Program-made: the position numbers and the translations under genes
Assembly (NCBI GenBank): GCA_032718475.1
Contig: JAUCBJ010007967.1
Location: 17,753 to 81,752, forward strand
DNA: 64,000 nucleotides
Direction: 5' to 3'
Origin: Nemertoderma westbladi
Lineage: Eukaryota > Animalia > Xenacoelomorpha
In this document: in pieces, positions 1-64,000 of the stretch
How positions within the stretch are numbered: the first letter of the stretch is position 1
Layout of the letters: the number at the start of each line of letters is the position of its first letter
Notes under the pieces: generated by a model
The model's input: the letters and a program-made list of their open reading frames with translations, nothing else
The model's database searches: none
Told to the model about the DNA's origin: nothing

Positions 1-3000
1 TCCAACAACTAGGATCCGTCCAACAACTTGGATCCGTCCAACAACTTGGATCCGACCAACAACTTGGATCCGTCCAACAACTTGGATCCGACCAACATCC
101 AAATTGGATCCGGCCAACAACTTGGATTCCAACATCTTGGATCCGTCCAACAACTTGGACCCGTCCAACAACTTGGATCCGTCCAACAACCTGGATCCGT
201 ACAACAACTTGGATCCGTCCAACAACTTGGATACGTCCAACAACTCGGATCCGTCCAACAACTTGGATCCGACCAACAACTTGGATCCGTCCAACAACTT
301 GGATCCGACCAACAACTTGGATCCGTCCAACAACTTGGATCCGTCCAACAACTTGGATCCGACCAACAACTTGGATCCGTCCAACAACTTGGATTCCAAC
401 ATCTTGGATCCGTCCAACAACTTGGACCCGTCCAACAACTTGGATCCGTCCAACAACCTGGATCCGTACAACAACTTGGATACGTCCAACAACTTGGATC
501 CGTCCAACAACTTGGATCCGACCAACAATTTGGATCCGTCCAACAACTTGGATCCGACCAACAACTTGGATCCGACCAACAACTTGGATTCCAACATCTT
601 GGATCCGTCCAACAACTTGGACCCGTCCAACAACTTGGATCCGTCCAACAACCTGGATCCGTACAACAACTTGGATACGTCCAACAACTTGGATCCGTCC
701 AACAACTTGGATCCGAACAACAACTTGGATCCGTCCAACAACTTGGACCCGTCCAACAACTTGGATCCGTCCAACAACCTGGATACGTCCAACAACTTGG
801 ATCCGACCAACAATTTGGATCCGTCCAACAACTTGGATCCGTCCAACAACTTGGACCCGTCCAACAACTTGGATCCGACCAACAACTTGGATCCGTCCAA
901 CATCCAACTTGGATCCGTCCAACAACTTGGATCCGAACAACAACTTGGATCCGTCCAACAACTTGGACCCGTCCAACAACTTGGATCCGTCCAACAACTT
1001 GGATCCGTCCAACAACTTGGACCCGTCCAACAACTTGGATCCGTCCCACAACTTGGATCCGAACAACAACTTGGATCCGTCCAACAACTTGGACCCGTCC
1101 AACAACTTGGATCCGTCCAACAACCTGGATACGTCCAACAACTTGGATCCGACCAACAATTTGGATCCGTCCAACAACTTGGATCCGACCAACAACTTGG
1201 ATCCGACCAACAACTTGGATCCGTCCAACAACTTGGACCCGTCCAACAACTTGGATCCGTCCAACAACCTGGATCCGTACAACAACTTGGATTCCAACAT
1301 CTTGGATCCGTCCAACAACTTGGACCCGTCCAACAACTTGGATCCGTCCAACAACCTGGATCCGTACAACAACTTGGATACGTCCAACAACTTGGATCCG
1401 TCCAACAACTTGGATCCGAACAACAACTTGGATCCGTCCAACAACTTGGACCCGTCCAACAACTTGGATCCGTCCAACAACCTGGATACGTCCAACAACT
1501 TGGATCCGACCAACAATTTGGATCCGTCCAACAACTTGGATCCGACCAACAACTCGGATCCGTCCAACAACTTGGATCCGTCCAACAACTTGGATCCGAC
1601 CAACAACTTGGATTCCAACATCTTGGATCCGTCCAACAATTTGGATCCATTCAACAACTTGGATCCGTCCAACAACTTGGATACGTCCAACAACTCGGAT
1701 CCGTCCAAAAACTTGGATCCCTCCAACATCAAATTCGGATCCGTCCAACATCCAACTTGGATCCGTCCAACATCCAACTTGGATCCGTCCAACATCCAAC
1801 TTGGATCCGTCCGACAACTTGGATCGGTCCAACATCCAACTTGGATCCGTCCAACATCCAACTTGGATCCGTCCGACAACTTGGATCGGTCCAACATCCA
1901 ACTTGGATCCGTCCAACATCCAACTTGGATCCGTCCAACATCCAACTTGGATCCGTCCGACAACTTGGATCGGTCCAACATCCAACTTGGATCCGTCCGA
2001 CAACTTGGATCGGTCCAACATCCAACTTGGATCCGTCCAACATCCAACTTGGATCCGTCCGACAACTTGGATCGGTCTAACATCCAACTTGGATCAGTCC
2101 AACATCCAACTTGGATCCGCCCAACATCCAACTTGGATCCGTCCAACATCCAACTTGGATCCGTCCGACAACTTGGATCGGTCCAACATCCAACTTGGAT
2201 CCGTCCAACATCCAACTTGGATACGTCCAACAACTTGGATCCCTCCAACATCAAATTCGGATCCGTCCAACATCCAACTTGGATCCGTCCAACATCCAAC
2301 TTGGATCCGTCCAACAACTTGGATCGGTCCAACATCCAACTTGGATCCGTCCAACATCCAACTTAGATCCGTCCAACAACTTGGATCCGACCAACATCCA
2401 ACTTGGACCCGGCCAACAACTTGGATTCCAACATCTTGGATCCGTCAAACAACTTGGACCCGTCCAACAACTTGGATCCGTCCAACAACCTGGATCCGTA
2501 CAACAATTTGGATCCGTCCAACAACTTGGATACGTCCAACAACTCGGATCCGTCCAACAACTTGGATCCGTCCAACAACTTGGATCCGACCAACAACTTG
2601 GATCCGACCAACATCCAACTTGGATCCGTCCAACAACTTGGACCCGACCAACAACTTGGATCCGTCCAACAACTTGGATCCGTCCTACAACTTGGATCCG
2701 ACCAACAACTTGGATCCGTCCAACAACTTGGATCCGTCCAACAACTTGGATACGACCAACATCCAACTTGGATCCGTCCAACAACTTGGACCCGACCAAC
2801 AACTTGGATCCGTCCAACAACTTGGATCCGTCCAACAACTTGGATCCGTCCAACATCCAACTTGGATCCGTCCAACATACAACTTGGATCCGTCCAACAA
2901 CTTGGACCCGTCCAAAATCTTGGATCCGTCCAACAACTTGGATCGTCTAACAACTTGGATCCGTCCAACATCTTGGATCCATCCAACAACTTGGATCCGT

Positions 3001-3807
3001 CCAACAACTAGGATCCGTCCAACAACTTGGATCCGTCCAACAACTTGGATCAGTCCAACATCCCACTTGGATCCGTCCAACCACTTGGATCAGTACAACA
3101 TCCAACTTGGATCCGCCCAACAACTTGGATTCCAACATATTGGATCCGTCCAACAATTTGGATCCATTCAACAACTTGGATACGTCCAACAACTCGGATC
3201 CGTCCAACAACTTGGATCCCTCCAACATCAAATTCGGATCCGTCCAACAACTTGGATCCGTCCAACATCCAACTTGGATCCGTCCAACATCCAACTGGGA
3301 TCCGTCCAACATCCAACTTGGATCCGTCCAACATCCAACTTGGATCCGTCCAACATCCAACTTGGATCCGTCCGACAACTTGGATCGGTCCAACATCCAA
3401 CTTGGATCCGTCCAACATCCAACTTGGATCCGTCCAACAACTTGGAAACGTCCAACAACTCGGATCCGTCCAACAACTTGGATCCGCCCAACAACTTGGA
3501 TCCGCCAAACAACTTGGTTCCAACATCTTGGACCCGTCCAGCAACTTGGATCCGTCCAACAACTTGGATCCGTCCAGCAACTTGGATTCCAACATCTTGG
3601 ATTCGTCCAACAACTTGGACCCGTCCAACAACCTGGATCCGTCCAACAACTCGGATCCGTCTAACATACAATTTGGATCCGCCCAACATCCAACTTGGAT
3701 CCGTACAACATCCAACTTGGATCCGTCCAACATCCAACTTGGATCCGTCCAACAACTTGGACCCGTCCAACAACTTGGATCCGTCCAACAACTTGGATCC
3801 GTCCAAC
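1..3807. repeat. Satellite/minisatellite array, 18-bp unit TTGGATCCGTCCAACAAC with 22-bp (TTGGATCCGTCCAACATCCAAC) and 15-bp variants
   Basis: Direct reading; unit holds a TTGGA/TCCAA inverted pair and a BamHI site; runs off the left edge of the window. Confidence 0.98.
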
Positions 3808-3993
3808 GTAAGTACAGCGCCATATACCGTAACACCGCTCCAAGGGAAATCAAGCAATGTTTCCCTCCAACTGTAGAAGAGTATAAGGCGATGTATACAA
3901 AACAAAATAATTCGCTTTCAAATAATCTAAATACCTTGGTACTATAATAATTCTACTATTTACAAATATTGCCATAGATATTGCATAATGAAT

Positions 3994-4135
3994 TTACATA
4001 CAAATTAAAATTACAAAAATATTATCTCTCTCAATGTTAACGATTATTACATACAAATTAAATTTACAAAAATACTGTTTTCTCGTTCGTTCTACATAAT
4101 GATTACTACATACAAAATTAAATTTACAAAAATAT
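3994..4135. repeat. Three diverged AT-rich ~55-bp direct repeats (TTACATACAAATTAAATTTACAAAAAT core)
   Basis: Core seen near 3994, 4046 and 4104. Confidence 0.7.
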
Positions 4136-4945
4136 AATTTCCTTTATTTATCTACAAATTAACGGTCTACCTATTGAAATGGAACATGCCTAGGACAATG
4201 TCCCCCATTTCCCATCTCAAATTGACGATCAACAATAACAAAATAGACTAAATATAAACGTATTGCATTAAAGGCCGATAATCAAATTAAATATAAAATA
4301 CGTAATAATTTCTTTCATTTTCGGACTTTACTTAATTTCTTATAAAAAACGCAAATCATCTTGGTTTGATGATTGCTCAGATAAGTGAAAGAAGTCTTAA
4401 GTTCAAGAAACAACTGGACGCGCTCTACACAACTGTATAAATAAATATTACTATTACTCTATAAATATTAACTCAACATCAATTTGCAATATTTATTGTT
4501 AACTATTATTGCAAGTATAATCTATATCTTGAAAAGTTTACTGGTTATTAGGGAATATAAATTATAGGCCTAATACTGTAATAATATATATAATTGATTA
4601 AAAAAGTTAAATATATGAGCATGCCCAAACTGATAAGTGAAAGGAGTAAGCCAAACCCGCGGGTTTGTCTCCCCAATCACTTCCTTTGCCTCTTTCAATA
4701 AACTTTAGAGCAAATAAAGTCATATACACAAAATCAAATATAGTTAAAGTGTTTACTATTTCCAACGGACTATAAAGTAAAAGTATTTCCTTTCAATATT
4801 TTTCGGCCTTCGAAAATAAAACTCTAAAATATGGATACGACTAGTGTATATGAGTCCAGTCGAATGATTGATCAAAACCTACGATATACATCAGAGCGAC
4901 GATGATGTATATGTCTAGAGTTTGTCGCTCCGTGATATTATAGTC

Positions 4946-6174
4946 TCATCGGCTAGCTCCTGGGTCTCTCGGGCTCGCTCCTCTCGTTTGTCCCCTCCCC
5001 AGATACACCAGTCTACCCCCTGTAGACTCTGTTGACGGCGTCCTTGAGGCGTCACTTCCCGGAACCGGCGACGACGTTCCCTGGGCACCGACTATCTCCC
5101 GACTGGTGCTCCTCCCTCGGCCTCGTCCCATTTGCCGTGTCCCTGTGGGCGCTTCCGCCAACTCCTCTTTCTTCAACTATAGAATGGAACTGCTCGTCCT
5201 TGGCTTGACGCTTGCCAAGGACTCCTCCTTCTGGTACTTGCCGCGAGCTGTGAGTTCCGGCTGTTGTCGCTTTGGGCGCGGCGGTCCTGATCCTCCACTC
5301 GTTCAGAGGTCAATGACCCCAAACGAGTCTCCTTAGGCCGCCAATTGTGCGCTGGGTAATAAATCTAGACGTATATATCAGAGCGACGATGATATATAAA
5401 GGATTGGACATATTCGGGCTTAATAATGCGTTCGTCGAAATTTCCCGAAATAATTTTGAGTAAATATCGTATAAATCGCGGATCGTGGGTATAGTTAGTA
5501 GACGGATGGATGGGCGCGAATCTCGCCTGGATACTCAGGCGTGACCTTCCTTTCCTGGTGAAGCGAAGTGAACGTGGTCCAGGAACTCGAGTCCCGTGCC
5601 GCTTCGCGCCGCGCCTCTAGGTCCTTAAAGGCTCGGTATAGCGAAATGGCCGCCGCCGTGTCTATCAAAGTGGGTGTCGAACAGGTTTAATCTCCGTATA
5701 CGGATCTAAAGTCGTAACGGTCGGCGTAATGGGTCTCGGAGGTCGCTTTCCGCTAAAGTCGATACTGATCATCGGGTTGCTCATCGGGTAACCTCCCTCG
5801 TTGTATCCAAGGAACCGGCGAGCCTGACATCGCGTTAATATCGGTTCAGGATGTTGCTCGTTCAGTCGATCGGGAATCGCCACGTCTTGTTTATTCATGC
5901 ATTCACCGCATTTATAGAACAACTTGTATACGCTGAAGACCTTTGGCGTCTCCTAATCCTCGCCTCGAGTCCTCCGGTGCAGATACATTCCGTCGAACTG
6001 ATCTCGGACGGCAGGTAGCGGTTCATCGTGCCGCAAATACATATATCCCAATAGTTCGTTACGCAAACCAATTACACTGTGGGTAAATCAGTTAGATGGT
6101 GCGGAGGGACGAACTTCCCGAGCTACCTGGCCGCCTTCCAGCAGTTCAGTTCGGCTTTCTAGATCCCGTCTCAT
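4946..6174 (-). pseudogene. Decayed GC-rich ORF remnant of unknown, probably transposon, origin
   Basis: ATG at 6174 is in frame with the 5665-5922 ORF through two stops; another frame reads LIDTAAAISL (retropepsin-like); GC content is well above the flanks. Confidence 0.35.
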
Positions 6175-6308
6175 TCCTAACTACCTTCTAACCTATTCCC
6201 ATGCATAGCGCAAAAAACTTCGGAGATAAACTGGCCGTGACCAACTCACTTTTTGATGCCCAAGCTACTCCCCAATACTTGTACTAGACTACAGTAGTTA
6301 GAAAGACA

Positions 6309-8082
6309 AACAACTTGGATCCGTCCAACAACTTGGATCCGTCCAACAACTTAGATCCGTCCAACAACTTGGATACGTCCAACAACTTGGATCCGTCCAA
6401 CAACTTGGATCCGTCCAACAACTTGTATCCCTCCATCATCCAATTTGGATCCGTCCAACATCCAACTTGGATCCGTCCAACATCCACCTTGGATCTGTCC
6501 AACAACTCGGATCCGTCCAACAACTTGGATCCCTCCAACATCAAATTCGGATCCGTCCAACATCCAACTTGGATCCGTCCAACAACCAACTTGGATCCGT
6601 ACAACATCCAACTTGGATCCGTACAACATCCAACTTGGATCCGTCCAACATCCACCTTGGATCTGTCCAACAACTCGGATCCGTCCAACAACTTGGATCC
6701 CTCCAACATCAAATTCGGATCCGTCCAACATCCAACTTGGATCCGTCCAACATCCAACTTGGATCCGTCCAACAACTTGGATCCGCCCAACAACTTGGAT
6801 CCGTCCAACAACTTGGATCCGTCCAACAACTTAGATCCGTCCAACAACTTGGATGCGTCCAACAACTTGGATCCGTCCAACAACTTGGATACGTCCAACA
6901 ACTTGGATCCGTCCAACAACTTGGATCCCTCCAACATCAAATTCGGATCCGTCCAACATCCAACTTGGATCCGCCCAACATCCAACTTGGATCCGTACAA
7001 CATCCAACTTGGATCCGTCCAACATCCACCTTGGATCTGTCCAACAACTTGGATCCGTCCAACATCTTGGATCCGTCCAACATCTTGGTTCCGTCCAACA
7101 ACTTGGATCCGTCCAACAACTTGTATCCCTCCAACGTCCAATTTGGATCCGTCCAACATCCAACTTGGATCCGTCCAACATCCAACTTGGATCCGTCCAA
7201 CAACTTGGATCCGTCCAACATCCAACTTGGATCCGTCCAACATCCAACTTGGATCCGTCCAACATCCAACTTGGACCCATCCAACAACTTGGATCCGAAC
7301 CAACAACTCGGATCCGTCCAACAACTTGGATCAGTCCAACATCCAACTTGGATCCGACCAATAACTTGGATCCGTCCAACATCTTGGTTCCGTCCAACAA
7401 CTTGGATCCGTCCAACAACTTGTATCCCTCCAACATCCAATTTGGATCCGTCCAACATCCAACTTGGATCCGTACAACATCCAACTTGGATAGGTCCAAC
7501 AACTTGGATCCGTCCAACATCCAACTTGGATCCGTCCAACATCCAACTTGGATCCGTCCAACATCCAACTTGGACCCATCCAACAACTTGGATCAGTCCA
7601 ACATCCAACTTGGATCCGACCAATAACTTGGATCCGTTTAACATCTTGGATCCGTCCAACAACTTGGATCCGTCCAACATCTTGGATCCATCCAACAACT
7701 TGGATCCGTCCAACAACTTGGATCAGTCCAACATCCAATTTGGATCCGCCCAACAACTTGGATCCGTCCAACATCTTGGATCCGTCCAACAACTTGGATC
7801 CGTCCAACATCTTGGATCCATCCAACAACTTGGATCAGTCCAACATCCAACTTGGATCCGCCCAACAACTTGGATCCGTCCAATATCTTGGATCCGTCCA
7901 ACAACTTGGATCCGTCCAACATCTTGGATCCATCCAACAACTTGGATCCGTCCAACAACTTGGAACAGTCCAACATCCAACTTGGATCCATCCAACCACT
8001 TGGATCAGTACAACATACAACTTAGATCCGTCTAACAACTTGGATCCGCCCGACAACTTAGATTCCAACATCTTGGATCCGT
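6309..8082. repeat. Second block of the 18/22-bp satellite
   Basis: Same units as 1-3807. Confidence 0.98.
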
Positions 8083-8870
8083 GCACTATTATTTTTATCT
8101 TCTATGTATGTAAAACATTAATCATAGAACCTAGCAACCAATGAAATCTCTTCGCTACCACTGCCTATGTGAATTGAGGCTGGCTCCCCTTGACCCTTCA
8201 AAGATGGAACGAAATAATAATAATAGTTACCAATATTGTAAATCAGGAGTGGCCCCTTAACCCACTGGGCCATATTTATTGCCGCAATAATTATTTATTG
8301 CCGCAATAATTATTTATTACCGCAGGCTTACTTAAATACAGCTTTACTTAAATATGTTTGTGGATTTAATATCATGACGTACTTCGTGGTGGGATATTAT
8401 TATTATTTGTGTGAAATTAATTAGTTGTTAATTTACTTTTAATAAAACTATTTTAAGTTCAGTTAATAATTAAAGCGCAGCGTTTATTGCCGCAATAATT
8501 ATTTATTGCCGTTATAACAATTGGACGTCTTTTAGATATTTCATGATTTTTATGTAATTTAAATATTTTCATAAGTGATTTAAATATTTTCATGAGTGAT
8601 ATAATTATTTTCATACGTACATTATTATATTATTTCAATGTACTGCAGTAATTGTTATGATTTCGATCCTTTTGAGACGCCATAGTACGGGACGGGTTAG
8701 CGGTTACCACCCTCTGCCCTCACCCGGTATATACTCATCCCGCACCCAGTATATACTCACCCCGCACCCGGTACCTACAGACATAGATCAGTACTGCAGT
8801 AGATACGGGTCTCCCGGTAGGCTTAAATATTTTTTTCAGATATTTGCAACTCACGCGGAAACCAACAACA

Positions 8871-9260
8871 ATGGCGTTATTGTGTAGACGAATTTTAGGT
8901 GGACGATTCCGTCGTACAGGTATCCGAGAGCAAACGCGATGCTGTGACGTCATAAATTTATACGGATATTCAATCGCGCGATTTAGCGATTCAACAATCG
9001 GATCACCCGACAATAGTAAACTGGTAACCATGGTAACCGAGGAGAATGAAGAGATACAAGTATCCGAGACACGAACACTCGTACCGGTACCAGACGCAAC
9101 CCGAAACCGACCAGAGAAGATTAGCGACGACCCATCGGGCGCCCATATCTACTACTTCCCCGAACTAACTAACACCCAACGGGACCATCACAAATTACAA
9201 ATCACTGCAGTTAAATCTCATCTCCGTGTGCAATGTATAAATAGGTACAATAGTCCTACA
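8871..9260 (+). CDS. Possible first coding exon of an unidentified gene with an Arg-rich, mitochondrial-presequence-like N-terminus
   Basis: CAACAACAATGGCG start context; MALLCRRILGGRFRRTGIR; CpG-rich; candidate donors AG|GTACAA after 9244 or ACA|GTAAGT after 9260. Confidence 0.4.
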
Positions 9261-9462
9261 GTAAGTTATTAGTTTATTAATTATTTACTATTTATACTGT
9301 AATTACGTTTTATAATAAATTGTTCTGTACATTACATCTTTATCGTTGAGTCGGTCATTGTCACGCTCTCGGTAAAGTTGTACATGTACATAGTGTAATT
9401 ACGTTTTATATTCGTTTAGGTTAGCGTAGTGTAATATTGTATTTGTAACCAAGTAACATAAA

Positions 9463-9600
9463 GGACCCCCTTGGAAATAAGCTGCAAAGCTTTAGGGGTA
9501 ATCCTATATGTTATGTTGGACAATACCTTTATACCGGTACATTGTTTGGTGTATTTGTTATTGTTTTTACATAATGTATAAATAAATCTATCTATCTAAT
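9463..9600 (+). mobile_element. 3' tail of an L2/CR1-group LINE (stem-loop, AATAAA, (TCTA)n)
   Basis: GGACCCCCTTGGAAATAAGC...GCTTTAGGGGTAATCC followed by AATAAATCTATCTATCTA; a similar tail lies at ~25578-25652. Confidence 0.55.
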
Positions 9601-9650
9601 TCCACGAACCCACCCCGTATAAACCGATGGCCAGTCATCCGATGATCTGT

Positions 9651-10242
9651 CATCCACCTTGGATCTGTCCAACAACCAACTTGGATCCGTACAACATCCA
9701 ACTTGGATCCGTCCAACATCCAACTTGGATCCGTCCAACAACTTGGATCCGAACCAACAACTCGGATCCGTCCAACAACTCGGATCCGTCCAACAACTTG
9801 GATCCCTCCAACATCAAATTCGGATCCGTCCAACATCCAACTTGGATCAGTCAAACATCCAACTCGGATCCGTCCAACAACTTGGATCCGCCCAACAACT
9901 TGGATCCGCCAAACAACTTGGTTCCAACATCTTGGACCCGTCCAACAACTTGGAACCGTCCAACAACTTGGATCCATCCAACAACTTGGATCCGTCCAAC
10001 AACTTAGATCCGTCCAACAACTTGGATACGTCCAACAACTTGGATCCGTCCAACAACTTGGATCCGTCCAACAACTTGTATCCCTCCATCATCCAATTTG
10101 GATCCGTCCAACATTCAACTTGGATCCGTCCAACATCCACCTTGGATCTGTCCAACAACTCGGATCCGTCCAACAATTTGGATCCCTCCAACATCAAATT
10201 CGGATCCGTCCAACATCCAACTTGGATCCGTCCAACAACTTG
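9651..10242. repeat. Third block of the 18/22-bp satellite, ending at a TGTAAAAG element
   Basis: Ends mid-unit: CAACTTG|TGTAAAAG. Confidence 0.97.
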
Positions 10243-13200
10243 TGTAAAAGCTTCTGTGGGATATAACTGGCCCTTTTGCTTTGCAATCCAGTTTCCCCCC
10301 AGGCGCTGGAATACTCTAAAAAGCTCTCTAACTCGAATGATGTAAAGCGACCGGCTGATTGGCTGATTTGCTGTACGAGGGGCTTTTTGCTATGTTCTAT
10401 CGGCCAACCAGAGCTATAGCAGCAGAGTATGCAACCAGGACAACCGAGCGGAGTGACTCATTTTGTGTGCTGGCCAAGGGATGCAAAAATCCTGATAGTT
10501 CGGCATTTAGATATTCGTGGAACTTGTGGAATCTGGTGTTCTGCCAATGAGAGCTATTCCTCTCTGTGTAAAAAGATACCTGCAACGGTGTTAGGGACAG
10601 TAGTAGCTGTTTTTTCTTGATACTGTTGTGTTGTTGGTATCTAGGCCAGGAACACCGGCTCTAGAATCAATTCGTTTTCATACTTTAGAAGAAACATTAG
10701 TAGGCTTAAGATTATAGAGCGTATAACTGTTATCTTGTCACATCTTGTCATATCATATCTTAACCTACCGTCTTAATGCTGTTTACTGTTGTGTTTTGGT
10801 TGAATATTATTTGGAGAACATTTATAAAGAACCCAAATTTCCCAATTTTCTTGATACACTACAGGTTAGAGAGACGGGTTATATATAGCGATTGCGACTT
10901 ATATTATTGTGTATGTAGTGAATTTAATGCTATTTGATAAGCACTACATTGGTCCGTTGCTGTTCTCTCTATATATGATAAAATTCATTGACGGTCGGCA
11001 AATTAGTGAGCAGTATTGTGTGTTACCGGTAGTGTGCATGATTGTGACTGATAACTAAGCATTTCCTAAAGAATGCGCCTCATACGTGAATCATAAGCCT
11101 TACCGACTTACCGTTGTGATTAGTATAAGTCATATCTCTGTTTACTTAGATAGAGCGCCACGTCCTAAAGGAACTGTTAATATTTCCCGAAAGTGAATAA
11201 TATTAGTCAGAAATTATTTATTAACGATCAATCGAATAATACAGTAGGCTTCACTGCAATAATAATCTAAGCCCTCAGAATCCAGTCTCCCGGGAATATC
11301 CAGCGGGTGAATGGACGCGCACTAGGCTGGCTTCTGCTAATGTTGTGTTTATTGGTATTAAATATTTGTCATCTTCTAAAGTATATTTATAAACCAAAAG
11401 ACATATAAATTTTGGCAGGTTAAACTGCTAAAGGTCTTCAAAAGCGCGTACAATAACAGTTATTGTCTTTATTGCAGTAAGCAATAAAGTTGAAAGTACC
11501 GGTCAACCGGTAAACCTGAACCGGTACTTCTGTAGGTCAGTAGGCCCAACTGCCAGAACCGGTACTGCTGTAGGTCCGTAGGTCCAACTGCCAGAACCAG
11601 TACTTCTGTAGGTCCGTAGGCCTAACTGTCCTAACCGGTACTTCCAGTATAAGTACATTAGTATTATTCGATTTTGATTATTGTATACCGGTAGGTCTTA
11701 GTATTTAATCAGGGACTGCAGCCCTGGTTCTTTATTGAGACTTTACTTATTTCTGTCAGTTTTATTTCCTAGTAAGTTAATATTGAGCTGAAGACGTGTA
11801 AGTCTGCTCAGATTGTACAGATAATTGTAGGCCGGACTGTTGTCGGATTGTTGTTGGGTTTGGAGAGATTACGGCGTGTGTAGAGTTTGTCCGATAGAGT
11901 GCCGTTAGTAAGTTGGAGCAGCCATAGCTGTAAGGTCAATCCCCTCTTAAAGAATAAGTCGTACTACCGTGTTAGAACGCATACTAACTAACCGTTTTGG
12001 AATCTGCACATACTGTAGTTTATTTAGGCTTGACAGTATTCTGCCAGCGTTTTGGCCTGTGTTTGTTTGTGTGGTCTGTTCAGGTACCGTAATAGTTATT
12101 ACTCAGATATTTGTAGGCTGGATTGTTGTCTAGCTATTATTAGGTCTGAAGAGATTGCTGCGTGTGTAGAGTTTGTCTGATAAAGTGCCGTTAGTAAGTT
12201 GGGGCAGCCATAGCTGTAAGGTCAATCCCCTCTTAAAGAATAAGTCGTACTACCGTGTTAGAACGCATACTAACTAACAATTTCAGAATCTACACGTACG
12301 GTAGTTTATTTAGGCTTGGAGGTAGTCTGCCAGCGTTTTGGTTTGTATTTGTTTGAGTATTCTGTACGGGTAGCGTAATATTTATTATTCAGAGTTTATG
12401 CGATTATTCGCAACATTCATGTCCCCAAGTTTATTCCTACAGTAATTGTGCTTGTTATACATACCGTTATAGTTAAATTAACCCGGTACTACATGGGCTG
12501 CTTGGCGTAGGACAAGACTGGTGACTTTGTGCTCTGGTCACTCCAGCAGATGCCGTGGTTCTTTTAACTGTTCAAGTATATTTAACTACTGATTATTTGT
12601 TGTACCAGTACTTGTACCTAATTTAGGGTTTAGTGTACAGTGCTTTCCGAAAGTAATTAGTGTGTAGGCAGTATATTTGTGTTGTAAAGTGGTTAATAGG
12701 CACGCTGGATCTGGTAGTCCGCGGTAATTAACTTCTAGGTAGGAACACTCCGTGATACTTAACGTAGTACCTATAGCGATACGGCTATAGGTCGTCAGGC
12801 GGTGGTATTTTCCTATCTGGACAGTGCAATATATTTACTACTACTTATTATTTTCAAATACCGTAGTACCCTGTCTGTTGTAATAACCAGAATTCTAACC
12901 CTTTGTTAGACTGGTTTGTAGACTTCCTGTAAAATTACCCTAAAATTTCGTACGTAATAATATTTTTGTTGTGTTTTAATTAGAGATTTAATCTCACCCG
13001 TATCGTAAGTAATTTGTAGTATTAAGTAACTTAGGTAAATTAGAATTATCAGTTTTTAGTGTCCAATAAATAGCACTTCACTGGGAGCGCACAGCTTCTG
13101 TGTAGTGACTTCCCCCAGAAATAATAACATTTATTTCAAATATTGACAAAACCCATTTCAAACAGGTATATATCTATTATAAATCAACTCAAACGGTTTA

Positions 13201-13710
13201 TAAATAGTAAGCCTGCCATACAACAACTAGGTCTCAATATCAGTTGGACTACTGCTTAAATAACGGTAACAAAGTAAGTTAAAGTAACCAAGTAACCCTA
13301 AAATATTCAGAAATTCAATTATTCTAAAATAATTGACATACCGGTATTTACCATAGGCTTATTATATTTATTTCTATAAATTTGAGCTGAAATCATACCG
13401 GTATTCTGTAATTAATTCTAGTCCAGAATTATACTTATATACTATAAGTGTAAGCTGCATACCGGTACGATAGGCCTATTATATATTTATATATATTTGT
13501 GCCAAAATTATATACCTGTATTCTGTGACAAAACTAGTTTACAATACTTATATATACTATAAGCATACCGGTATTCTAATATATTATATATATATCACGC
13601 TACACTGAGTAGCAGTATCGGTAATTAATTATTAGGCCAACGGTGATACTGAATTACTAGACTTGCTTTAACTGTAATATAGCAGTAGGCATTCAACTGT
13701 ACAATCAAAC

Positions 13711-16700
13711 ATGGCTGACACAAGGCAAACTCTGTCAGATAGTCTCCTAGAAACAACAGCCTGTTTCTCAGATCAAAGTATAGAGAATCCCAGACCGAGG
13801 TCTGAAACCCCTCATACTGTAAGAAGGGCAACCCCTGCAGTGGTTGTGTCAGAACCTAGGTTGGTAGAAGCGATTTCGCAATTTGCGAAGTTAGTGAAGC
13901 GCCGTTGGTCTGCCATAGGCACTCGGGCCCAAGTCAAGCGGGATCAAGAAGAAGCTATAAAACAGCAGCAACCTCCTAGCCAAGAACCTAGTTCTCAGCG
14001 GCCCGATAGCTCCAGTAGTTCGGATACTGTTGAGCGGACGCCCGAACGCGGAGCGAAGATGGCGGATACGGTTTATGATGAGCGGCCAACCTATGAAGAA
14101 TCAACCGACGCCACTTCTTCTCAAGTGGAAAGCGAGGTGGAAAGCGAGGTGGAAAGCGAAGTGGAAAGCGAATTAACAGCAGCAGAGAGACCACGAACAA
14201 GAGACGCCATCGACATTTATCTGTCCGACTATCAGCGATTCCTAGGAGACGAAGAGTTGAGGAGACGGTCCAGCTGGACTTTCCCCTAATAGTGAAAGAA
14301 CCCAGCGTGTGTTGGACTCAATTGATGCTGAAATGTTAGCTGCTAACCAAGCTGAATTTGATGAAAAACTTCGCCTCGCTAGAGTCCAAGAAGAACAAGT
14401 AAAGAAAAGACGGATAGAGGAACAAAGGGCGGCGGCCATGGCAGAAGCAGAAGCGGAAAGAAAGGCAGCGGCGGCAGAAGCAAAGGCGGAAATGGCAGAA
14501 GCAGAAGCGGAAAGAAAGGCAGCGGCGGCAGAAGCAAAGGCGGAAAAGGCAGTGGCAGAAGCAGAACGGAGAGCGTCTGAGCAGACTACCCAACTGGAGT
14601 TGGAAAATCTGCAAGAGACGCAAGACAACATAAATAAACAGTTAACTGCTAGTCAAATGCAGATGATGAGACGATCTACTCCCAAACGCCAGGGATACAC
14701 ATCATCGGAGGAAAGCGAAACCACCGATCCTGAAGGCGGAGGAAATAGATCTCGTCTAAGCAGGCGTAGAAAAACATCTCACCGTCACAAATTGCCTGAT
14801 TTGCCCCCAGCTGTTAGAAGACAGCTAGCTAGCACAGACTTAGGTAGTACGGAACCCACAGACCAAACTATTCAGGTCAAAAGACTCCCTACAATAGTTG
14901 ATGAGCCTGAAATAATTAAGCCTGTCGTTCCCAAAGTCACTCCTGTGTTAGAGACCCCTGTACTTCCAGAGCTTAACTCTAAATTCCCTTTACATAGTAC
15001 TACACTGCCTGTACCCGGTAGAACAGTCCATGAGAATATCCCTGTCCTGATAGCAGAGAGAGAAATCAAAGATTTGTCTCCCGTCGTCCCACGTCAGCCC
15101 GCTACAATGTTGGCGACTCCCGCTTCGGCGGTCGAGTGGGTAGAAGAGGGACGGCGGGGGATGAATCTCCTGCTCGGACAGATGCAGGAGACTGTCCACC
15201 AGCTTAAGGGAACAGTAAGGGAAGGTAGGGCAGAATTGCAAGAAGTGCAGCAAAGTATCGCACTGGAACGCGACAAATTAGACAATATACAAAAGGGCAT
15301 ACCAATACCCCCTGTAACATTGTGTCAACCTGTTAGGTCTGAAGTATTACATGCGCAAGGTGTGGAGCCTACACGCATCTATACTGCTAGTGAAGTAGAA
15401 ACTCCTATAGCAAACCCTATTAAGGGTGATTATCGACCTGTTATTAATGATATCCCTTAAAGACCTGACAATGATCCGAGAAATTTATATACCGATAATT
15501 CGATATTAAATAACACGATGGCCCAAGAAAGCTTTACGCGTCAGATGGCTAGAACAGAAGCCCGCCAAGCGGTCAAAGTGGGAGAGATCGTCAAATTCAA
15601 TGGAGATGAGATGAAATGGTTACCTTTCAACGAATATTACAAAGATAGCATACAAAACTCTGTACTATCTAACGGAGAGAAACTTAGGTTCCTCATCAAG
15701 TGCTTGGAAGGACCTCCCAGGTTAATGGCGTTAAAGTTTATTGGACATCCAGAAGGATTAAGACAAGTATGGGATACATTAAACATCAGGTATGGTAACA
15801 AGGATAACATAGCTAAGTATTTGTATGCAAAATTAGTAGCCCCCCGACACTTCCTTAGTAGCGGGATTATAGAGTTTTCCGATGAGATTCAGGAAATCTG
15901 TAGACAATTGGACTGGTTAGGTAAGTCTCATGAATATCAGAGTTCCATGGTTATTGGAGCAATAGTCTCTACTTTACCAAAGGGTGGAGTATGTACACGC
16001 TGGGACAAGAAAGTGTTGTACATGACTGAACAACAACGACGAAGCCCTACCATGGCTGATCTCATGTCCTTCTTAGATAGTGAAGTAAAATTACAACTCA
16101 TAAAGCAGTCCAGAGAGAAAACATCGGAAAATAAGGTAAGTGAGAAACCCGTTTCTAGGAGAAGGGTAACACCAGTGTGTTACACTGACGACGGCGAAAG
16201 CCAAGCTTCTCAAGAAGAGGACAGCGGGAAAGACACAGCAAAATCTTACTATGACAACAAGACCTATAAAGACGTAAGTAAATATAAGTCTCGAACCAGT
16301 GACAGGAGAGAACAGGTTGCTAAGACTCCTCCTCAGTCTCCTAACAGAATGCACGGAAGAAAGCCCGAAGTAAGAACGAGAGTGCATCACGTTACCCAAG
16401 GGAAAGTGAGTAACATCAAACCAAACTGTGCGCTGTGCGACGGGCCCCACCGTTTGAGTGCGTGTGCTGAATTTCTAAAGAAATCCCTTGTAGACAGACG
16501 TACAGTCCTGTGGGACAAGCGGTTATGCTATAATTGCCTCAGACCAGGACACCAACGGCGAACCTGTTACTCCGACATAAAGTGTGCAAAGTGTGGCGCG
16601 AAACATCACATCTTGTTACACAGTGAGTTCGAACGAGACAAACTGAGTCAGGTAATTGAGCCCGAACTACATGTCCAATTCAGTGATGTAAACGACACTG

Positions 16701-17860
16701 ATCAAGAATCTGAGATGGAAGGATTCTATACTGACGAATTCTCCGACGCCAATGAATCCTGTTATCTAATCAATACCGCAGTGTATCGAGCACTTACTTA
16801 TGAAAAGGACACCAACAATGAGTTTCCCCCAACTACTTTTGCCAAACAACCATCTTGGAAAGCTCCAACTTCCAACGTAGGAATCAGAGAATTTCCTGTA
16901 GTGCAGGTAAGAGTTCACGGTCTTAACAAAAGTTACATAGTGAACGCCCTCCTTGACTCCGGCAGCACAGGAACATTCATCGATCAAGAACTAGCCGAAG
17001 ATATCTTTGCTGGACAACCCAAGTTCCGGACTAAATTGAATATGTCAGGAATTATGCAGGTTTGGAAATCTACCCTAACGGCAGACTACTATGTAGGTGT
17101 GTTGTCCACCCCCCAGGATAAATTAGGAGCACAAGGTATAAGGTCGGTAAAAATGGTGGCTATAAAGAACTTCGCTACTACCCAAGCAGACCTTTATAAT
17201 TGGGACGAGGATAAGAGCATCCAACATCTTAAGATACCTCGATTCCAGACAGATTATCCTGGAGTGCAAATACTCATCGGCCAAAACGCGCATGAGGCGC
17301 TCGAGACATTGGAGAAACGGCCTGCTCAACCGCAGCCACTACAAACCTATGCGGTAAGAACTAGAGTAGGTTGGTACTTCACTGGCCCTTCCCGTAGAAC
17401 TCTCAAAGAGAGATTACCTCAACAACAAGTATACCAAGTAAAGGAATGGGAAGTGGAGAGCAGTGATGTGGACGATCCAACTGAGGGAACACCATACTCC
17501 TCAGATAATGACGATATTAACTCCAATGTAGATCAATGGAGACATTGCCTTGGGACGATTAATCCAGCCGACATCGCTTCCAGAGGAGCAACTCTTCAAG
17601 AACTGATAGATACTCCAGGCTGGTTAGGTGGATCCGACTCCTTAAGTAAAGAAGAAGAAGAATGGCCTCCTCATCTTACCACGGCAGAAATTAGACAGGC
17701 CAAGGGAGCGGAGAAAGTAACACAACAACTCAATCGCCCAGCTAGTCGTTTATGTTTACTGGAAAGAGACCGAAAACTGTCCGGAAACTATGGAAGGCAA
17801 GATACTCTTCCTACGACCACTTCCCTAATCCGACAAATATCTAGGGACTCCATAACGTAA
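13711..17860 (+). pseudogene. BEL/Pao gag-protease polyprotein lacking RT and integrase cores; one frameshift (~14270) and one nonsense codon (15458-15460); 15518-17860 still open
   Basis: DUF1759-type KFNGD..W..F...LSNGEKLRFL; knuckles CALCDGPHRLSAC, CYNCLRPGHQRRTC, CAKCGAKHHILLH; protease LLDSGS; RNase H tail QWRH...NPADIASRG...W; integrase tail RPASRLCLLE; copy E reads through the frameshift and copy D has TAT for TAA. Confidence 0.92.
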
Positions 17861-17878
17861 TAACATATGGAGTGGGCG

Positions 17879-18287
17879 TGTGACTATATCATTTTATATT
17901 TGTTTTTATTTTATATTTATGTATGTATTATTATGTAATTTTATTATAATCGTTTTCTTTAATTTTATTTAGTAGAATGTTATTTTAGTGATTATTTAGT
18001 AGATTAGTGCAATATATTAGTGTTTATTACGTACGTAATTATTTATAATATATATTTAGTGCGACGGCGAGAAATAATTATTTTTTCTCTTTCCTTACTG
18101 TCCGTATCATATTATAAATACGTGACTATAGTAAGATGAAATGTCCGTACTTATTAAAGTACAATAAAGCTCCTACTATACTTAAGTATTATTGGTAGGC
18201 AGAGTATTAGGAATGCAAAGTTCAGATCCTCGTGTCTCGGCTAAACCAAGCTCTGGGTAGACCTTGGAAACGACTTGCCTCTTCACA
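17879..18287 (+). mobile_element. Candidate orphan 3' LTR of the BEL element
   Basis: Purine-rich GGAGTGGGCG just after the ORF stop, then TGTGA...TCACA inverted ends with internal AATAAA; no 5' partner seen. Confidence 0.6.
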
Positions 18288-18412
18288 CTGACATTGCTTC
18301 GTGCGATATTGCTCTTCTACCTTATATTAAATAATACATATAGTAGCGTGATGTCCCTATAACAGTAGCGTAAAACGCAAATAAATCTGTTAAACCTTTT
18401 GACCATCTGTAA

Positions 18413-18672
18413 TTCTAGTCGATTAAAATATCGCGGCACCCACCGATATACTTGAAAGACAAATTCTAGAATCAGTGGTTAACGTCCCCAGACAAGTTCT
18501 GGAATAAATCGGTGCCCATCTTAAATATTAATTTAATATTTATTAAAATCTGTAAAATTCTGATCCTTTAAAATTTCTAGTCAATTAAGATATCGCAGCA
18601 TTTACCGATACTCTTAAAAGACAATTTTATAGAATTAAGGATCCTATGTCCCCAGACATGCTCTGGAATAAA
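18413..18672. repeat. Two diverged ~96-bp direct repeats (period ~162 bp)
   Basis: TTCTAGTC.ATTAA.ATATCGC...CCCCAGACA...TCTGGAATAAA at ~18413 and ~18575. Confidence 0.75.
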
Positions 18673-19489
18673 ATTGTGTCAATTTTACCATCAAATAATA
18701 AAATTCACGGGAATAAATTTAAATTCATATCTTAAATGAATTTCATAAATTGTCATTTTGTGCAATTTATAACATTCCCAAAATTCCATTAATTAATAGA
18801 TCATGGGAGCGGAGATTCATCCTATTGAGTGTATTAGAGTGCGAGAATCTCCAACATATAGTCAATAGCCGATAAAAATAATAAAATCATGCATAAAGAG
18901 AATATTGACAATTAAAGAATTATTATTAAATAGCATCCCAGATCTGTATGCATGAGAATTACCCTAATTCTACCGCTAGCATTCCATAATGTCACCATAG
19001 CAACACCCACGCTAGAATTAGAAGCAAGTTAAAAGAACAATAGAAAGCTTGTCCCATTGCATAGCATAGAGAATACATAGCACACTGTTAGTATCCAAAG
19101 ATACACAGTAATAACGTGACATTCTGGAAGGCACTGACTAACGGACAAATGGCCTGTATGTGTACAATTGGTGACAGTTGTGTGGAATTTGTGCGTTTAT
19201 AGGTGAATGTTACTGCTAAGGTGTGTTTACAGTAGCTAGTCGCAATTGTGAAAGTAGCCCAACTCTCCTATAGAAAGAACCTAAAGTGGATTCAAGCCTT
19301 TGGGACGGACAGTGGAGTGACTTGTGCCGGTTATCGTTGTTGTGCTGTTGCTACATGTTGGCGTAAACACCGCGACGACGGTACATCGGCGCTGAGAATC
19401 CCACTGTCCGGGGGCAAAGAGAAGTAGGCAGCGACGCCCGCTCGCCTAAATATAAACTTATTTGATATTAATAAACTCAGATAGCAGAT

Positions 19490-20485
19490 ATGACGGAGTT
19501 GATAGAAGATGATCTTGGTATTAGGGAGCGATATACTCTACCTTTACAAGCATTTGTGGATAGCTTAATACGCGGTGAAGCCGATCCAACCATTACGGAG
19601 GAAGATGGTTGTTATATCGAACCGCCGATGTCCCAAGAGCAACTTGCGCGTGAATTGGACTATCGAAAATTCACCACTCGCTATACGAATCGTAACAGTA
19701 CGTATATGGACTTCCTAACTACCGGCCATCCTATCGATTTACATGATACGGACGATGTATACACCGAAAGGGAAATGGTTCTATTTAAATATCATACCCA
19801 GCGGAGTCGTAACGATAAACCGAGAATAGATCACGAAAATTCTATTCGTAACCGACTGGGAAGACGAACCAATATGCCTAGAATCTGAGGAGATTCAGCC
19901 TATCGCGCCCGGAACAGCGACAACGATTACATCCTAGAATGGTATCAAGGTCCACAGTGTCTCACTGCGTACGATTATCGACATGCCAACTATGTTTCTA
20001 GGCAACGTTGTCGGTTATGCGCATCGAGAGACCACGATACGCCCATGGACACCGACGTCCGCTGTTCCTATTTCCAAGAACAACCGACTATGGAAATTTA
20101 TTGCGCATATTGCAGACTCAATAACTTGCATATTTTTGCGGTTTGCCCTCAATATATGACTCAATGTCACCATTGTCAACTAAAGGGACATGCCAGTTTC
20201 GATTGCCCTTTTAATCACGATTTGGAAAGCGTAGATGAAATGATCACACTACGTTACATCAGAGCTTGGGAAGCGAACGCTGATTTACACTGTGATTCGC
20301 GCCATCGCTATTATCCCGGACGCGCTTACGAAGGAGTTTATGCGTTCCATCCTTATCTATTCGCTTCGGTTGAACAGAAATCACGCATATCAAGTTACGA
20401 GCTACTGAAGCGCGTCGGAGAATGTATTTCAACCAAATTCGTACGCAAATTTCTCAGGAGTGTTAATCCTAGCGACCTTCTGTAA
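19490..20485 (+). pseudogene. ~330-codon ORF with three CCHC-like zinc knuckles and one in-frame TGA (19886-19888)
   Basis: ORFs 19490-19888 and 20045-20485 share a frame with no other stop between; CRLCASRDH..C, CAYCRLNNLH...C, CHHCQLKGHASFDC; the final stop is supplied by the next element's TGTAA. Confidence 0.7.
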
Positions 20486-21268
20486 AAGCTTCTGTGGGAT
20501 CTAGCTGGCCCTTTTGCTTTGCGGTCCGAGTTCCCCCCAGGCGCTGGAATACTCTAAAAAGGCTTTCTAACTATATATATATTCCCCTCGCCCGCAAGGT
20601 ACCGTAATAGGTGTTTTAACGGACATAAAAGTCATTCTTCTAGATTTGTACTTTAGAGGACATAATCCGCAATCTCGTGACGCGATAAGCTGGGTACTCT
20701 TGAAAACAGTGTCGCTACCATGACGACGGCTAACAGCTGATATTGCCACGTCGACATTTCTTTGTTTCTTTGTTCTCTCGTGGTTCGGTTGACCAATCAG
20801 AGCGATTTTTTCTGTAGATGTGGAGCTTTGGGCAGATCATGCTAGAGCGTTCAGTCTTACTGTTTTTTATGATACTGTTGTTTTTGTTGGTATCTAGGCC
20901 AGGAACAACGGCTCTAGAGTTAACTTGTTTCATACTTTTAGAAGAAACATTAGTAGGCTTAAGATTATAGAGCGTATAACTGTTATCATATCAACTCACA
21001 TATCAACTCAATCAGTGCATATCTTGTCATATCTTGTCATATCATATCTTAACCTACCGTCTTAATGCTATTTACTGTTGTGTTTTGGTTGAATATTATT
21101 TGGAGAACATATATAAAGAACCCAAATTTCCCAATTTTCTTGATACACTACAGGTTAGAGAGAGACGGGTTATATATGGCAATTGCGACTTATATTGTTG
21201 TGGTTTGTAGTGAATTTAATGCTATTTGATAAGCACTACATTGGTCCGTTGCTGTTCTCTCTATATAT
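20481..21268 (+). mobile_element. TGTAAAAG head, copy B (truncated)
   Basis: First ~90 bp and last ~400 bp match 10243-10975 and 59743-60515; the middle differs from copy A. Confidence 0.85.
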
Positions 21269-21622
21269 TTATACGATGTTGACAACTACGACTTTAGAGG
21301 GATTGTAATATTCATATTAAAACAATAAAATAGGACATGGGGTCTATTCCCTCAGATACTACCTAGCATTTAGGGCCACTTGGGCCACTGTTAGTACTCA
21401 GGCACTAGGCCCATCAAAAAACACACAACAAAATACCAAATCGATTTTAGTGCTACATAAACCCAACCCAACTACCACAAGAAAAATTGCACCAAACCAT
21501 ACAGTAACTACAGGTTCCGGTAAGTATTGCACGAAATAGGCTATCCCATAAATTACGAAAAATATAGGACATTTTGTCCGCCGAAAAAGGTAAGTCTAAG
21601 TAATAAATTTTATAAAAATAAA

Positions 21623-21694
21623 AGGGTTTCGGAGATTTAAACACTGAACCCTGGGATTCGTGGTTCTCCTCATCAGCAGTGTGCCACGAACCCC
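21623..21694 (-). ncRNA. Hammerhead ribozyme with rearranged (non-circularly permuted) strand order, copy 1
   Basis: Minus strand GGGGUUCGUGG C ACACUG CUGAUGA GGAGA A CCACGAAUCCC AGGGU U CAGUGU UUAAA UCUCC GAA ACCCU: both core motifs, stems I, II, III and an extra 11-bp helix. Confidence 0.8.
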
Positions 21695-22302
21695 ACCTCT
21701 ACCCTAACAAAACTGCACCACTAAATTAAGATAATGACCAATAAATTAGAAATCCTACCGTACCACCCAACAGAGTTGAAACCACCCACCCCCAAATGTA
21801 TGTTACCATCAGCCCCAAATGCATAAACATGATTTCCCAACTGAATGCAACCAACCCCAATTAGCACCTACCGGTATGTACAGATATATGATCAGATTTT
21901 TTAAACAAAATTGCGCAGATGTCAGGAAATACCCCTTTAAATATATAATTATACGATGTTGACAACTACGACTTTAGAGGGATTGTAATATTCATATTAA
22001 AACAATAAAATAGGACATGGGGTCTATTCCCTCAGATACTACCTAGCATTTAGGGCCACTTGGGCCACTGTTAGTACTCAGGCACTAGGCCCATCAAAAA
22101 ACACACAACAAAATACCAAATCGATTTTAGTGCTACATAAACCCAACCCAACTACCACAAGAAAAATTGCACCAAACCATACAGTAACTACAGGTTCCGG
22201 TAAGTATTGCACGAAATAGGCTATCCCATAAATTACGAAAAATATAGGACATTTTGTCCGCCGAAAAAGGTAAGTCTAAGTAATAAATTTTATAAAAATA
22301 AA

Positions 22303-22374
22303 AGGGTTTCGGAGATTTAAACACTGAACCCTGGGATTCGTGGTTCTCCTCATCAGCAGTGTGCCACGAACCCC
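22303..22374 (-). ncRNA. Hammerhead ribozyme with rearranged strand order, copy 2
   Basis: Identical to 21623-21694, 680 bp away. Confidence 0.8.
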
Positions 22375-22872
22375 ACCTCTACCCTAACAAAACTGCACCA
22401 CTAAATTAAGATAATGACCAATAAATTAGAAATCCTACCGTACCACCCAACAGAGTTGAAACCACCCACCCCCAAATGTATGTTACCATCAGCCCCAAAT
22501 GCATAAACATGATTTCCCAACTGAATGCAACCAACCCCAATTAGCACCTACCGGTATGTACAGATATATGATCAGATTTTTTAAACAAAATTGCGCAGAT
22601 GTCAGGAAATACCCCTTTAAATATATAATTATACGATGTTGACAACTACGACTTTAGAGGGATTGTAATATTCATATTAAAACAATAAAATAGGACATGG
22701 GGTCTATTCCCTCAGATACTACCTAGCATTTAGGGCCACTTGGGCCACTGTTAGTACTCAGGCACTAGGCCCATCAAAAAACACACAACAAAATACCAAA
22801 TCGATTTTAGTGCTACATAAACCCAACCCAACTACCACAAGAAAAATTGCACCAAACCATACAGTAACTACA

Positions 22873-25800
22873 CGTTCGTGGGGCCTTCGCGCAGCACGAG
22901 GCCCAGTTATGAGATACAAATTAAAATTGTGCGACTGTATCACAAAATCAGGTTATGAGAGATTAACCAACACCACCAATTAATCAAAGAAAGGGGGACA
23001 GTACGTGTTCACCCCTTTTAATCTGCACCCCCCCCCCCCCCCTCCCTTCCCACCCACCAATACATAACCGCGACATCTACCACCCACGGAAGGGTAGCAC
23101 GAACTTATTTCCAAACGCACGTTCAATATGCAAAGCCAGGTGGTTTATAGGAATATAATCAATGCAGTACTCGTCTTCATTATAAGCCTCTTTGCGTTCG
23201 ACCTGTTTTGTATTAAAATATATTTATTAAACGCAGGCTGACGCTCTTTATAATAATAATACCTAGGGATGCCAGCTTCCAGACTTTCAATCTTTACTGC
23301 CGCGCAAACCCCGCAGAGGAAGTTTTGGTTTGAGAGATCAAGCCCATCGGGCGATTATTGAAAAATGGTCACACTTCACATCAAAAAATTAACATCCCCA
23401 TCACCAAAAATGGTTTCCATATCCTAAAAGTATGGTATCTAAAGTGTAGGAAATGGGTATGGATGAGTAAATATTTGATCGCTTAGAAAAAATACTGGGA
23501 TGTAAAGTCTGCTGAAAATTGATAACATAATTATCCTAATAATTTACGTTTTTAAAAGTAATTTAAAAATATTATGGTATACATTACCATGCAAAATGCA
23601 TGCATATTTTGGAAGCACCACTGCAGTAAACCATTTCACAAAAATAATTATTGGATTTCAGTAAGCCATCTTACGGAAACAAATGATTTGCTCACTAGTG
23701 CTGGAAATTCCGTCAGTCACAGAAATTAGCAGTAAAGTTTAGTTATTCTGAAACAGAAAGGCTTTCTGGCAAACTTTCTTATCCACAAATTCAGATATTC
23801 TCCTGACCACAATGCATGACAAGGACTTTGCTGTGAAATTAGCGTAGGCTGACTGGTGACTGATGAATTATCAAATATTATATTTTCCATGAATGCAGGA
23901 TCCATATTTGTAAAAGCCTTTGCTGAATTGCCCCGTTATTTTTATTATCTTTTACATTAAAATACTCTGTAGTTGATTTAATAAGTGTAAGAGACCGTAT
24001 TATTGTTGTATCGGTGTTTTTAGAGGATCTAAGACCTATTTCCTCCGTATGTGTACTGTGAAAGGCATATTTTATGATTCTATGGCAATTCGTGACGCAA
24101 AAGGGTGATAGCTACTCTTGAACAGTAGTTACTATGACTACGGTTAACAGCTGACATTCATACGTGTTGATTTCCTTTGTTCTACGGCGTCTCTCAGTTC
24201 AGTCAGCCAATGAGAGCGTTTTTGTGGCTCCTTGTACAGAAAATTTCCGAGAAATGACGCAATGCCTATGTGCAGTGTTTACATTCAGTCTTGAGCCAAA
24301 GAAAGAACGGCTTGGAAGTATTTTGTGTTGTACTGTTTTTTAGTCGTACACTGGTAGGTTTAATTATAAAGGGCATATATCCTTTAACTGATAAATCAAG
24401 AGATAGGAGGGGGGTGGGACTGGACGCAAATCCCATCTTGGCGAATTAATATCCCGCCTCAATATTAATTTCTAAATTTTGGGAAAGGAGCAGGTTACAG
24501 TGGCACGTTATTTTAACCAAAACAATAAAGTAAACACAATAGAACAGGTTACAGTTTTATTTTTGAGAGTAATCAGCTGTTGTTATTTGCGTCCAATTTC
24601 CCCTGGAGAGGGATGAATTTTTATTGCGTCCAGTCCCCCCCCCCCCCCCCCCCCTATCTTGAAATCAAATACCAAAAATATATTTATTATATGAACAATC
24701 TATTTGGAAATTGTAAGTTCGGCCTATCTCTTTACCATAAGCTCAGTATCTTTATCTGGTGTGTTTTTATTATTTTACCAATTATTTAATATGTTTGATA
24801 GAATTGAACAACACCGCCCAACACAACCAACTCTCTATCCGCCTCGAGCATCGAGAATACGAGAAACTCGATCGAAATACCTGCTTATCCCAGTAGTATC
24901 CGTCCGTAGTCTAGTCACCGGACCGCTGCGGTTTACTCCCGTAGAACAGTAGAATTCCCGCAGCTTCCGACCCAATTCGACAACGAATTCGCTTCACACT
25001 TTCGCGTCACAGAGAACGTAATCCAGTGCGATAACGTCTGCCCAACGTTCAACCATTTCCCCCAGGCGATCCCAGGATCCGGGCCGCCGCTAAACCCAGA
25101 TCGCAATCCTCGTCGATTCGTCCAGTCGTCGACGTAAGTCAGTAAGTGGGACTCTTCCCACCGCACTCCAAGGTGGGTGACCGGAGTGAGGCATGATGAA
25201 CTTGGCAGTGGCCCGCATTACGATCTGACCGACCGCCGTATTCCCAGTGTCTGAGTGTAGTAAATACCCAAATAGAATCGTACTGACAAACAAGCAATTC
25301 CGTAGTATTCCCCCGTTAATCACCTCTTGAAGCAACTCGGCTGCTCGGGTCCAGATACATCGGACTGTCGGGAGCGTTTCAGACATCAGACAGTAATGGA
25401 GCGGCATTTGCGAATATTTCCAATGGTTTTATAATAAATAAGGGGATTCAACAGTTCAATGCTAAAACAAATGGATTATTCCTAACCCCACCCCAATACA
25501 GCAATATACCTAACAGTATATAGCTTAGGTACCACAGTCTGACTAGCTTTAAATATTAGAGTATGAAAATTATTATAGGACCCTCATGGAAACGAGGTAT
25601 ATACCTCATGAGGCTATCCTTACACCAGAACCCTTTATTTAAGTAAATAAACATTTTATAAGTTGACTATCTACATAAATCAGTATTGGTGCTCCTAAAT
25701 ATCTAGTGTTATTAGGCCTACTTGTACTGTAGGCCTAATATCGTAACGTAATCTTTATAAATGTATTATTGTGAATTTTAAAAGGTTTAATTATGTGTAA

Positions 25801-26471
25801 AAAACAATCAATCAATCAAACCATAATCAGCACAGTCAGCCTACGCATGGGTGGTACCTACGGTGCGCACTACAACGGCTGAACGGCAGTACAGCAATAC
25901 GGTGTACCGTGCCAATGACTGAATGATTAGCGGTAACTACTGAACTATCTAAACTATTATATTATTATTACCGGTACTAGGCTAATTAGGCCTAAACTAT
26001 AATCACCGCAAGGGTTTCCAGGGCCATGTTTAGATTACATGATATGGCATGTCTGCAGTGTATGGTACCGGCTGACCTGTATTACAGCCTGACAGTACCG
26101 GTACAAATGGTACATGCAGATTGGCAGACAGCCCCTATGTTTTGCAAAATTTGTCAGAAAACCAGCTGATTTATCCTACAGTAATAATAATTTAACGCAT
26201 GTTAATTTTGGATAAATAAATATATTATAACTACAATAACAGTTACACTGATGCTGCACGAAGGCCCCACGCAAATTCTACTTGGAAAATTTTCAAACTT
26301 TTGCCAAACAACATGTGTACCAAGTTTGGATAGATTTCATCAAGGATTGGCCGAGTTATTAACGTTTAAAATAAAATACTGAAAAAAACCACGCGACAGA
26401 ACGACAGAACGACAGGTTGATTAATGGTACCACTACGCTAAGGCTCTCTCACTTCGTGGCTCGCCCCACAA
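22873..26471 (-). mobile_element. Non-autonomous Helentron/DINE-1-like (HINE-type) composite element, inverted relative to 44277-49458
   Basis: Terminal GTGGCTCGCCCCAC, (CGACAGAA)n microsatellite, and long reverse-complement matches to 44.3-49.4 kb. Confidence 0.7.
23909..24392 (+). mobile_element. Diverged TGTAAAAG head, copy C, inside the HINE-like element
   Basis: Shares TGTAAAAGC, TAACAGCTGA, CCAATGAGAGCG and AACGGCT landmarks with the other heads. Confidence 0.65.
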
Positions 26472-27799
26472 GTCGGGGTGCAAGGGGGTGAATGTGCCGG
26501 ATTACAAATAATTATAACTTATAAGTGGTGTGTACGAAAGTAATTAATCGGTATTCCCGTTTTCATATAAACAATAATGTCTATAAATTGTAAGCAGCAA
26601 TTTCTCCAAGGAATGAGGTTTAAGCGACAGTGTTTGATTGTTTATACATGACCTACTTTATACAGAGTATGTTTAATCTGTTTACCTTTACTGGAGCCAC
26701 TGCTTATTACTGTATAATAAAACGAGCTAATTAAGTTATTGTCCCATGCTGGGGTGGGGATATACATTCACTAACCACAGTAAGGTCTTAACGTAATAAC
26801 TACGGTAATAACGTTTATTGTTTTGGTTCCCCCAATACTCCTCTGAAACCTGCTCCTTTACTAAACTACTCCTTTACTAACCTGCTCGCCCCTTTACTGT
26901 CTGCACCAGTGTCTGCACCAGGAGTCTGCATCACTGTCTGCACCACTGTCTGCTTAACGTTTACACCCTGATTCTGTGGCATAATCAAACTGAACTCAAA
27001 CCAAAACGGCGCTTTTAAGGGCCAACATCCTTTGCCACTATCGAGGAGCTCCCCGTGCTTCAAAGGGAAACATGGCTGCAAAGCGACTAACGCTGGATAA
27101 ATTAGATTTTTTTAAAAATGTGATTAAATCACAAATATTGAAAAGTAAGATAGGTTTAAAGAATTGCCTATAAAATTTGTATACTTTCGTATTGGACCCT
27201 AAATATTTGCATGCAAGCTCAGAATTAAATTATCTTTTGAATGATATATTACACTAAAGTGCATGTCTGGCAGTTTTGGCTGGCCAGGGGGGGGGGGGTG
27301 GGGGGGGGGGGGGAATCATTATGGAACACCCGGTATGTGAAAAAAATTATCGATGAACACTTACAAACCAAATCAATCGAAACTCAAAAACTTAAAAAAT
27401 GCCCTAAGTTTGGTGCATCAAAAATCATGTTAAAACTTAAATACTTGTATCTAGAGCTCAGTAGAGTGCTCCATACCAATAACAATCAATAAATAACCAC
27501 AAAACATCGCTAAGGACGAACTCATAAACCTAAAGACCTTATAAAAAATTCTCTAGAAAATCTAGAAAAAAAAATCTCATAAGACCTTATAAAATTCTAA
27601 AATTTCATAAAAATGTGTGCTCGCGACCAAATTTTGAGGTAGCACCCACATCGAAAAGTACAAACCCAACTGCAACGACGCTTTTTGCAATTTGGCTATT
27701 TTTGCAAAATTGGGCAGATACATACTGGTTGTACAACAGTTTTACAGTTTTTTCCCCTAGAGTGGAATGGGTATCCCGTTCTAGATCCATAATAGGTAT

Positions 27800-28170
27800 G
27801 TTGCATTGTCGCTGTATTATTGATTATGCTCTGCCGGCATGGGAATTGCGCTGCCACAACTCCCAATCCAATCAGGCAATCACCGTTGACCTTCGTGAGA
27901 TTATCCACATCTTCAAGGCCAGTGTTCAGGTGTCACGCTTTGTGGAATAATGTGCTGTATATGAATAGTATCTTATTGTTGGATATGTATAGTGCGCATT
28001 GATTGTACTTGACACAGTGAACCTGACGTAGCATTCTTGTGAATGTGCCATCCAGAGATTTGGTGACCTCAGCAGTTAGAGCCCAGCATGGACTCCCATA
28101 GACGAGTACTGGAACTACTGCTGTTCTAAATAATCGGACCTTAAGTTTCCAATGTATTCTGTGTGACTTA
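27800..28170 (-). mobile_element. RTE LINE 3' fragment
   Basis: KLKVRLFRTAVVPVLVYGSPCWALTAE matches the 50573-52030 ORF. Confidence 0.85.
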
Positions 28171-28415
28171 CTATAATCATGTATACAGTGTACAATCCAT
28201 TCAAAATCTTCCCAATACGAATCCAAGATCCTTTCACATTCTATCCCAAAGCGCACTAATCCAAATAAGTTTGTATACCTCTTACGCTCGCTAAGTATTT
28301 TTTTGCAATATACTTTTTTAAATTACTCATACTCATATTCCTGAGTTCAAGTGGGAATAATATTCGCTCTGTCTCAATACCATTGGTTAATCTGTTCGTG
28401 TATTTTACCTTGCAG

Positions 28416-31399
28416 GCCGGGGATATCAAACGAATGTCACCTCGCCTCCAGTCAATCTCCGGTAGTCATCACAACTGCCCTAAACCACAGAGCGGTTTGT
28501 CAGCTCAGGCGAAACCTCATCAAGCCCCGACACATTCGAAGCCTTCACAACAAGCACCTGCCGTAGTGAAACCCCTACAAACACCCTCACAAGCTAAACA
28601 AACGCAGCATAATATTATAACACCAGTAATGCCAAAACTACGACCTAATTTGTCATCCCCCAATACAACCCCTACAGAATCGCTATCAATTACACCGTTA
28701 TCGGTACCACACAGCACATCAACCGTTTCAGTAGCCTTAACACCGCGCAGCTATTCTCCTGTATCATTAAGCGAGAGTATATCGAACTCCATATCAGTAC
28801 CAAACACAATCCAAGCGATATCTGTACCACATACATCCTCAACAGTTCGGCAATCAAAGTCAATCGACTCTGAGTCGCAACAACAGTCGCCCAAACCCCG
28901 CCTTCAACTACTTGGGAGGGCGCATTCATTTAGTCGGACAGCCCATCCTATACCTATCGTAGTAAACCGACGTGCTCCATTGCCCGGGTGTGCTACCAGA
29001 CACCCCCGAGTGAGCCCCACCTCCCAGACACCCGGTGGTTCGCGCCCCAGTGTAGAGAGCCCCACCTCCCAGACACCCGGTGTCTCACGCCCCAGTCTAG
29101 AGAGCCCCACCTCCCAGACACCCGGTGTCTCACGCCCCAGTCTAGAGAGCCCCACCTCCCAGACACCCGGTGGTTCACGCCCCAGTCTAGAGAGCCCCAC
29201 CTCCCAGACACCCGGTGGTTCACGCCCCAGTCTAGAGAGCGCCACCCCCCAGACAGATGTTATTGCTCTGGAAGTGTCTCGGGTAAACCCCACGCTGCCC
29301 GCTTCCGTTGTCACTGACCCGTCTTCTTTATCTATCGGGTCGCCGCTGAATTCTCCCGCGAGCTTCCGGTCTCCCGGGGCCGGTAGAGCAGGGCTCTCCC
29401 CGGTCACCTATTTCCCTCGTTACAACTCGTCCGCTCCCTCATCCCCCCTCAATCCCCGCGGTTTACCCTCCTCCAGCCCGCGTAGTAAACCCGATGCCAA
29501 ATCTCCCGGTCAGTTCAATCTCCGCAGGGCCTCAGTTCTCTCAGGACTTTCGATATCTCGAAGAGACTCCGCCAACAGTCGCAGGCCGGGCGCAGGCTCG
29601 CTCGCCAAAGTAACTGTTAATGTGTGGCCCGCATCCAGTTCTGTGTCCACAGCAAGCACTCTCTCAGTAACCAGTCCTAGTTCCATAGCAACCAGTGCCT
29701 CGTGCTCAGTGACTACTCCGGTTTCCATAGCAACCAGTGTCTCATGCCCAGTGACTAGTCCGATTTCCCTAGCAACCAGTGTCTCAGGCCCACTGACTAG
29801 TCCGGTTTCCATGGCAACCAATGTCTCATGTCCAGTGACTAGTCCGGTTTCCAAGGCAACCAGTGTCTCGTGCCCATTTACTAGTCCGATTTCTATAGCA
29901 ACCAGTGTCTCATGCCCAGTGACTAGTCCGGTTTCCCTGGCAACCAGTGTCTCGTGTCCAGTGACTAGTCCGATTTCCATAGCAACCAGTGTCTCAAGCC
30001 CGGTGACTAGTCCGGTTTCCAAAGCAACCAGTGTCTCGTGTCCAGTGACTAGTCCGATTTCCATAGCAACCAGTGTCTCAAGCCCGGTGACTAGTCCGGT
30101 TTCCAAAGCAACCAGTGTCTCGTGTCCATTGACTAGTCCGATTTCTATAGCAACCAGTGTCTCATGCCCGGTGACTAGTCCGGTTTCCATATCAACCATT
30201 AGCCTGCAGCCTACAACAACCACTGTTTCTACAGCGATGGTGAACCCATTGCCCGTATCCATTGTTTCCGTAGCAACAATTAACCCGATGGTCTCGACTA
30301 ATCCGACTCTCTTGGCGACTACTACCAACCATGTAGTATCGCCTTCCTTCCATTTGGTAATCCTCCCCTCGCCAACGTCCCAGACTGGGGCCGCCCCCAC
30401 ACTGGTACCTCTCATACCGACCTCCAACACGAATCCAGCCATCACACCCACCGCAGGCCCCACCATTCCCACTGGTAGTATCCGAATCCACATACCTGTG
30501 TCATCAGTACCGGGGACTGTAGCCCAATTTGCCTCTTTGTCCTCCATCCCTTCCGGCCACACATTGACTAATACTAACACAATGCTGCCGAGCAGGAAAC
30601 ATTGTCGCGTCCGGAATACCCTGTCCACCCCGTTATTATCCACTGTACCTATAATAACGTCCATCGATGGAAAAATATATAGTGAAATTGTTAGTATAGG
30701 ATCGGAAGAACCTAAAAGTATACCAGTTTTATTAGCGAAGAAGTACTCAGAGCGAAAAATCGCAGCGAAACCTGAAACTGGAACTGAATTCGGGATGAAA
30801 CCGACTCGTCGGAAATTTTCTCCAAAACTTCCGTCTCCCTCAATGAACCGAATGATGTCGCCGTTGGTCCTGCGTAAACTCGCGACTTCCACTCGGGCCG
30901 AATACAAGGTGATCACCAAGTCCGGGATTCCGTCGTCCGTGGCGGGTCCCAGTGCCACCTCGGTGGTGGAGCCCGAAGGAAGCTGGGATGGCTCAGTGGA
31001 GGGGCCCCAAACGGCCATGGCTATGCAGCCGATCCGCGGACTTGTTCGTAAACGTCGCGAGGTCAAGTCTGCTACGATCCTGGATGACATCCAACTCGTT
31101 GACGCTACGCCGGCGTCCCCTTCCTCGGAGGTTAGCCTCCAACTCAAAGCGGATCCGGTACTAGCTGGTCCCGCGGTTCCACCACTATCAGGTTCAACAG
31201 CTTCGGGTTCCGCCGTTCCAGCACCTTCTGGTTCCGCCGTTCCACCACCGATCGGTTCCACTACTCCGGTACTGTCAGCTGATCCGGTCGGGAAGACGGC
31301 GGAAACTCCGGAGATCGTGGCATCCACCTCGTGCGACACGAAGGGGAGTCCACGTAACTCTAGGAAAGTTCGGGAATACAGTCTACCAGACGGGAGAAG
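28416..31399 (+). CDS. PWWP2: Large internal exon of a PWWP2-like chromatin reader (S/T/P-rich, with 15-aa and 14-aa repeats)
   Basis: Acceptor TTTTACCTTGCAG| ending at 28415; ~1000 open codons; phase-2 donor AAG|GTTAGT joins in frame to 37138 giving LPDGRRFRVDDVVWAK; upstream exons not identified. Confidence 0.75.
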
Positions 31400-31829
31400 G
31401 TTAGTATATGGCAGCGGGTGGGTTGACATGACATACTAATACTATAGAAATTGGACCCCATGATACCGAGACCAATAAGATATGGTAAGCCCACTGTAGT
31501 ATACTTGCAAGGTGGCCCAAATAATTAAATATTTTGGAATAGTACATGAATGATCATATTTTTAACACCTCCCAGTCCCATCTCTGCAGTGTTATTTTGT
31601 TAATTGGGCACTATTTTATTTGGTTTAAAACTTAAGTTAATGTCATCTTGGGTTGTGTCTGTGCCGGTACTGGCCTACCTGCATCTATTTGAATAATTGA
31701 TTGGATAATTTATTTGAATGATTTGATCTACTAATAATATGGCTAATGTAGAAACATTTTCAGAACAAACTACAAAAAGACTTAATCCTGTTACAAATTC
31801 AAAAGAGTGTTTCAATGGATGATGAAAAA

Positions 31830-32632
31830 AGATCTTCACGTAGTAGCTCGCTGAAATGTGTACAATGTACACAATAACCTTGGGAAAATTAGCCGAAGCA
31901 CGTCAAGACTCGTTAAATGCAAAGAATGAGTTGATGTCGCGTATAGCCAAGCCCTCACAGAAACAGGGTGCAAGAGATAAACCCTCAGAGTCTACATCTA
32001 CCGAGACTAGCTCATAGACAAGAGCGAGGAGACAGGCCCGCCAGGCAAGGACAAATCCGGTAATTCCACAAGCAAACACGCCTAATCCTTAACTCCTTGT
32101 TCAGTTCCTACTGATACCGGAAGGCCAACTCAACCGTCAAATACATTCGGACTGCGATGCCACCTCCTGGCAACAAGTTCCTCCTCATCGGAAGAGAAGG
32201 ACAATTGCTCGAGGTAATCACGTCAAGGGATCGCTTCGTATTATCATCCCACAACCCCGGACTGCACCAACAAGAAAGATTTGCACATCGGTAGGCTAAA
32301 CACCGATGTGATGGCCAGTTAAATAGAAGATTATCTCACACTGAGAGAGAATATTCAATTCGACGAAGTAAGTGATCTCCCACTCCGAGAGGATGCTCAT
32401 CGTAGTTTCCACATAGTCTGCTCACAGGACGCACATGAAGCTATAATGAATCCTTCACTCTGGCAATCCGGAATCTCCATTCGGAATTATAGACATACCG
32501 ATGAGGAGTGGATTCGGTACAGTGCGAAGCATTTATCCACACAACCTGAGGTTCCTACTGTCAACACTATACCCAAAAAGACTGACTACCAGTCACCTTC
32601 TCCTTGTGGAATATTGAAGGATTTAACTATGT
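31830..32632 (+). mobile_element. Decayed LINE ORF1-like fragment (CR1/L2 group)
   Basis: LHIGRLN...HRSFHIVC...NPSLWQSGISIRNY resembles the ORF1 C-terminal SF...WP.G..VR motif; stops and frameshifts. Confidence 0.5.
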
Positions 32633-33639
32633 AAATTGTAAATGTAAACAAGTATACTTGCAAGGTGCCCCAAATATTGAAATATTTTGGAATAGTACAT
32701 GAATGATCACCTTTTTAACACCTCCCAGTCCCACACTCGGTAGTGTTATGTTGTTAATTGTCCGGGACTGTGTGTTTTAAAGAACGCTTTCGAACTGCCT
32801 TTCCTCGGTACTCAAACTTACAGATAATGGGTTTGGAACTATCAGAGGGGGGTTGAGTCCACCCGATCAGTGATACCTCGACGCACTTGTCGTTACCATG
32901 TCGCAATGTTTATGTGCCGTTACTTGATGTACTATTTGCTATTATACTGAAACGGGGGGGGGGGGGGGGGTCAAGGTTATAGTGTAAAAATGATTTTCGA
33001 TGCATTCGCATTCAAATAAATGCACATCTGATGGAACTCTCTAGTTTGGCCGCCCATTCTCCATGACATTATTAAAAATTGATGATGTATATCGTGAGGT
33101 TGCGAGTCTCCGTACCGTAAACACTATTAGGATGGAGAATAATTATGCGATAAACATGTTCTTGAAAGCTATAGTTACAATCTCTAACTAACAGCTATGT
33201 TGGAAAATTCTGTCCAAAAAGTTGAGCTAGAAACATTTGAATAATGGGTTTCAACAACCCATGTTGTCTGAATCGGGTGGTGGGAGTAAAAACCTGGTGA
33301 TTTCCGTTTCATCCATTGTCGGACGTCAACTTGGCGTTTACTTACACCCATATAGAGTACCAAGCAGACGTACGAGATGCTTAACAAGCAGCACATGGCA
33401 TCGCTTTTAATTAATAAGCCACATGGTTTAAATATTGTTAAACATCATTGTATTCGTAGTCATTGGTAATGACAATTTTAATTAAACACCTTTTAAGTGT
33501 TTAGTTTAGTTCAGTTTATATATTATTATTTCTACGTAATATTTTTAGCCTTTAAAGTTAAATTAAACTTAGTTAAAAGTTAAAATTGTAAATTTGTTTT
33601 ACAAATTTTAACAATTTTCAATATTATTGGACTAAGAAA

Positions 33640-34380
33640 ATGGCGAACTCATTTAATATTGCGGAATTTAGCGACGGACTGAGAGGCAGTCTGGTTGGAG
33701 TGAATCAAGAAGAATCAATGGGAATCTACGACAAAGCGGCTCAAGGGTGGGACAAAATGCTGGGCGAGTTGGGCGACAACTACATCCCGGGATCGCAATG
33801 CGTTAAGTTCGTGTTGGAATCGATATCAGCGCGTCATTGGCGACCGAAAGTCATCGATATCGGTAGCGGAAACGGAATAGTTGGAGAACTTATACACAGA
33901 AAGACTGGCTTCCAGGGAGAACTCCACGCGATGGAGGGAAGTGAAGGAATGATGGATAAAACTCGCGAGAAACCCATTTATTCGCGTTATTTCCAGCAGT
34001 TATTTAATAGGGATGATTGTGGTTTCCCTGACAACTCGTACGATATTGCGATTCTCGGAACGGTTTACGGATACGGCGCAATCGATTGGAAGTATCTCCC
34101 GGAGATTATCCGGATTATAAAGCCTCCGGGTTTGGTCGCGATATCTTCGAATACCGACCGACTTTTAGAGGACAGCCCCCAAGGCACCCTCGAGTCTCAT
34201 CTCTATAAACACGTTGACAATGGCAATTGGAAGCTAATCCACAGGATTAAAGCAACCAATAAACCGATTCTAAGTTACCTGTTCGAAGTAAATGTTGATA
34301 AACCATCGCTTGTTGGTATTCCGGATATGAGCTGCGAAGACCTTCCCTTCCCCAAACCTAAAACTTGCGCCTGGAAATAG
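33640..34380 (+). CDS. METTL27: Intronless class I SAM-dependent methyltransferase, METTL27/WBSCR27-like
   Basis: 246 aa intact; YD..A..WD, motif I VIDIGSGNG, EGSEGM, FPDNSYD, IKPPG as in the WBSCR27 family. Confidence 0.8.
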   Translation: MANSFNIAEFSDGLRGSLVGVNQEESMGIYDKAAQGWDKMLGELGDNYIPGSQCVKFVLESISARHWRPKVIDIGSGNGIVGELIHRKTGFQGELHAMEGSEGMMDKTREKPIYSRYFQQLFNRDDCGFPDNSYDIAILGTVYGYGAIDWKYLPEIIRIIKPPGLVAISSNTDRLLEDSPQGTLESHLYKHVDNGNWKLIHRIKATNKPILSYLFEVNVDKPSLVGIPDMSCEDLPFPKPKTCAWK

Positions 34381-34435
34381 TAGATTTGGAAATTCTTTAT
34401 TTCAGTTTGTTGTTTTATTCTATATGGTTTATGTT

Positions 34436-34683
34436 CTGGCGATGGGTGCGCATAAATAAACCAGTCTGGTTGTTAACCTGGCGATGGGTGCGCATAATTA
34501 AACCAGTCTGGTTGTTAACCTGGCGATGGGTGCGCATAAATAAACCAGTCTGGTTGTTAACCTGGCGATGGGTGCGCATAAATAAACCAGTCTGGTTGTT
34601 AACCTGGCGATGGGTGCGCATAAATAAACCAGTCTGGTTGTTAACCTGGCGATGGGTGCGCATAAATAAACCAGTCTGGTTGT
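34436..34683. repeat. 42-bp minisatellite, ~6 near-identical copies
   Basis: CTGGCGATGGGTGCGCATAAATAAACCAGTCTGGTTGTTAAC repeated. Confidence 0.97.
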
Positions 34684-35783
34684 GGTGTTGCAACGGGATC
34701 GGGTTCCACAATTTTCGGGATTCGGGATTTTTAATTTTATTGCGGCCAATTCATCCAAAAGTTACAATAGCTATCTACCCTGCCCTCTTTATAGGAGTAA
34801 AAAAATCTTTCGAGAAATCTAATGTTTTAAAAAATGCCTATATATGTAAAAATGTCTACTGACTTTTTTCAAATGGTTCGCGGTCGTAGTTTATTTCCCA
34901 CTTACGTTTTTAATATTCTGCAAATTTTTTAATATATCTACTGACTGCAGTCTGACTGAATCGCTGCCATATCTCTATAATGTAATCGGCCTGCTGCATT
35001 GAAGCTGCACATTAGATGCTATGCCGGCTTAACAAAAATATTTTATCACCACCATACAATCCGTAATTGACAAGCCCAATGCAGCGTGCATTAAGAATGC
35101 TGTGCCGGCTTATCAACAAAGTTTAACCGCCACAACTCCCTATCCCCCATGACTTTCGCGAGATTATTCGCATTTTCAAGGCATGTATCCTTTAGGGGGC
35201 GACTCGTCAAAGTCGTGGACTGTCCAGTGTCCACCATGCTTATTTTCCCAAGGGGCTGCCAAAGCACAAGATTATGCACTTGCTGGTCCTCAAGGCGAAA
35301 TCAATGTCCTGCAAAGCGGAGGCGATTTTGTTCAAGTGTCAAGCTTGGAGGAATAAATGCGACACCTATAATGTTATATAGTGTCTGGTTGGAGATGTTT
35401 GCATTGTACTTGAATTGGTGAAACCAGCTGCCACATCTTAATGTATTAATAATAATAATAATATAATATTCAATAAAAAGCAAAGCAACAAGTGTTTCCA
35501 TCATGACATTCATGAATATATATATCTCTGTAGGTAGTTGTAAAAGCAAAACCGTTACCTATTCTTTTAATTTATTATTTACTATTTTTGTTTTTAAAAA
35601 AAATTTTATTTTGTTTTGGGAAAATTTTTATACAATTTTACAAATTTTTTAGTTGCGGAGCATATAAATTTAGAAATAGCAAATCCCGAAAAATCCCGAT
35701 ATTTTACCATCGGGATTGGGATTTTCCATCGGAATCCCGATTTTCGGGACCGGGGTTTTCCGTCGGGATCCTATTGCAACACT
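34684..35783. mobile_element. Non-autonomous TIR element (hAT-like) with CGGGAT subterminal repeats; contains a minus-strand RTE fragment at ~35070-35420
   Basis: GTGTTGCAACGGGATC ... GATCCTATTGCAACAC inverted ends; no clean TSD. Confidence 0.6.
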
Positions 35784-37137
35784 AGTTCACTTCCTATATA
35801 AAGTGAGACTTTTTCGTTAGTTGTTCTGGATAGTGCACAATATTGTTTAATATGTTATTTATATTTCTAATATTGGCTTTTGGTTTATATTTATTTATAA
35901 TTTCCCTTTAAATAGTCAAATATCATTTTAGCTACAATCAACCTAAGCAGTTAATTTCAATATATCGGAATCACAAGTAATTGTGGCCGTCAACTGTTAT
36001 TAAAGTTGAAAGAAAGGAACAGATTACAGTGGCTCGTTATTCTAAGCCAAACAATAAACGACAGTCAACAGCACAAGCTATAGTTTCATTTTTGTTGGTA
36101 AAAAATGGTTGTCGGTTTATGGATGTAGTCTGTCGGCTTTATGGATGTCGGCTTAGCTTTGTGGATATAGACTGTCTGACGGCTTGTTTTGAAAATTTAC
36201 ACATTAATAGTAAACTGTTAATGTAATACATCTTAGACTTCTTGTTGAACTTTTTCCCCTTTTTGGAATGGTTCTTTATCCCATTTTGATTTGTCGAAAA
36301 CTTTTGAAGATATGTAGATTTGAAGAGCCTCAGATCGGGAGAGAAAACCATAATCTGTCCCCTCCTGTAACCAACGTTCAAGCTGATAGAATCGCATATA
36401 TATAATTGGTATCTCGGTGTAAAATAATCAGTTCTGAAATCGTCCTTGAAAATGCTTTCAATTGATGTATAATGTTCATACTCAGCATTTTTTATGTGTG
36501 TTTGGCAGTGTCAGTCGTACCATAAAACGTCCCCCCACCTGTAACCGCCTGTAACCGGGCTCTCATTACATTTACATGAAAGGTTACAGGCAAGGAAGTG
36601 TCCCACGCCTGTAACCAATTATCGTAGAAATTGTGTTAATATAATGGTTACCGGCAGTGGACAGGAAGGGACACGCAGCATATTTGTTTACAGATCATAT
36701 TTAAGGTCCGCCAATACTCGCCTTGAATTCTACGGACTCTGAGCTTTCTGAATATATATCATGTGTTGGGTTTGAGAAACTTTATTTTTTACAAAAAATA
36801 AATGACTCTATGGTTTGGCCACTTTTCTCTATATCGCCCCTGGAGTGTGTTAAGTGACCCACTGAGAAAAAAACTTTCAGAATTTTTATTGCCAAACCGA
36901 ACAATACAATTGTTGGAGTGAGTAACTGCTGAACTTAATGAGCCACTACTGTACTATTTAGGAGGTATAATTTTAGTAGTCCTTGCCCTTATATCGAAAC
37001 GGTACAGTCGCTTATCCTAATTAATATCACCTATAACTTGATCTTGTCTTGTATTAGACTTTCTTTTTATGTTGATATTTGCCATTTAGGATTTACAACA
37101 TTAAACATTCTCAACTATTACTGGTTATACCCTGTAG

Positions 37138-37492
37138 ATTCCGAGTTGATGACGTTGTTTGGGCGAAACTAGCCGGGCATCCGATGTGGCCGGCGGGAAT
37201 CAGAGCGATTATTAAAGAGAAACACGGTCCGGATTCGGTCAGGGTACAAGTCGCATGGTTCGGAGACACTTCCACATCCATGGTCAAGGTAACCAAAGTC
37301 TGGCCATTTGCGGAATTCTTTGAGAGAAAGTTCCTCCGTCGTCGAAGAGATCATTACTACCTGACTGCTGTAAAGAACGCATCCAACAAGGCGAACTACC
37401 ATATCCCCGAGAAACTAGAGAGGTCCTTACCTAAAAACCATCCTTACTCGAAAAACACTAGTCCACCTTCACGAAAATCTAGTTTAATGTAG
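37138..37492 (+). CDS. PWWP2: Terminal coding exon encoding the PWWP domain of the PWWP2-like gene
   Basis: Acceptor CCTGTAG| ending at 37137, phase 2; VVWAKLAGHPMWPA...VAWFG...PFAEFFERKF resembles the C-terminal PWWP of PWWP2A/B. Confidence 0.88.
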
Positions 37493-37752
37493 GAAATTAA
37501 TATATTATATATACCAAGTTATATTTTGTATTTAATTACTAATTAATATATGACATCTTTTCTGGTATGAAAATAAGTTTTCGACAAATATAATTTCAAA
37601 TTTTTTCTCAATTTTTTTATTATCTTCTTTTATATCGTTTACGTCAACTATTTTTTTTAGATAAAATTTTCCACAAAGGAACTTTCCTATTTAATCCCGT
37701 TTAAAAATGTAATCCAGATTCCGATTATTCATTATATCATACTAACCTTAAT

Positions 37753-37910
37753 CGACATGCAGTATTGTATCCCGACATGCAGCATTGTATCCCGACATTC
37801 AGTATTGTATCCCGACATGCAGTATTGTATCCCGACAAGCAGCATTGTATCCCGACATGCAGCATTGTATCCCGACATGCAGCATTGTATCCCGACATTC
37901 AGCATTGTAG
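37753..37910. repeat. 20-bp minisatellite GCAGCATTGTATCCCGACAT, ~7.5 copies
   Basis: Direct reading. Confidence 0.95.
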
Positions 37911-38649
37911 CACCATTTAAAAAAGTAAATGCCATGCCGGGGTATCAACAAAATTGCGGCCCCACAACTCCAAACAACAAACTCATTTATATATGGGGCT
38001 TCCAAAGCACAAGGTAGTGTACTGGCTGGTTTTCATGGGGAAAGCAATGTCATGAAAAGTGGAGGCGGCTCCATTCAAGTGTCATGTTTGGGTTAATGAG
38101 GCACCAAAAAAATAGAGAAAATTATTTCCAGTTCACCCGCCATTTTTATGATGTGTAAATATTTTAATTTATTTCTATGGAATTAATTCACCCACCAAGT
38201 AAGTGGTCGGGAGGTGGAACTATCTCTGTTTCAAATCAGCAGCGTCATCAGTGAAATCATACAATATCATTAAGATTTTTAGAAAAATTAGGGGGAGGGG
38301 CCGCGTCACTGAATTACGACACTTTATTCTAGGACATATGGGGATCACAGCTGTATAATTTTCAAGTATAATTATTTATATCTTATACTATAAAATAATT
38401 AATTTCCATTAAATGGCAGGTGAAAATGCGGTTTAACTTAATCAACTAATTAACTGCTTTAATCTTACCTTCTCGAAGGCCACACGCAAATTCAACTTGG
38501 AAAATTTGTAAACTTTTTCCAAACAACATTAGGGTTAGATTTCGTCGAGGATAGGCCGAGTTATTATCGTTTAAAATTGGACAAAACAGAAGGACAGAAC
38601 AACATAAACACCGATTGAGTTAGTGGTACCGTATGATAAGCTCGCTTAC

Positions 38650-39314
38650 TGTAAGCGGATTCAATTCCATTGCATTATCCACCCGAAAATGGGACCAGTG
38701 GCATTTTACCAATATAGTTGGGGATACGAGATTACCAATAATAATCTCGCCTCATAACCAACTCGGGGGGGGGGGGGGGGGGGGCGACACCGGCCCTGAA
38801 GCCACAGAGAGAGGTGAGAAGTCAAACCATCTCACAGGGAGAACACAGCTAGTCAAGGCTAGCGGTAGGGGGAAACACTCACAGGGAGTGCCAAAGTGAC
38901 AATTAGTATATAAGCCAATAGCGGGCAGGGGAGCACGTGAACAGAGATAGGAAAGCATCCATTGGGTACAGAAGGCCAAGTAAAGTAGAGGTGAAACCAA
39001 TATCTATGTGTATCAATCATAGTTATTCTGTATTACTGATTTACCGGTCTGTTCATTAATCACAGAGTTGCAGACCGGTTATAGTTTTCAACCGTCATCA
39101 CTATACATACTGCTGTTGTTATTCTGTATTACTGATTTACCGATCATATACTGTGACTGATTCTGTGCTATTATCGTTGGAACATTAACATTGAGAAACA
39201 CAAACTCTGTTATTTTTCCCCAACGGCCTTCGGCCAAAAGAACACCAGCCAGCAGACCAGCAGTCAGGTGACGCGTATAAATCTTATCCGGTCGGGATCT
39301 CAGATCCCGTCACA
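38650..39314. mobile_element. Solo LTR (665 bp) inserted in the end of a HINE-like element
   Basis: TG...CA ends with perfect 5-bp TSD CTTAC (38645-38649 and 39315-39319); the host GTGGCTCGCCCCAC terminus resumes after it. Confidence 0.85.
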
Positions 39315-39609
39315 CTTACTTTCGTGGCTCGCCCCACAATCAGTGAAGGGAGTTTAATTCTATGTTTTGAAATATTTTCCTTATCCTTCTGAATTATACT
39401 TTCTATACACTATACACTTATACTTTCTGTAGTATAATAAATATATGATAAAATTGGACATTATAATAATATAAATATTAATCATGATTAATAATGAATA
39501 AATATACCCAAAGTCCTACAAATTAAACACAATTAATTTAATATTACTTATAAAATCTACATTAAGTTCTATAAATATTAATTATTTCATTGTTGTTAAA
39601 ATAGTGAAA

Positions 39610-40677
39610 CTATCCAACGATGTACTGCCATCTGTGTTCACCCGACTTTGCAAACTGTATGTCAGTCAATTCTTTATAAATCCTAGTAGAAAGTTTTTCC
39701 TTGAGATTTCTTTCAGGAATCTGAATTTTTTCTCCGTTGTATACGATTTCCCTTATAGGAGTTATAGCGCAGGCGGTACCGCATCCAAACATCTCTATCA
39801 ATCGATCTTCATCCACAAGTTCTATAAGATCCTTCATTGTAACCGTGGCTTCAATGACAGATATATTATTCCATTCGCTCGCCAATTCCATAACACTCAT
39901 TCTCGTAATTCCAGGGAGTATAAGACCATCTAGAGGAGGTGTTACTAATTCCTCCCCACCATCGACATTCATCAGGTGAAAGAAAATATTCATAGTGCCT
40001 GCTTCAGTAATCCTTTGGTTTTCTCCATATAACCATAAAACCTGATCACAACCTTGCTCTCTACCAATATTCCTAACATACAGTGTCGGTGCATAATTGC
40101 AACCCATTTTATATTGACCAACTCCCCCTTTCGAACACCGCACAAATCTTGGTTCTGCGAGTAGTGACACAGACTTTTGGAACATCTTGCCGATTGGGAA
40201 GAGAATTACGTAGAATAAAGCTTTGTTTGGATTTTCAACCCAAAACGATGTAGCAATAAGGTTTGGGCGAATGTATAAACTGTTGGGATATTCTGGAACC
40301 CATTCACTATCAACGCGAATTAATTCACGAATACATTTTAAAGTTTCTTCGATGTTAAGTGTTGGCAAACAGGCTCTGTTCGCGGATATGTTTAGTCTTT
40401 TGAGATTCTCTCGTGGACGAAACAGACGTATGACCCCATTGTCACCTCGGTATGCTTTAAGCCCCTCAAATACTTGAGCTCCAACATGTAGAACGCTCGC
40501 TCCCGGACTCAATGTTATATCCTCAAAAGGAATAATCTCAGGATTTGCCCATCCCTTTTCAGCAGTCCATCGTATTTTTAGCATATGTGGTGTATTAACA
40601 CTACCAAATACACTAGGGACGATTTTTGTTACCCTTCTTGCATCGTCAATAATTTCCTTTGTTAAATTTGTAAACAT
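39610..40677 (-). CDS. BCAT: Intronless animal-type branched-chain amino acid aminotransferase (PLP fold type IV), divergent
   Basis: 355 aa; FEGLKAY, RLFRP, LYIRP, catalytic Lys in YKMGCNY, EAGTMN, ILPGITR, GTA. Confidence 0.93.
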   Translation of the reverse strand: MFTNLTKEIIDDARRVTKIVPSVFGSVNTPHMLKIRWTAEKGWANPEIIPFEDITLSPGASVLHVGAQVFEGLKAYRGDNGVIRLFRPRENLKRLNISANRACLPTLNIEETLKCIRELIRVDSEWVPEYPNSLYIRPNLIATSFWVENPNKALFYVILFPIGKMFQKSVSLLAEPRFVRCSKGGVGQYKMGCNYAPTLYVRNIGREQGCDQVLWLYGENQRITEAGTMNIFFHLMNVDGGEELVTPPLDGLILPGITRMSVMELASEWNNISVIEATVTMKDLIELVDEDRLIEMFGCGTACAITPIREIVYNGEKIQIPERNLKEKLSTRIYKELTDIQFAKSGEHRWQYIVG

Positions 40678-43089
40678 TATTTCTTCGTGATATTTCTATT
40701 TTCGGTAATATTTCAAAATATTCATATTTTATACAACTTTTGTATATTTATAATATTAATAAATTCAATTAAATATACAAATAGAAATAAATGCACAGTT
40801 TATTTATTAATTATATTGAACGGATTAACAATAGAATAACAATGGATAAACAATATGGAAAAAAAACAGGAACGCTGAACAGACCATTTTTGATGTTTGC
40901 AATCTGATGTCGAAACTACTGTATGGGAGAAACCCATTAAATTGCTCCAAAAGGAAATTAAATCTTCTCTCATTTCGTTATTTGTTATCCATTCAAGCTG
41001 AAATTTGGCAAAAATACGTGCTAGCCAATCAATTCAGGTTGCGTCTTTGTGGTGACGCTAAACCGTCGGATGTTCTCTACCGTCTACCGTTAGTTAGGAG
41101 CCCGCTTGACAGCGGGATACTTACTGTAAGAATCTTCAGGATACATTACATTGACTGACACTGACTGACTGATAATTATCTAGGTTAAGGCACTTCCTGC
41201 CTGGCGATTTTGATGAAATTTTGCAAGTACATTGCTTTTGAGGTTCATAATCGCGTTACAAAATTTCAGATCGATTCTATGTGTGGTATTCGATATATTT
41301 AGATTTTTGACATTGTTTTGTCGCGAAATTAAAAGCAATGGTAAAATAACAGCTGGTGTTCATGATGAAATATGGCTTAATATGTTATACACAGTCATAG
41401 TAAAACGTATTGGTTGCCAAGTTTTACTAGTAGGCTATAAGGAAAGTCAATGTTTACTCACACATAAGCTGTTGGTTTCTAATGTATTACCCCATAAGCT
41501 GATTGCTCTCCCAGTGCTTCCTAAGGGTATATCTACAATAAGGTTACTCACTCTGCTATGTTAGGGGGTGGATCAGGAGAATGAATTTTAGTTACACAAA
41601 GCAGTGTGTTGTGTCCTATTGCAGTCGATACTCACTGTGGATTGCAAAATGTTTTATAGTTGACCTACACTATAATACAGTAGTTGCATGTATTTAAGGA
41701 GCCCGCTCTGGCCTACTGCCTAACTTAGCAGTAATACCTATATTACATATACACATATTAAAAATATTCTTATTTTTTTTATTACATACGATTTTTTAGC
41801 TGAAACGATTTTTTAGCTGAAGCATTAATAGTGTAAATTAATTTAATTATATTTTAATACCATTACTACATTGGCATACTGTAAGATAAGTTTTAATATT
41901 TCTTACAAATAGTGGTGCGAGCATAAATCAAATCACGCAAATTTAAAAGAACCGGGTGTGTTGTCATAGCAAAGTTTCAGTTTTTATTATGTGGGACGAG
42001 CCACAAAGTACTGCTGAGAAAGACTGAAAGGTTCAAAGACTGTATGTCAACAATGTTATTATTATTATAGTCTGCGCCACAAACAGAATATGCCAAATAA
42101 TTAAATTAGCAATATAAATTTCAGAAAAATAGCTATCGGACTTGGCTGAAGAAATCGAATTATAATCCACTTAGTTTGTTATATTGATGATATTATTACT
42201 CTCTGGGAATGTGTTGGAATGGGAGATTGTAAATTATTATTGAACAGTAAATATTACATATCCCATAAAAGTCGTCATAATTAATTGTGTAGAAACAATT
42301 GTTCACCTTCTCGTTTAGATTAATTAGTAAATAAATAAATTAGTTTAGATATTTTCTGTTAGCGAATTTATTTCGAATAATAAAAAAGTGTGTAGGCCGA
42401 TTGTATGGTTGTTTAATTTGCGTTATTATTTTTCGCCGCGACCTAGACTTCTATTAATTGTTAAATCTAATGGTTTTCAAAAAGAAAGGTAACCGTACCT
42501 GTACTGGTAAATCTAACTTGTTATTTATCTGGTTGTGAATCATGGGCATTTTCTTATAAATATTCGGTTGTTAGTGGCAGCAAAGTTTCATTTTTTATTA
42601 TGTGGGGCAAGCCACAAAGTCAGCTATGTATCATCACACCATTTAGACAATTGTTTAGTTTAGTATTGGCTAGGATTCTTCCCCCCGGGCTCCTTCCAGC
42701 CAGCTTGCTGGCTCTCTAGTGGGCTGAAGTAAAAACTTTTTAGAAATGTCTGAAATAAAAAAACTATCAGCCATTTTCGCGTTATTAATTCTTTCTTATT
42801 TTATTGATACCTGACACAGTCTAGACATCAATCTGAGTTTTTGTGAGGTGGGGTCTTAAACTGTCTTCAGTTACCAATTGGATGTTTGCAACCCGATGCT
42901 GAAAGGGGAATAGCCCAATTTGGACTAATTGGCCCAATTTGGACCACCAATTTGGACTAAATGTCAACCAAACCCTCTACCTAAGAAATGAGACCTCGGT
43001 ATACTGTACCAACAAACTATCGTGGGATCTGTCTGCTTGTGGTAGCTGCCAAAATATACAACAAAATGTTTTTATATAGAATTTGGCCT

Positions 43090-43850
43090 CTGATAGAGAT
43101 GCTGCTTAAGAGCCAATACATATTTTGACCACATAGATCAACAATAGCTCAGATACTTGCGCTGCGGAGACTGATTGAAGGAATTAAGTCAAATAATCTC
43201 CCCGCAGTCCTGACATTGTGGACTTCAAGAAATCGTTCGACTTTTTACATAAAATAAAGGAGGGCTTATACTAAGAGCTTATGGAATATCCGAAATGATT
43301 TTTGCTGGCATGGGATTGATGTATTGTGAAACAGAAGCTCAAGTAATCTCGCTAGAGGATGAAACTTTGTTCTTCTCAATCCTGGGTGCTATGCTGCAAA
43401 GCGAGATTATTGGCTCCATTAGTATTATATTTGTATTTGATAACGCAATTTGGACAGCCACAACTAACTGGATGCAGTAGAAATCCCTATCAAAAATTCA
43501 TAGAAACCGACATTGAAGATGACATCGCCCTACTCTCTAATGCCCATATTAGACTGAATAAATTGGAAAGGACTGCTAATTAGGTGGATTTACATATAAA
43601 TCCTTCCAAGATTATATTAATGGCTTCCTGTTAATGGGAACTTGTCCACAATTGGAGTACACAGAAAATGCATTGGAGTTAGGAATCAAAACAATAGGTA
43701 GCTCTATCAAAAATGGATGTCATATGGAAATCAGTTTAGATTAGACCACTACTACTGTCATGAAGACCAAGTTATTTTGAGCTACAATTCAATGGGAAGT
43801 GTACGTTTATACGGGGGTGAGACCTGTAGACTGATGAAATCATAACGAAC
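43090..43850 (+). mobile_element. Highly degenerate RTE RT remnant
   Basis: ILALRRLIE, DFKKSFD and DDIALLS pieces with stops and frameshifts. Confidence 0.65.
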
Positions 43851-44276
43851 TGTCGATTTATGGAATGTAGCAGGTTAGGTACAGTGTATACTATAGACAC
43901 ACTACAGTAACCTGCCTATTCACCTAACCCTATTGCTTGTTGGGCATCAGTGGGATTATTGATGACAATAATATTTACCTACCCGAATCAGCATAATAAT
44001 AATGTGAAAAATAATGAAATTACCTGTAATTACTGTATAAATACATTTATATACACTGTTACATTACCATGACTTTCAAAGTACCATGATCTAATAGATA
44101 ATAACTGTGATATAATTCATAAATCAATACCGGTAAATGATAAGCATGTTATATAAACAGGAATAATGGAACTAAATGGAAGATAAAGCAATATAGAAAT
44201 GCACATTAATTAAAGGCGTACGTGAGCTGAGCATAAATATATAAGTAAATGTTCTTAAATCTCCTCTCACGGGACT

Positions 44277-47200
44277 GTGGGGCGAGCCACAAAGTGAGTG
44301 AGCCTTAGCGTAGTGGTACCATTAATCAACCTGTGGGGCGAGCCACGAAGTGAGTGAGCCTTAGCGTAGTGGTACCATTAATCAACCTGTCGTTCTGTCG
44401 CGTTTTTTTTCAGTATTTTATTTTAAACGTTAATAACTCGGCCAATCCTTGATGAAATCTATCCAAACTTGGTACACATGTTGTTTGGCAAAAGTTTGAA
44501 AATTTTCCAAGTAGAATTTGCGTGGGGCCTTCGTGCAGCATCAGTGTAACTGTTATTGTAGTTATAATATATTTATTTATCCAAATTTAAAATGCGTTAA
44601 ATTATTATTACTGTAGGATAAATCAGCTGGGTTTTCTCACAAATTTTGCAATACATTGGGGTTGTCTGCATGTACCATGTGTACCGGTACTGTCAGGCTG
44701 TACTCAATCCCTGAATCGAGAATCCAGGAATCCTGCGAATGAATTGAGAATCAGTCAATACTGCAATACTGGTCAGCCGGTACCATACACTGCAGACATG
44801 CCATATCATGTAATCTAATTAACCCCGGCTTCCCTTGCGGTGATTAAAGTTTAGGCCTAATTAGCCCAGTACCGGTACCGGCACCGGTAATAATAATATA
44901 ATAGTTTAGATAGTTACCGCTAATCATTCAGTCATTGCTGCATTGGCACGGTACACCGTATTGCTGTACTGCCGTTGTAGTGCGCACCGTAGGTACCACC
45001 CATGGCCATGACAAGGACTTTGCTGTGAAATTAGCGTAGGCTGACTGTGCTGATTATCAGATTATGGTACTGTGGTACAAGCTATATACTGTTAGGTATA
45101 CTGCTGTATTGGGGTGGGGTTAGGCTGTTAGGAATAATCCATTTGTTTTAGCATTTAATCCCCTTATTTATTATAAAACCATTGGAAATATTCGCAAATG
45201 CCGCTCCATTACTGTCTGAAACGCTCCCTGGACCCGAGCAGCCGAGTTGCTTCAAGAGGTGATTAACGGGGGAATACTACGCTGCTACGGAATTGCTTGT
45301 TTGTCAGTACGATTCTATTTGGGTATTTACTACACTCAGACACTGGGAATACGGAGGTCGGTCAGATCGTAATGCGGGCAACTACCAAGTTCCTCATGCC
45401 TCACTCCGGTCACCCACCTTGGAGTGCGGTGGGAAGGGTCCCACTTACTGACTTACGTCGACGACTGGACGAATCAACGAGGATTGCGATCTGGGTTTAG
45501 CGGCGGCCCGGATCCTGGTATCGCCTGGGGGAAATGGTTGAACGTCGGTCATACTTGTATCGCACTGGATTACGTTCTCTGCGACGTGAAAGTGTGAAGC
45601 GAATTCGTTGTCGAATTGGGTCGAAAGCTGCGGGAATTCTACTGTTCTACAGGAGTAAACCGCAGCGGTCCGGTGACTACGAACGGATACTACTGGGATA
45701 AGCAGGTATAAGCTGGCACTCAACAAAACCAACGCTTATCACAGGTCGGTATGGTTACCTCGAAACCGGCGCGACTGTCCACTCGAATACAACTTCAAAA
45801 CACAAACGCCAACAATAAACTGAAAGCGAATCGAACGTCTTCAGAAGAATCTGTCATTGGGACGGAGAAAAGGAAGCCGAAACCACGGGAATGGACCACA
45901 GCTAAGATTGAATGCTCCCATTGTCAGAGTTCCTGGACCGAAATTGAAACACCAATTGCCGATGGGCTTGATCTCTCAAACCAAAACTTCCTCTGCGGGG
46001 TTTGCGTGGCAGTAAAGATTGAAAGTCTGGAAGCTGGCATCCCTAGGTATTATTATTATAAAGAGCGTCAGCCTGTGTTTAATAAATATATTTTAATACA
46101 AAGCAGGTCGAACGCAAATAGGCTTATAATGAAGACGAGTACTGCATTGATTATATTCCTATAAACCACCTGGCTTTGCATATTGAACGTGCGTTTGGAA
46201 ATAAGTTCGTGCTACCCTTCCGTGGGTGGTAGATGTCGCGGTTATGTATTGGTGGGTGGGGGAGGGGGGTGCAGATTAAAAGGGGTGAACACGTACTGTC
46301 CCCCTTTCTTTGATTAATTGGTGGTGTGGGTTAATCTCTCATAACCTGATTTTATGATACAGTCGCACAATTTTAATTTGTATCTCATAACTGGGCCTCG
46401 TGCTGCGCGAAGGCCCCACGAACGTGTCGTTCTGTCGTTCTGTCGCGTTTTTTTTCAGTATTTTATTTTAAACGTTAATAACTCGGCCAATCCTTGATGA
46501 AATCTATCCAAACTTGGTACACATGTTGTTTGGCAAAAGTTTGAAAATTTTCCAAGTAGAATTTGCGTGGGGCTTTCGTGCAGCATCAGTGTAACTGTTA
46601 TTGCAGTTATAATAAATTTATTTATCCAAATTTAAAATGCGTTAAATTATTATTACTGTAGGATAAATCAGCTGTGTTTCTAACAAATTTTGCAATTCTG
46701 CATGTACCATGTGTACCGGTACTGCAGTACTGTCAGGCTGTACTCAATCCCTGAATCGAGAATCCTGCAATTAGTCAATACTGCAATACTGGTCAACCGG
46801 TACCATACACTGCAGACATGCCATATCATGCAACCCTTGCGGTGATTATAGTTTAGGCCTAATTCAGTAATTAGCCCAGTACCGGCACCGGTAATAATAA
46901 TACTGTAATATAGGCCTAATAGTTTAAATAGTTACCGCTAATCATTCAGTCATTGGCACGGTCCGTACACCGTATTGCTGTACTGCCGTTGTAGTGCGCA
47001 CCGTAGGTACCACCCATGGCCTATCTACTACACACAGGCCATGACAAGGACTTTGCTGTGAAATTAGCGTAGGCTGACTGTGCTGATTATGGTACTGTCA
47101 GACTGTGGTACCTAAGCTATATACTGTTAGGTATATTGCTGTATTGGGGTGGGGTTAGGAATAATCCATTTGTTTTAGCATTGAACTGTTGAATCCCCTT

Positions 47201-49458
47201 ATTTATTATAAAACCATTGGAAATATTCGCAAATGCCGCTCCATTACTGTCTGAAACGCTCCCGACAGTCCGATGCTGCGATGTATCTGCCCGACCCCGA
47301 GCAGCCGAGTTGCTTCAAGAGGTGATTAACGGGGGAATACTACGGAATTGCTTGTTTGTCAGTACGATTCTATTTGGGTATTTACTACACTCAGACACTG
47401 GGAATACGGCGGTCGGTCAGATCGTAATGCGGGCCACTGCCAAGTTCCTCATGCCTCACTCCGGTCACCCACCTTGGAGTGCGGTGGGAAGAGTCCCACT
47501 TACTGACTTACGTCGACGACTGGACGAATCGACGAGGATTGCGATCTGGGTTTAGCGGCGGCCCGGATCCTGGGATCGCTGGGGGAAATGGTTGAACGTT
47601 GGGCAGACGTTATCGCACTGGATTACGTTCTCTGTGACGCGAAAGTGTGAAGCGAATTCGTTGTCGAATTGGGTCGGAAGCTGCGGGAATTCTACTGTTC
47701 TACGGGAGTAAACCGCAGCGGTCCGGTGACTACGGACGGATACTACTGGGATAAGCAGGTATTTCGATCGAGTTTCTCGTATTCTCGATGCTCGAGGCGG
47801 ATAGAGAGTTGGTTGTGTTGGGCGGTGTTGTTCAATTCTATCAAACATATTAAATAATTGGTAAAATAATAAAAACACACCAGATAAAGATACTGAGCTT
47901 ATGGTAAAGAGATAGGCCGAACTTACAATTTCCAAATAGATTGTTCATATAATAAATATATTTTTGGTATTTGATTTCAAGATAGGGGGGGGGGGGGGGG
48001 GGGGGGGCTGGACGCAATAAAAATTCATCCCTCTCCAGGGGAAATTGGACGCAAATAACAACAGCTGATTTCTCTCAAAAATAAAACTGTAACCTGTTCT
48101 ATTGTGTTTACTTTATTGTTTTGGTTAAAATAACGTGCCACTGTAACCTGCTCCTTTCCCAAAATTGAGAAATTAATATTGAGGCGGGATATTAATTCGC
48201 CAAGATGGGATTTGCGTCCAGTCCCACCCCCTCCTATCTCTTGATTTCACTAAAAAATAGAATACATTGCATTTTACTGTTATAATTACTGTATTGAATA
48301 AAATAATTAATTGATTGTTTATTAAACCGTGCTAAGCACGTTGAACTGGAGCTCTAACAATTCCCCACTAGCGGCAGACAGGAACTGTAAAAGTCTCTGT
48401 AGAATTTCTAATTAAGCAATGCTCTTAGGTAACTACTACTAAATTTCAGATGAATCTGATCGTTGGTTCTATAATTACAGCTATTTTTACGTTTCTGTTA
48501 ATTCGCCCCCTAGCAGCAGACCGGGGAACTGTAGAAGTCTGTCTGTGTGTAGAATTTCTAAATTTTTTATAGACTACATGTGTACCAAGTTTGGTTCCAT
48601 TTCATCCATGATTGACCGACTTATTAGCGTTCAAACATTCCTGCCACAAACATAGCCAGAGGCAGCCACAAACGAATAAAAGCTGCAGGAACTCGAGCGA
48701 TAATTAATTTATTAATTATTAAATACTGTTTCAATTAAATTCTTTACGAAAATCTAGTCATCTTCTTTTAAATATGGACCCTGCATTCATGGAATATATA
48801 ATATTTGATAATTCATCAGTCAGCCTACGCTAATTTCACAGCAAAGTCCTTGTCATGGCCTGTGTGTAGTAGGCCATGGTACCACCCTACTACCGGCTGA
48901 CCGCGTGACCGGTGGCAACTAGCACTTCAGCACTTGCGCAGCAACAGCACTACCGGCGATACACAGGTTGAAATTTATGTAGAGTTTGCTCAACAGTACA
49001 GATATAAAATAGTTATCTAAATTATATATATTACTATTGACAAGTATTGAAATATATACCGTTATTCGTGTTATCAGTATTTGCAACATCTGACATTGAA
49101 GAGGTGAGAGAAGAAGAATACCGGCACTCAACATATCCAACGCTTATCACAGGTCGGCATGGTTACCTCGAAACCGGCGCGACTGTCCACTCGAATACAA
49201 CTTCAAAAACACAAACGCCAACAATAAACTGAAAGCGAATCGAACGTCTTCAGAAGAATCTGTCATTGGGACGAAGAAAAGGAAGCCGAAACCACGGGAA
49301 TGGACCACAGCTAAGATTGAATGCTCCCATGGTCAGAGTTCCTGGACCGAAATTGAAACACCAATTGCCGATGGGCTTGATCTCTCAAACCAAAACTTCC
49401 TCTGCGGGGTTTGCGCGGCAGTAAAGATTGAAAGTCTGGAAGCTGGCATCCCTAGGTA
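44277..49458 (+). mobile_element. Head-to-tail tandem of two HINE-like composite units (~44277-46425 and ~46426-49458)
   Basis: Duplicated 56-bp terminus GTGGGGCGAGCCAC..., TGTCGTTC microsatellite, and shared internal blocks. Confidence 0.75.
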
Positions 49459-49699
49459 TCTATATATATAAATATCATGTGTCTGTCTGTCTGTCTGTTT
49501 GTCTGTCCAAGCTATACGTTTCTACACACAAGCACCAATCGGAGCTTGCGATACATCGACGAAAGCTCTCGTCACGAGCACGTGCACTGTCGCTATCTCG
49601 AGTCTTATTTTACGCGTTTGTTTGCGTGAATGCGAATTTCGTGAATTCGGTACCGGTAGCGCGGTAGGCCTAGCAGTTCATTCTGTCATGATACTTTGC

Positions 49700-52600
49700 A
49701 GATCTGTTCCCGACCATAGACTGTGTGTTTGGGAGGACACTGATCAATCTGCAGTTCTCCAGTCTGCCGCTAGGGGGCGAAATATCCGAAACTGAAAACA
49801 TCTCCCATTTCGTTATTATTAAAGCCTTTTAGCTGATACATGGCAGAGGTCTTCTACACCATAGGCTGTGTGTTTGGGGAGGATGCTGACCAATCTGCAA
49901 TTTCCCAGTCTGCCGCTAGGGGGAGAAATATCTAAAAGTGAAAACCTTCTCCCATTTCTTTGTTTATAATGCTTTTTTGCTGATACTTGGCAGAGGTCTA
50001 CTACACCATACAGCGTGTTTGGGGAGGAGCTAGAATCAGTCTGCATTTCTCCAGTCTACCGCTAGGGGGCCAAATGTCTGAAAGTGAAAACCTTATCCCA
50101 TTTCGTTATTAATAATGCTTTTAGGCTGACACTTGGCAGATGTGTATTACACCATATGGTGTGTGTCTGTGGAGGACGCCCAAATACCTGCAGTTCTCCA
50201 TTCGGCCGCTAGGGGGCGAAATATCTGAAAGTGAAATCCTTATCCCATTTCGTTGTTTATAATGCTTTTAGGCTGATACTTGGCAGAGGTCTACTACACC
50301 ATAGACTGCGTGTTTGTGGAGAACTCTGACCAATCTGCAATTCCTCTGTCTGCCACTAGGGGGCCAAATGTCTGAAAGTGAAAACCTTATCCCATTTCGT
50401 TATTAATAATGCTTTTAGGCTGACACTGGGCAGATGTGTATTACACCATATGGTGTGTGTCTGTGGAGGACGCCCAACTACCTGCAGTTCTCCATTCGGC
50501 CACTAAGGGGCGAAATATCTGAAAGTGAAAACCTTATCCCATTTCGTTGTTTATAATTCTTATAGACTGGTAAAAATGCCTGAGTGTTTAAAGCTCATCT
50601 ATCCCATCATAGTAGACATGTACCGTACAACAAGAGTCCCACAAGAAATGAAAACAAATAAGTTGGTGCCAGTTCCCAAGAAGGGCAACCTAACACTCTA
50701 TGGTTCTTTTCGGGGAATCTCATTGATCTCGATTGCTGCAAAACTATACAATAGAATTCTATTAAATCGCATCAGGGATCCCATTGAGAGACTGCTACGT
50801 GGAAATCAGAATGGGTTCCGTAAAGGTCGTGGGACCATGGAGCCCATTTTGGCACTTAGAAGGATAATTGAAGAGTTATCAAAAAAGAAAGACAGGCATC
50901 TGGCTGTTATCTTTGTTGACTTCTTCAAGGCCTTTGATTCAGTCTCTCGCTCACGTATGTTCAGCATACTTTCATTATATGGGATTCCTGATGAAATTAT
51001 TGCAGCAATCAGATCAGTATACGATGGTTCGACAACATTTGTGTCTACTGTTGATGGTGACACAGAACCATTTGAAGTGTTATGGGGCGTCCTCCAAGGA
51101 GACACACTTGCACCATTCTTGTTCATTATTGTGGTTGACTATGTTCTACGCATGTCCTTAGATCATCATAATGATGATGGGGTGATGATAACTCCACCTA
51201 CTGGCTCCAGAAGTCGAGGAAATCCTGCCAAGTACCTAACTGATCTAGACTTTGCTGATGACTTAGGAGTACTCTCAGAATCATTAGAGGGAGCCCAGCG
51301 GCTCCTCAGCTCATTAGAACATGCTGCTTCTAGTGTTGGTCTTTTTATTAACTCCAGAAAGACCAAAATTCTGACAGTTAACTTTGAAAGTCCTCAGCAA
51401 GTCTCTGATCGGATGAGCATAAGCTCAAAGGATGGTATGCTTGAGCATGTGGACGACTTCTGTTACCTGGGATCATGGATCCGGAAGTCAGGTGAGGACC
51501 TTCGAATACGTAAGGGAAAGGCATGGGCAGCCTTGAATAGGCTTTCCAGGATTTGGAAGTCACCTAGAATTAATCGGAAACTTAAGGTCCGATTATTCAG
51601 AGCAGCAGTAGTTCCAGTACTCCTCTACGGGAGTCCATGCTGGGCTCTAACTGCTGAGGACACCAAATCTCTGGATGGCACATTCACAAGAATGCTACGC
51701 CGGGTACATTGTGTCAAGTACAATGCACACATCTCCAACCAGACACTATATAACATTGGAGGTGTCTCATTGGTTCCCCCAAGCTTGACACTAGAACAAA
51801 ATCGCTTCCGCTTTGCAGGACATTGCTTTCGCCGTGAGGACCAGCCAGTGCATAATCTTGTACTTTGGCAGCCTCATGGAGTGAATAAGCATGGTGGACA
51901 GCCCATGACTTTCTTGAGACGCATCTTAAAGGACACTGGCCTTAAAGATGCGGATGATCTAGCAAATGTCATGGGTGATAGGGAGTTGTGGCGGTGCAAT
52001 TTTGTTGACAAGCCGGCACAGCATTCTTAAAAATGCAGCTGCAATGCAGCATGCCGATCCTAGTAGTAGTAGTAGTAGGCTGGTACTTGGCAGAGGTCTA
52101 CTACACCATAGGCTGCGTGTTTGTGGAGAACTCTGACCAATCTGCAATTCCTCTGTCTGCCACTAGGGGGCCAAATGTCTGAAAGTGAAAACCTTATACC
52201 ATTTCGTTATTAATAATGCTTTTACGATGACACTTGGCAGATGTGTATTACACCATAGGCTGTGTGTCTGAAGAGGACGCCGAACAACCTGCAGTTCTCT
52301 ATTCGGCCGCTAGGGGGCGAAATGTCTGAACGTGAAAACCTTATCCCATTTTGATGTTTATAATGTTTTTAGGCTGATACTTGTCAGAGGTCTACTACAT
52401 CAAAGACTGCGTGTTTGTGGAGAACTAAGACCAATCTGCAATAGCTCTGTCTGTCGCTAGGGGGCGCAATGTCTGAAAGTGAAAACCTTTATGCATTTCA
52501 TTGTTTATAATGCTTTTTTGCTGATACTTGGCAGAGGTCTACTACACCATAGACTGTGTGTTTGGGGAGAAGCTAGAACCAGTCTGCATTTATCCAGTCT

Positions 52601-53360
52601 ATCGCTTGGGGGCCAAATGTCTGAAAGTGAAAACCTTATCCCAATTCGTTATTAATATGATTTCAGGCTGACACTTGCCAGATGTGTAGTACACCATAGG
52701 GTGTGTGTCTAGGTAAGACGCCGAACCAACTGCAGTTTTCCATTCGGCCGCTAAGGGGCGAAATGTCTGAAAGTGAAAACCTTATCCCGTTTCGTTGTTT
52801 CTAATGCTTTTAGGCTGATACTTGTCAGAGGTCTACTACACCATAGACTGCGTGTTTGTGGAAAACTCTGACCAATCTGCAATTTCTCAGTCTGCCGCTA
52901 GAGGGTGAAATGTCTCAAGTGAAATTCTTCTCCCATTTCGTTGTTTCTAATGCTTTTTTGCTTATACTTGGGAAAGGTATACTACACCATAGGCTGTGTG
53001 TTTGGGGCGGATGCTAACCAGTCTGCAGATCTCCAGTATACTGCTAGAGGGTGCGAAATCGGGTCTGAAAAGTGAAAACATTCTCTCATTTATTTATTAA
53101 AAATGCTTTTAGGCTGATACTTGGCAGAGGTATACTGTACTACATCATAAGCTGCGTCTTTGGGAAGGACGTTGACCAGTCTGCAGTTCTCCAGTCCGCC
53201 ACTAGGGGACGAATTGTCTGAAAGTGAACTCCTTCTCCCATTTAAATTCTTTAGAGTTTATTCTTGGCAGCGATCTAAAAGTACTGTACAGTACCTACTA
53301 AACTAAATAAACTATAGGTTGTGTTTACGAGGATGATAACCACCTGCAGTTCTACAGTTT
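49700..53360 (+). repeat. 146-147-bp tandem array, ~14 units, each with a CTCF-like motif; interrupted by the RTE
   Basis: CCGCTAGGGGGC cores or variants at 49771, 49917, 50063, 50210, 50357, 50504, 52164, 52311, 52458, 52606, 52752, 52899, 53045, 53203. Confidence 0.92.
50573..52075 (+). mobile_element. 5'-truncated RTE-clade LINE with uninterrupted RT (ORF to 52030), (TAG)n tail and TSD
   Basis: FRGISL, QNGFR, FVDFFKAFDSV, GVLQGDTLAP, FADD, YLGS; TSD TAGACTGGTA (50563-50572) / TAGGCTGGTA (52076-52085). Confidence 0.95.
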
Positions 53361-53627
53361 AACCTTCTTCCATATTTTTACTATTTGTAATCCTTTGGAA
53401 ATTATACTTGGCAGGTATTTATCTACTTTATACAACCTTAAGCCTTATGTTGTACGTAGTATGTAGAAATTTGAAAAGTAAAACAGCTTCAGTCCTTTTG
53501 TTTGAGAGAACACTCAATCATGTGACGTTATGTTAATTATGTTAAGTTAATTAATTAATCTAATGTTTGGAATGGTGAATAGGCTTGTAATTGCAAAATG
53601 TTGACTATAACCTAAAAATATGTTTCA

Positions 53628-56600
53628 TGTAAAGGCTTTTGCGGATATAACTAGTCATTTTCCCCGCAAAGTACTGTGTAGGTGTTTTAGCGGACATAAA
53701 AAGCCATTTTTTCTGTATGTGTACTTTAGCGGACATAAACAGCCATTTTATCCCGCAATACGCCAATACTCTAAAGGATGGTGGTTCAGATGACGAAATC
53801 TGTCAGCTGATTTCCTGTCGACGTGAAACATCCTCTCTTTGTTCAGCTCACTCAGCTCAGCCAATCAGAGCGATTTTCATTTTTTCTTGTACAGAATCCT
53901 ATGGAAGATCGCGCAATGCATTACGGTCTTTGTTTACCTTTTCCTGAGCCCCAGAACATCGGCTTTGGAATTATTCTGAGTTTCAGACTTTAACCAAACA
54001 TTAGACGGCTTTGATTATAGGAACATATAACTGTTATCAGTACACACGAACCATACATACCTGTCCTACCGCATTATTTTACTTCTGTTTACTGTTGGTT
54101 ATTAATTGTTATAAGTTGATGGATATGTTGTTATATTTGGAGAATATCGATAAGTAATCATAAAACCCCAATCTTCTTGATATACTGAAGGTAAGAGGGA
54201 CCCGTTACCTGTAGCAATTGCGACTTACATTATAGTGGTTTTGGAGTGAATTGAATGCTATTTCATAATCCCTACATGTGTCAGTTGCTATTCTCCTTAT
54301 ATATGATCAAATTTAGTGAAGGTCGGCAGATCAGTGTGCAGCAGTGTGCGGTAGTGTGCATGAGTGTGACAGATAACAAAGCATTTCCTAAAGAATGCGC
54401 TTTATACGAAAATCATTAGCCATCCCGTTGTGTTTAGTGTAAGTCATAACTCTGTTTACATACTTAGAGCGCCACGTCCTAAAGGAACTGTTAATATTTC
54501 CCGAAAGTGAATAATATTTGTCAGAGATATTATAGTAACGAGCAATCGAATAATACAGTAAGTCTACACCGCAATAAGGTCAGAGCATCCGAATCCAGTC
54601 TCCCTTAACCGTGGGTGAATGGTCGCGCATAGACTGGCTTCGGCTAATGTAACTTTATGTGCACCAAATACTTGTTATAGGCTAAAGTCTATTTATAAAC
54701 TAGAAGACACCTAAAATTGGCAGGTTAAACTGCTAAAGGTCTAAAAGCGCAAACAATAACAGTTATTTTAGTTTCTTTATTGCAACATAGGCAATAAAGT
54801 CGAATGTACCGGTCGACCGGTAACCTGTAGGCCTAACTACCTAACCACCCGAACCGGTACTTACAGGTACATCAGTATTATTCGATTTTGATAATTATAT
54901 ACCGGTAGGTCTTGATATTTAATCAGGGACTGCAGCCCTGGTTTTTTATTGGGATTTTACTTATTTCTGTCAGTTTTATTTATCTGTAAGTTAATATTGA
55001 GCAGAAGGCGTGTAAGCCTGCTCAGATTGTACAAGTAATTTGTAGGCTGGATTGTTGACTGGCTGTTGTCAGGTCCGAAGAGATTGCAGTGTTTGTAGAG
55101 TGTATGTCCGATAAAATACTAGTTAGGAAGGTGGGGGCATCCAGTGTTGTAAGGTAAATCCCCTCCGAAAGAATAAGTCGTACTACTCCGTTAGAACGCA
55201 TACTAACTAACCATTTCGGAGTCTGCATATACTGTAGTTTATTTAGGCTTGATAGTAGTCTGTCAGCATTTGGTTTGTATTTTGTTTGTGTAGTCTGTAA
55301 GGGTAGCGTAATATTTATTATTCAGAGTTTATGCGATTATTCACAACATACACAACCCCAAGTTTATTCCTACAGTAATTATGCTTGTTATACATACCGT
55401 TATAGTTAAATTAATTAACCCCGGTACTACATCAGGGCTGTTTGGGGTAGGTAAAGACTGGTGATTTTATGCTCTAGTCACTCCAGCAGATACCGTGGTT
55501 CTTTTAGCTGTACAAGTATATTTAACTGCTGGTTATTTGTTGTATAAGTACTTGTACCTAATTTAGGGTTTAGTGTACAGTGCTTTCCGAAGGTAATTAG
55601 TGTGTAGGCAGTATATTTGTGTTGTAAAGTGGTTAATAGGCACGTTAGCTCTGGTTGGCTGCGGTAATTAACTTCTAGGTAGGGACACTCCGGGTACATA
55701 ACGTAGTACTTATAGAGCTGTAAAGCTAGAGACTATAAGTCGTCAGACGGTGGTATTTTCTTATCTAGACAACGCAATATATTTACTACTGCTTTATTAT
55801 TTTCAAATACCGTAGTATCCTGTCTGTTTGTAAGAACCAGAAATTCTAACTCCTTGTTAGGCTGGTTTGTAGATTTCTTGTAAAATTACCCCTAAAAATT
55901 TGTACGTGTAACTTTTGTGTTTATTTAGAGATTGTAATCTCACACAGTAATTGTACGTAATTTGTAGTAATAAGTAACTTAGTAAATTAGAATTATTTGT
56001 TTTAGTGTCCAACAAGTAGCACTCCACTGAGAGCGTTCAGCTTCTGTGTAGTGACTCCTCACCAGAAATAATAACATTTATTTCAAACATTGACAAAAAC
56101 CCATTATATGGGTATATATATATTATAAACCAACTCAAACCGATTTATAAAATAGTAGGCTTGTTATACTTCAATTAGGTCTTAATATCAGTTGGACTAC
56201 TGCTTAATAACAGTAATAAAGTAAAGAAAAGTACCCCTAAAAATTCAGAAAATCAGTTATTATAAAATAATTGACATACCGGTATTTACGATAGGCTTAT
56301 TATATTTATTTCTATAAATTTAAGTTGAAATTATATACCGGTATTCTGAAATTAATTCTAGCCTGTAATAATAATTATATATATACTATAAGTGTATGCT
56401 GTATACCGGTATTTACGATAGGCTTATTGTATTTATTTATATAAATTTATGCTGAAATTATATACCGGTATTCTGTGACAAACCCTGGTCTGTAATCATA
56501 CTTATATATATACTATAAGTATATACCTGTATTCTAATATATTGTATATATCACGTTACACTGAGTAACGGTACCGGTAATTAATTACTAGGCTTATAGT

Positions 56601-59600
56601 TGATACTGAATTACTAGACTTGCTTTAACTGTAGTTATAGTAGTAGACATTCAACTGTACAATCAAACATGGCTGACACAAAACAAACTCTGTCAGATAG
56701 CCTCCTAGAAACAACAGTCTGCGATCCAGATAGGAGTGCGGAACATTTGAGACCAAAGTTCAAGTCCCCTCCTACTGTAAGAAAAGTCATCCCTTCAGTA
56801 GTAGTATCAGACCCTAGGCTAGTAAAACACCGTAGGTCTATCATAGGCACTCGGGCTCAAGTCAAGCGGGACCAAGAGGCAGCTGTTAAACAGCAGCAAC
56901 ACTCGAACTGAGAACTTATTTCTCAGCGGCCCGATAGCTCCAGTAGTTCAGATACTGTAGAGTTGACATCCGAACGCAGAGCCAAGATGGCAGAAGCAGT
57001 TTATTCGGATCCACTTCTCATTCTTCCTGAAGCCGTACTCACTAGGGTATTGATTGCGGTGGAAGAACATCAAATCGATTGGGCGAGAAGTAAGCGATCA
57101 ACCAAGGACAGTTATGCGGGATACACAAGGGAGGAACTGAAGTCTATTGTCGAGACGCAATGGAACTTCCCTGGACCCGGACTCCCGTTTAACTTATCGG
57201 AAGCTGCCTGGGAGGACCTATACAGGATGGGAGTGACAAAAGACACAAGAGATCCAGCTGTGTGGAAGAGGTCGGCAGCAGGATATGTACAGGGATTCTT
57301 CAGCTCTTTGGAGCGATTAGAGGAACAACTGTTTCAACAACCCCAAGGACCTCAAGAGCAGGGAGAGCTGCTTTACCAAGTTCGAGAACGAATCCTAAGA
57401 ATCAGCTGATCCTTTCGGCCTTTGAGGAAGCCTCGAAGAAAAGCCAAGACACGTCGTTGCAAGTTGCCGTAAAGACTTGATAATTAGGCCTGTTCTCGAA
57501 GCCACCCCCTCTGTGATAGAGACCCCTGTACTTCCAGAACCCAACTCTAAATTCCCTTTGCACAGCACTAAACTACCTGTGCCCAGTAGAACAGCCCCTG
57601 AGACAATTCCTGTCCTGGACGCCGAGCGAGACATCAACGATTTATTGCCCGTCGTCCCTCGTCTACCCGCTACTATGTTGGAGGCTCCCGCTTCGGTGGT
57701 CGAGTGGGTGGATGAGGGATGGCGGGGGATGGATCTCCTGTTCGGGCAGATGCAGGAGACTGTTCAACAGTTCAAGGGAACAGTAAGGGAAAGTAGGTTA
57801 GAGTTGCAAGAAGTGCAGCAGAGTATCGCGTTAGAACGCGATAAATTAGTAAATATACAAAGGGGTATACCACCACCCCCTGTAACAATGTGTCAACCTG
57901 TTAGGTCTGAAGTATTTCATGCGCAAGGTGTGGAGCCTATACGCATCTATACTGCTAGTGAAGTAGAAACTCCTATAGTAAACCCTATTAAGGGTAATTA
58001 TAAACCTGTTGACAATGATATTCCATATAGACCTGATCATAATCCGAGAAATTTATATACCGATAACTCGATATTAAATAACACGATGGCCCAAGAAAGT
58101 TTTACGCGTCAAATGGCTAGAACCGAAGCCCGTCAAGCGGTAAAAGTGGGAGAGATCGTCAAGTTCAATGGAGATGAGATGAAATGGTTACCTTTTAATG
58201 AATATTACAAAGATAACATACAGAACTCTGTACTATCTAACGGAGAGAAACTTAGATTCCTCATCGAGTGCTTGGAAGGACCTCCCAAGTTAATGGCGTT
58301 AAAGTTTATTGGACATCCAGATGGATTAAGACAAGTTTGGGATACACTAAACATCAGGTATGGTAATAGGACTAACATAGCTAAGTATTTGTATGCGAAA
58401 TTAATGGCGCCCCGAAAGTTTCTTAGCAGTGGGATTATAGAGTTTTCCGACGAGATTCAGGAGATCTGTAGACAACTAGATTGGTTAGGTAAGTCTCATG
58501 AATACCAGAATTCTATGGTTGTAGGAGCCTTAGCATCAACTTTGCCAAAGGGTGGAGTAGGTACTCGCTGGGACAAAAGGGTTCTCTATTTGATGGACCA
58601 ACAACATAGAGATCCAACCATGACGGACCTTCTGTCATTCTTAAACAGAGAGGTAAGATTACAACTCCTAAAACAGTCTCGAGAGAAGACTCCAGAAAGT
58701 GAGGTAAGTGAAAAACCCGTTTCTAGGAGAAAGGTAATACCAGTGTGTGATACAGACGACGGCGAAAGCCAAACCTCCCACGAGGAGAACAGTGGGAAAG
58801 ATACCGAAAGATCTTATTATGTCAACAAAACTCGGAAAGACGTAAGTAAATCTAAGTCTCGAACCAGTGACAGGAGAGAACAGGTAACAACAACTCCTCC
58901 CACGTCTCCTAAGAGAATTCATGGAAGAAAGCCCGAGGAAAGAACAAGTGTGCACCAAACAGCACAGGTTAAAGTAAGTAACATCAAGCCCAAATGTGTA
59001 TTGTGCGACGGGCCCCATCGCTTGAGTGGGTGTGATGAATTCTTAAAGAAATCCCTTAAAGATAGACGTGATGTCATGTGGGATAAGCGGTTGTGTTATA
59101 ATTGCCTCAGACGAGGACACCAACGGCGGACCTGTTACTCAGATGCTAGTTGCGCTAAGTGCGGCGCGAAACATCATATCTTGCTGCACACAGAATTTGA
59201 AAGAACCTGCACGTGTCAGGTAAGTGAGCCCGAACGACATGTCCAATTCAGTGATGTGAACGACACTGACCACAGCTCTGAGATGGAAGGATTTTACACG
59301 GACGAATTCTCCGACGAAAACGAATCCTGTTATATGATAAACACCGCAGTGTATCGAGCGCTTACGTATGAGACTGAGACCGATAATGAAGTCCAATCGA
59401 CTATTCCCGACCGACAACCATCTTGGAAAGCGCCAACTTCCAACGTCGGAATTCGGGAATTCCCAGTAGTTCAGCTGAGAGTCCATGGGTCAGGTAAGAG
59501 TTTTATAGTAAACGCCCTCCTGGACTCCGGCAGCACAAGAACATTCATCGACAAAGAACTAGCCGAAGACATCTTTGCTGGACAACCCAAGTTCCGAACT

Positions 59601-59742
59601 AAGTTGAACCTTTTAGGAATTATGCAGGTTTGGAAATCCACAGTAGCTACAGACTACTATGTAGGCGCGTTGTCCACTCCCCAGGACGAACTAGGAGAAC
59701 ATAGCATAAGGTCAGTAAACATGGTGGCGATAAAAAACTTTG
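53628..59742 (+). mobile_element. BEL-derived element, copy D (diverged subfamily), cut inside the protease by copy E
   Basis: TGTAAAGG head, leader colinear with copy A, gag-protease from 56669. Confidence 0.88.
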
Positions 59743-59747
59743 TGTAA
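56669..59747 (+). pseudogene. BEL/Pao gag-protease, copy D (stops in the N-terminal part; 57477-59747 open)
   Basis: Same DUF1759, triple knuckle and LLDSGS motifs as 15518-17860. Confidence 0.9.
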
Positions 59748-62700
59748 AAGCTTCTGTGGGATATAACTGGCCCCTTTGCTTCGCAATCCAGTTTCCCCCC
59801 AGGCGCTGGAATACTCTAAAAAGGTTCTCTAACTGTATATATATTCCCCTCGCCCGCAAGGTACCGTTACAGGTGTTTTAACGGACATAAAAGTCATTCT
59901 GCTATATACGGTAAGGTATATATGGTAAGGCAAAAAACCTGCAATGCACCAAATACCTTTCACAGCTTAGCCGTGATGATTCATATTACGACATCTAACA
60001 GCTGGTTGCTGACATGGAAACAGCCATTGGACGCATGGTTCTTTGTTTGGCTTGAGCCAATCAGAGCGATTTTTCCTGTCGACGTGTAGCTTTTCGGCCG
60101 ATCATAAGGAGAGTGTTCAGTCTTACTGTTTTTACTTGATACTTTGTGTTATTGCTATCTAGGCCAGGAACAACGGCTCTAGAGTCAATTCGTTTCAGAC
60201 TTTAGAAGAAACATTAGTAGGCTTAAGATTATAGAGCGTATAACTGTTATCGGTTCATAACAACTCACATATCGGTCCATATCAGTACATTGTCATATCA
60301 TATCTTAATCTACCGTCTTAATAGTTTGCTGTTGTTTGGTTGAATATTATTTGGAGAACATTTATAAAGAACCCAAATTTCCCAATTTTCTTGATACACT
60401 ACAGGTTAGAGAGACGGGTTATATATAGCGATTGCGACTTATATTATTGTGGTTTGTAGTGAATTTAATGCTATTTGATAAGCACTACATGAATCCGTTG
60501 CTGTTCTCTTTATATATGATAAAATTCATTGACGGTCGGCAAATTAGTGAGCAGTATTGTGTGTTACCGGTAGTGTGCATGATTGTGACTGATAACTAAG
60601 CATTTCCTAAAGAATGCGCCTCATACGTGAATCATAAGCCTTACCGACTTACCGTTGTGATTAGTATAAGTCATATCTCTGTTTACTTAGATAGAGCGCC
60701 ACGTCCTAAAGGAACTGTTAATATTTCCCGAAAGTGAATAATATTAGTCAGAAATTAATTATTAACGATCAATCGAATAATACAGTACAGTAAGCTTACA
60801 CTGCAATAATAATCTAAGCCCTCAGAATCCAGTCTCCCGGGAATATCCAGCGGGTGAATGGACGCGCACTAGGCTGGCTTCTGCTAATGTTGTGTTTATT
60901 GGTATTAAATATTTGTCATCTTCTAAAGTCTATTTATAAACCAAAAGACATATAAATTTTGGCAGGTTAAACTGCTAAAGGTCTTCAAAAGCGCGTACAA
61001 TAACAGTTATTGACTTTATTGCAGTAAGCAATAAAGTTGAAAGTACCGGTCGACCGGTAAACCTGAACCGGTACTTCTGTAGGTCCGTAGGCCCAACTGC
61101 CAGAACCGGTACTGCTGTAGGTCCGTAGGTCCAACTGTCAGAACCGGTACTTCTGTAGGCCTGTAGGCCCAACTGTCCTAACCGGTACTTCCAGTACAAG
61201 TACATTAGTATTATTCGATTTTGATTATTGTATACTGGTAGGTCTTAGTATTTAATCAGGGACTGCAGCCCTGGTTTTTTATTGAGATTTTACTCATTTC
61301 TGTCGGTTTTATTTACATGTAAGTTAATATTGAGCTGAAGACGTGTAAGTCTGCTCAGATTGTTCAGATAATTGTAGGCCGGACTGTTGTTAGATTGTTG
61401 TTGAGTTTGGAGAGATTACGGCGTGTGTAGAGTTTGTCCGATAGAGTGCCAGTTAGTAAGTTGGGGCAGCCATCGCTGTAAGGTCAATCCCCTCTTAAAG
61501 AATAAGTCGTACTACCGTGTTAGAACACATACTAACTAACAATTTCAGAATCTGCACATACTGTAGTTTATTTAGGCTTGACAGTATTCTGCCAGCGTTT
61601 TGGCCTGTGTTTGTTTGTGCGGTCTGTTCAGGTACCGTAATAGTTATTACTCAGATATTTTGTAGGCTGGATTGTTGTCTAGCTATTATTAGGTCTAAAG
61701 AGATTGCTGCGTGTGTAGAGTTTGTCTGATAAAGTGCCAGTTAGTAAGTTGGGGCAGCCATAGCTGTAAGGTCAATCCCCTCTTAAAGAATAAGTCGTAC
61801 TACCGTGTTAGAACGCATACTAACTAACCATTTCAGAATCTACACGTACGGTAGTTTATTTAGGCTTGGTGGTAGTCTGCCAGCGTTTTGGTTTGTATTT
61901 GTTTGAGTATTCTGTACGGGTAGCGTAATATTTATTATTCAGAGTTTATGCGATTATTCGCAACATTCATGTCCCCGAGTTTATTCCTACAGTAATTGTG
62001 TTTGTTATACATACCGTTATAGTTAAATTAACCCCGGTACTACACGGGCTGCTTGGCGTAGGACAAGACTGGTGATTTTGTGCACCGGTCACTCCAGCAG
62101 ATGCCGTGGTTCTTTTAACTGTTCAAGTATATTTAACTACTGATTATTTGTTGTACCAGTACTTGTACCTAATTTAGGGTTTAGTGTACAGTGCTTTCCG
62201 AGGTAATTAGTGTGTAGGCAGTATATTTGTGTTGTAAAGTGGTTAATAGGCACGCTGGATCTGGTAGTCCGCGGTAATTAACTTCTAGGTAGGAACACTC
62301 CGTGATACATAATGTAGTACCTATAGCGATACGGTTATAGGTCGTCAGGCGGTGGTATTTTCCTATCTGGACAACGCAGTGTATTTACTACTACTTATTA
62401 TTTTCAAATACCGTAGTACCCTGTCCGTTGTAATAACCAGAATTCTAACCCTTTGTTAGGCTGGTTTGTAGACTTCCTGTAAAATTACCCTAAAAATTCG
62501 TACGTAATATTTTTGTTGTGTTTAATTAGAGATTTAATCTCAACCATATCGTAAGTAATTTGTAGTATTAAGTAACTTAGGTAAATTAGAATTATCTGTT
62601 TTAGTGTCCAATAAATAACACTTCACTGAGAGCGCACAGCTTCTGTGTAGTGACTTCCCCAGAAATAATAACATTTATTTCAAATATTGACAAAACCCCT

Positions 62701-64000
62701 TTTAAACGGGTATATACATATTATAAATCAACTCAAACGATTTATAAATAGTAGGCCTACCATACAACAACTAGGTCTCCATATCAGTTGGACTACTGCT
62801 TAATTAACGGTAATAAAGTAAGTTAAAGTAACCAAGTAACCCTAAAATATTCAGAAATTCAATTATTCTAAAATAATTGACATACCGGTATTTACCATAG
62901 GCTTATTATATTTATTTCTATAAATTTGGGCTGAAATCATACCGTTATTCTGCAATTAATTCTAGTCTGTAATAATTATACTTATATATACTATAAGTGT
63001 CAGCTGTATACCGGTATTCACGATAGGCCTATTATATATTTATATATATTTGTGCTAAATTTATATACCGGTACTCTGTGACAAATCTAGTCTGTAATAA
63101 TACTTATATATATATTATAAGCATACCGGTATTCTAATATATTATATATATATCACGCTACACTGAGTAGCAGTATCGGTAATTAATTATTAGGCTAACA
63201 GCGATACTGAATTACTAGACTTGCTTTAACTGTAATATAGCAGTAGGCATTCAACTGTACAATCAAACATGGCTGACACAAGGCAAACTCTGTCAGATAG
63301 TCTCCTAGAAACAACAGCCTGTTTCTCAGATCAAAGTGTAGAGAATCCCAGACCGAGGTCTGAAACCCCTCATACTGTAAGAAGGGCAACCCCTGCAGTG
63401 GTTGTGTCAGAACCTAGGTTGGTAGAAGCGATTTCGCAATTTGCGAAGTTAGTGAAGCGCCGTCGGTCTGCCATAGGCACTCGGGCCCAAGTCAAGCGGG
63501 AACAAGAAGAAGCTATAAAACAGCAGCAACCTCCTAGCCAAGAACCTAGTTCTCAGCGGCCCGATAGCTCCAGTAGTTCGGATACTGTTGAGCGGATGCC
63601 CGAACGCGGAGCGAAGATGGCGGATACGGTTTATGATGAGCGGCCAACCTATGAAGAATCAACCGACGCTACTTCTTCTCAAGTGGAAAGCGAGGTGGAA
63701 AGCGAGGTGGAAAGCGAAGTGGAAAGCGAATTAACAGCAGCAGAGAAGCCGCGAACTAGAGACGCCATTGACATCTATCTGTCAGACTATCAGCGATTCA
63801 TAGGAGACGAAGAGTTGAGGAGACGACTGTCTGGACTTCGCCCTAATAGTGAAGGAACCAAGCTTGTGTTGGACGCAATCGATGCGGAAATGTTAGCTGC
63901 ACTCCAAGCTGAATTTGATGAAAAACTCCGCCTCACTAGAGTCCAAGAAGAACAAATAAAGAAAAAACAGATAGAGGAACGAGGGGCAGCAGCAATAGCA
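59743..64000 (+). mobile_element. BEL-derived element, copy E (close relative of A), runs off the window
   Basis: Very similar to 10243-14450 apart from the head cassette. Confidence 0.9.
63269..64000 (+). CDS. N-terminus of the gag polyprotein, copy E, open to the window end
   Basis: MADTRQTLSDS...; reads through the position frameshifted in copy A. Confidence 0.8.
   Translation, partial: MADTRQTLSDSLLETTACFSDQSVENPRPRSETPHTVRRATPAVVVSEPRLVEAISQFAKLVKRRRSAIGTRAQVKREQEEAIKQQQPPSQEPSSQRPDSSSSSDTVERMPERGAKMADTVYDERPTYEESTDATSSQVESEVESEVESEVESELTAAEKPRTRDAIDIYLSDYQRFIGDEELRRRLSGLRPNSEGTKLVLDAIDAEMLAALQAEFDEKLRLTRVQEEQIKKKQIEERGAAAIA

What the first reader, a model, noticed from the sequence alone, without database searches (positions are those of the whole stretch)
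21269..22872. 680-bp ORF-less tandem repeat as a candidate retrozyme / circular RNA system
About 2.4 apparently identical units, one ribozyme per full unit, with ends at arbitrary points in the unit. This is the pattern expected from reverse transcription of a self-cleaving circular RNA, as known for metazoan non-LTR retrozymes and Penelope-linked repeats, but with a longer monomer and an atypical ribozyme. Cleavage at both sites would release a 680-nt monomer.
Basis: partly seen in the sequence, partly recalled or inferred. Interest (0 to 1): 0.78.

Follow-up and report, generated by a model that had tools for sequence, protein, structure and literature searches.

The report
Scrambled hammerhead ribozyme in tandem retroelement
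A 680-base non-coding repeat in an animal genome carries in each full copy a hammerhead-type RNA motif whose parts come in a rare scrambled order published for only two soil sequences; the same order appears in published Naiad jumping genes thought to lack such a motif, so the repeat is likely a self-cutting passenger of those elements, though cutting and circle formation are untested.

Summary
The array is real: 2.36 identical 680-bp units (21269-22872), no long ORF, one ribozyme-like motif per full unit on the minus strand. The 'atypical ribozyme' has the order core-cleavage site-GAAA, the non-circularly permuted type-CSG hammerhead of Eckert et al. 2023 (two soil-metagenome sequences, both cleave). 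All four helices pair perfectly (28 paired positions against at most 18 in 150 shuffles), with the published spacing but different letters. Reading published Naiad Penelope-like consensi, described as lacking canonical hammerheads, I found 8 complete CSG motifs and 8 of a related split order among 54 families (partial search, read by eye). The array sits exactly after a TATATAT run, the Naiad target type, and the unit is multi-copy in three studies. Best reading: a non-autonomous Naiad-type element, working like a retrozyme but with a CSG instead of a type I hammerhead. Cleavage, transcription, circles and the partner element are not shown.

The parts
21269..22872 (-). Tandem array, 2.36 identical 680-bp non-coding units (21269-21948, 21949-22628, partial 22629-22872; the last two bases are shared with the next repeat)
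21623..21694 (-). Type-CSG hammerhead motif, copy 1: joining helix 21694-21684 with 21663-21653 (11 bp), stem I 21682-21677 with 21646-21641 (6 bp), core CUGAUGA 21676-21670, stem II 21669-21665 with 21635-21631 (5 bp), GAAA 21630-21627, stem III 21627-21623 with 21652-21648 (5 bp)
   Evidence: layout compared with the published alignment
22303..22374 (-). Type-CSG hammerhead motif, copy 2 (identical, +680)
21646..21647 (-). Predicted cleavage site 1, after a GUU triplet (between 21647 and 21646); inferred by analogy
   Evidence: analogy
22326..22327 (-). Predicted cleavage site 2 (between 22327 and 22326)
21647..22326 (-). Predicted 680-nt monomer released by double cleavage; not more folded than shuffles (z -0.09)
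21262..21268 (+). Target: TATATAT run at which the array joins its host repeat; 6 of these 7 bases match the unit's own preceding bases (microhomology)
   Evidence: three empty-site copies end the same run at 10976, 54304, 60517
20475..21268 (+). Host: LTR-like repeat of a BEL/Pao-type (DUF1759) element, cut off at the array; not part of the element
22871..23350 (.). Start of another abundant repeat that truncates the array on the right; not part of the element

Best explanation
The array is 2.36 identical copies of a non-coding 680-bp unit, each full copy holding a hammerhead motif in the non-circularly permuted CSG order, and it is likely a non-autonomous passenger of Naiad-type Penelope-like retrotransposons whose RNA is predicted to cut itself into 680-nt monomers. 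Shown: the array, the motif with four perfectly paired helices, its match to the published CSG layout, the TA-run junction, the multi-copy state. Inferred: (1) the minus strand is transcribed through the tandem; (2) each motif folds as a compact double pseudoknot, the 11-bp joining helix replacing the loop I-loop II contact, and cleaves after GUU; (3) the monomer (5'-OH, 2',3'-cyclic phosphate) may be closed to a circle by a host ligase as shown for type I retrozymes, or the uncut multimer is used; (4) a Naiad RT/GIY-YIG protein supplied in trans nicks TA-rich DNA, primes at 21268 and copies the RNA into the plus strand for more than two unit lengths; (5) a later insertion of another repeat removed or displaced the far end. 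My odds by step: CSG identity 0.93, cleaves 0.75, Naiad-type partner 0.7, circle is the template 0.4.
For: Motif: block order, core, A-U pair and four helices match the two-sequence published CSG alignment, including single-base spacers beside the joining helix and a 5-nt UUAAA/UUAAU linker, while the stem letters differ; both published CSG RNAs cleave. Score 28 vs at most 18 in 150 shuffles. Naiad link: Craig et al. report no canonical hammerhead in Naiads but 8 'half cores' with the second half 35-50 nt away, and (TA)n targets; the window's spacing is 39 nt. In passages of their File S5 I read 8 complete CSG motifs, three at the very 3' end of records that by file order are Naiad-1, -2, -3 of Nippostrongylus, one with the same GUU triplet, all with different but pairing stems, and 8 motifs of a split order. 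Junction: exactly after TATATAT, three empty-site copies in the window. Multi-copy: single contigs almost or fully identical to the unit at depth 4354 and 3376 against 15-18 for long contigs with unique flanks in run X2, unit held in 3 studies of organism A. None of 27 listed substitution sites and none of the 12 indels shown (7 hidden) falls in the 72-nt motif; it lies in the longest site-free gap, 110 nt. Three contigs share only the motif region at 86-87% (records 8, 14, 15).
Against: No cleavage, transcript or circle shown. No Naiad ORF could be tied to this genome (no genome held). The Naiad motifs were read by eye from search passages, not scored by script, and most record names are inferred from file order; all 8 CSG cases lie at nematode positions, while the host here does not look like a nematode (lineage unresolved). 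The variant depletion is weak (P 0.049 by sites, 0.33 by clusters). The monomer is no more folded than shuffles (z -0.09), unlike the 'highly self-paired' circles described for retrozymes. An upstream segment can pair with the stem II and III strands in the nested fold, stem III is short and the triplet is GUU, so the motif may be slow or blocked; 8 of 9 tested Xenopus retrozyme dimers did not cleave. In the one Penelope-like element tested in vitro, ribozyme cleavage was not needed for insertion and priming needed no homology. No target-site duplication can be read. 0 of 111 pattern-hit loci from viral and metagenome contigs formed the stems.
Confidence: 0.66

Rival explanations
1. Partial-tandem (pseudo-LTR) remnant of a Naiad-type element: the unit is the 3' non-coding end of an autonomous or deleted element, copied from a linear tandem transcript; the ribozyme is real but no free circle exists or matters.
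For: Partial tandems and 5' truncation are the normal form of Naiad insertions; RT starts at fixed internal RNA sites and uses uncleaved RNA in the anole element; left end may be recurrent; monomer not specially folded; a 1210-nt contig at depth 463 shares 112 bp of the unit and goes on for about 1.1 kb of other sequence (X4 record 17).
Against: Here more than two identical units follow each other with no ORF remnant between them, which needs a tandem or circular template made of the unit alone.
Confidence: 0.2
2. DNA-level satellite or local duplication (or assembly over-expansion) of a unit whose ribozyme is a relic; spread by unequal crossing over or by another transposon, with no RNA stage today.
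For: Units are 100% identical, as after a recent duplication or a consensus-polished assembly; the unit junction is crossed in other runs only with 26 letters on the short side, below the tool's 31-letter bar; Li et al. describe local amplification of retrozymes as minisatellites.
Against: Motif intact in all four helices and free of listed variants; clean insertion into a host repeat at a TA run with empty sites elsewhere; other loci with different flanks; the junction sequence occurs in runs X4 and X5.
Confidence: 0.09
3. The motif works not as a compact CSG fold but as a canonical type I hammerhead assembled from two neighbouring units (core and GAAA blocks of one unit, cleavage block of the next) or as a dimer, and is moved by a canonical Penelope or LINE partner.
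For: In a multimer the blocks also occur in canonical order across units; dimeric cleavage is known for axolotl retrozymes.
Against: It would need a loop of about 680 nt; the 11-bp joining helix (pair probability 0.998) holds the blocks of one unit together; single-copy CSG RNAs cleave alone.
Confidence: 0.05

Closest known systems
Type-CSG hammerhead ribozymes (Eckert, Friedrich, Weinberg, Weinberg 2023, PMC10085705; main text parts 1-6 of 8 and supplement passages read)
   Same: Block order C-S-G; core; stems I (6 bp) and II (5-6 bp); helix joining I and II; 5-nt AU-rich linker; double pseudoknot.
   Different: Published set is two unique sequences (5 in all) from soil metagenome DNA with no context; here an animal genome, a multi-copy tandem repeat, other stem letters, a longer joining helix (11 vs 8 bp), no spacer before stem III and GUU instead of GUC.
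Metazoan non-LTR retrozymes (Cervera and de la Pena 2020, PMC7229834, parts 2-4 of 6 read; Li, Clavereau, Pollet 2026, bioRxiv 10.64898/2026.07.22.740005, parts 1-3 of 5 read, supplements not seen)
   Same: Non-coding tandem units, one hammerhead per unit, two consecutive motifs, GC under 50%, many copies, proposed Penelope-like partner.
   Different: Defined by a type I hammerhead and searched with type I descriptors, which miss this motif; unit longer than the 150-450 bp of the first paper; monomer not specially self-paired; circles not shown here.
Naiad Penelope-like elements (Craig et al. 2021, PMC8557442; passages, section 6, table S1 and search passages of Files S2, S5-S7 read)
   Same: (TA)n target, tandem arrangement, U-rich sense strand, and by my reading of File S5 the same CSG motif or a split form of it in the 3' non-coding part.
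   Different: No RT or GIY-YIG ORF in the unit; no sequence link to a particular Naiad shown; the paper states that Naiads lack canonical hammerheads and did not resolve the half cores.

Membership tests
Type-CSG hammerhead ribozyme | Block order CUGAnGA, cleavage site, GAAA | tested here: met
   definition
Type-CSG hammerhead ribozyme | All conserved core bases (CUGAnGA, GAAA, A15.1-U16.1, non-G at 17) | tested here: met
   core intact, triplet GUU; a GUU case also in a Naiad passage
Type-CSG hammerhead ribozyme | Stems I, II, III adjacent to the blocks, plus helix joining I and II | tested here: met
   6, 5, 5 and 11 bp, one G-U in all; shuffle control
Type-CSG hammerhead ribozyme | Covariation of the stems | tested here: inconclusive
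   Stems differ in letters yet pair between the window, the published pair and 8 Naiad passages, read by eye, not aligned or scored; letters of diverged copies in this species not shown
Type-CSG hammerhead ribozyme | Site-specific self-cleavage | not testable with these tools
   needs in vitro transcription
Metazoan non-LTR retrozyme | At least two consecutive tandem units each with a complete hammerhead, no coding capacity | tested here: met
Metazoan non-LTR retrozyme | Hammerhead of type I | tested here: not met
   order is CSG; no Rfam hammerhead match at gathering or E up to 10
Metazoan non-LTR retrozyme | Many genomic copies | tested here: met
   contig depths of thousands vs about 15-20 for unique-flank contigs in X2; rough, not a copy count
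Metazoan non-LTR retrozyme | Highly self-paired monomer | tested here: not met
   z -0.09 on 20 shuffles; plus strand z 0.23
Metazoan non-LTR retrozyme | Target-site duplication when present | tested here: inconclusive
   right end replaced by another repeat; host continuation not found beyond it in the window
Metazoan non-LTR retrozyme | Expressed as linear and circular monomer RNA | not testable with these tools
   only contigs of DNA runs could be laid
Naiad Penelope-like element (autonomous) | ORF with N-terminal GIY-YIG and RT | tested here: not met
   no ORF in the unit; none of 16 window ORFs scanned has a GIY-YIG hit
Naiad Penelope-like element (non-autonomous derivative) | Insertion at (TA)n | tested here: met
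   junction after TATATAT, one locus only; preference stated
Naiad Penelope-like element (non-autonomous derivative) | Sequence shared with the 3' end of an autonomous Naiad of the same genome | not testable with these tools
   no genome held; candidate contigs seen only as pieces
Naiad Penelope-like element (non-autonomous derivative) | 5' truncation, inverted 5' copy, 30-40-bp tail | tested here: inconclusive
   5' side lost to another repeat; loose ends near the left end only a hint

The most novel reading that the evidence does not exclude
Hammerheads of the reversed cyclic order (type CSG and a split form opened between CUGAnGA and stem II) are the standard ribozyme of the Naiad clade across animals, missed by type I-III descriptors; their non-coding derivatives, such as this 680-bp unit, form a second class of animal retrozymes that make circular RNAs; and the two soil CSG sequences of 2023 came from such elements of soil animals.
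Probability: 0.5. Interest if true: 0.86.

Novelty: new variant of a known kind. Interest (0 to 1): 0.74.

Why it matters
Type-CSG hammerheads rested on two similar sequences with no known host or role, and their authors called the evidence for biological relevance weaker. This puts one in an animal genome inside a young multi-copy repeat and points to many diverged examples already in print but unrecognised. It would overturn the statement that Naiads spread without hammerheads (used to argue that hammerheads may merely parasitise Penelope-like elements), show that retrozyme surveys built on type I descriptors miss a class, and give natural double-pseudoknot hammerheads for structure work. 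Each step is cheap to test.

Tried and rejected
Rfam: 0 matches at gathering in the window; at E up to 10 over 21200-22900 only a chance rimP leader match, E 5.5. Own-genome search impossible, no genome held. Exact 36-nt motif: 0 in viral contigs. Degenerate CSG pattern: 1 locus in viral contigs, 110 in metagenome contigs; 0 of these 111 reached a helix score of 16; the pattern fixed a 5-nt linker, which most Naiad motifs do not have, so this is no evidence of absence. No RNA holder listed; run X5, guessed RNA of another organism label, held one 219-nt piece at depth 2 and was not used as evidence of expression. Run X7 gave nothing (no proof of absence). No ribozyme-like fold found on the plus strand by my scan. 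ViennaRNA cannot score pseudoknots, so its zero probabilities for stems I and II are not evidence. Protein atlas gave no answer twice. Host lineage: a neighbouring aminotransferase is 44-52% identical to animal proteins of many phyla, none close. Summed depths over bins were not used as copy number or to infer truncation polarity. Look-ups of earlier findings by sequence, by strict words and by place returned nothing. The window RT at 50525-52030 is LINE-like (RVT_1 with DUF6451) and was not taken as the partner. The last supplement search showed only the first 7 places per term and the first 6, and motifs split by line breaks are missed, so the Naiad counts are lower bounds; several passages with a core but no clear stems (file parts 12, 17, 18, 19, 23, 24) were left uncounted.

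Full report
The array. Positions 21269-22872 repeat with period 680 and no mismatch: 1604 bp, 2.36 units. The unit has no frame above 81 codons, is 38.5% GC and T-rich on the minus strand. The window is from an animal: BEL/Pao-type DUF1759 ORFs, a LINE-type RT and a branched-chain aminotransferase 44-52% identical to animal proteins of many phyla, none close. No genome is held.

The motif. On the minus strand each full unit has CUGAUGA (21676-21670), then a GUU cleavage block (21649-21647), then GAAA (21630-21627). Known types I-III are circular permutations of the order core-GAAA-site; this order is the reverse. Four helices pair fully: stem I 6 bp, stem II 5 bp, stem III 5 bp including the A-U pair, and an 11-bp helix that encloses the core and joins stems I and II. 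A scan for this order scored the two copies 28; 150 dinucleotide shuffles of the whole window reached at most 18, and 143 gave nothing. Rfam has no match.

What it is. Eckert et al. 2023 (PMC10085705; main text parts 1-6 of 8 read) named this order type CSG, found two unique sequences in soil metagenome DNA, and showed that both cleave at the predicted site at 0.004 and 0.026 per minute. Their alignment has the same succession of helices, single-base spacers beside the joining helix and a 5-nt UUAAU/UUAAA linker; the window motif keeps the layout with other letters in every stem. It differs in a longer joining helix, no spacer before stem III and GUU. Their text does not mention retrozymes or nematodes, and Penelope only in a reference.

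The likely partner. Craig et al. 2021 (PMC8557442) state that Naiad Penelope-like elements lack canonical hammerheads, prefer (TA)n targets, and that eight have half a core in the 3' UTR with the other half 35-50 nt away. The window spacing is 39 nt. Searching their supplement for core words and reading the passages by eye, I count 8 complete CSG motifs: three at the ends of the records before the headers Naiad-2_Nbra, Naiad-3_Nbra and Naiad_Hcon (by file order the three Nippostrongylus families), two near file part 13, two near part 15 and one near part 16 with one extra base after the core. All lie at nematode positions of the file. One has a GUU triplet. Stems run 4-6 bp (I), 4-5 bp (II), 6-12 bp (III) and 9-17 bp (joining), with different letters. 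Eight more passages show the same cyclic order opened between the core and stem II: three near-identical Acropora records (one imperfect), one near part 8 with a weak stem I, one each near parts 12 and 19, two near part 24. That is at least 16 of 54 families from a partial search; these were not scored by script, several passages were left uncounted as unclear, and most names are not fixed. Searches of the paper library for type-CSG, for non-circular or non-circularly permuted ribozymes, and for Naiad with ribozyme or hammerhead listed no paper that makes this link; most subscription journals are not searched. Two earlier AI notes on other genomes reach a similar reading for an SGC-like order; I saw them after the reading above and they are not independent support.

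Ends. Left: the host, an LTR-like repeat, stops exactly after TATATAT; three other copies in the window continue past this point without the array. Six of the seven last host bases equal the unit's own preceding bases. With the minus strand as RNA this is the priming end of target-primed reverse transcription (inference). Three of 18 loose-end rows shown (96 hidden) join other flanks within a few bases of the same unit position, a weak hint of a preferred end, in line with fixed internal RT starts in the anole element (PMC11167929, parts 1-2 of 4 read). Right: the array stops where another abundant repeat starts (82 and 98 loose-ended contigs in X1; second copy in the window), and the host continuation is not found beyond it. 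So no target-site duplication can be read and the ends do not prove a circular template.

Family. Four runs of organism A in three studies hold 57-79% of the unit's sampled words. In X2 single contigs matching the unit have depth 4354 and 3376 against 15-18 for long contigs with unique flanks, roughly a couple of hundred copies; X4 gives 367 against 24-38, so the number is uncertain. None of 27 listed substitution sites or 12 shown indels (7 hidden) lies in the motif; P 0.049 by sites, 0.33 by clusters; the motif is in the longest site-free gap. Three contigs match only around the motif at 86-87%, and a 1210-nt contig at depth 463 shares 112 bp and then diverges: sister families or the partner, letters not shown. 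The unit junction is crossed by contigs of X4 and X5 with 26 letters on the short side, under the tool's bar of 31.

Mechanism. Most likely the minus strand is transcribed through the tandem, each motif folds locally into a double pseudoknot and cuts, and a Naiad-type protein in trans copies either the ligated 680-nt circle or the uncut multimer into TA-rich DNA. Circle formation by RtcB is shown for type I retrozymes (PMC7229834) and is only an analogy here. Against: the monomer folds no better than shuffles; an upstream segment can pair with the stem II and III strands; 8 of 9 Xenopus dimers did not cleave; cleavage was dispensable for insertion in vitro; 0 of 111 pattern-hit loci in viral and metagenome contigs held the fold.

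Verdict. It works like a non-LTR retrozyme but fails that family's type I criterion; it meets every sequence criterion of type CSG, with cleavage untested. New variant of a known kind; interest 0.74, mainly because it gives the CSG permutation a host and exposes an overlooked ribozyme in Naiads.

Noticed in passing
Craig et al. 2021 File S5 passages, outside the window: A split hammerhead order, opened between CUGAnGA and the 5' strand of stem II, in 8 Naiad passages (Acropora and others); it breaks the published assumption that the core block cannot be interrupted.
   Followed up: partly
window 22871-26470 and 44329-48247: An abundant repeat with GC-rich hairpins at both ends and a 56-bp internal tandem; at both window sites where its start is seen it sits in the same short target context, once in the ribozyme array and once in another copy of itself.
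   Followed up: partly
window 10239-21268 and 53663-64000: BEL/Pao-type elements with very long LTR-like repeats (10607-14443 matches 60126-64000 at 94.6%) and gag-like DUF1759 ORFs (15518-17860, 57477-59747) without an RT hit; two further short ORFs at 19475-20485, one with a zinc-knuckle-like Cys/His pattern.
   Followed up: partly
window 39610-40677 (-): Intron-free 355-aa branched-chain aminotransferase ORF, about 50% identical to animal proteins of many phyla; retrocopy or intron-poor gene.
   Followed up: partly
window 49688-53243: 147-bp satellite interrupted by a LINE-type RT fragment (50525-52030, RVT_1 with DUF6451).
   Followed up: no
window 1-10242: Long arrays of 18- and 22-bp repeats with strong strand skew that form open frames of up to 1282 codons.
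   Followed up: no
unit positions 21340 and 21859 (runs X1 and X2): A joint with 10 inserted letters at depth 172-389: a variant lacking 518 bp that include the ribozyme, or a 172-bp ribozyme-free sub-repeat.
   Followed up: no
window 28383-31439 (+): 1018-codon low-complexity Ser/Thr/Pro-rich ORF built partly of 42- and 45-bp repeats, no Pfam match.
   Followed up: no

Follow-up and report, generated by a model that had tools for sequence, protein, structure and literature searches.

A type CSG hammerhead ribozyme candidate in a retrozyme-like tandem repeat of an animal genome

On the minus strand of the window, the whole 64,000-nt stretch of DNA analysed here, the sequence elements of a hammerhead ribozyme occur twice, in an order that fits none of types I, II and III. 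The locus raises two questions: what kind of hammerhead this is, and what such a ribozyme might serve in a tandem repeat of animal DNA.

Architecture of the candidate ribozyme

The two copies and the parts of the first are as follows.

21623..21694, minus strand: type CSG hammerhead candidate, copy 1, in the order P-I-CUGAUGA-II-P'-III'-U-I'-UUAAA-II'-GAA-III
22303..22374, minus strand: hammerhead copy 2, identical in sequence to copy 1, with the predicted cut between 22327 and 22326
21694-21684, minus strand: 5' strand of helix P, paired with 21663-21653 (helix within 21653..21694; 11 bp, one G-U)
21683, 21682-21677 and 21676-21670, minus strand: C, stem I and CUGAUGA of copy 1
21669-21665, 21664 and 21663-21653, minus strand: stem II, A and P' of copy 1
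21652-21648 and 21647, minus strand: III' and U17 of copy 1, followed by the predicted cut between 21647 and 21646
21646-21641, 21640-21636 and 21635-21631, minus strand: I', UUAAA and II' of copy 1
21630-21628 and 21627-21623, minus strand: GAA and III of copy 1
21665..21682, minus strand: block C (stem I 5' strand, CUGAUGA and stem II 5' strand), which forms the loop of helix P
21641..21652, minus strand: block S (stem III strand, GUU triplet with U17 at 21647, and stem I 3' strand)
21623..21635, minus strand: block G (stem II 3' strand, GAAA and stem III strand)

The hammerhead core (CUGAnGA, GAAA and NUH, with stems I-III in correct register) is complete in the candidate. Stems I, II and III comprise 6, 5 and 5 Watson-Crick base pairs in both copies, and the block order is C-S-G. 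A preliminary description of this DNA had located the stems and the predicted cut at the same positions of the minus strand, and all of them were recovered here. Its reading of the motif as a non-circularly permuted, pseudoknotted hammerhead outside types I, II and III also holds, as the order is CSG and an Rfam scan of the window returned no hammerhead match at E≤1, the two weak matches being unrelated and neither of them a ribozyme. A finder that covers all six block orders reported two cores passing its filter in any order in the 64-kb window, namely copies 1 and 2; on the opposite strand, none of the orders gave a further core. The cut after GUU is placed by analogy with CSG-1 and CSG-2, two validated ribozymes discussed below. 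U17 is the slowest of the usual cleavage-site residues.

As a control for chance, the 64-kb window was dinucleotide-shuffled 4767 times and both strands of each shuffle were searched. The shuffles contained 18 hammerhead-like cores of any order with at least 14 bp, one of them with stems of 6/5/5. None was a CSG core at 6/5/5, either with or without a helix P of at least 8 bp. We consider it nearly certain that the motif folds as type CSG, and very likely that the candidate cleaves in vitro.

Helix P, described earlier as 11 bp with one G-U, was recovered in the local ensemble, where its pairing probability exceeds 0.99. It adjoins stems I and II without linkers and, as had been proposed, takes the place of the tertiary contact between these stems. 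A twelfth pair (U-A) could form in competition with the last pair of stem III. The linker between P' and III' has 0 nt, and a C·A at 21683/21664 flanks the helix at the position where CSG-1 and CSG-2 have U·G. Each of the three core helices has a computed stacking energy of about -10 kcal/mol. In pseudoknot-free minimum free energy (MFE) folds, flanking sequence pairs with the stem III strand. The upstream flank (21695-21712, minus strand) carries a second AGGGU, the same sequence as the stem III strand, and this possible decoy could switch the ribozyme off.

Comparison with the published type CSG

In the scheme of Eckert et al. 2023 (PMC10085705), a hammerhead consists of three blocks (C, G and S), for which six orders are named. 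The block order and topology of the candidate are not new and equal their type CSG. The preliminary description had called such rearrangements rare; the topology, whose status it had left to be checked, was already in print as this type. As described in the main text of that paper, type CSG comprises two similar unique sequences with five hits in soil-metagenome DNA. CSG-1 and CSG-2 cut in vitro at the predicted site, as monomers and in cis, at the slow rates of 0.004 and 0.026 per min, respectively, and the cleavage of CSG-1 was incomplete. The same authors graded the biological relevance of CSG as weaker than that of type SGC, because it was represented by two similar sequences and no host (PMC10085705).

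The candidate resembles CSG-1 and CSG-2, as presented in PMC10085705, in the order C-S-G, the 6/5/5 stems, the CUGAUGA and GAAA core, the DNA source, and a helix P that joins the distal ends of stems I and II without linkers. The I'-II' linker is also of 5 nt and starts with UUAA; the UUAAA found here is that of CSG-2. The differences concern helix P, with 11 bp plus the C·A here and 8 bp in CSG-1 and CSG-2 (about 4 bp longer if counted as 11-12 bp), the P'-III' linker (0 nt versus 2 nt), the cleavage triplet (GUU versus GUC), and the setting, which is a tandem repeat in an animal genome as against soil-metagenome contigs without a host or role.

In an alignment by eye with the published CSG-1, 13 of the 24 pairs differ in both nucleotides, 10 are the same, and one U·G has become C·A; three distinct CSG sequences are too few for statistics or for telling descent from convergence. 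The doubly changed pairs are spread over stem I (4 of 6), stem II (2 of 5), stem III (3 of 5) and helix P (4 of 8). No core pair is broken relative to CSG-1, and 23 of the 24 pairs remain standard.

A descriptor search for covarying homologues, also suggested in the preliminary description, had a negative outcome, and the doubly changed pairs come from the comparison by eye. None of the 115 pattern-matched loci (7 + 13 + 17 in viral contigs, at least 60 in metagenome contigs, and 0 + 18 in prokaryote genomes) folds as CSG with at least 13 bp in total and at least 4 per stem; the metagenome blank is uninformative, since CSG-1 and CSG-2 fit the pattern yet are absent among the matches listed. 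Our re-implementation of the published descriptor fails on the candidate at the 10-nt limit for the II-III spacer and succeeds at 12 nt. The spacer of the candidate is 12 nt long, so the published search pattern would miss it; the value of 10 nt is a limit of the search, not part of the structural definition. In the literature searched for rearranged hammerheads, type CSG included, from animals or from retrozymes, the only primary description was that of Eckert et al. 2023; retrozyme families with unusual ribozymes may be listed in supplements of bioRxiv papers. In its accessible text, PMC13725137 merely cites Eckert et al. 2023.

The preliminary description had also raised the possibility that the motif folds only between two repeat units. 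In this arrangement, the neighbouring unit or a second molecule would supply the block S with which blocks C and G pair, so that the ribozyme would resemble type I or III with a very long loop and be active only in dimers. The 0-nt P'-III' linker would fit such a form, and dimer-dependent cleavage is reported for amphibian retrozymes (PMC7229834). However, pairing between units is not needed, as monomers of CSG-1 and of CSG-2 cleave in cis and some SGC ribozymes have zero-nt linkers as well (PMC10085705). Helix geometry argues in the same direction: if P is a strut beside the II/III stack, its 11-12 bp, about 4 bp beyond those of CSG-1 and CSG-2, would roughly compensate for the missing linker. 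An inter-unit active form is very improbable in our judgement.

The 680-bp array as a likely mobile repeat

Both ribozyme copies lie in a tandem array, the surroundings of which are as follows.

21269..22872, minus strand: array in which a non-coding unit of 680 bp is repeated 2.36 times in tandem without mismatches, a retrozyme-like insertion
20475..21268, plus strand: older repeat broken by the array at TATATAT
22871..23350, no strand assigned: unrelated repeat with a terminal hairpin, which adjoins the third unit, where the array stops; a sibling lies at 45959-46435
21647..22326, minus strand: predicted cut-to-cut monomer RNA, 680 nt, 38.5% GC, with a U/G-rich sense strand

The ribozyme copies are 680 bp apart, one per unit, and the unit contains no ORF of at least 70 aa. 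A complete hammerhead is present in two consecutive non-coding units of low GC content; at least two such units define a non-LTR retrozyme (bioRxiv 10.64898/2026.07.22.740005). The remark on repeat units in the preliminary description was only a hint at this 680-bp tandem retroelement context, where the novelty of the locus resides. In the window, uninterrupted siblings of the older repeat at ~10976 and ~60517 continue differently from the interrupted copy. The left edge of the array is marked by a loose end at 21268, and the unit shares a TATATA microhomology with the target. No target-site duplication can be read, since the right end of the array adjoins another repeat and the second half of the target does not lie beside it in the window. 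The sense strand of the unit has 11 runs of at least four T, which makes Pol III transcription of the whole unit unlikely.

The genes of the window are of animal type and include DUF1759 ORFs, a LINE-type reverse transcriptase (RT), and a branched-chain aminotransferase (BCAT) whose named hits are all animal, the best at ~50% identity and none above 52%. The DUF1759 ORFs, which we take to be of BEL/Pao type, belong to diverged copies of a BEL/Pao-like element at 13678-20482 and 56912-64000. The BCAT ORF (39613-40695, minus strand) and a methyltransferase ORF (33592-34377, plus strand) are apparently intronless. A repeat family of very high depth, whose terminal hairpin is GC-rich, occupies 22871-23350, 26252-26473 and 44329-48247; several of its copies are nested, and both orientations occur. 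At 1-10340 lies a long, degenerate minisatellite in which both strands have open frames. An ORF of 1018 aa at 28269-31439, which contains repeats of 42 and 45 bp, has no Pfam match.

In public sequencing data, the unit is present in four runs of organism A from three studies. Contig depth reaches ~4600 on the ribozyme, as against ~15-30 for diverged and junction contigs (runs X1 and X2), a contrast that is a rough sign of many copies and not a measure of copy number. Several distinct junction contigs were seen. No variant at 1% or above occurs within 21623-21694 in X1 or X2; positions 21584, 21698 and 21702 vary. This invariance carries little weight, as the family is young. None of the runs listed as carrying the unit is an RNA run. 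Run X5 (organism B, presumed RNA) yielded a single near-identical unit contig of 219 nt at depth 2.2, which does not cover the ribozyme and was left out of the evidence. Runs X7 and X8 (organisms C and D) gave no match to the unit, which is not proof of absence.

Among 15 of the 19 joints, 6 connect opposite strands within the unit and correspond to 4 junctions when folded onto one unit. Two of these 4 inverted junctions were found in both X1 and X2, and two of the listed loose ends read by eye as inverted unit sequence. At one inverted junction, 21398/21653, seen in two samples, one arm ends 6-7 nt beyond the predicted cut, just where P' ends. X1 and X2 also contain a 172-bp derivative of the unit that has no ribozyme; its joint, from 21340 to 21859, skips 518 bases and carries 10 other letters, and its depth is 172-389.

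Two diverged loci, both present in X1 and X2, match the window at 21594-21678 and 21602-21686. Their similarity is confined to ~85 nt around the ribozyme (of 211 nt), at ~87% identity. They may possibly stem from other families, or from autonomous elements, that carry a related CSG ribozyme, and the identity around the ribozyme would be compatible with either selection or simple decay.

The insertion inside an older repeat and the inverted junctions point to retrotransposition, and the array is likely to be a mobile element of the retrozyme type. Our main reading, to which we assign a probability of about 0.65, is that the CSG hammerhead in each 680-bp unit serves a non-LTR retrozyme that is copied via a unit-length, probably circular RNA. 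Metazoan non-LTR retrozymes, as characterized by Cervera and de la Pena 2020 (PMC7229834), are cut into monomers, circularised, and copied by the RT of a retrotransposon. In the mechanism proposed here, a transcript through the array would fold helix P first, with block C looped out. Self-cleavage at the predicted site after GUU would free the monomer, whose ends would stay docked through the 16 bp of the core stems and could be sealed either by RtcB or through ligation by the ribozyme. A Penelope-like RT acting in trans might then go round the circle more than once while copying it into TA-rich sites, which could give rise to partial tandem arrays and inverted junctions.

That the copying partner is Penelope-type is somewhat favoured. 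According to Craig et al. 2021 (PMC8557442), Penelope-like elements (PLEs) are biased toward (TA)n and occur as partial tandems, with truncated copies in inverted orientation; Naiads are described there as having no canonical hammerheads, some of them carrying split half-cores. In view of the partial tandems, inverted copies, TA-rich targets and Naiad split half-cores, a PLE is the most plausible partner. A scan of 17 ORFs of the window revealed no Penelope-like ORF and no RT/GIY-YIG ORF linked to the unit.

The same features bear on a different reading, in which the unit is the pseudo-LTR (pLTR) or 3' tail of an autonomous PLE (e.g. a Naiad) or of another non-LTR retrotransposon, the array is a heavily 5'-truncated partial tandem, and the CSG ribozyme processes the RNA of that element instead of a separate retrozyme circle. 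The partial tandems, the inverted junctions and the TA-rich targets are all known from PLEs, and split half-cores occur in some Naiads, which lack canonical hammerheads (PMC8557442); in addition, retrozymes are described as related to pLTRs (bioRxiv 10.64898/2026.07.22.740005), and the two diverged loci share only the ~85 nt around the ribozyme. Such a tail would, however, have to account for 2.36 perfect head-to-tail copies without a coding remnant, and none of the loose ends and contig pieces listed runs from the unit into an ORF. We regard this reading as unlikely.

It could also be that the motif is CSG-shaped but weak or inactive, and that the repeat now spreads as DNA, either as a satellite or as a passenger of a DNA transposon. 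The GUU triplet, the zero linker, and the MFE folds that sequester the stem III strand are all compatible with a poor ribozyme. The 172-bp derivative indicates that tandem units can be amplified without a ribozyme, and the array adjoins a very high-copy repeat with hairpin ends. On the other hand, all core nucleotides and pairs are intact; the lack of variants at 1% or above in X1 and X2 argues weakly in the same sense, given the youth of the family. The insertion within an older repeat and the inverted junctions indicate retrotransposition rather than spread as DNA, and we find this alternative improbable.

Stems across the cut and relation to known systems

Returning to the retrozyme reading, the block order has a consequence for the ends of the monomer. 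By computed topology, CSG alone among the six block orders has stems I, II and III all spanning the cut. Both monomer ends would be joined by three helices with a total of 16 bp, compared with one helix in type I. We hypothesize that a CSG monomer releases its ends slowly and is shifted toward ligation. The incomplete cleavage of CSG-1 would be compatible with such a shift, and equally with misfolding. Substantial self-ligation of the monomer is possible rather than probable. For type I retrozyme monomers, PMC7229834 gives a self-circularisation of ~1-3%, versus 30-80% with RtcB, and because of the low first value RtcB is regarded as necessary for the circles of animal retrozymes. The circular monomer of the candidate is no more stable than its shuffles (z -0.11) and is not unusually stable on either strand. 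The 680-nt unit is above the size of the 170-400 nt circles shown in animals (PMC7229834) and inside the 51-972 bp span of predicted families given by Li, Clavereau and Pollet 2026 (bioRxiv 10.64898/2026.07.22.740005), whose text states for Xenopus that one of nine predicted retrozymes cleaved in vitro.

A bolder extension, which we hold only tentatively, is that CSG might be a self-clamping hammerhead of animal retroelements. The docked 680-nt monomer would then circularise without a protein ligase, such elements would form a hidden retrozyme class missed by type I descriptors, and the orphan CSG sequences from soil would be fragments of similar animal elements. A ribozyme with all three stems across the cut offers a natural test case for protein-free circularisation; if self-circularisation is true, it could become a compact tool for the production of circular RNA.

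Among the rearranged hammerheads, the candidate is related to type SGC (HRIMA-1 and its variants), with which it shares the cyclic block order, the direct I'-II' linker and a P helix. Circular permutation of the blocks converts SGC, CSG and GCS into each other (PMC10085705). The candidate differs from SGC in being opened at another place, as only stem III bridges the cut in SGC. The sources also differ: the SGC sequences described in PMC10085705 come from putative circular RNA replicons in metatranscriptomes, and the CSG candidate from a genome. It would represent a third, strongly diverged CSG sequence, in an apparently young animal mobile repeat, and adds compensatory change and a biological setting to this type.

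The array resembles the pseudo-LTRs of PLEs, including Naiads, as reported in PMC8557442, in having a hammerhead in a terminal repeat, TA-rich targets, partial tandems and inverted copies. The PLEs described there carry canonical or minimal hammerheads or none at all, unlike the array found here, and the unit has no linked RT or endonuclease ORF in the window.

A close parallel is provided by the metazoan non-LTR retrozymes (PMC7229834; bioRxiv 10.64898/2026.07.22.740005), which likewise consist of non-coding head-to-tail units of less than 45% GC with one hammerhead each. Their arrays range from dimers to multimers and are multi-copy in an animal genome, as the family of the present array probably is too. 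Non-LTR retrozymes are defined in both sources by type I hammerheads, whereas the array carries CSG. Its organisation is thus that of a retrozyme, but it counts as a variant rather than a member of the group as defined. A retrozyme-like CSG repeat in an animal genome is a setting that we have not found in print, and retrozyme surveys that rely on type I descriptors can overlook families.
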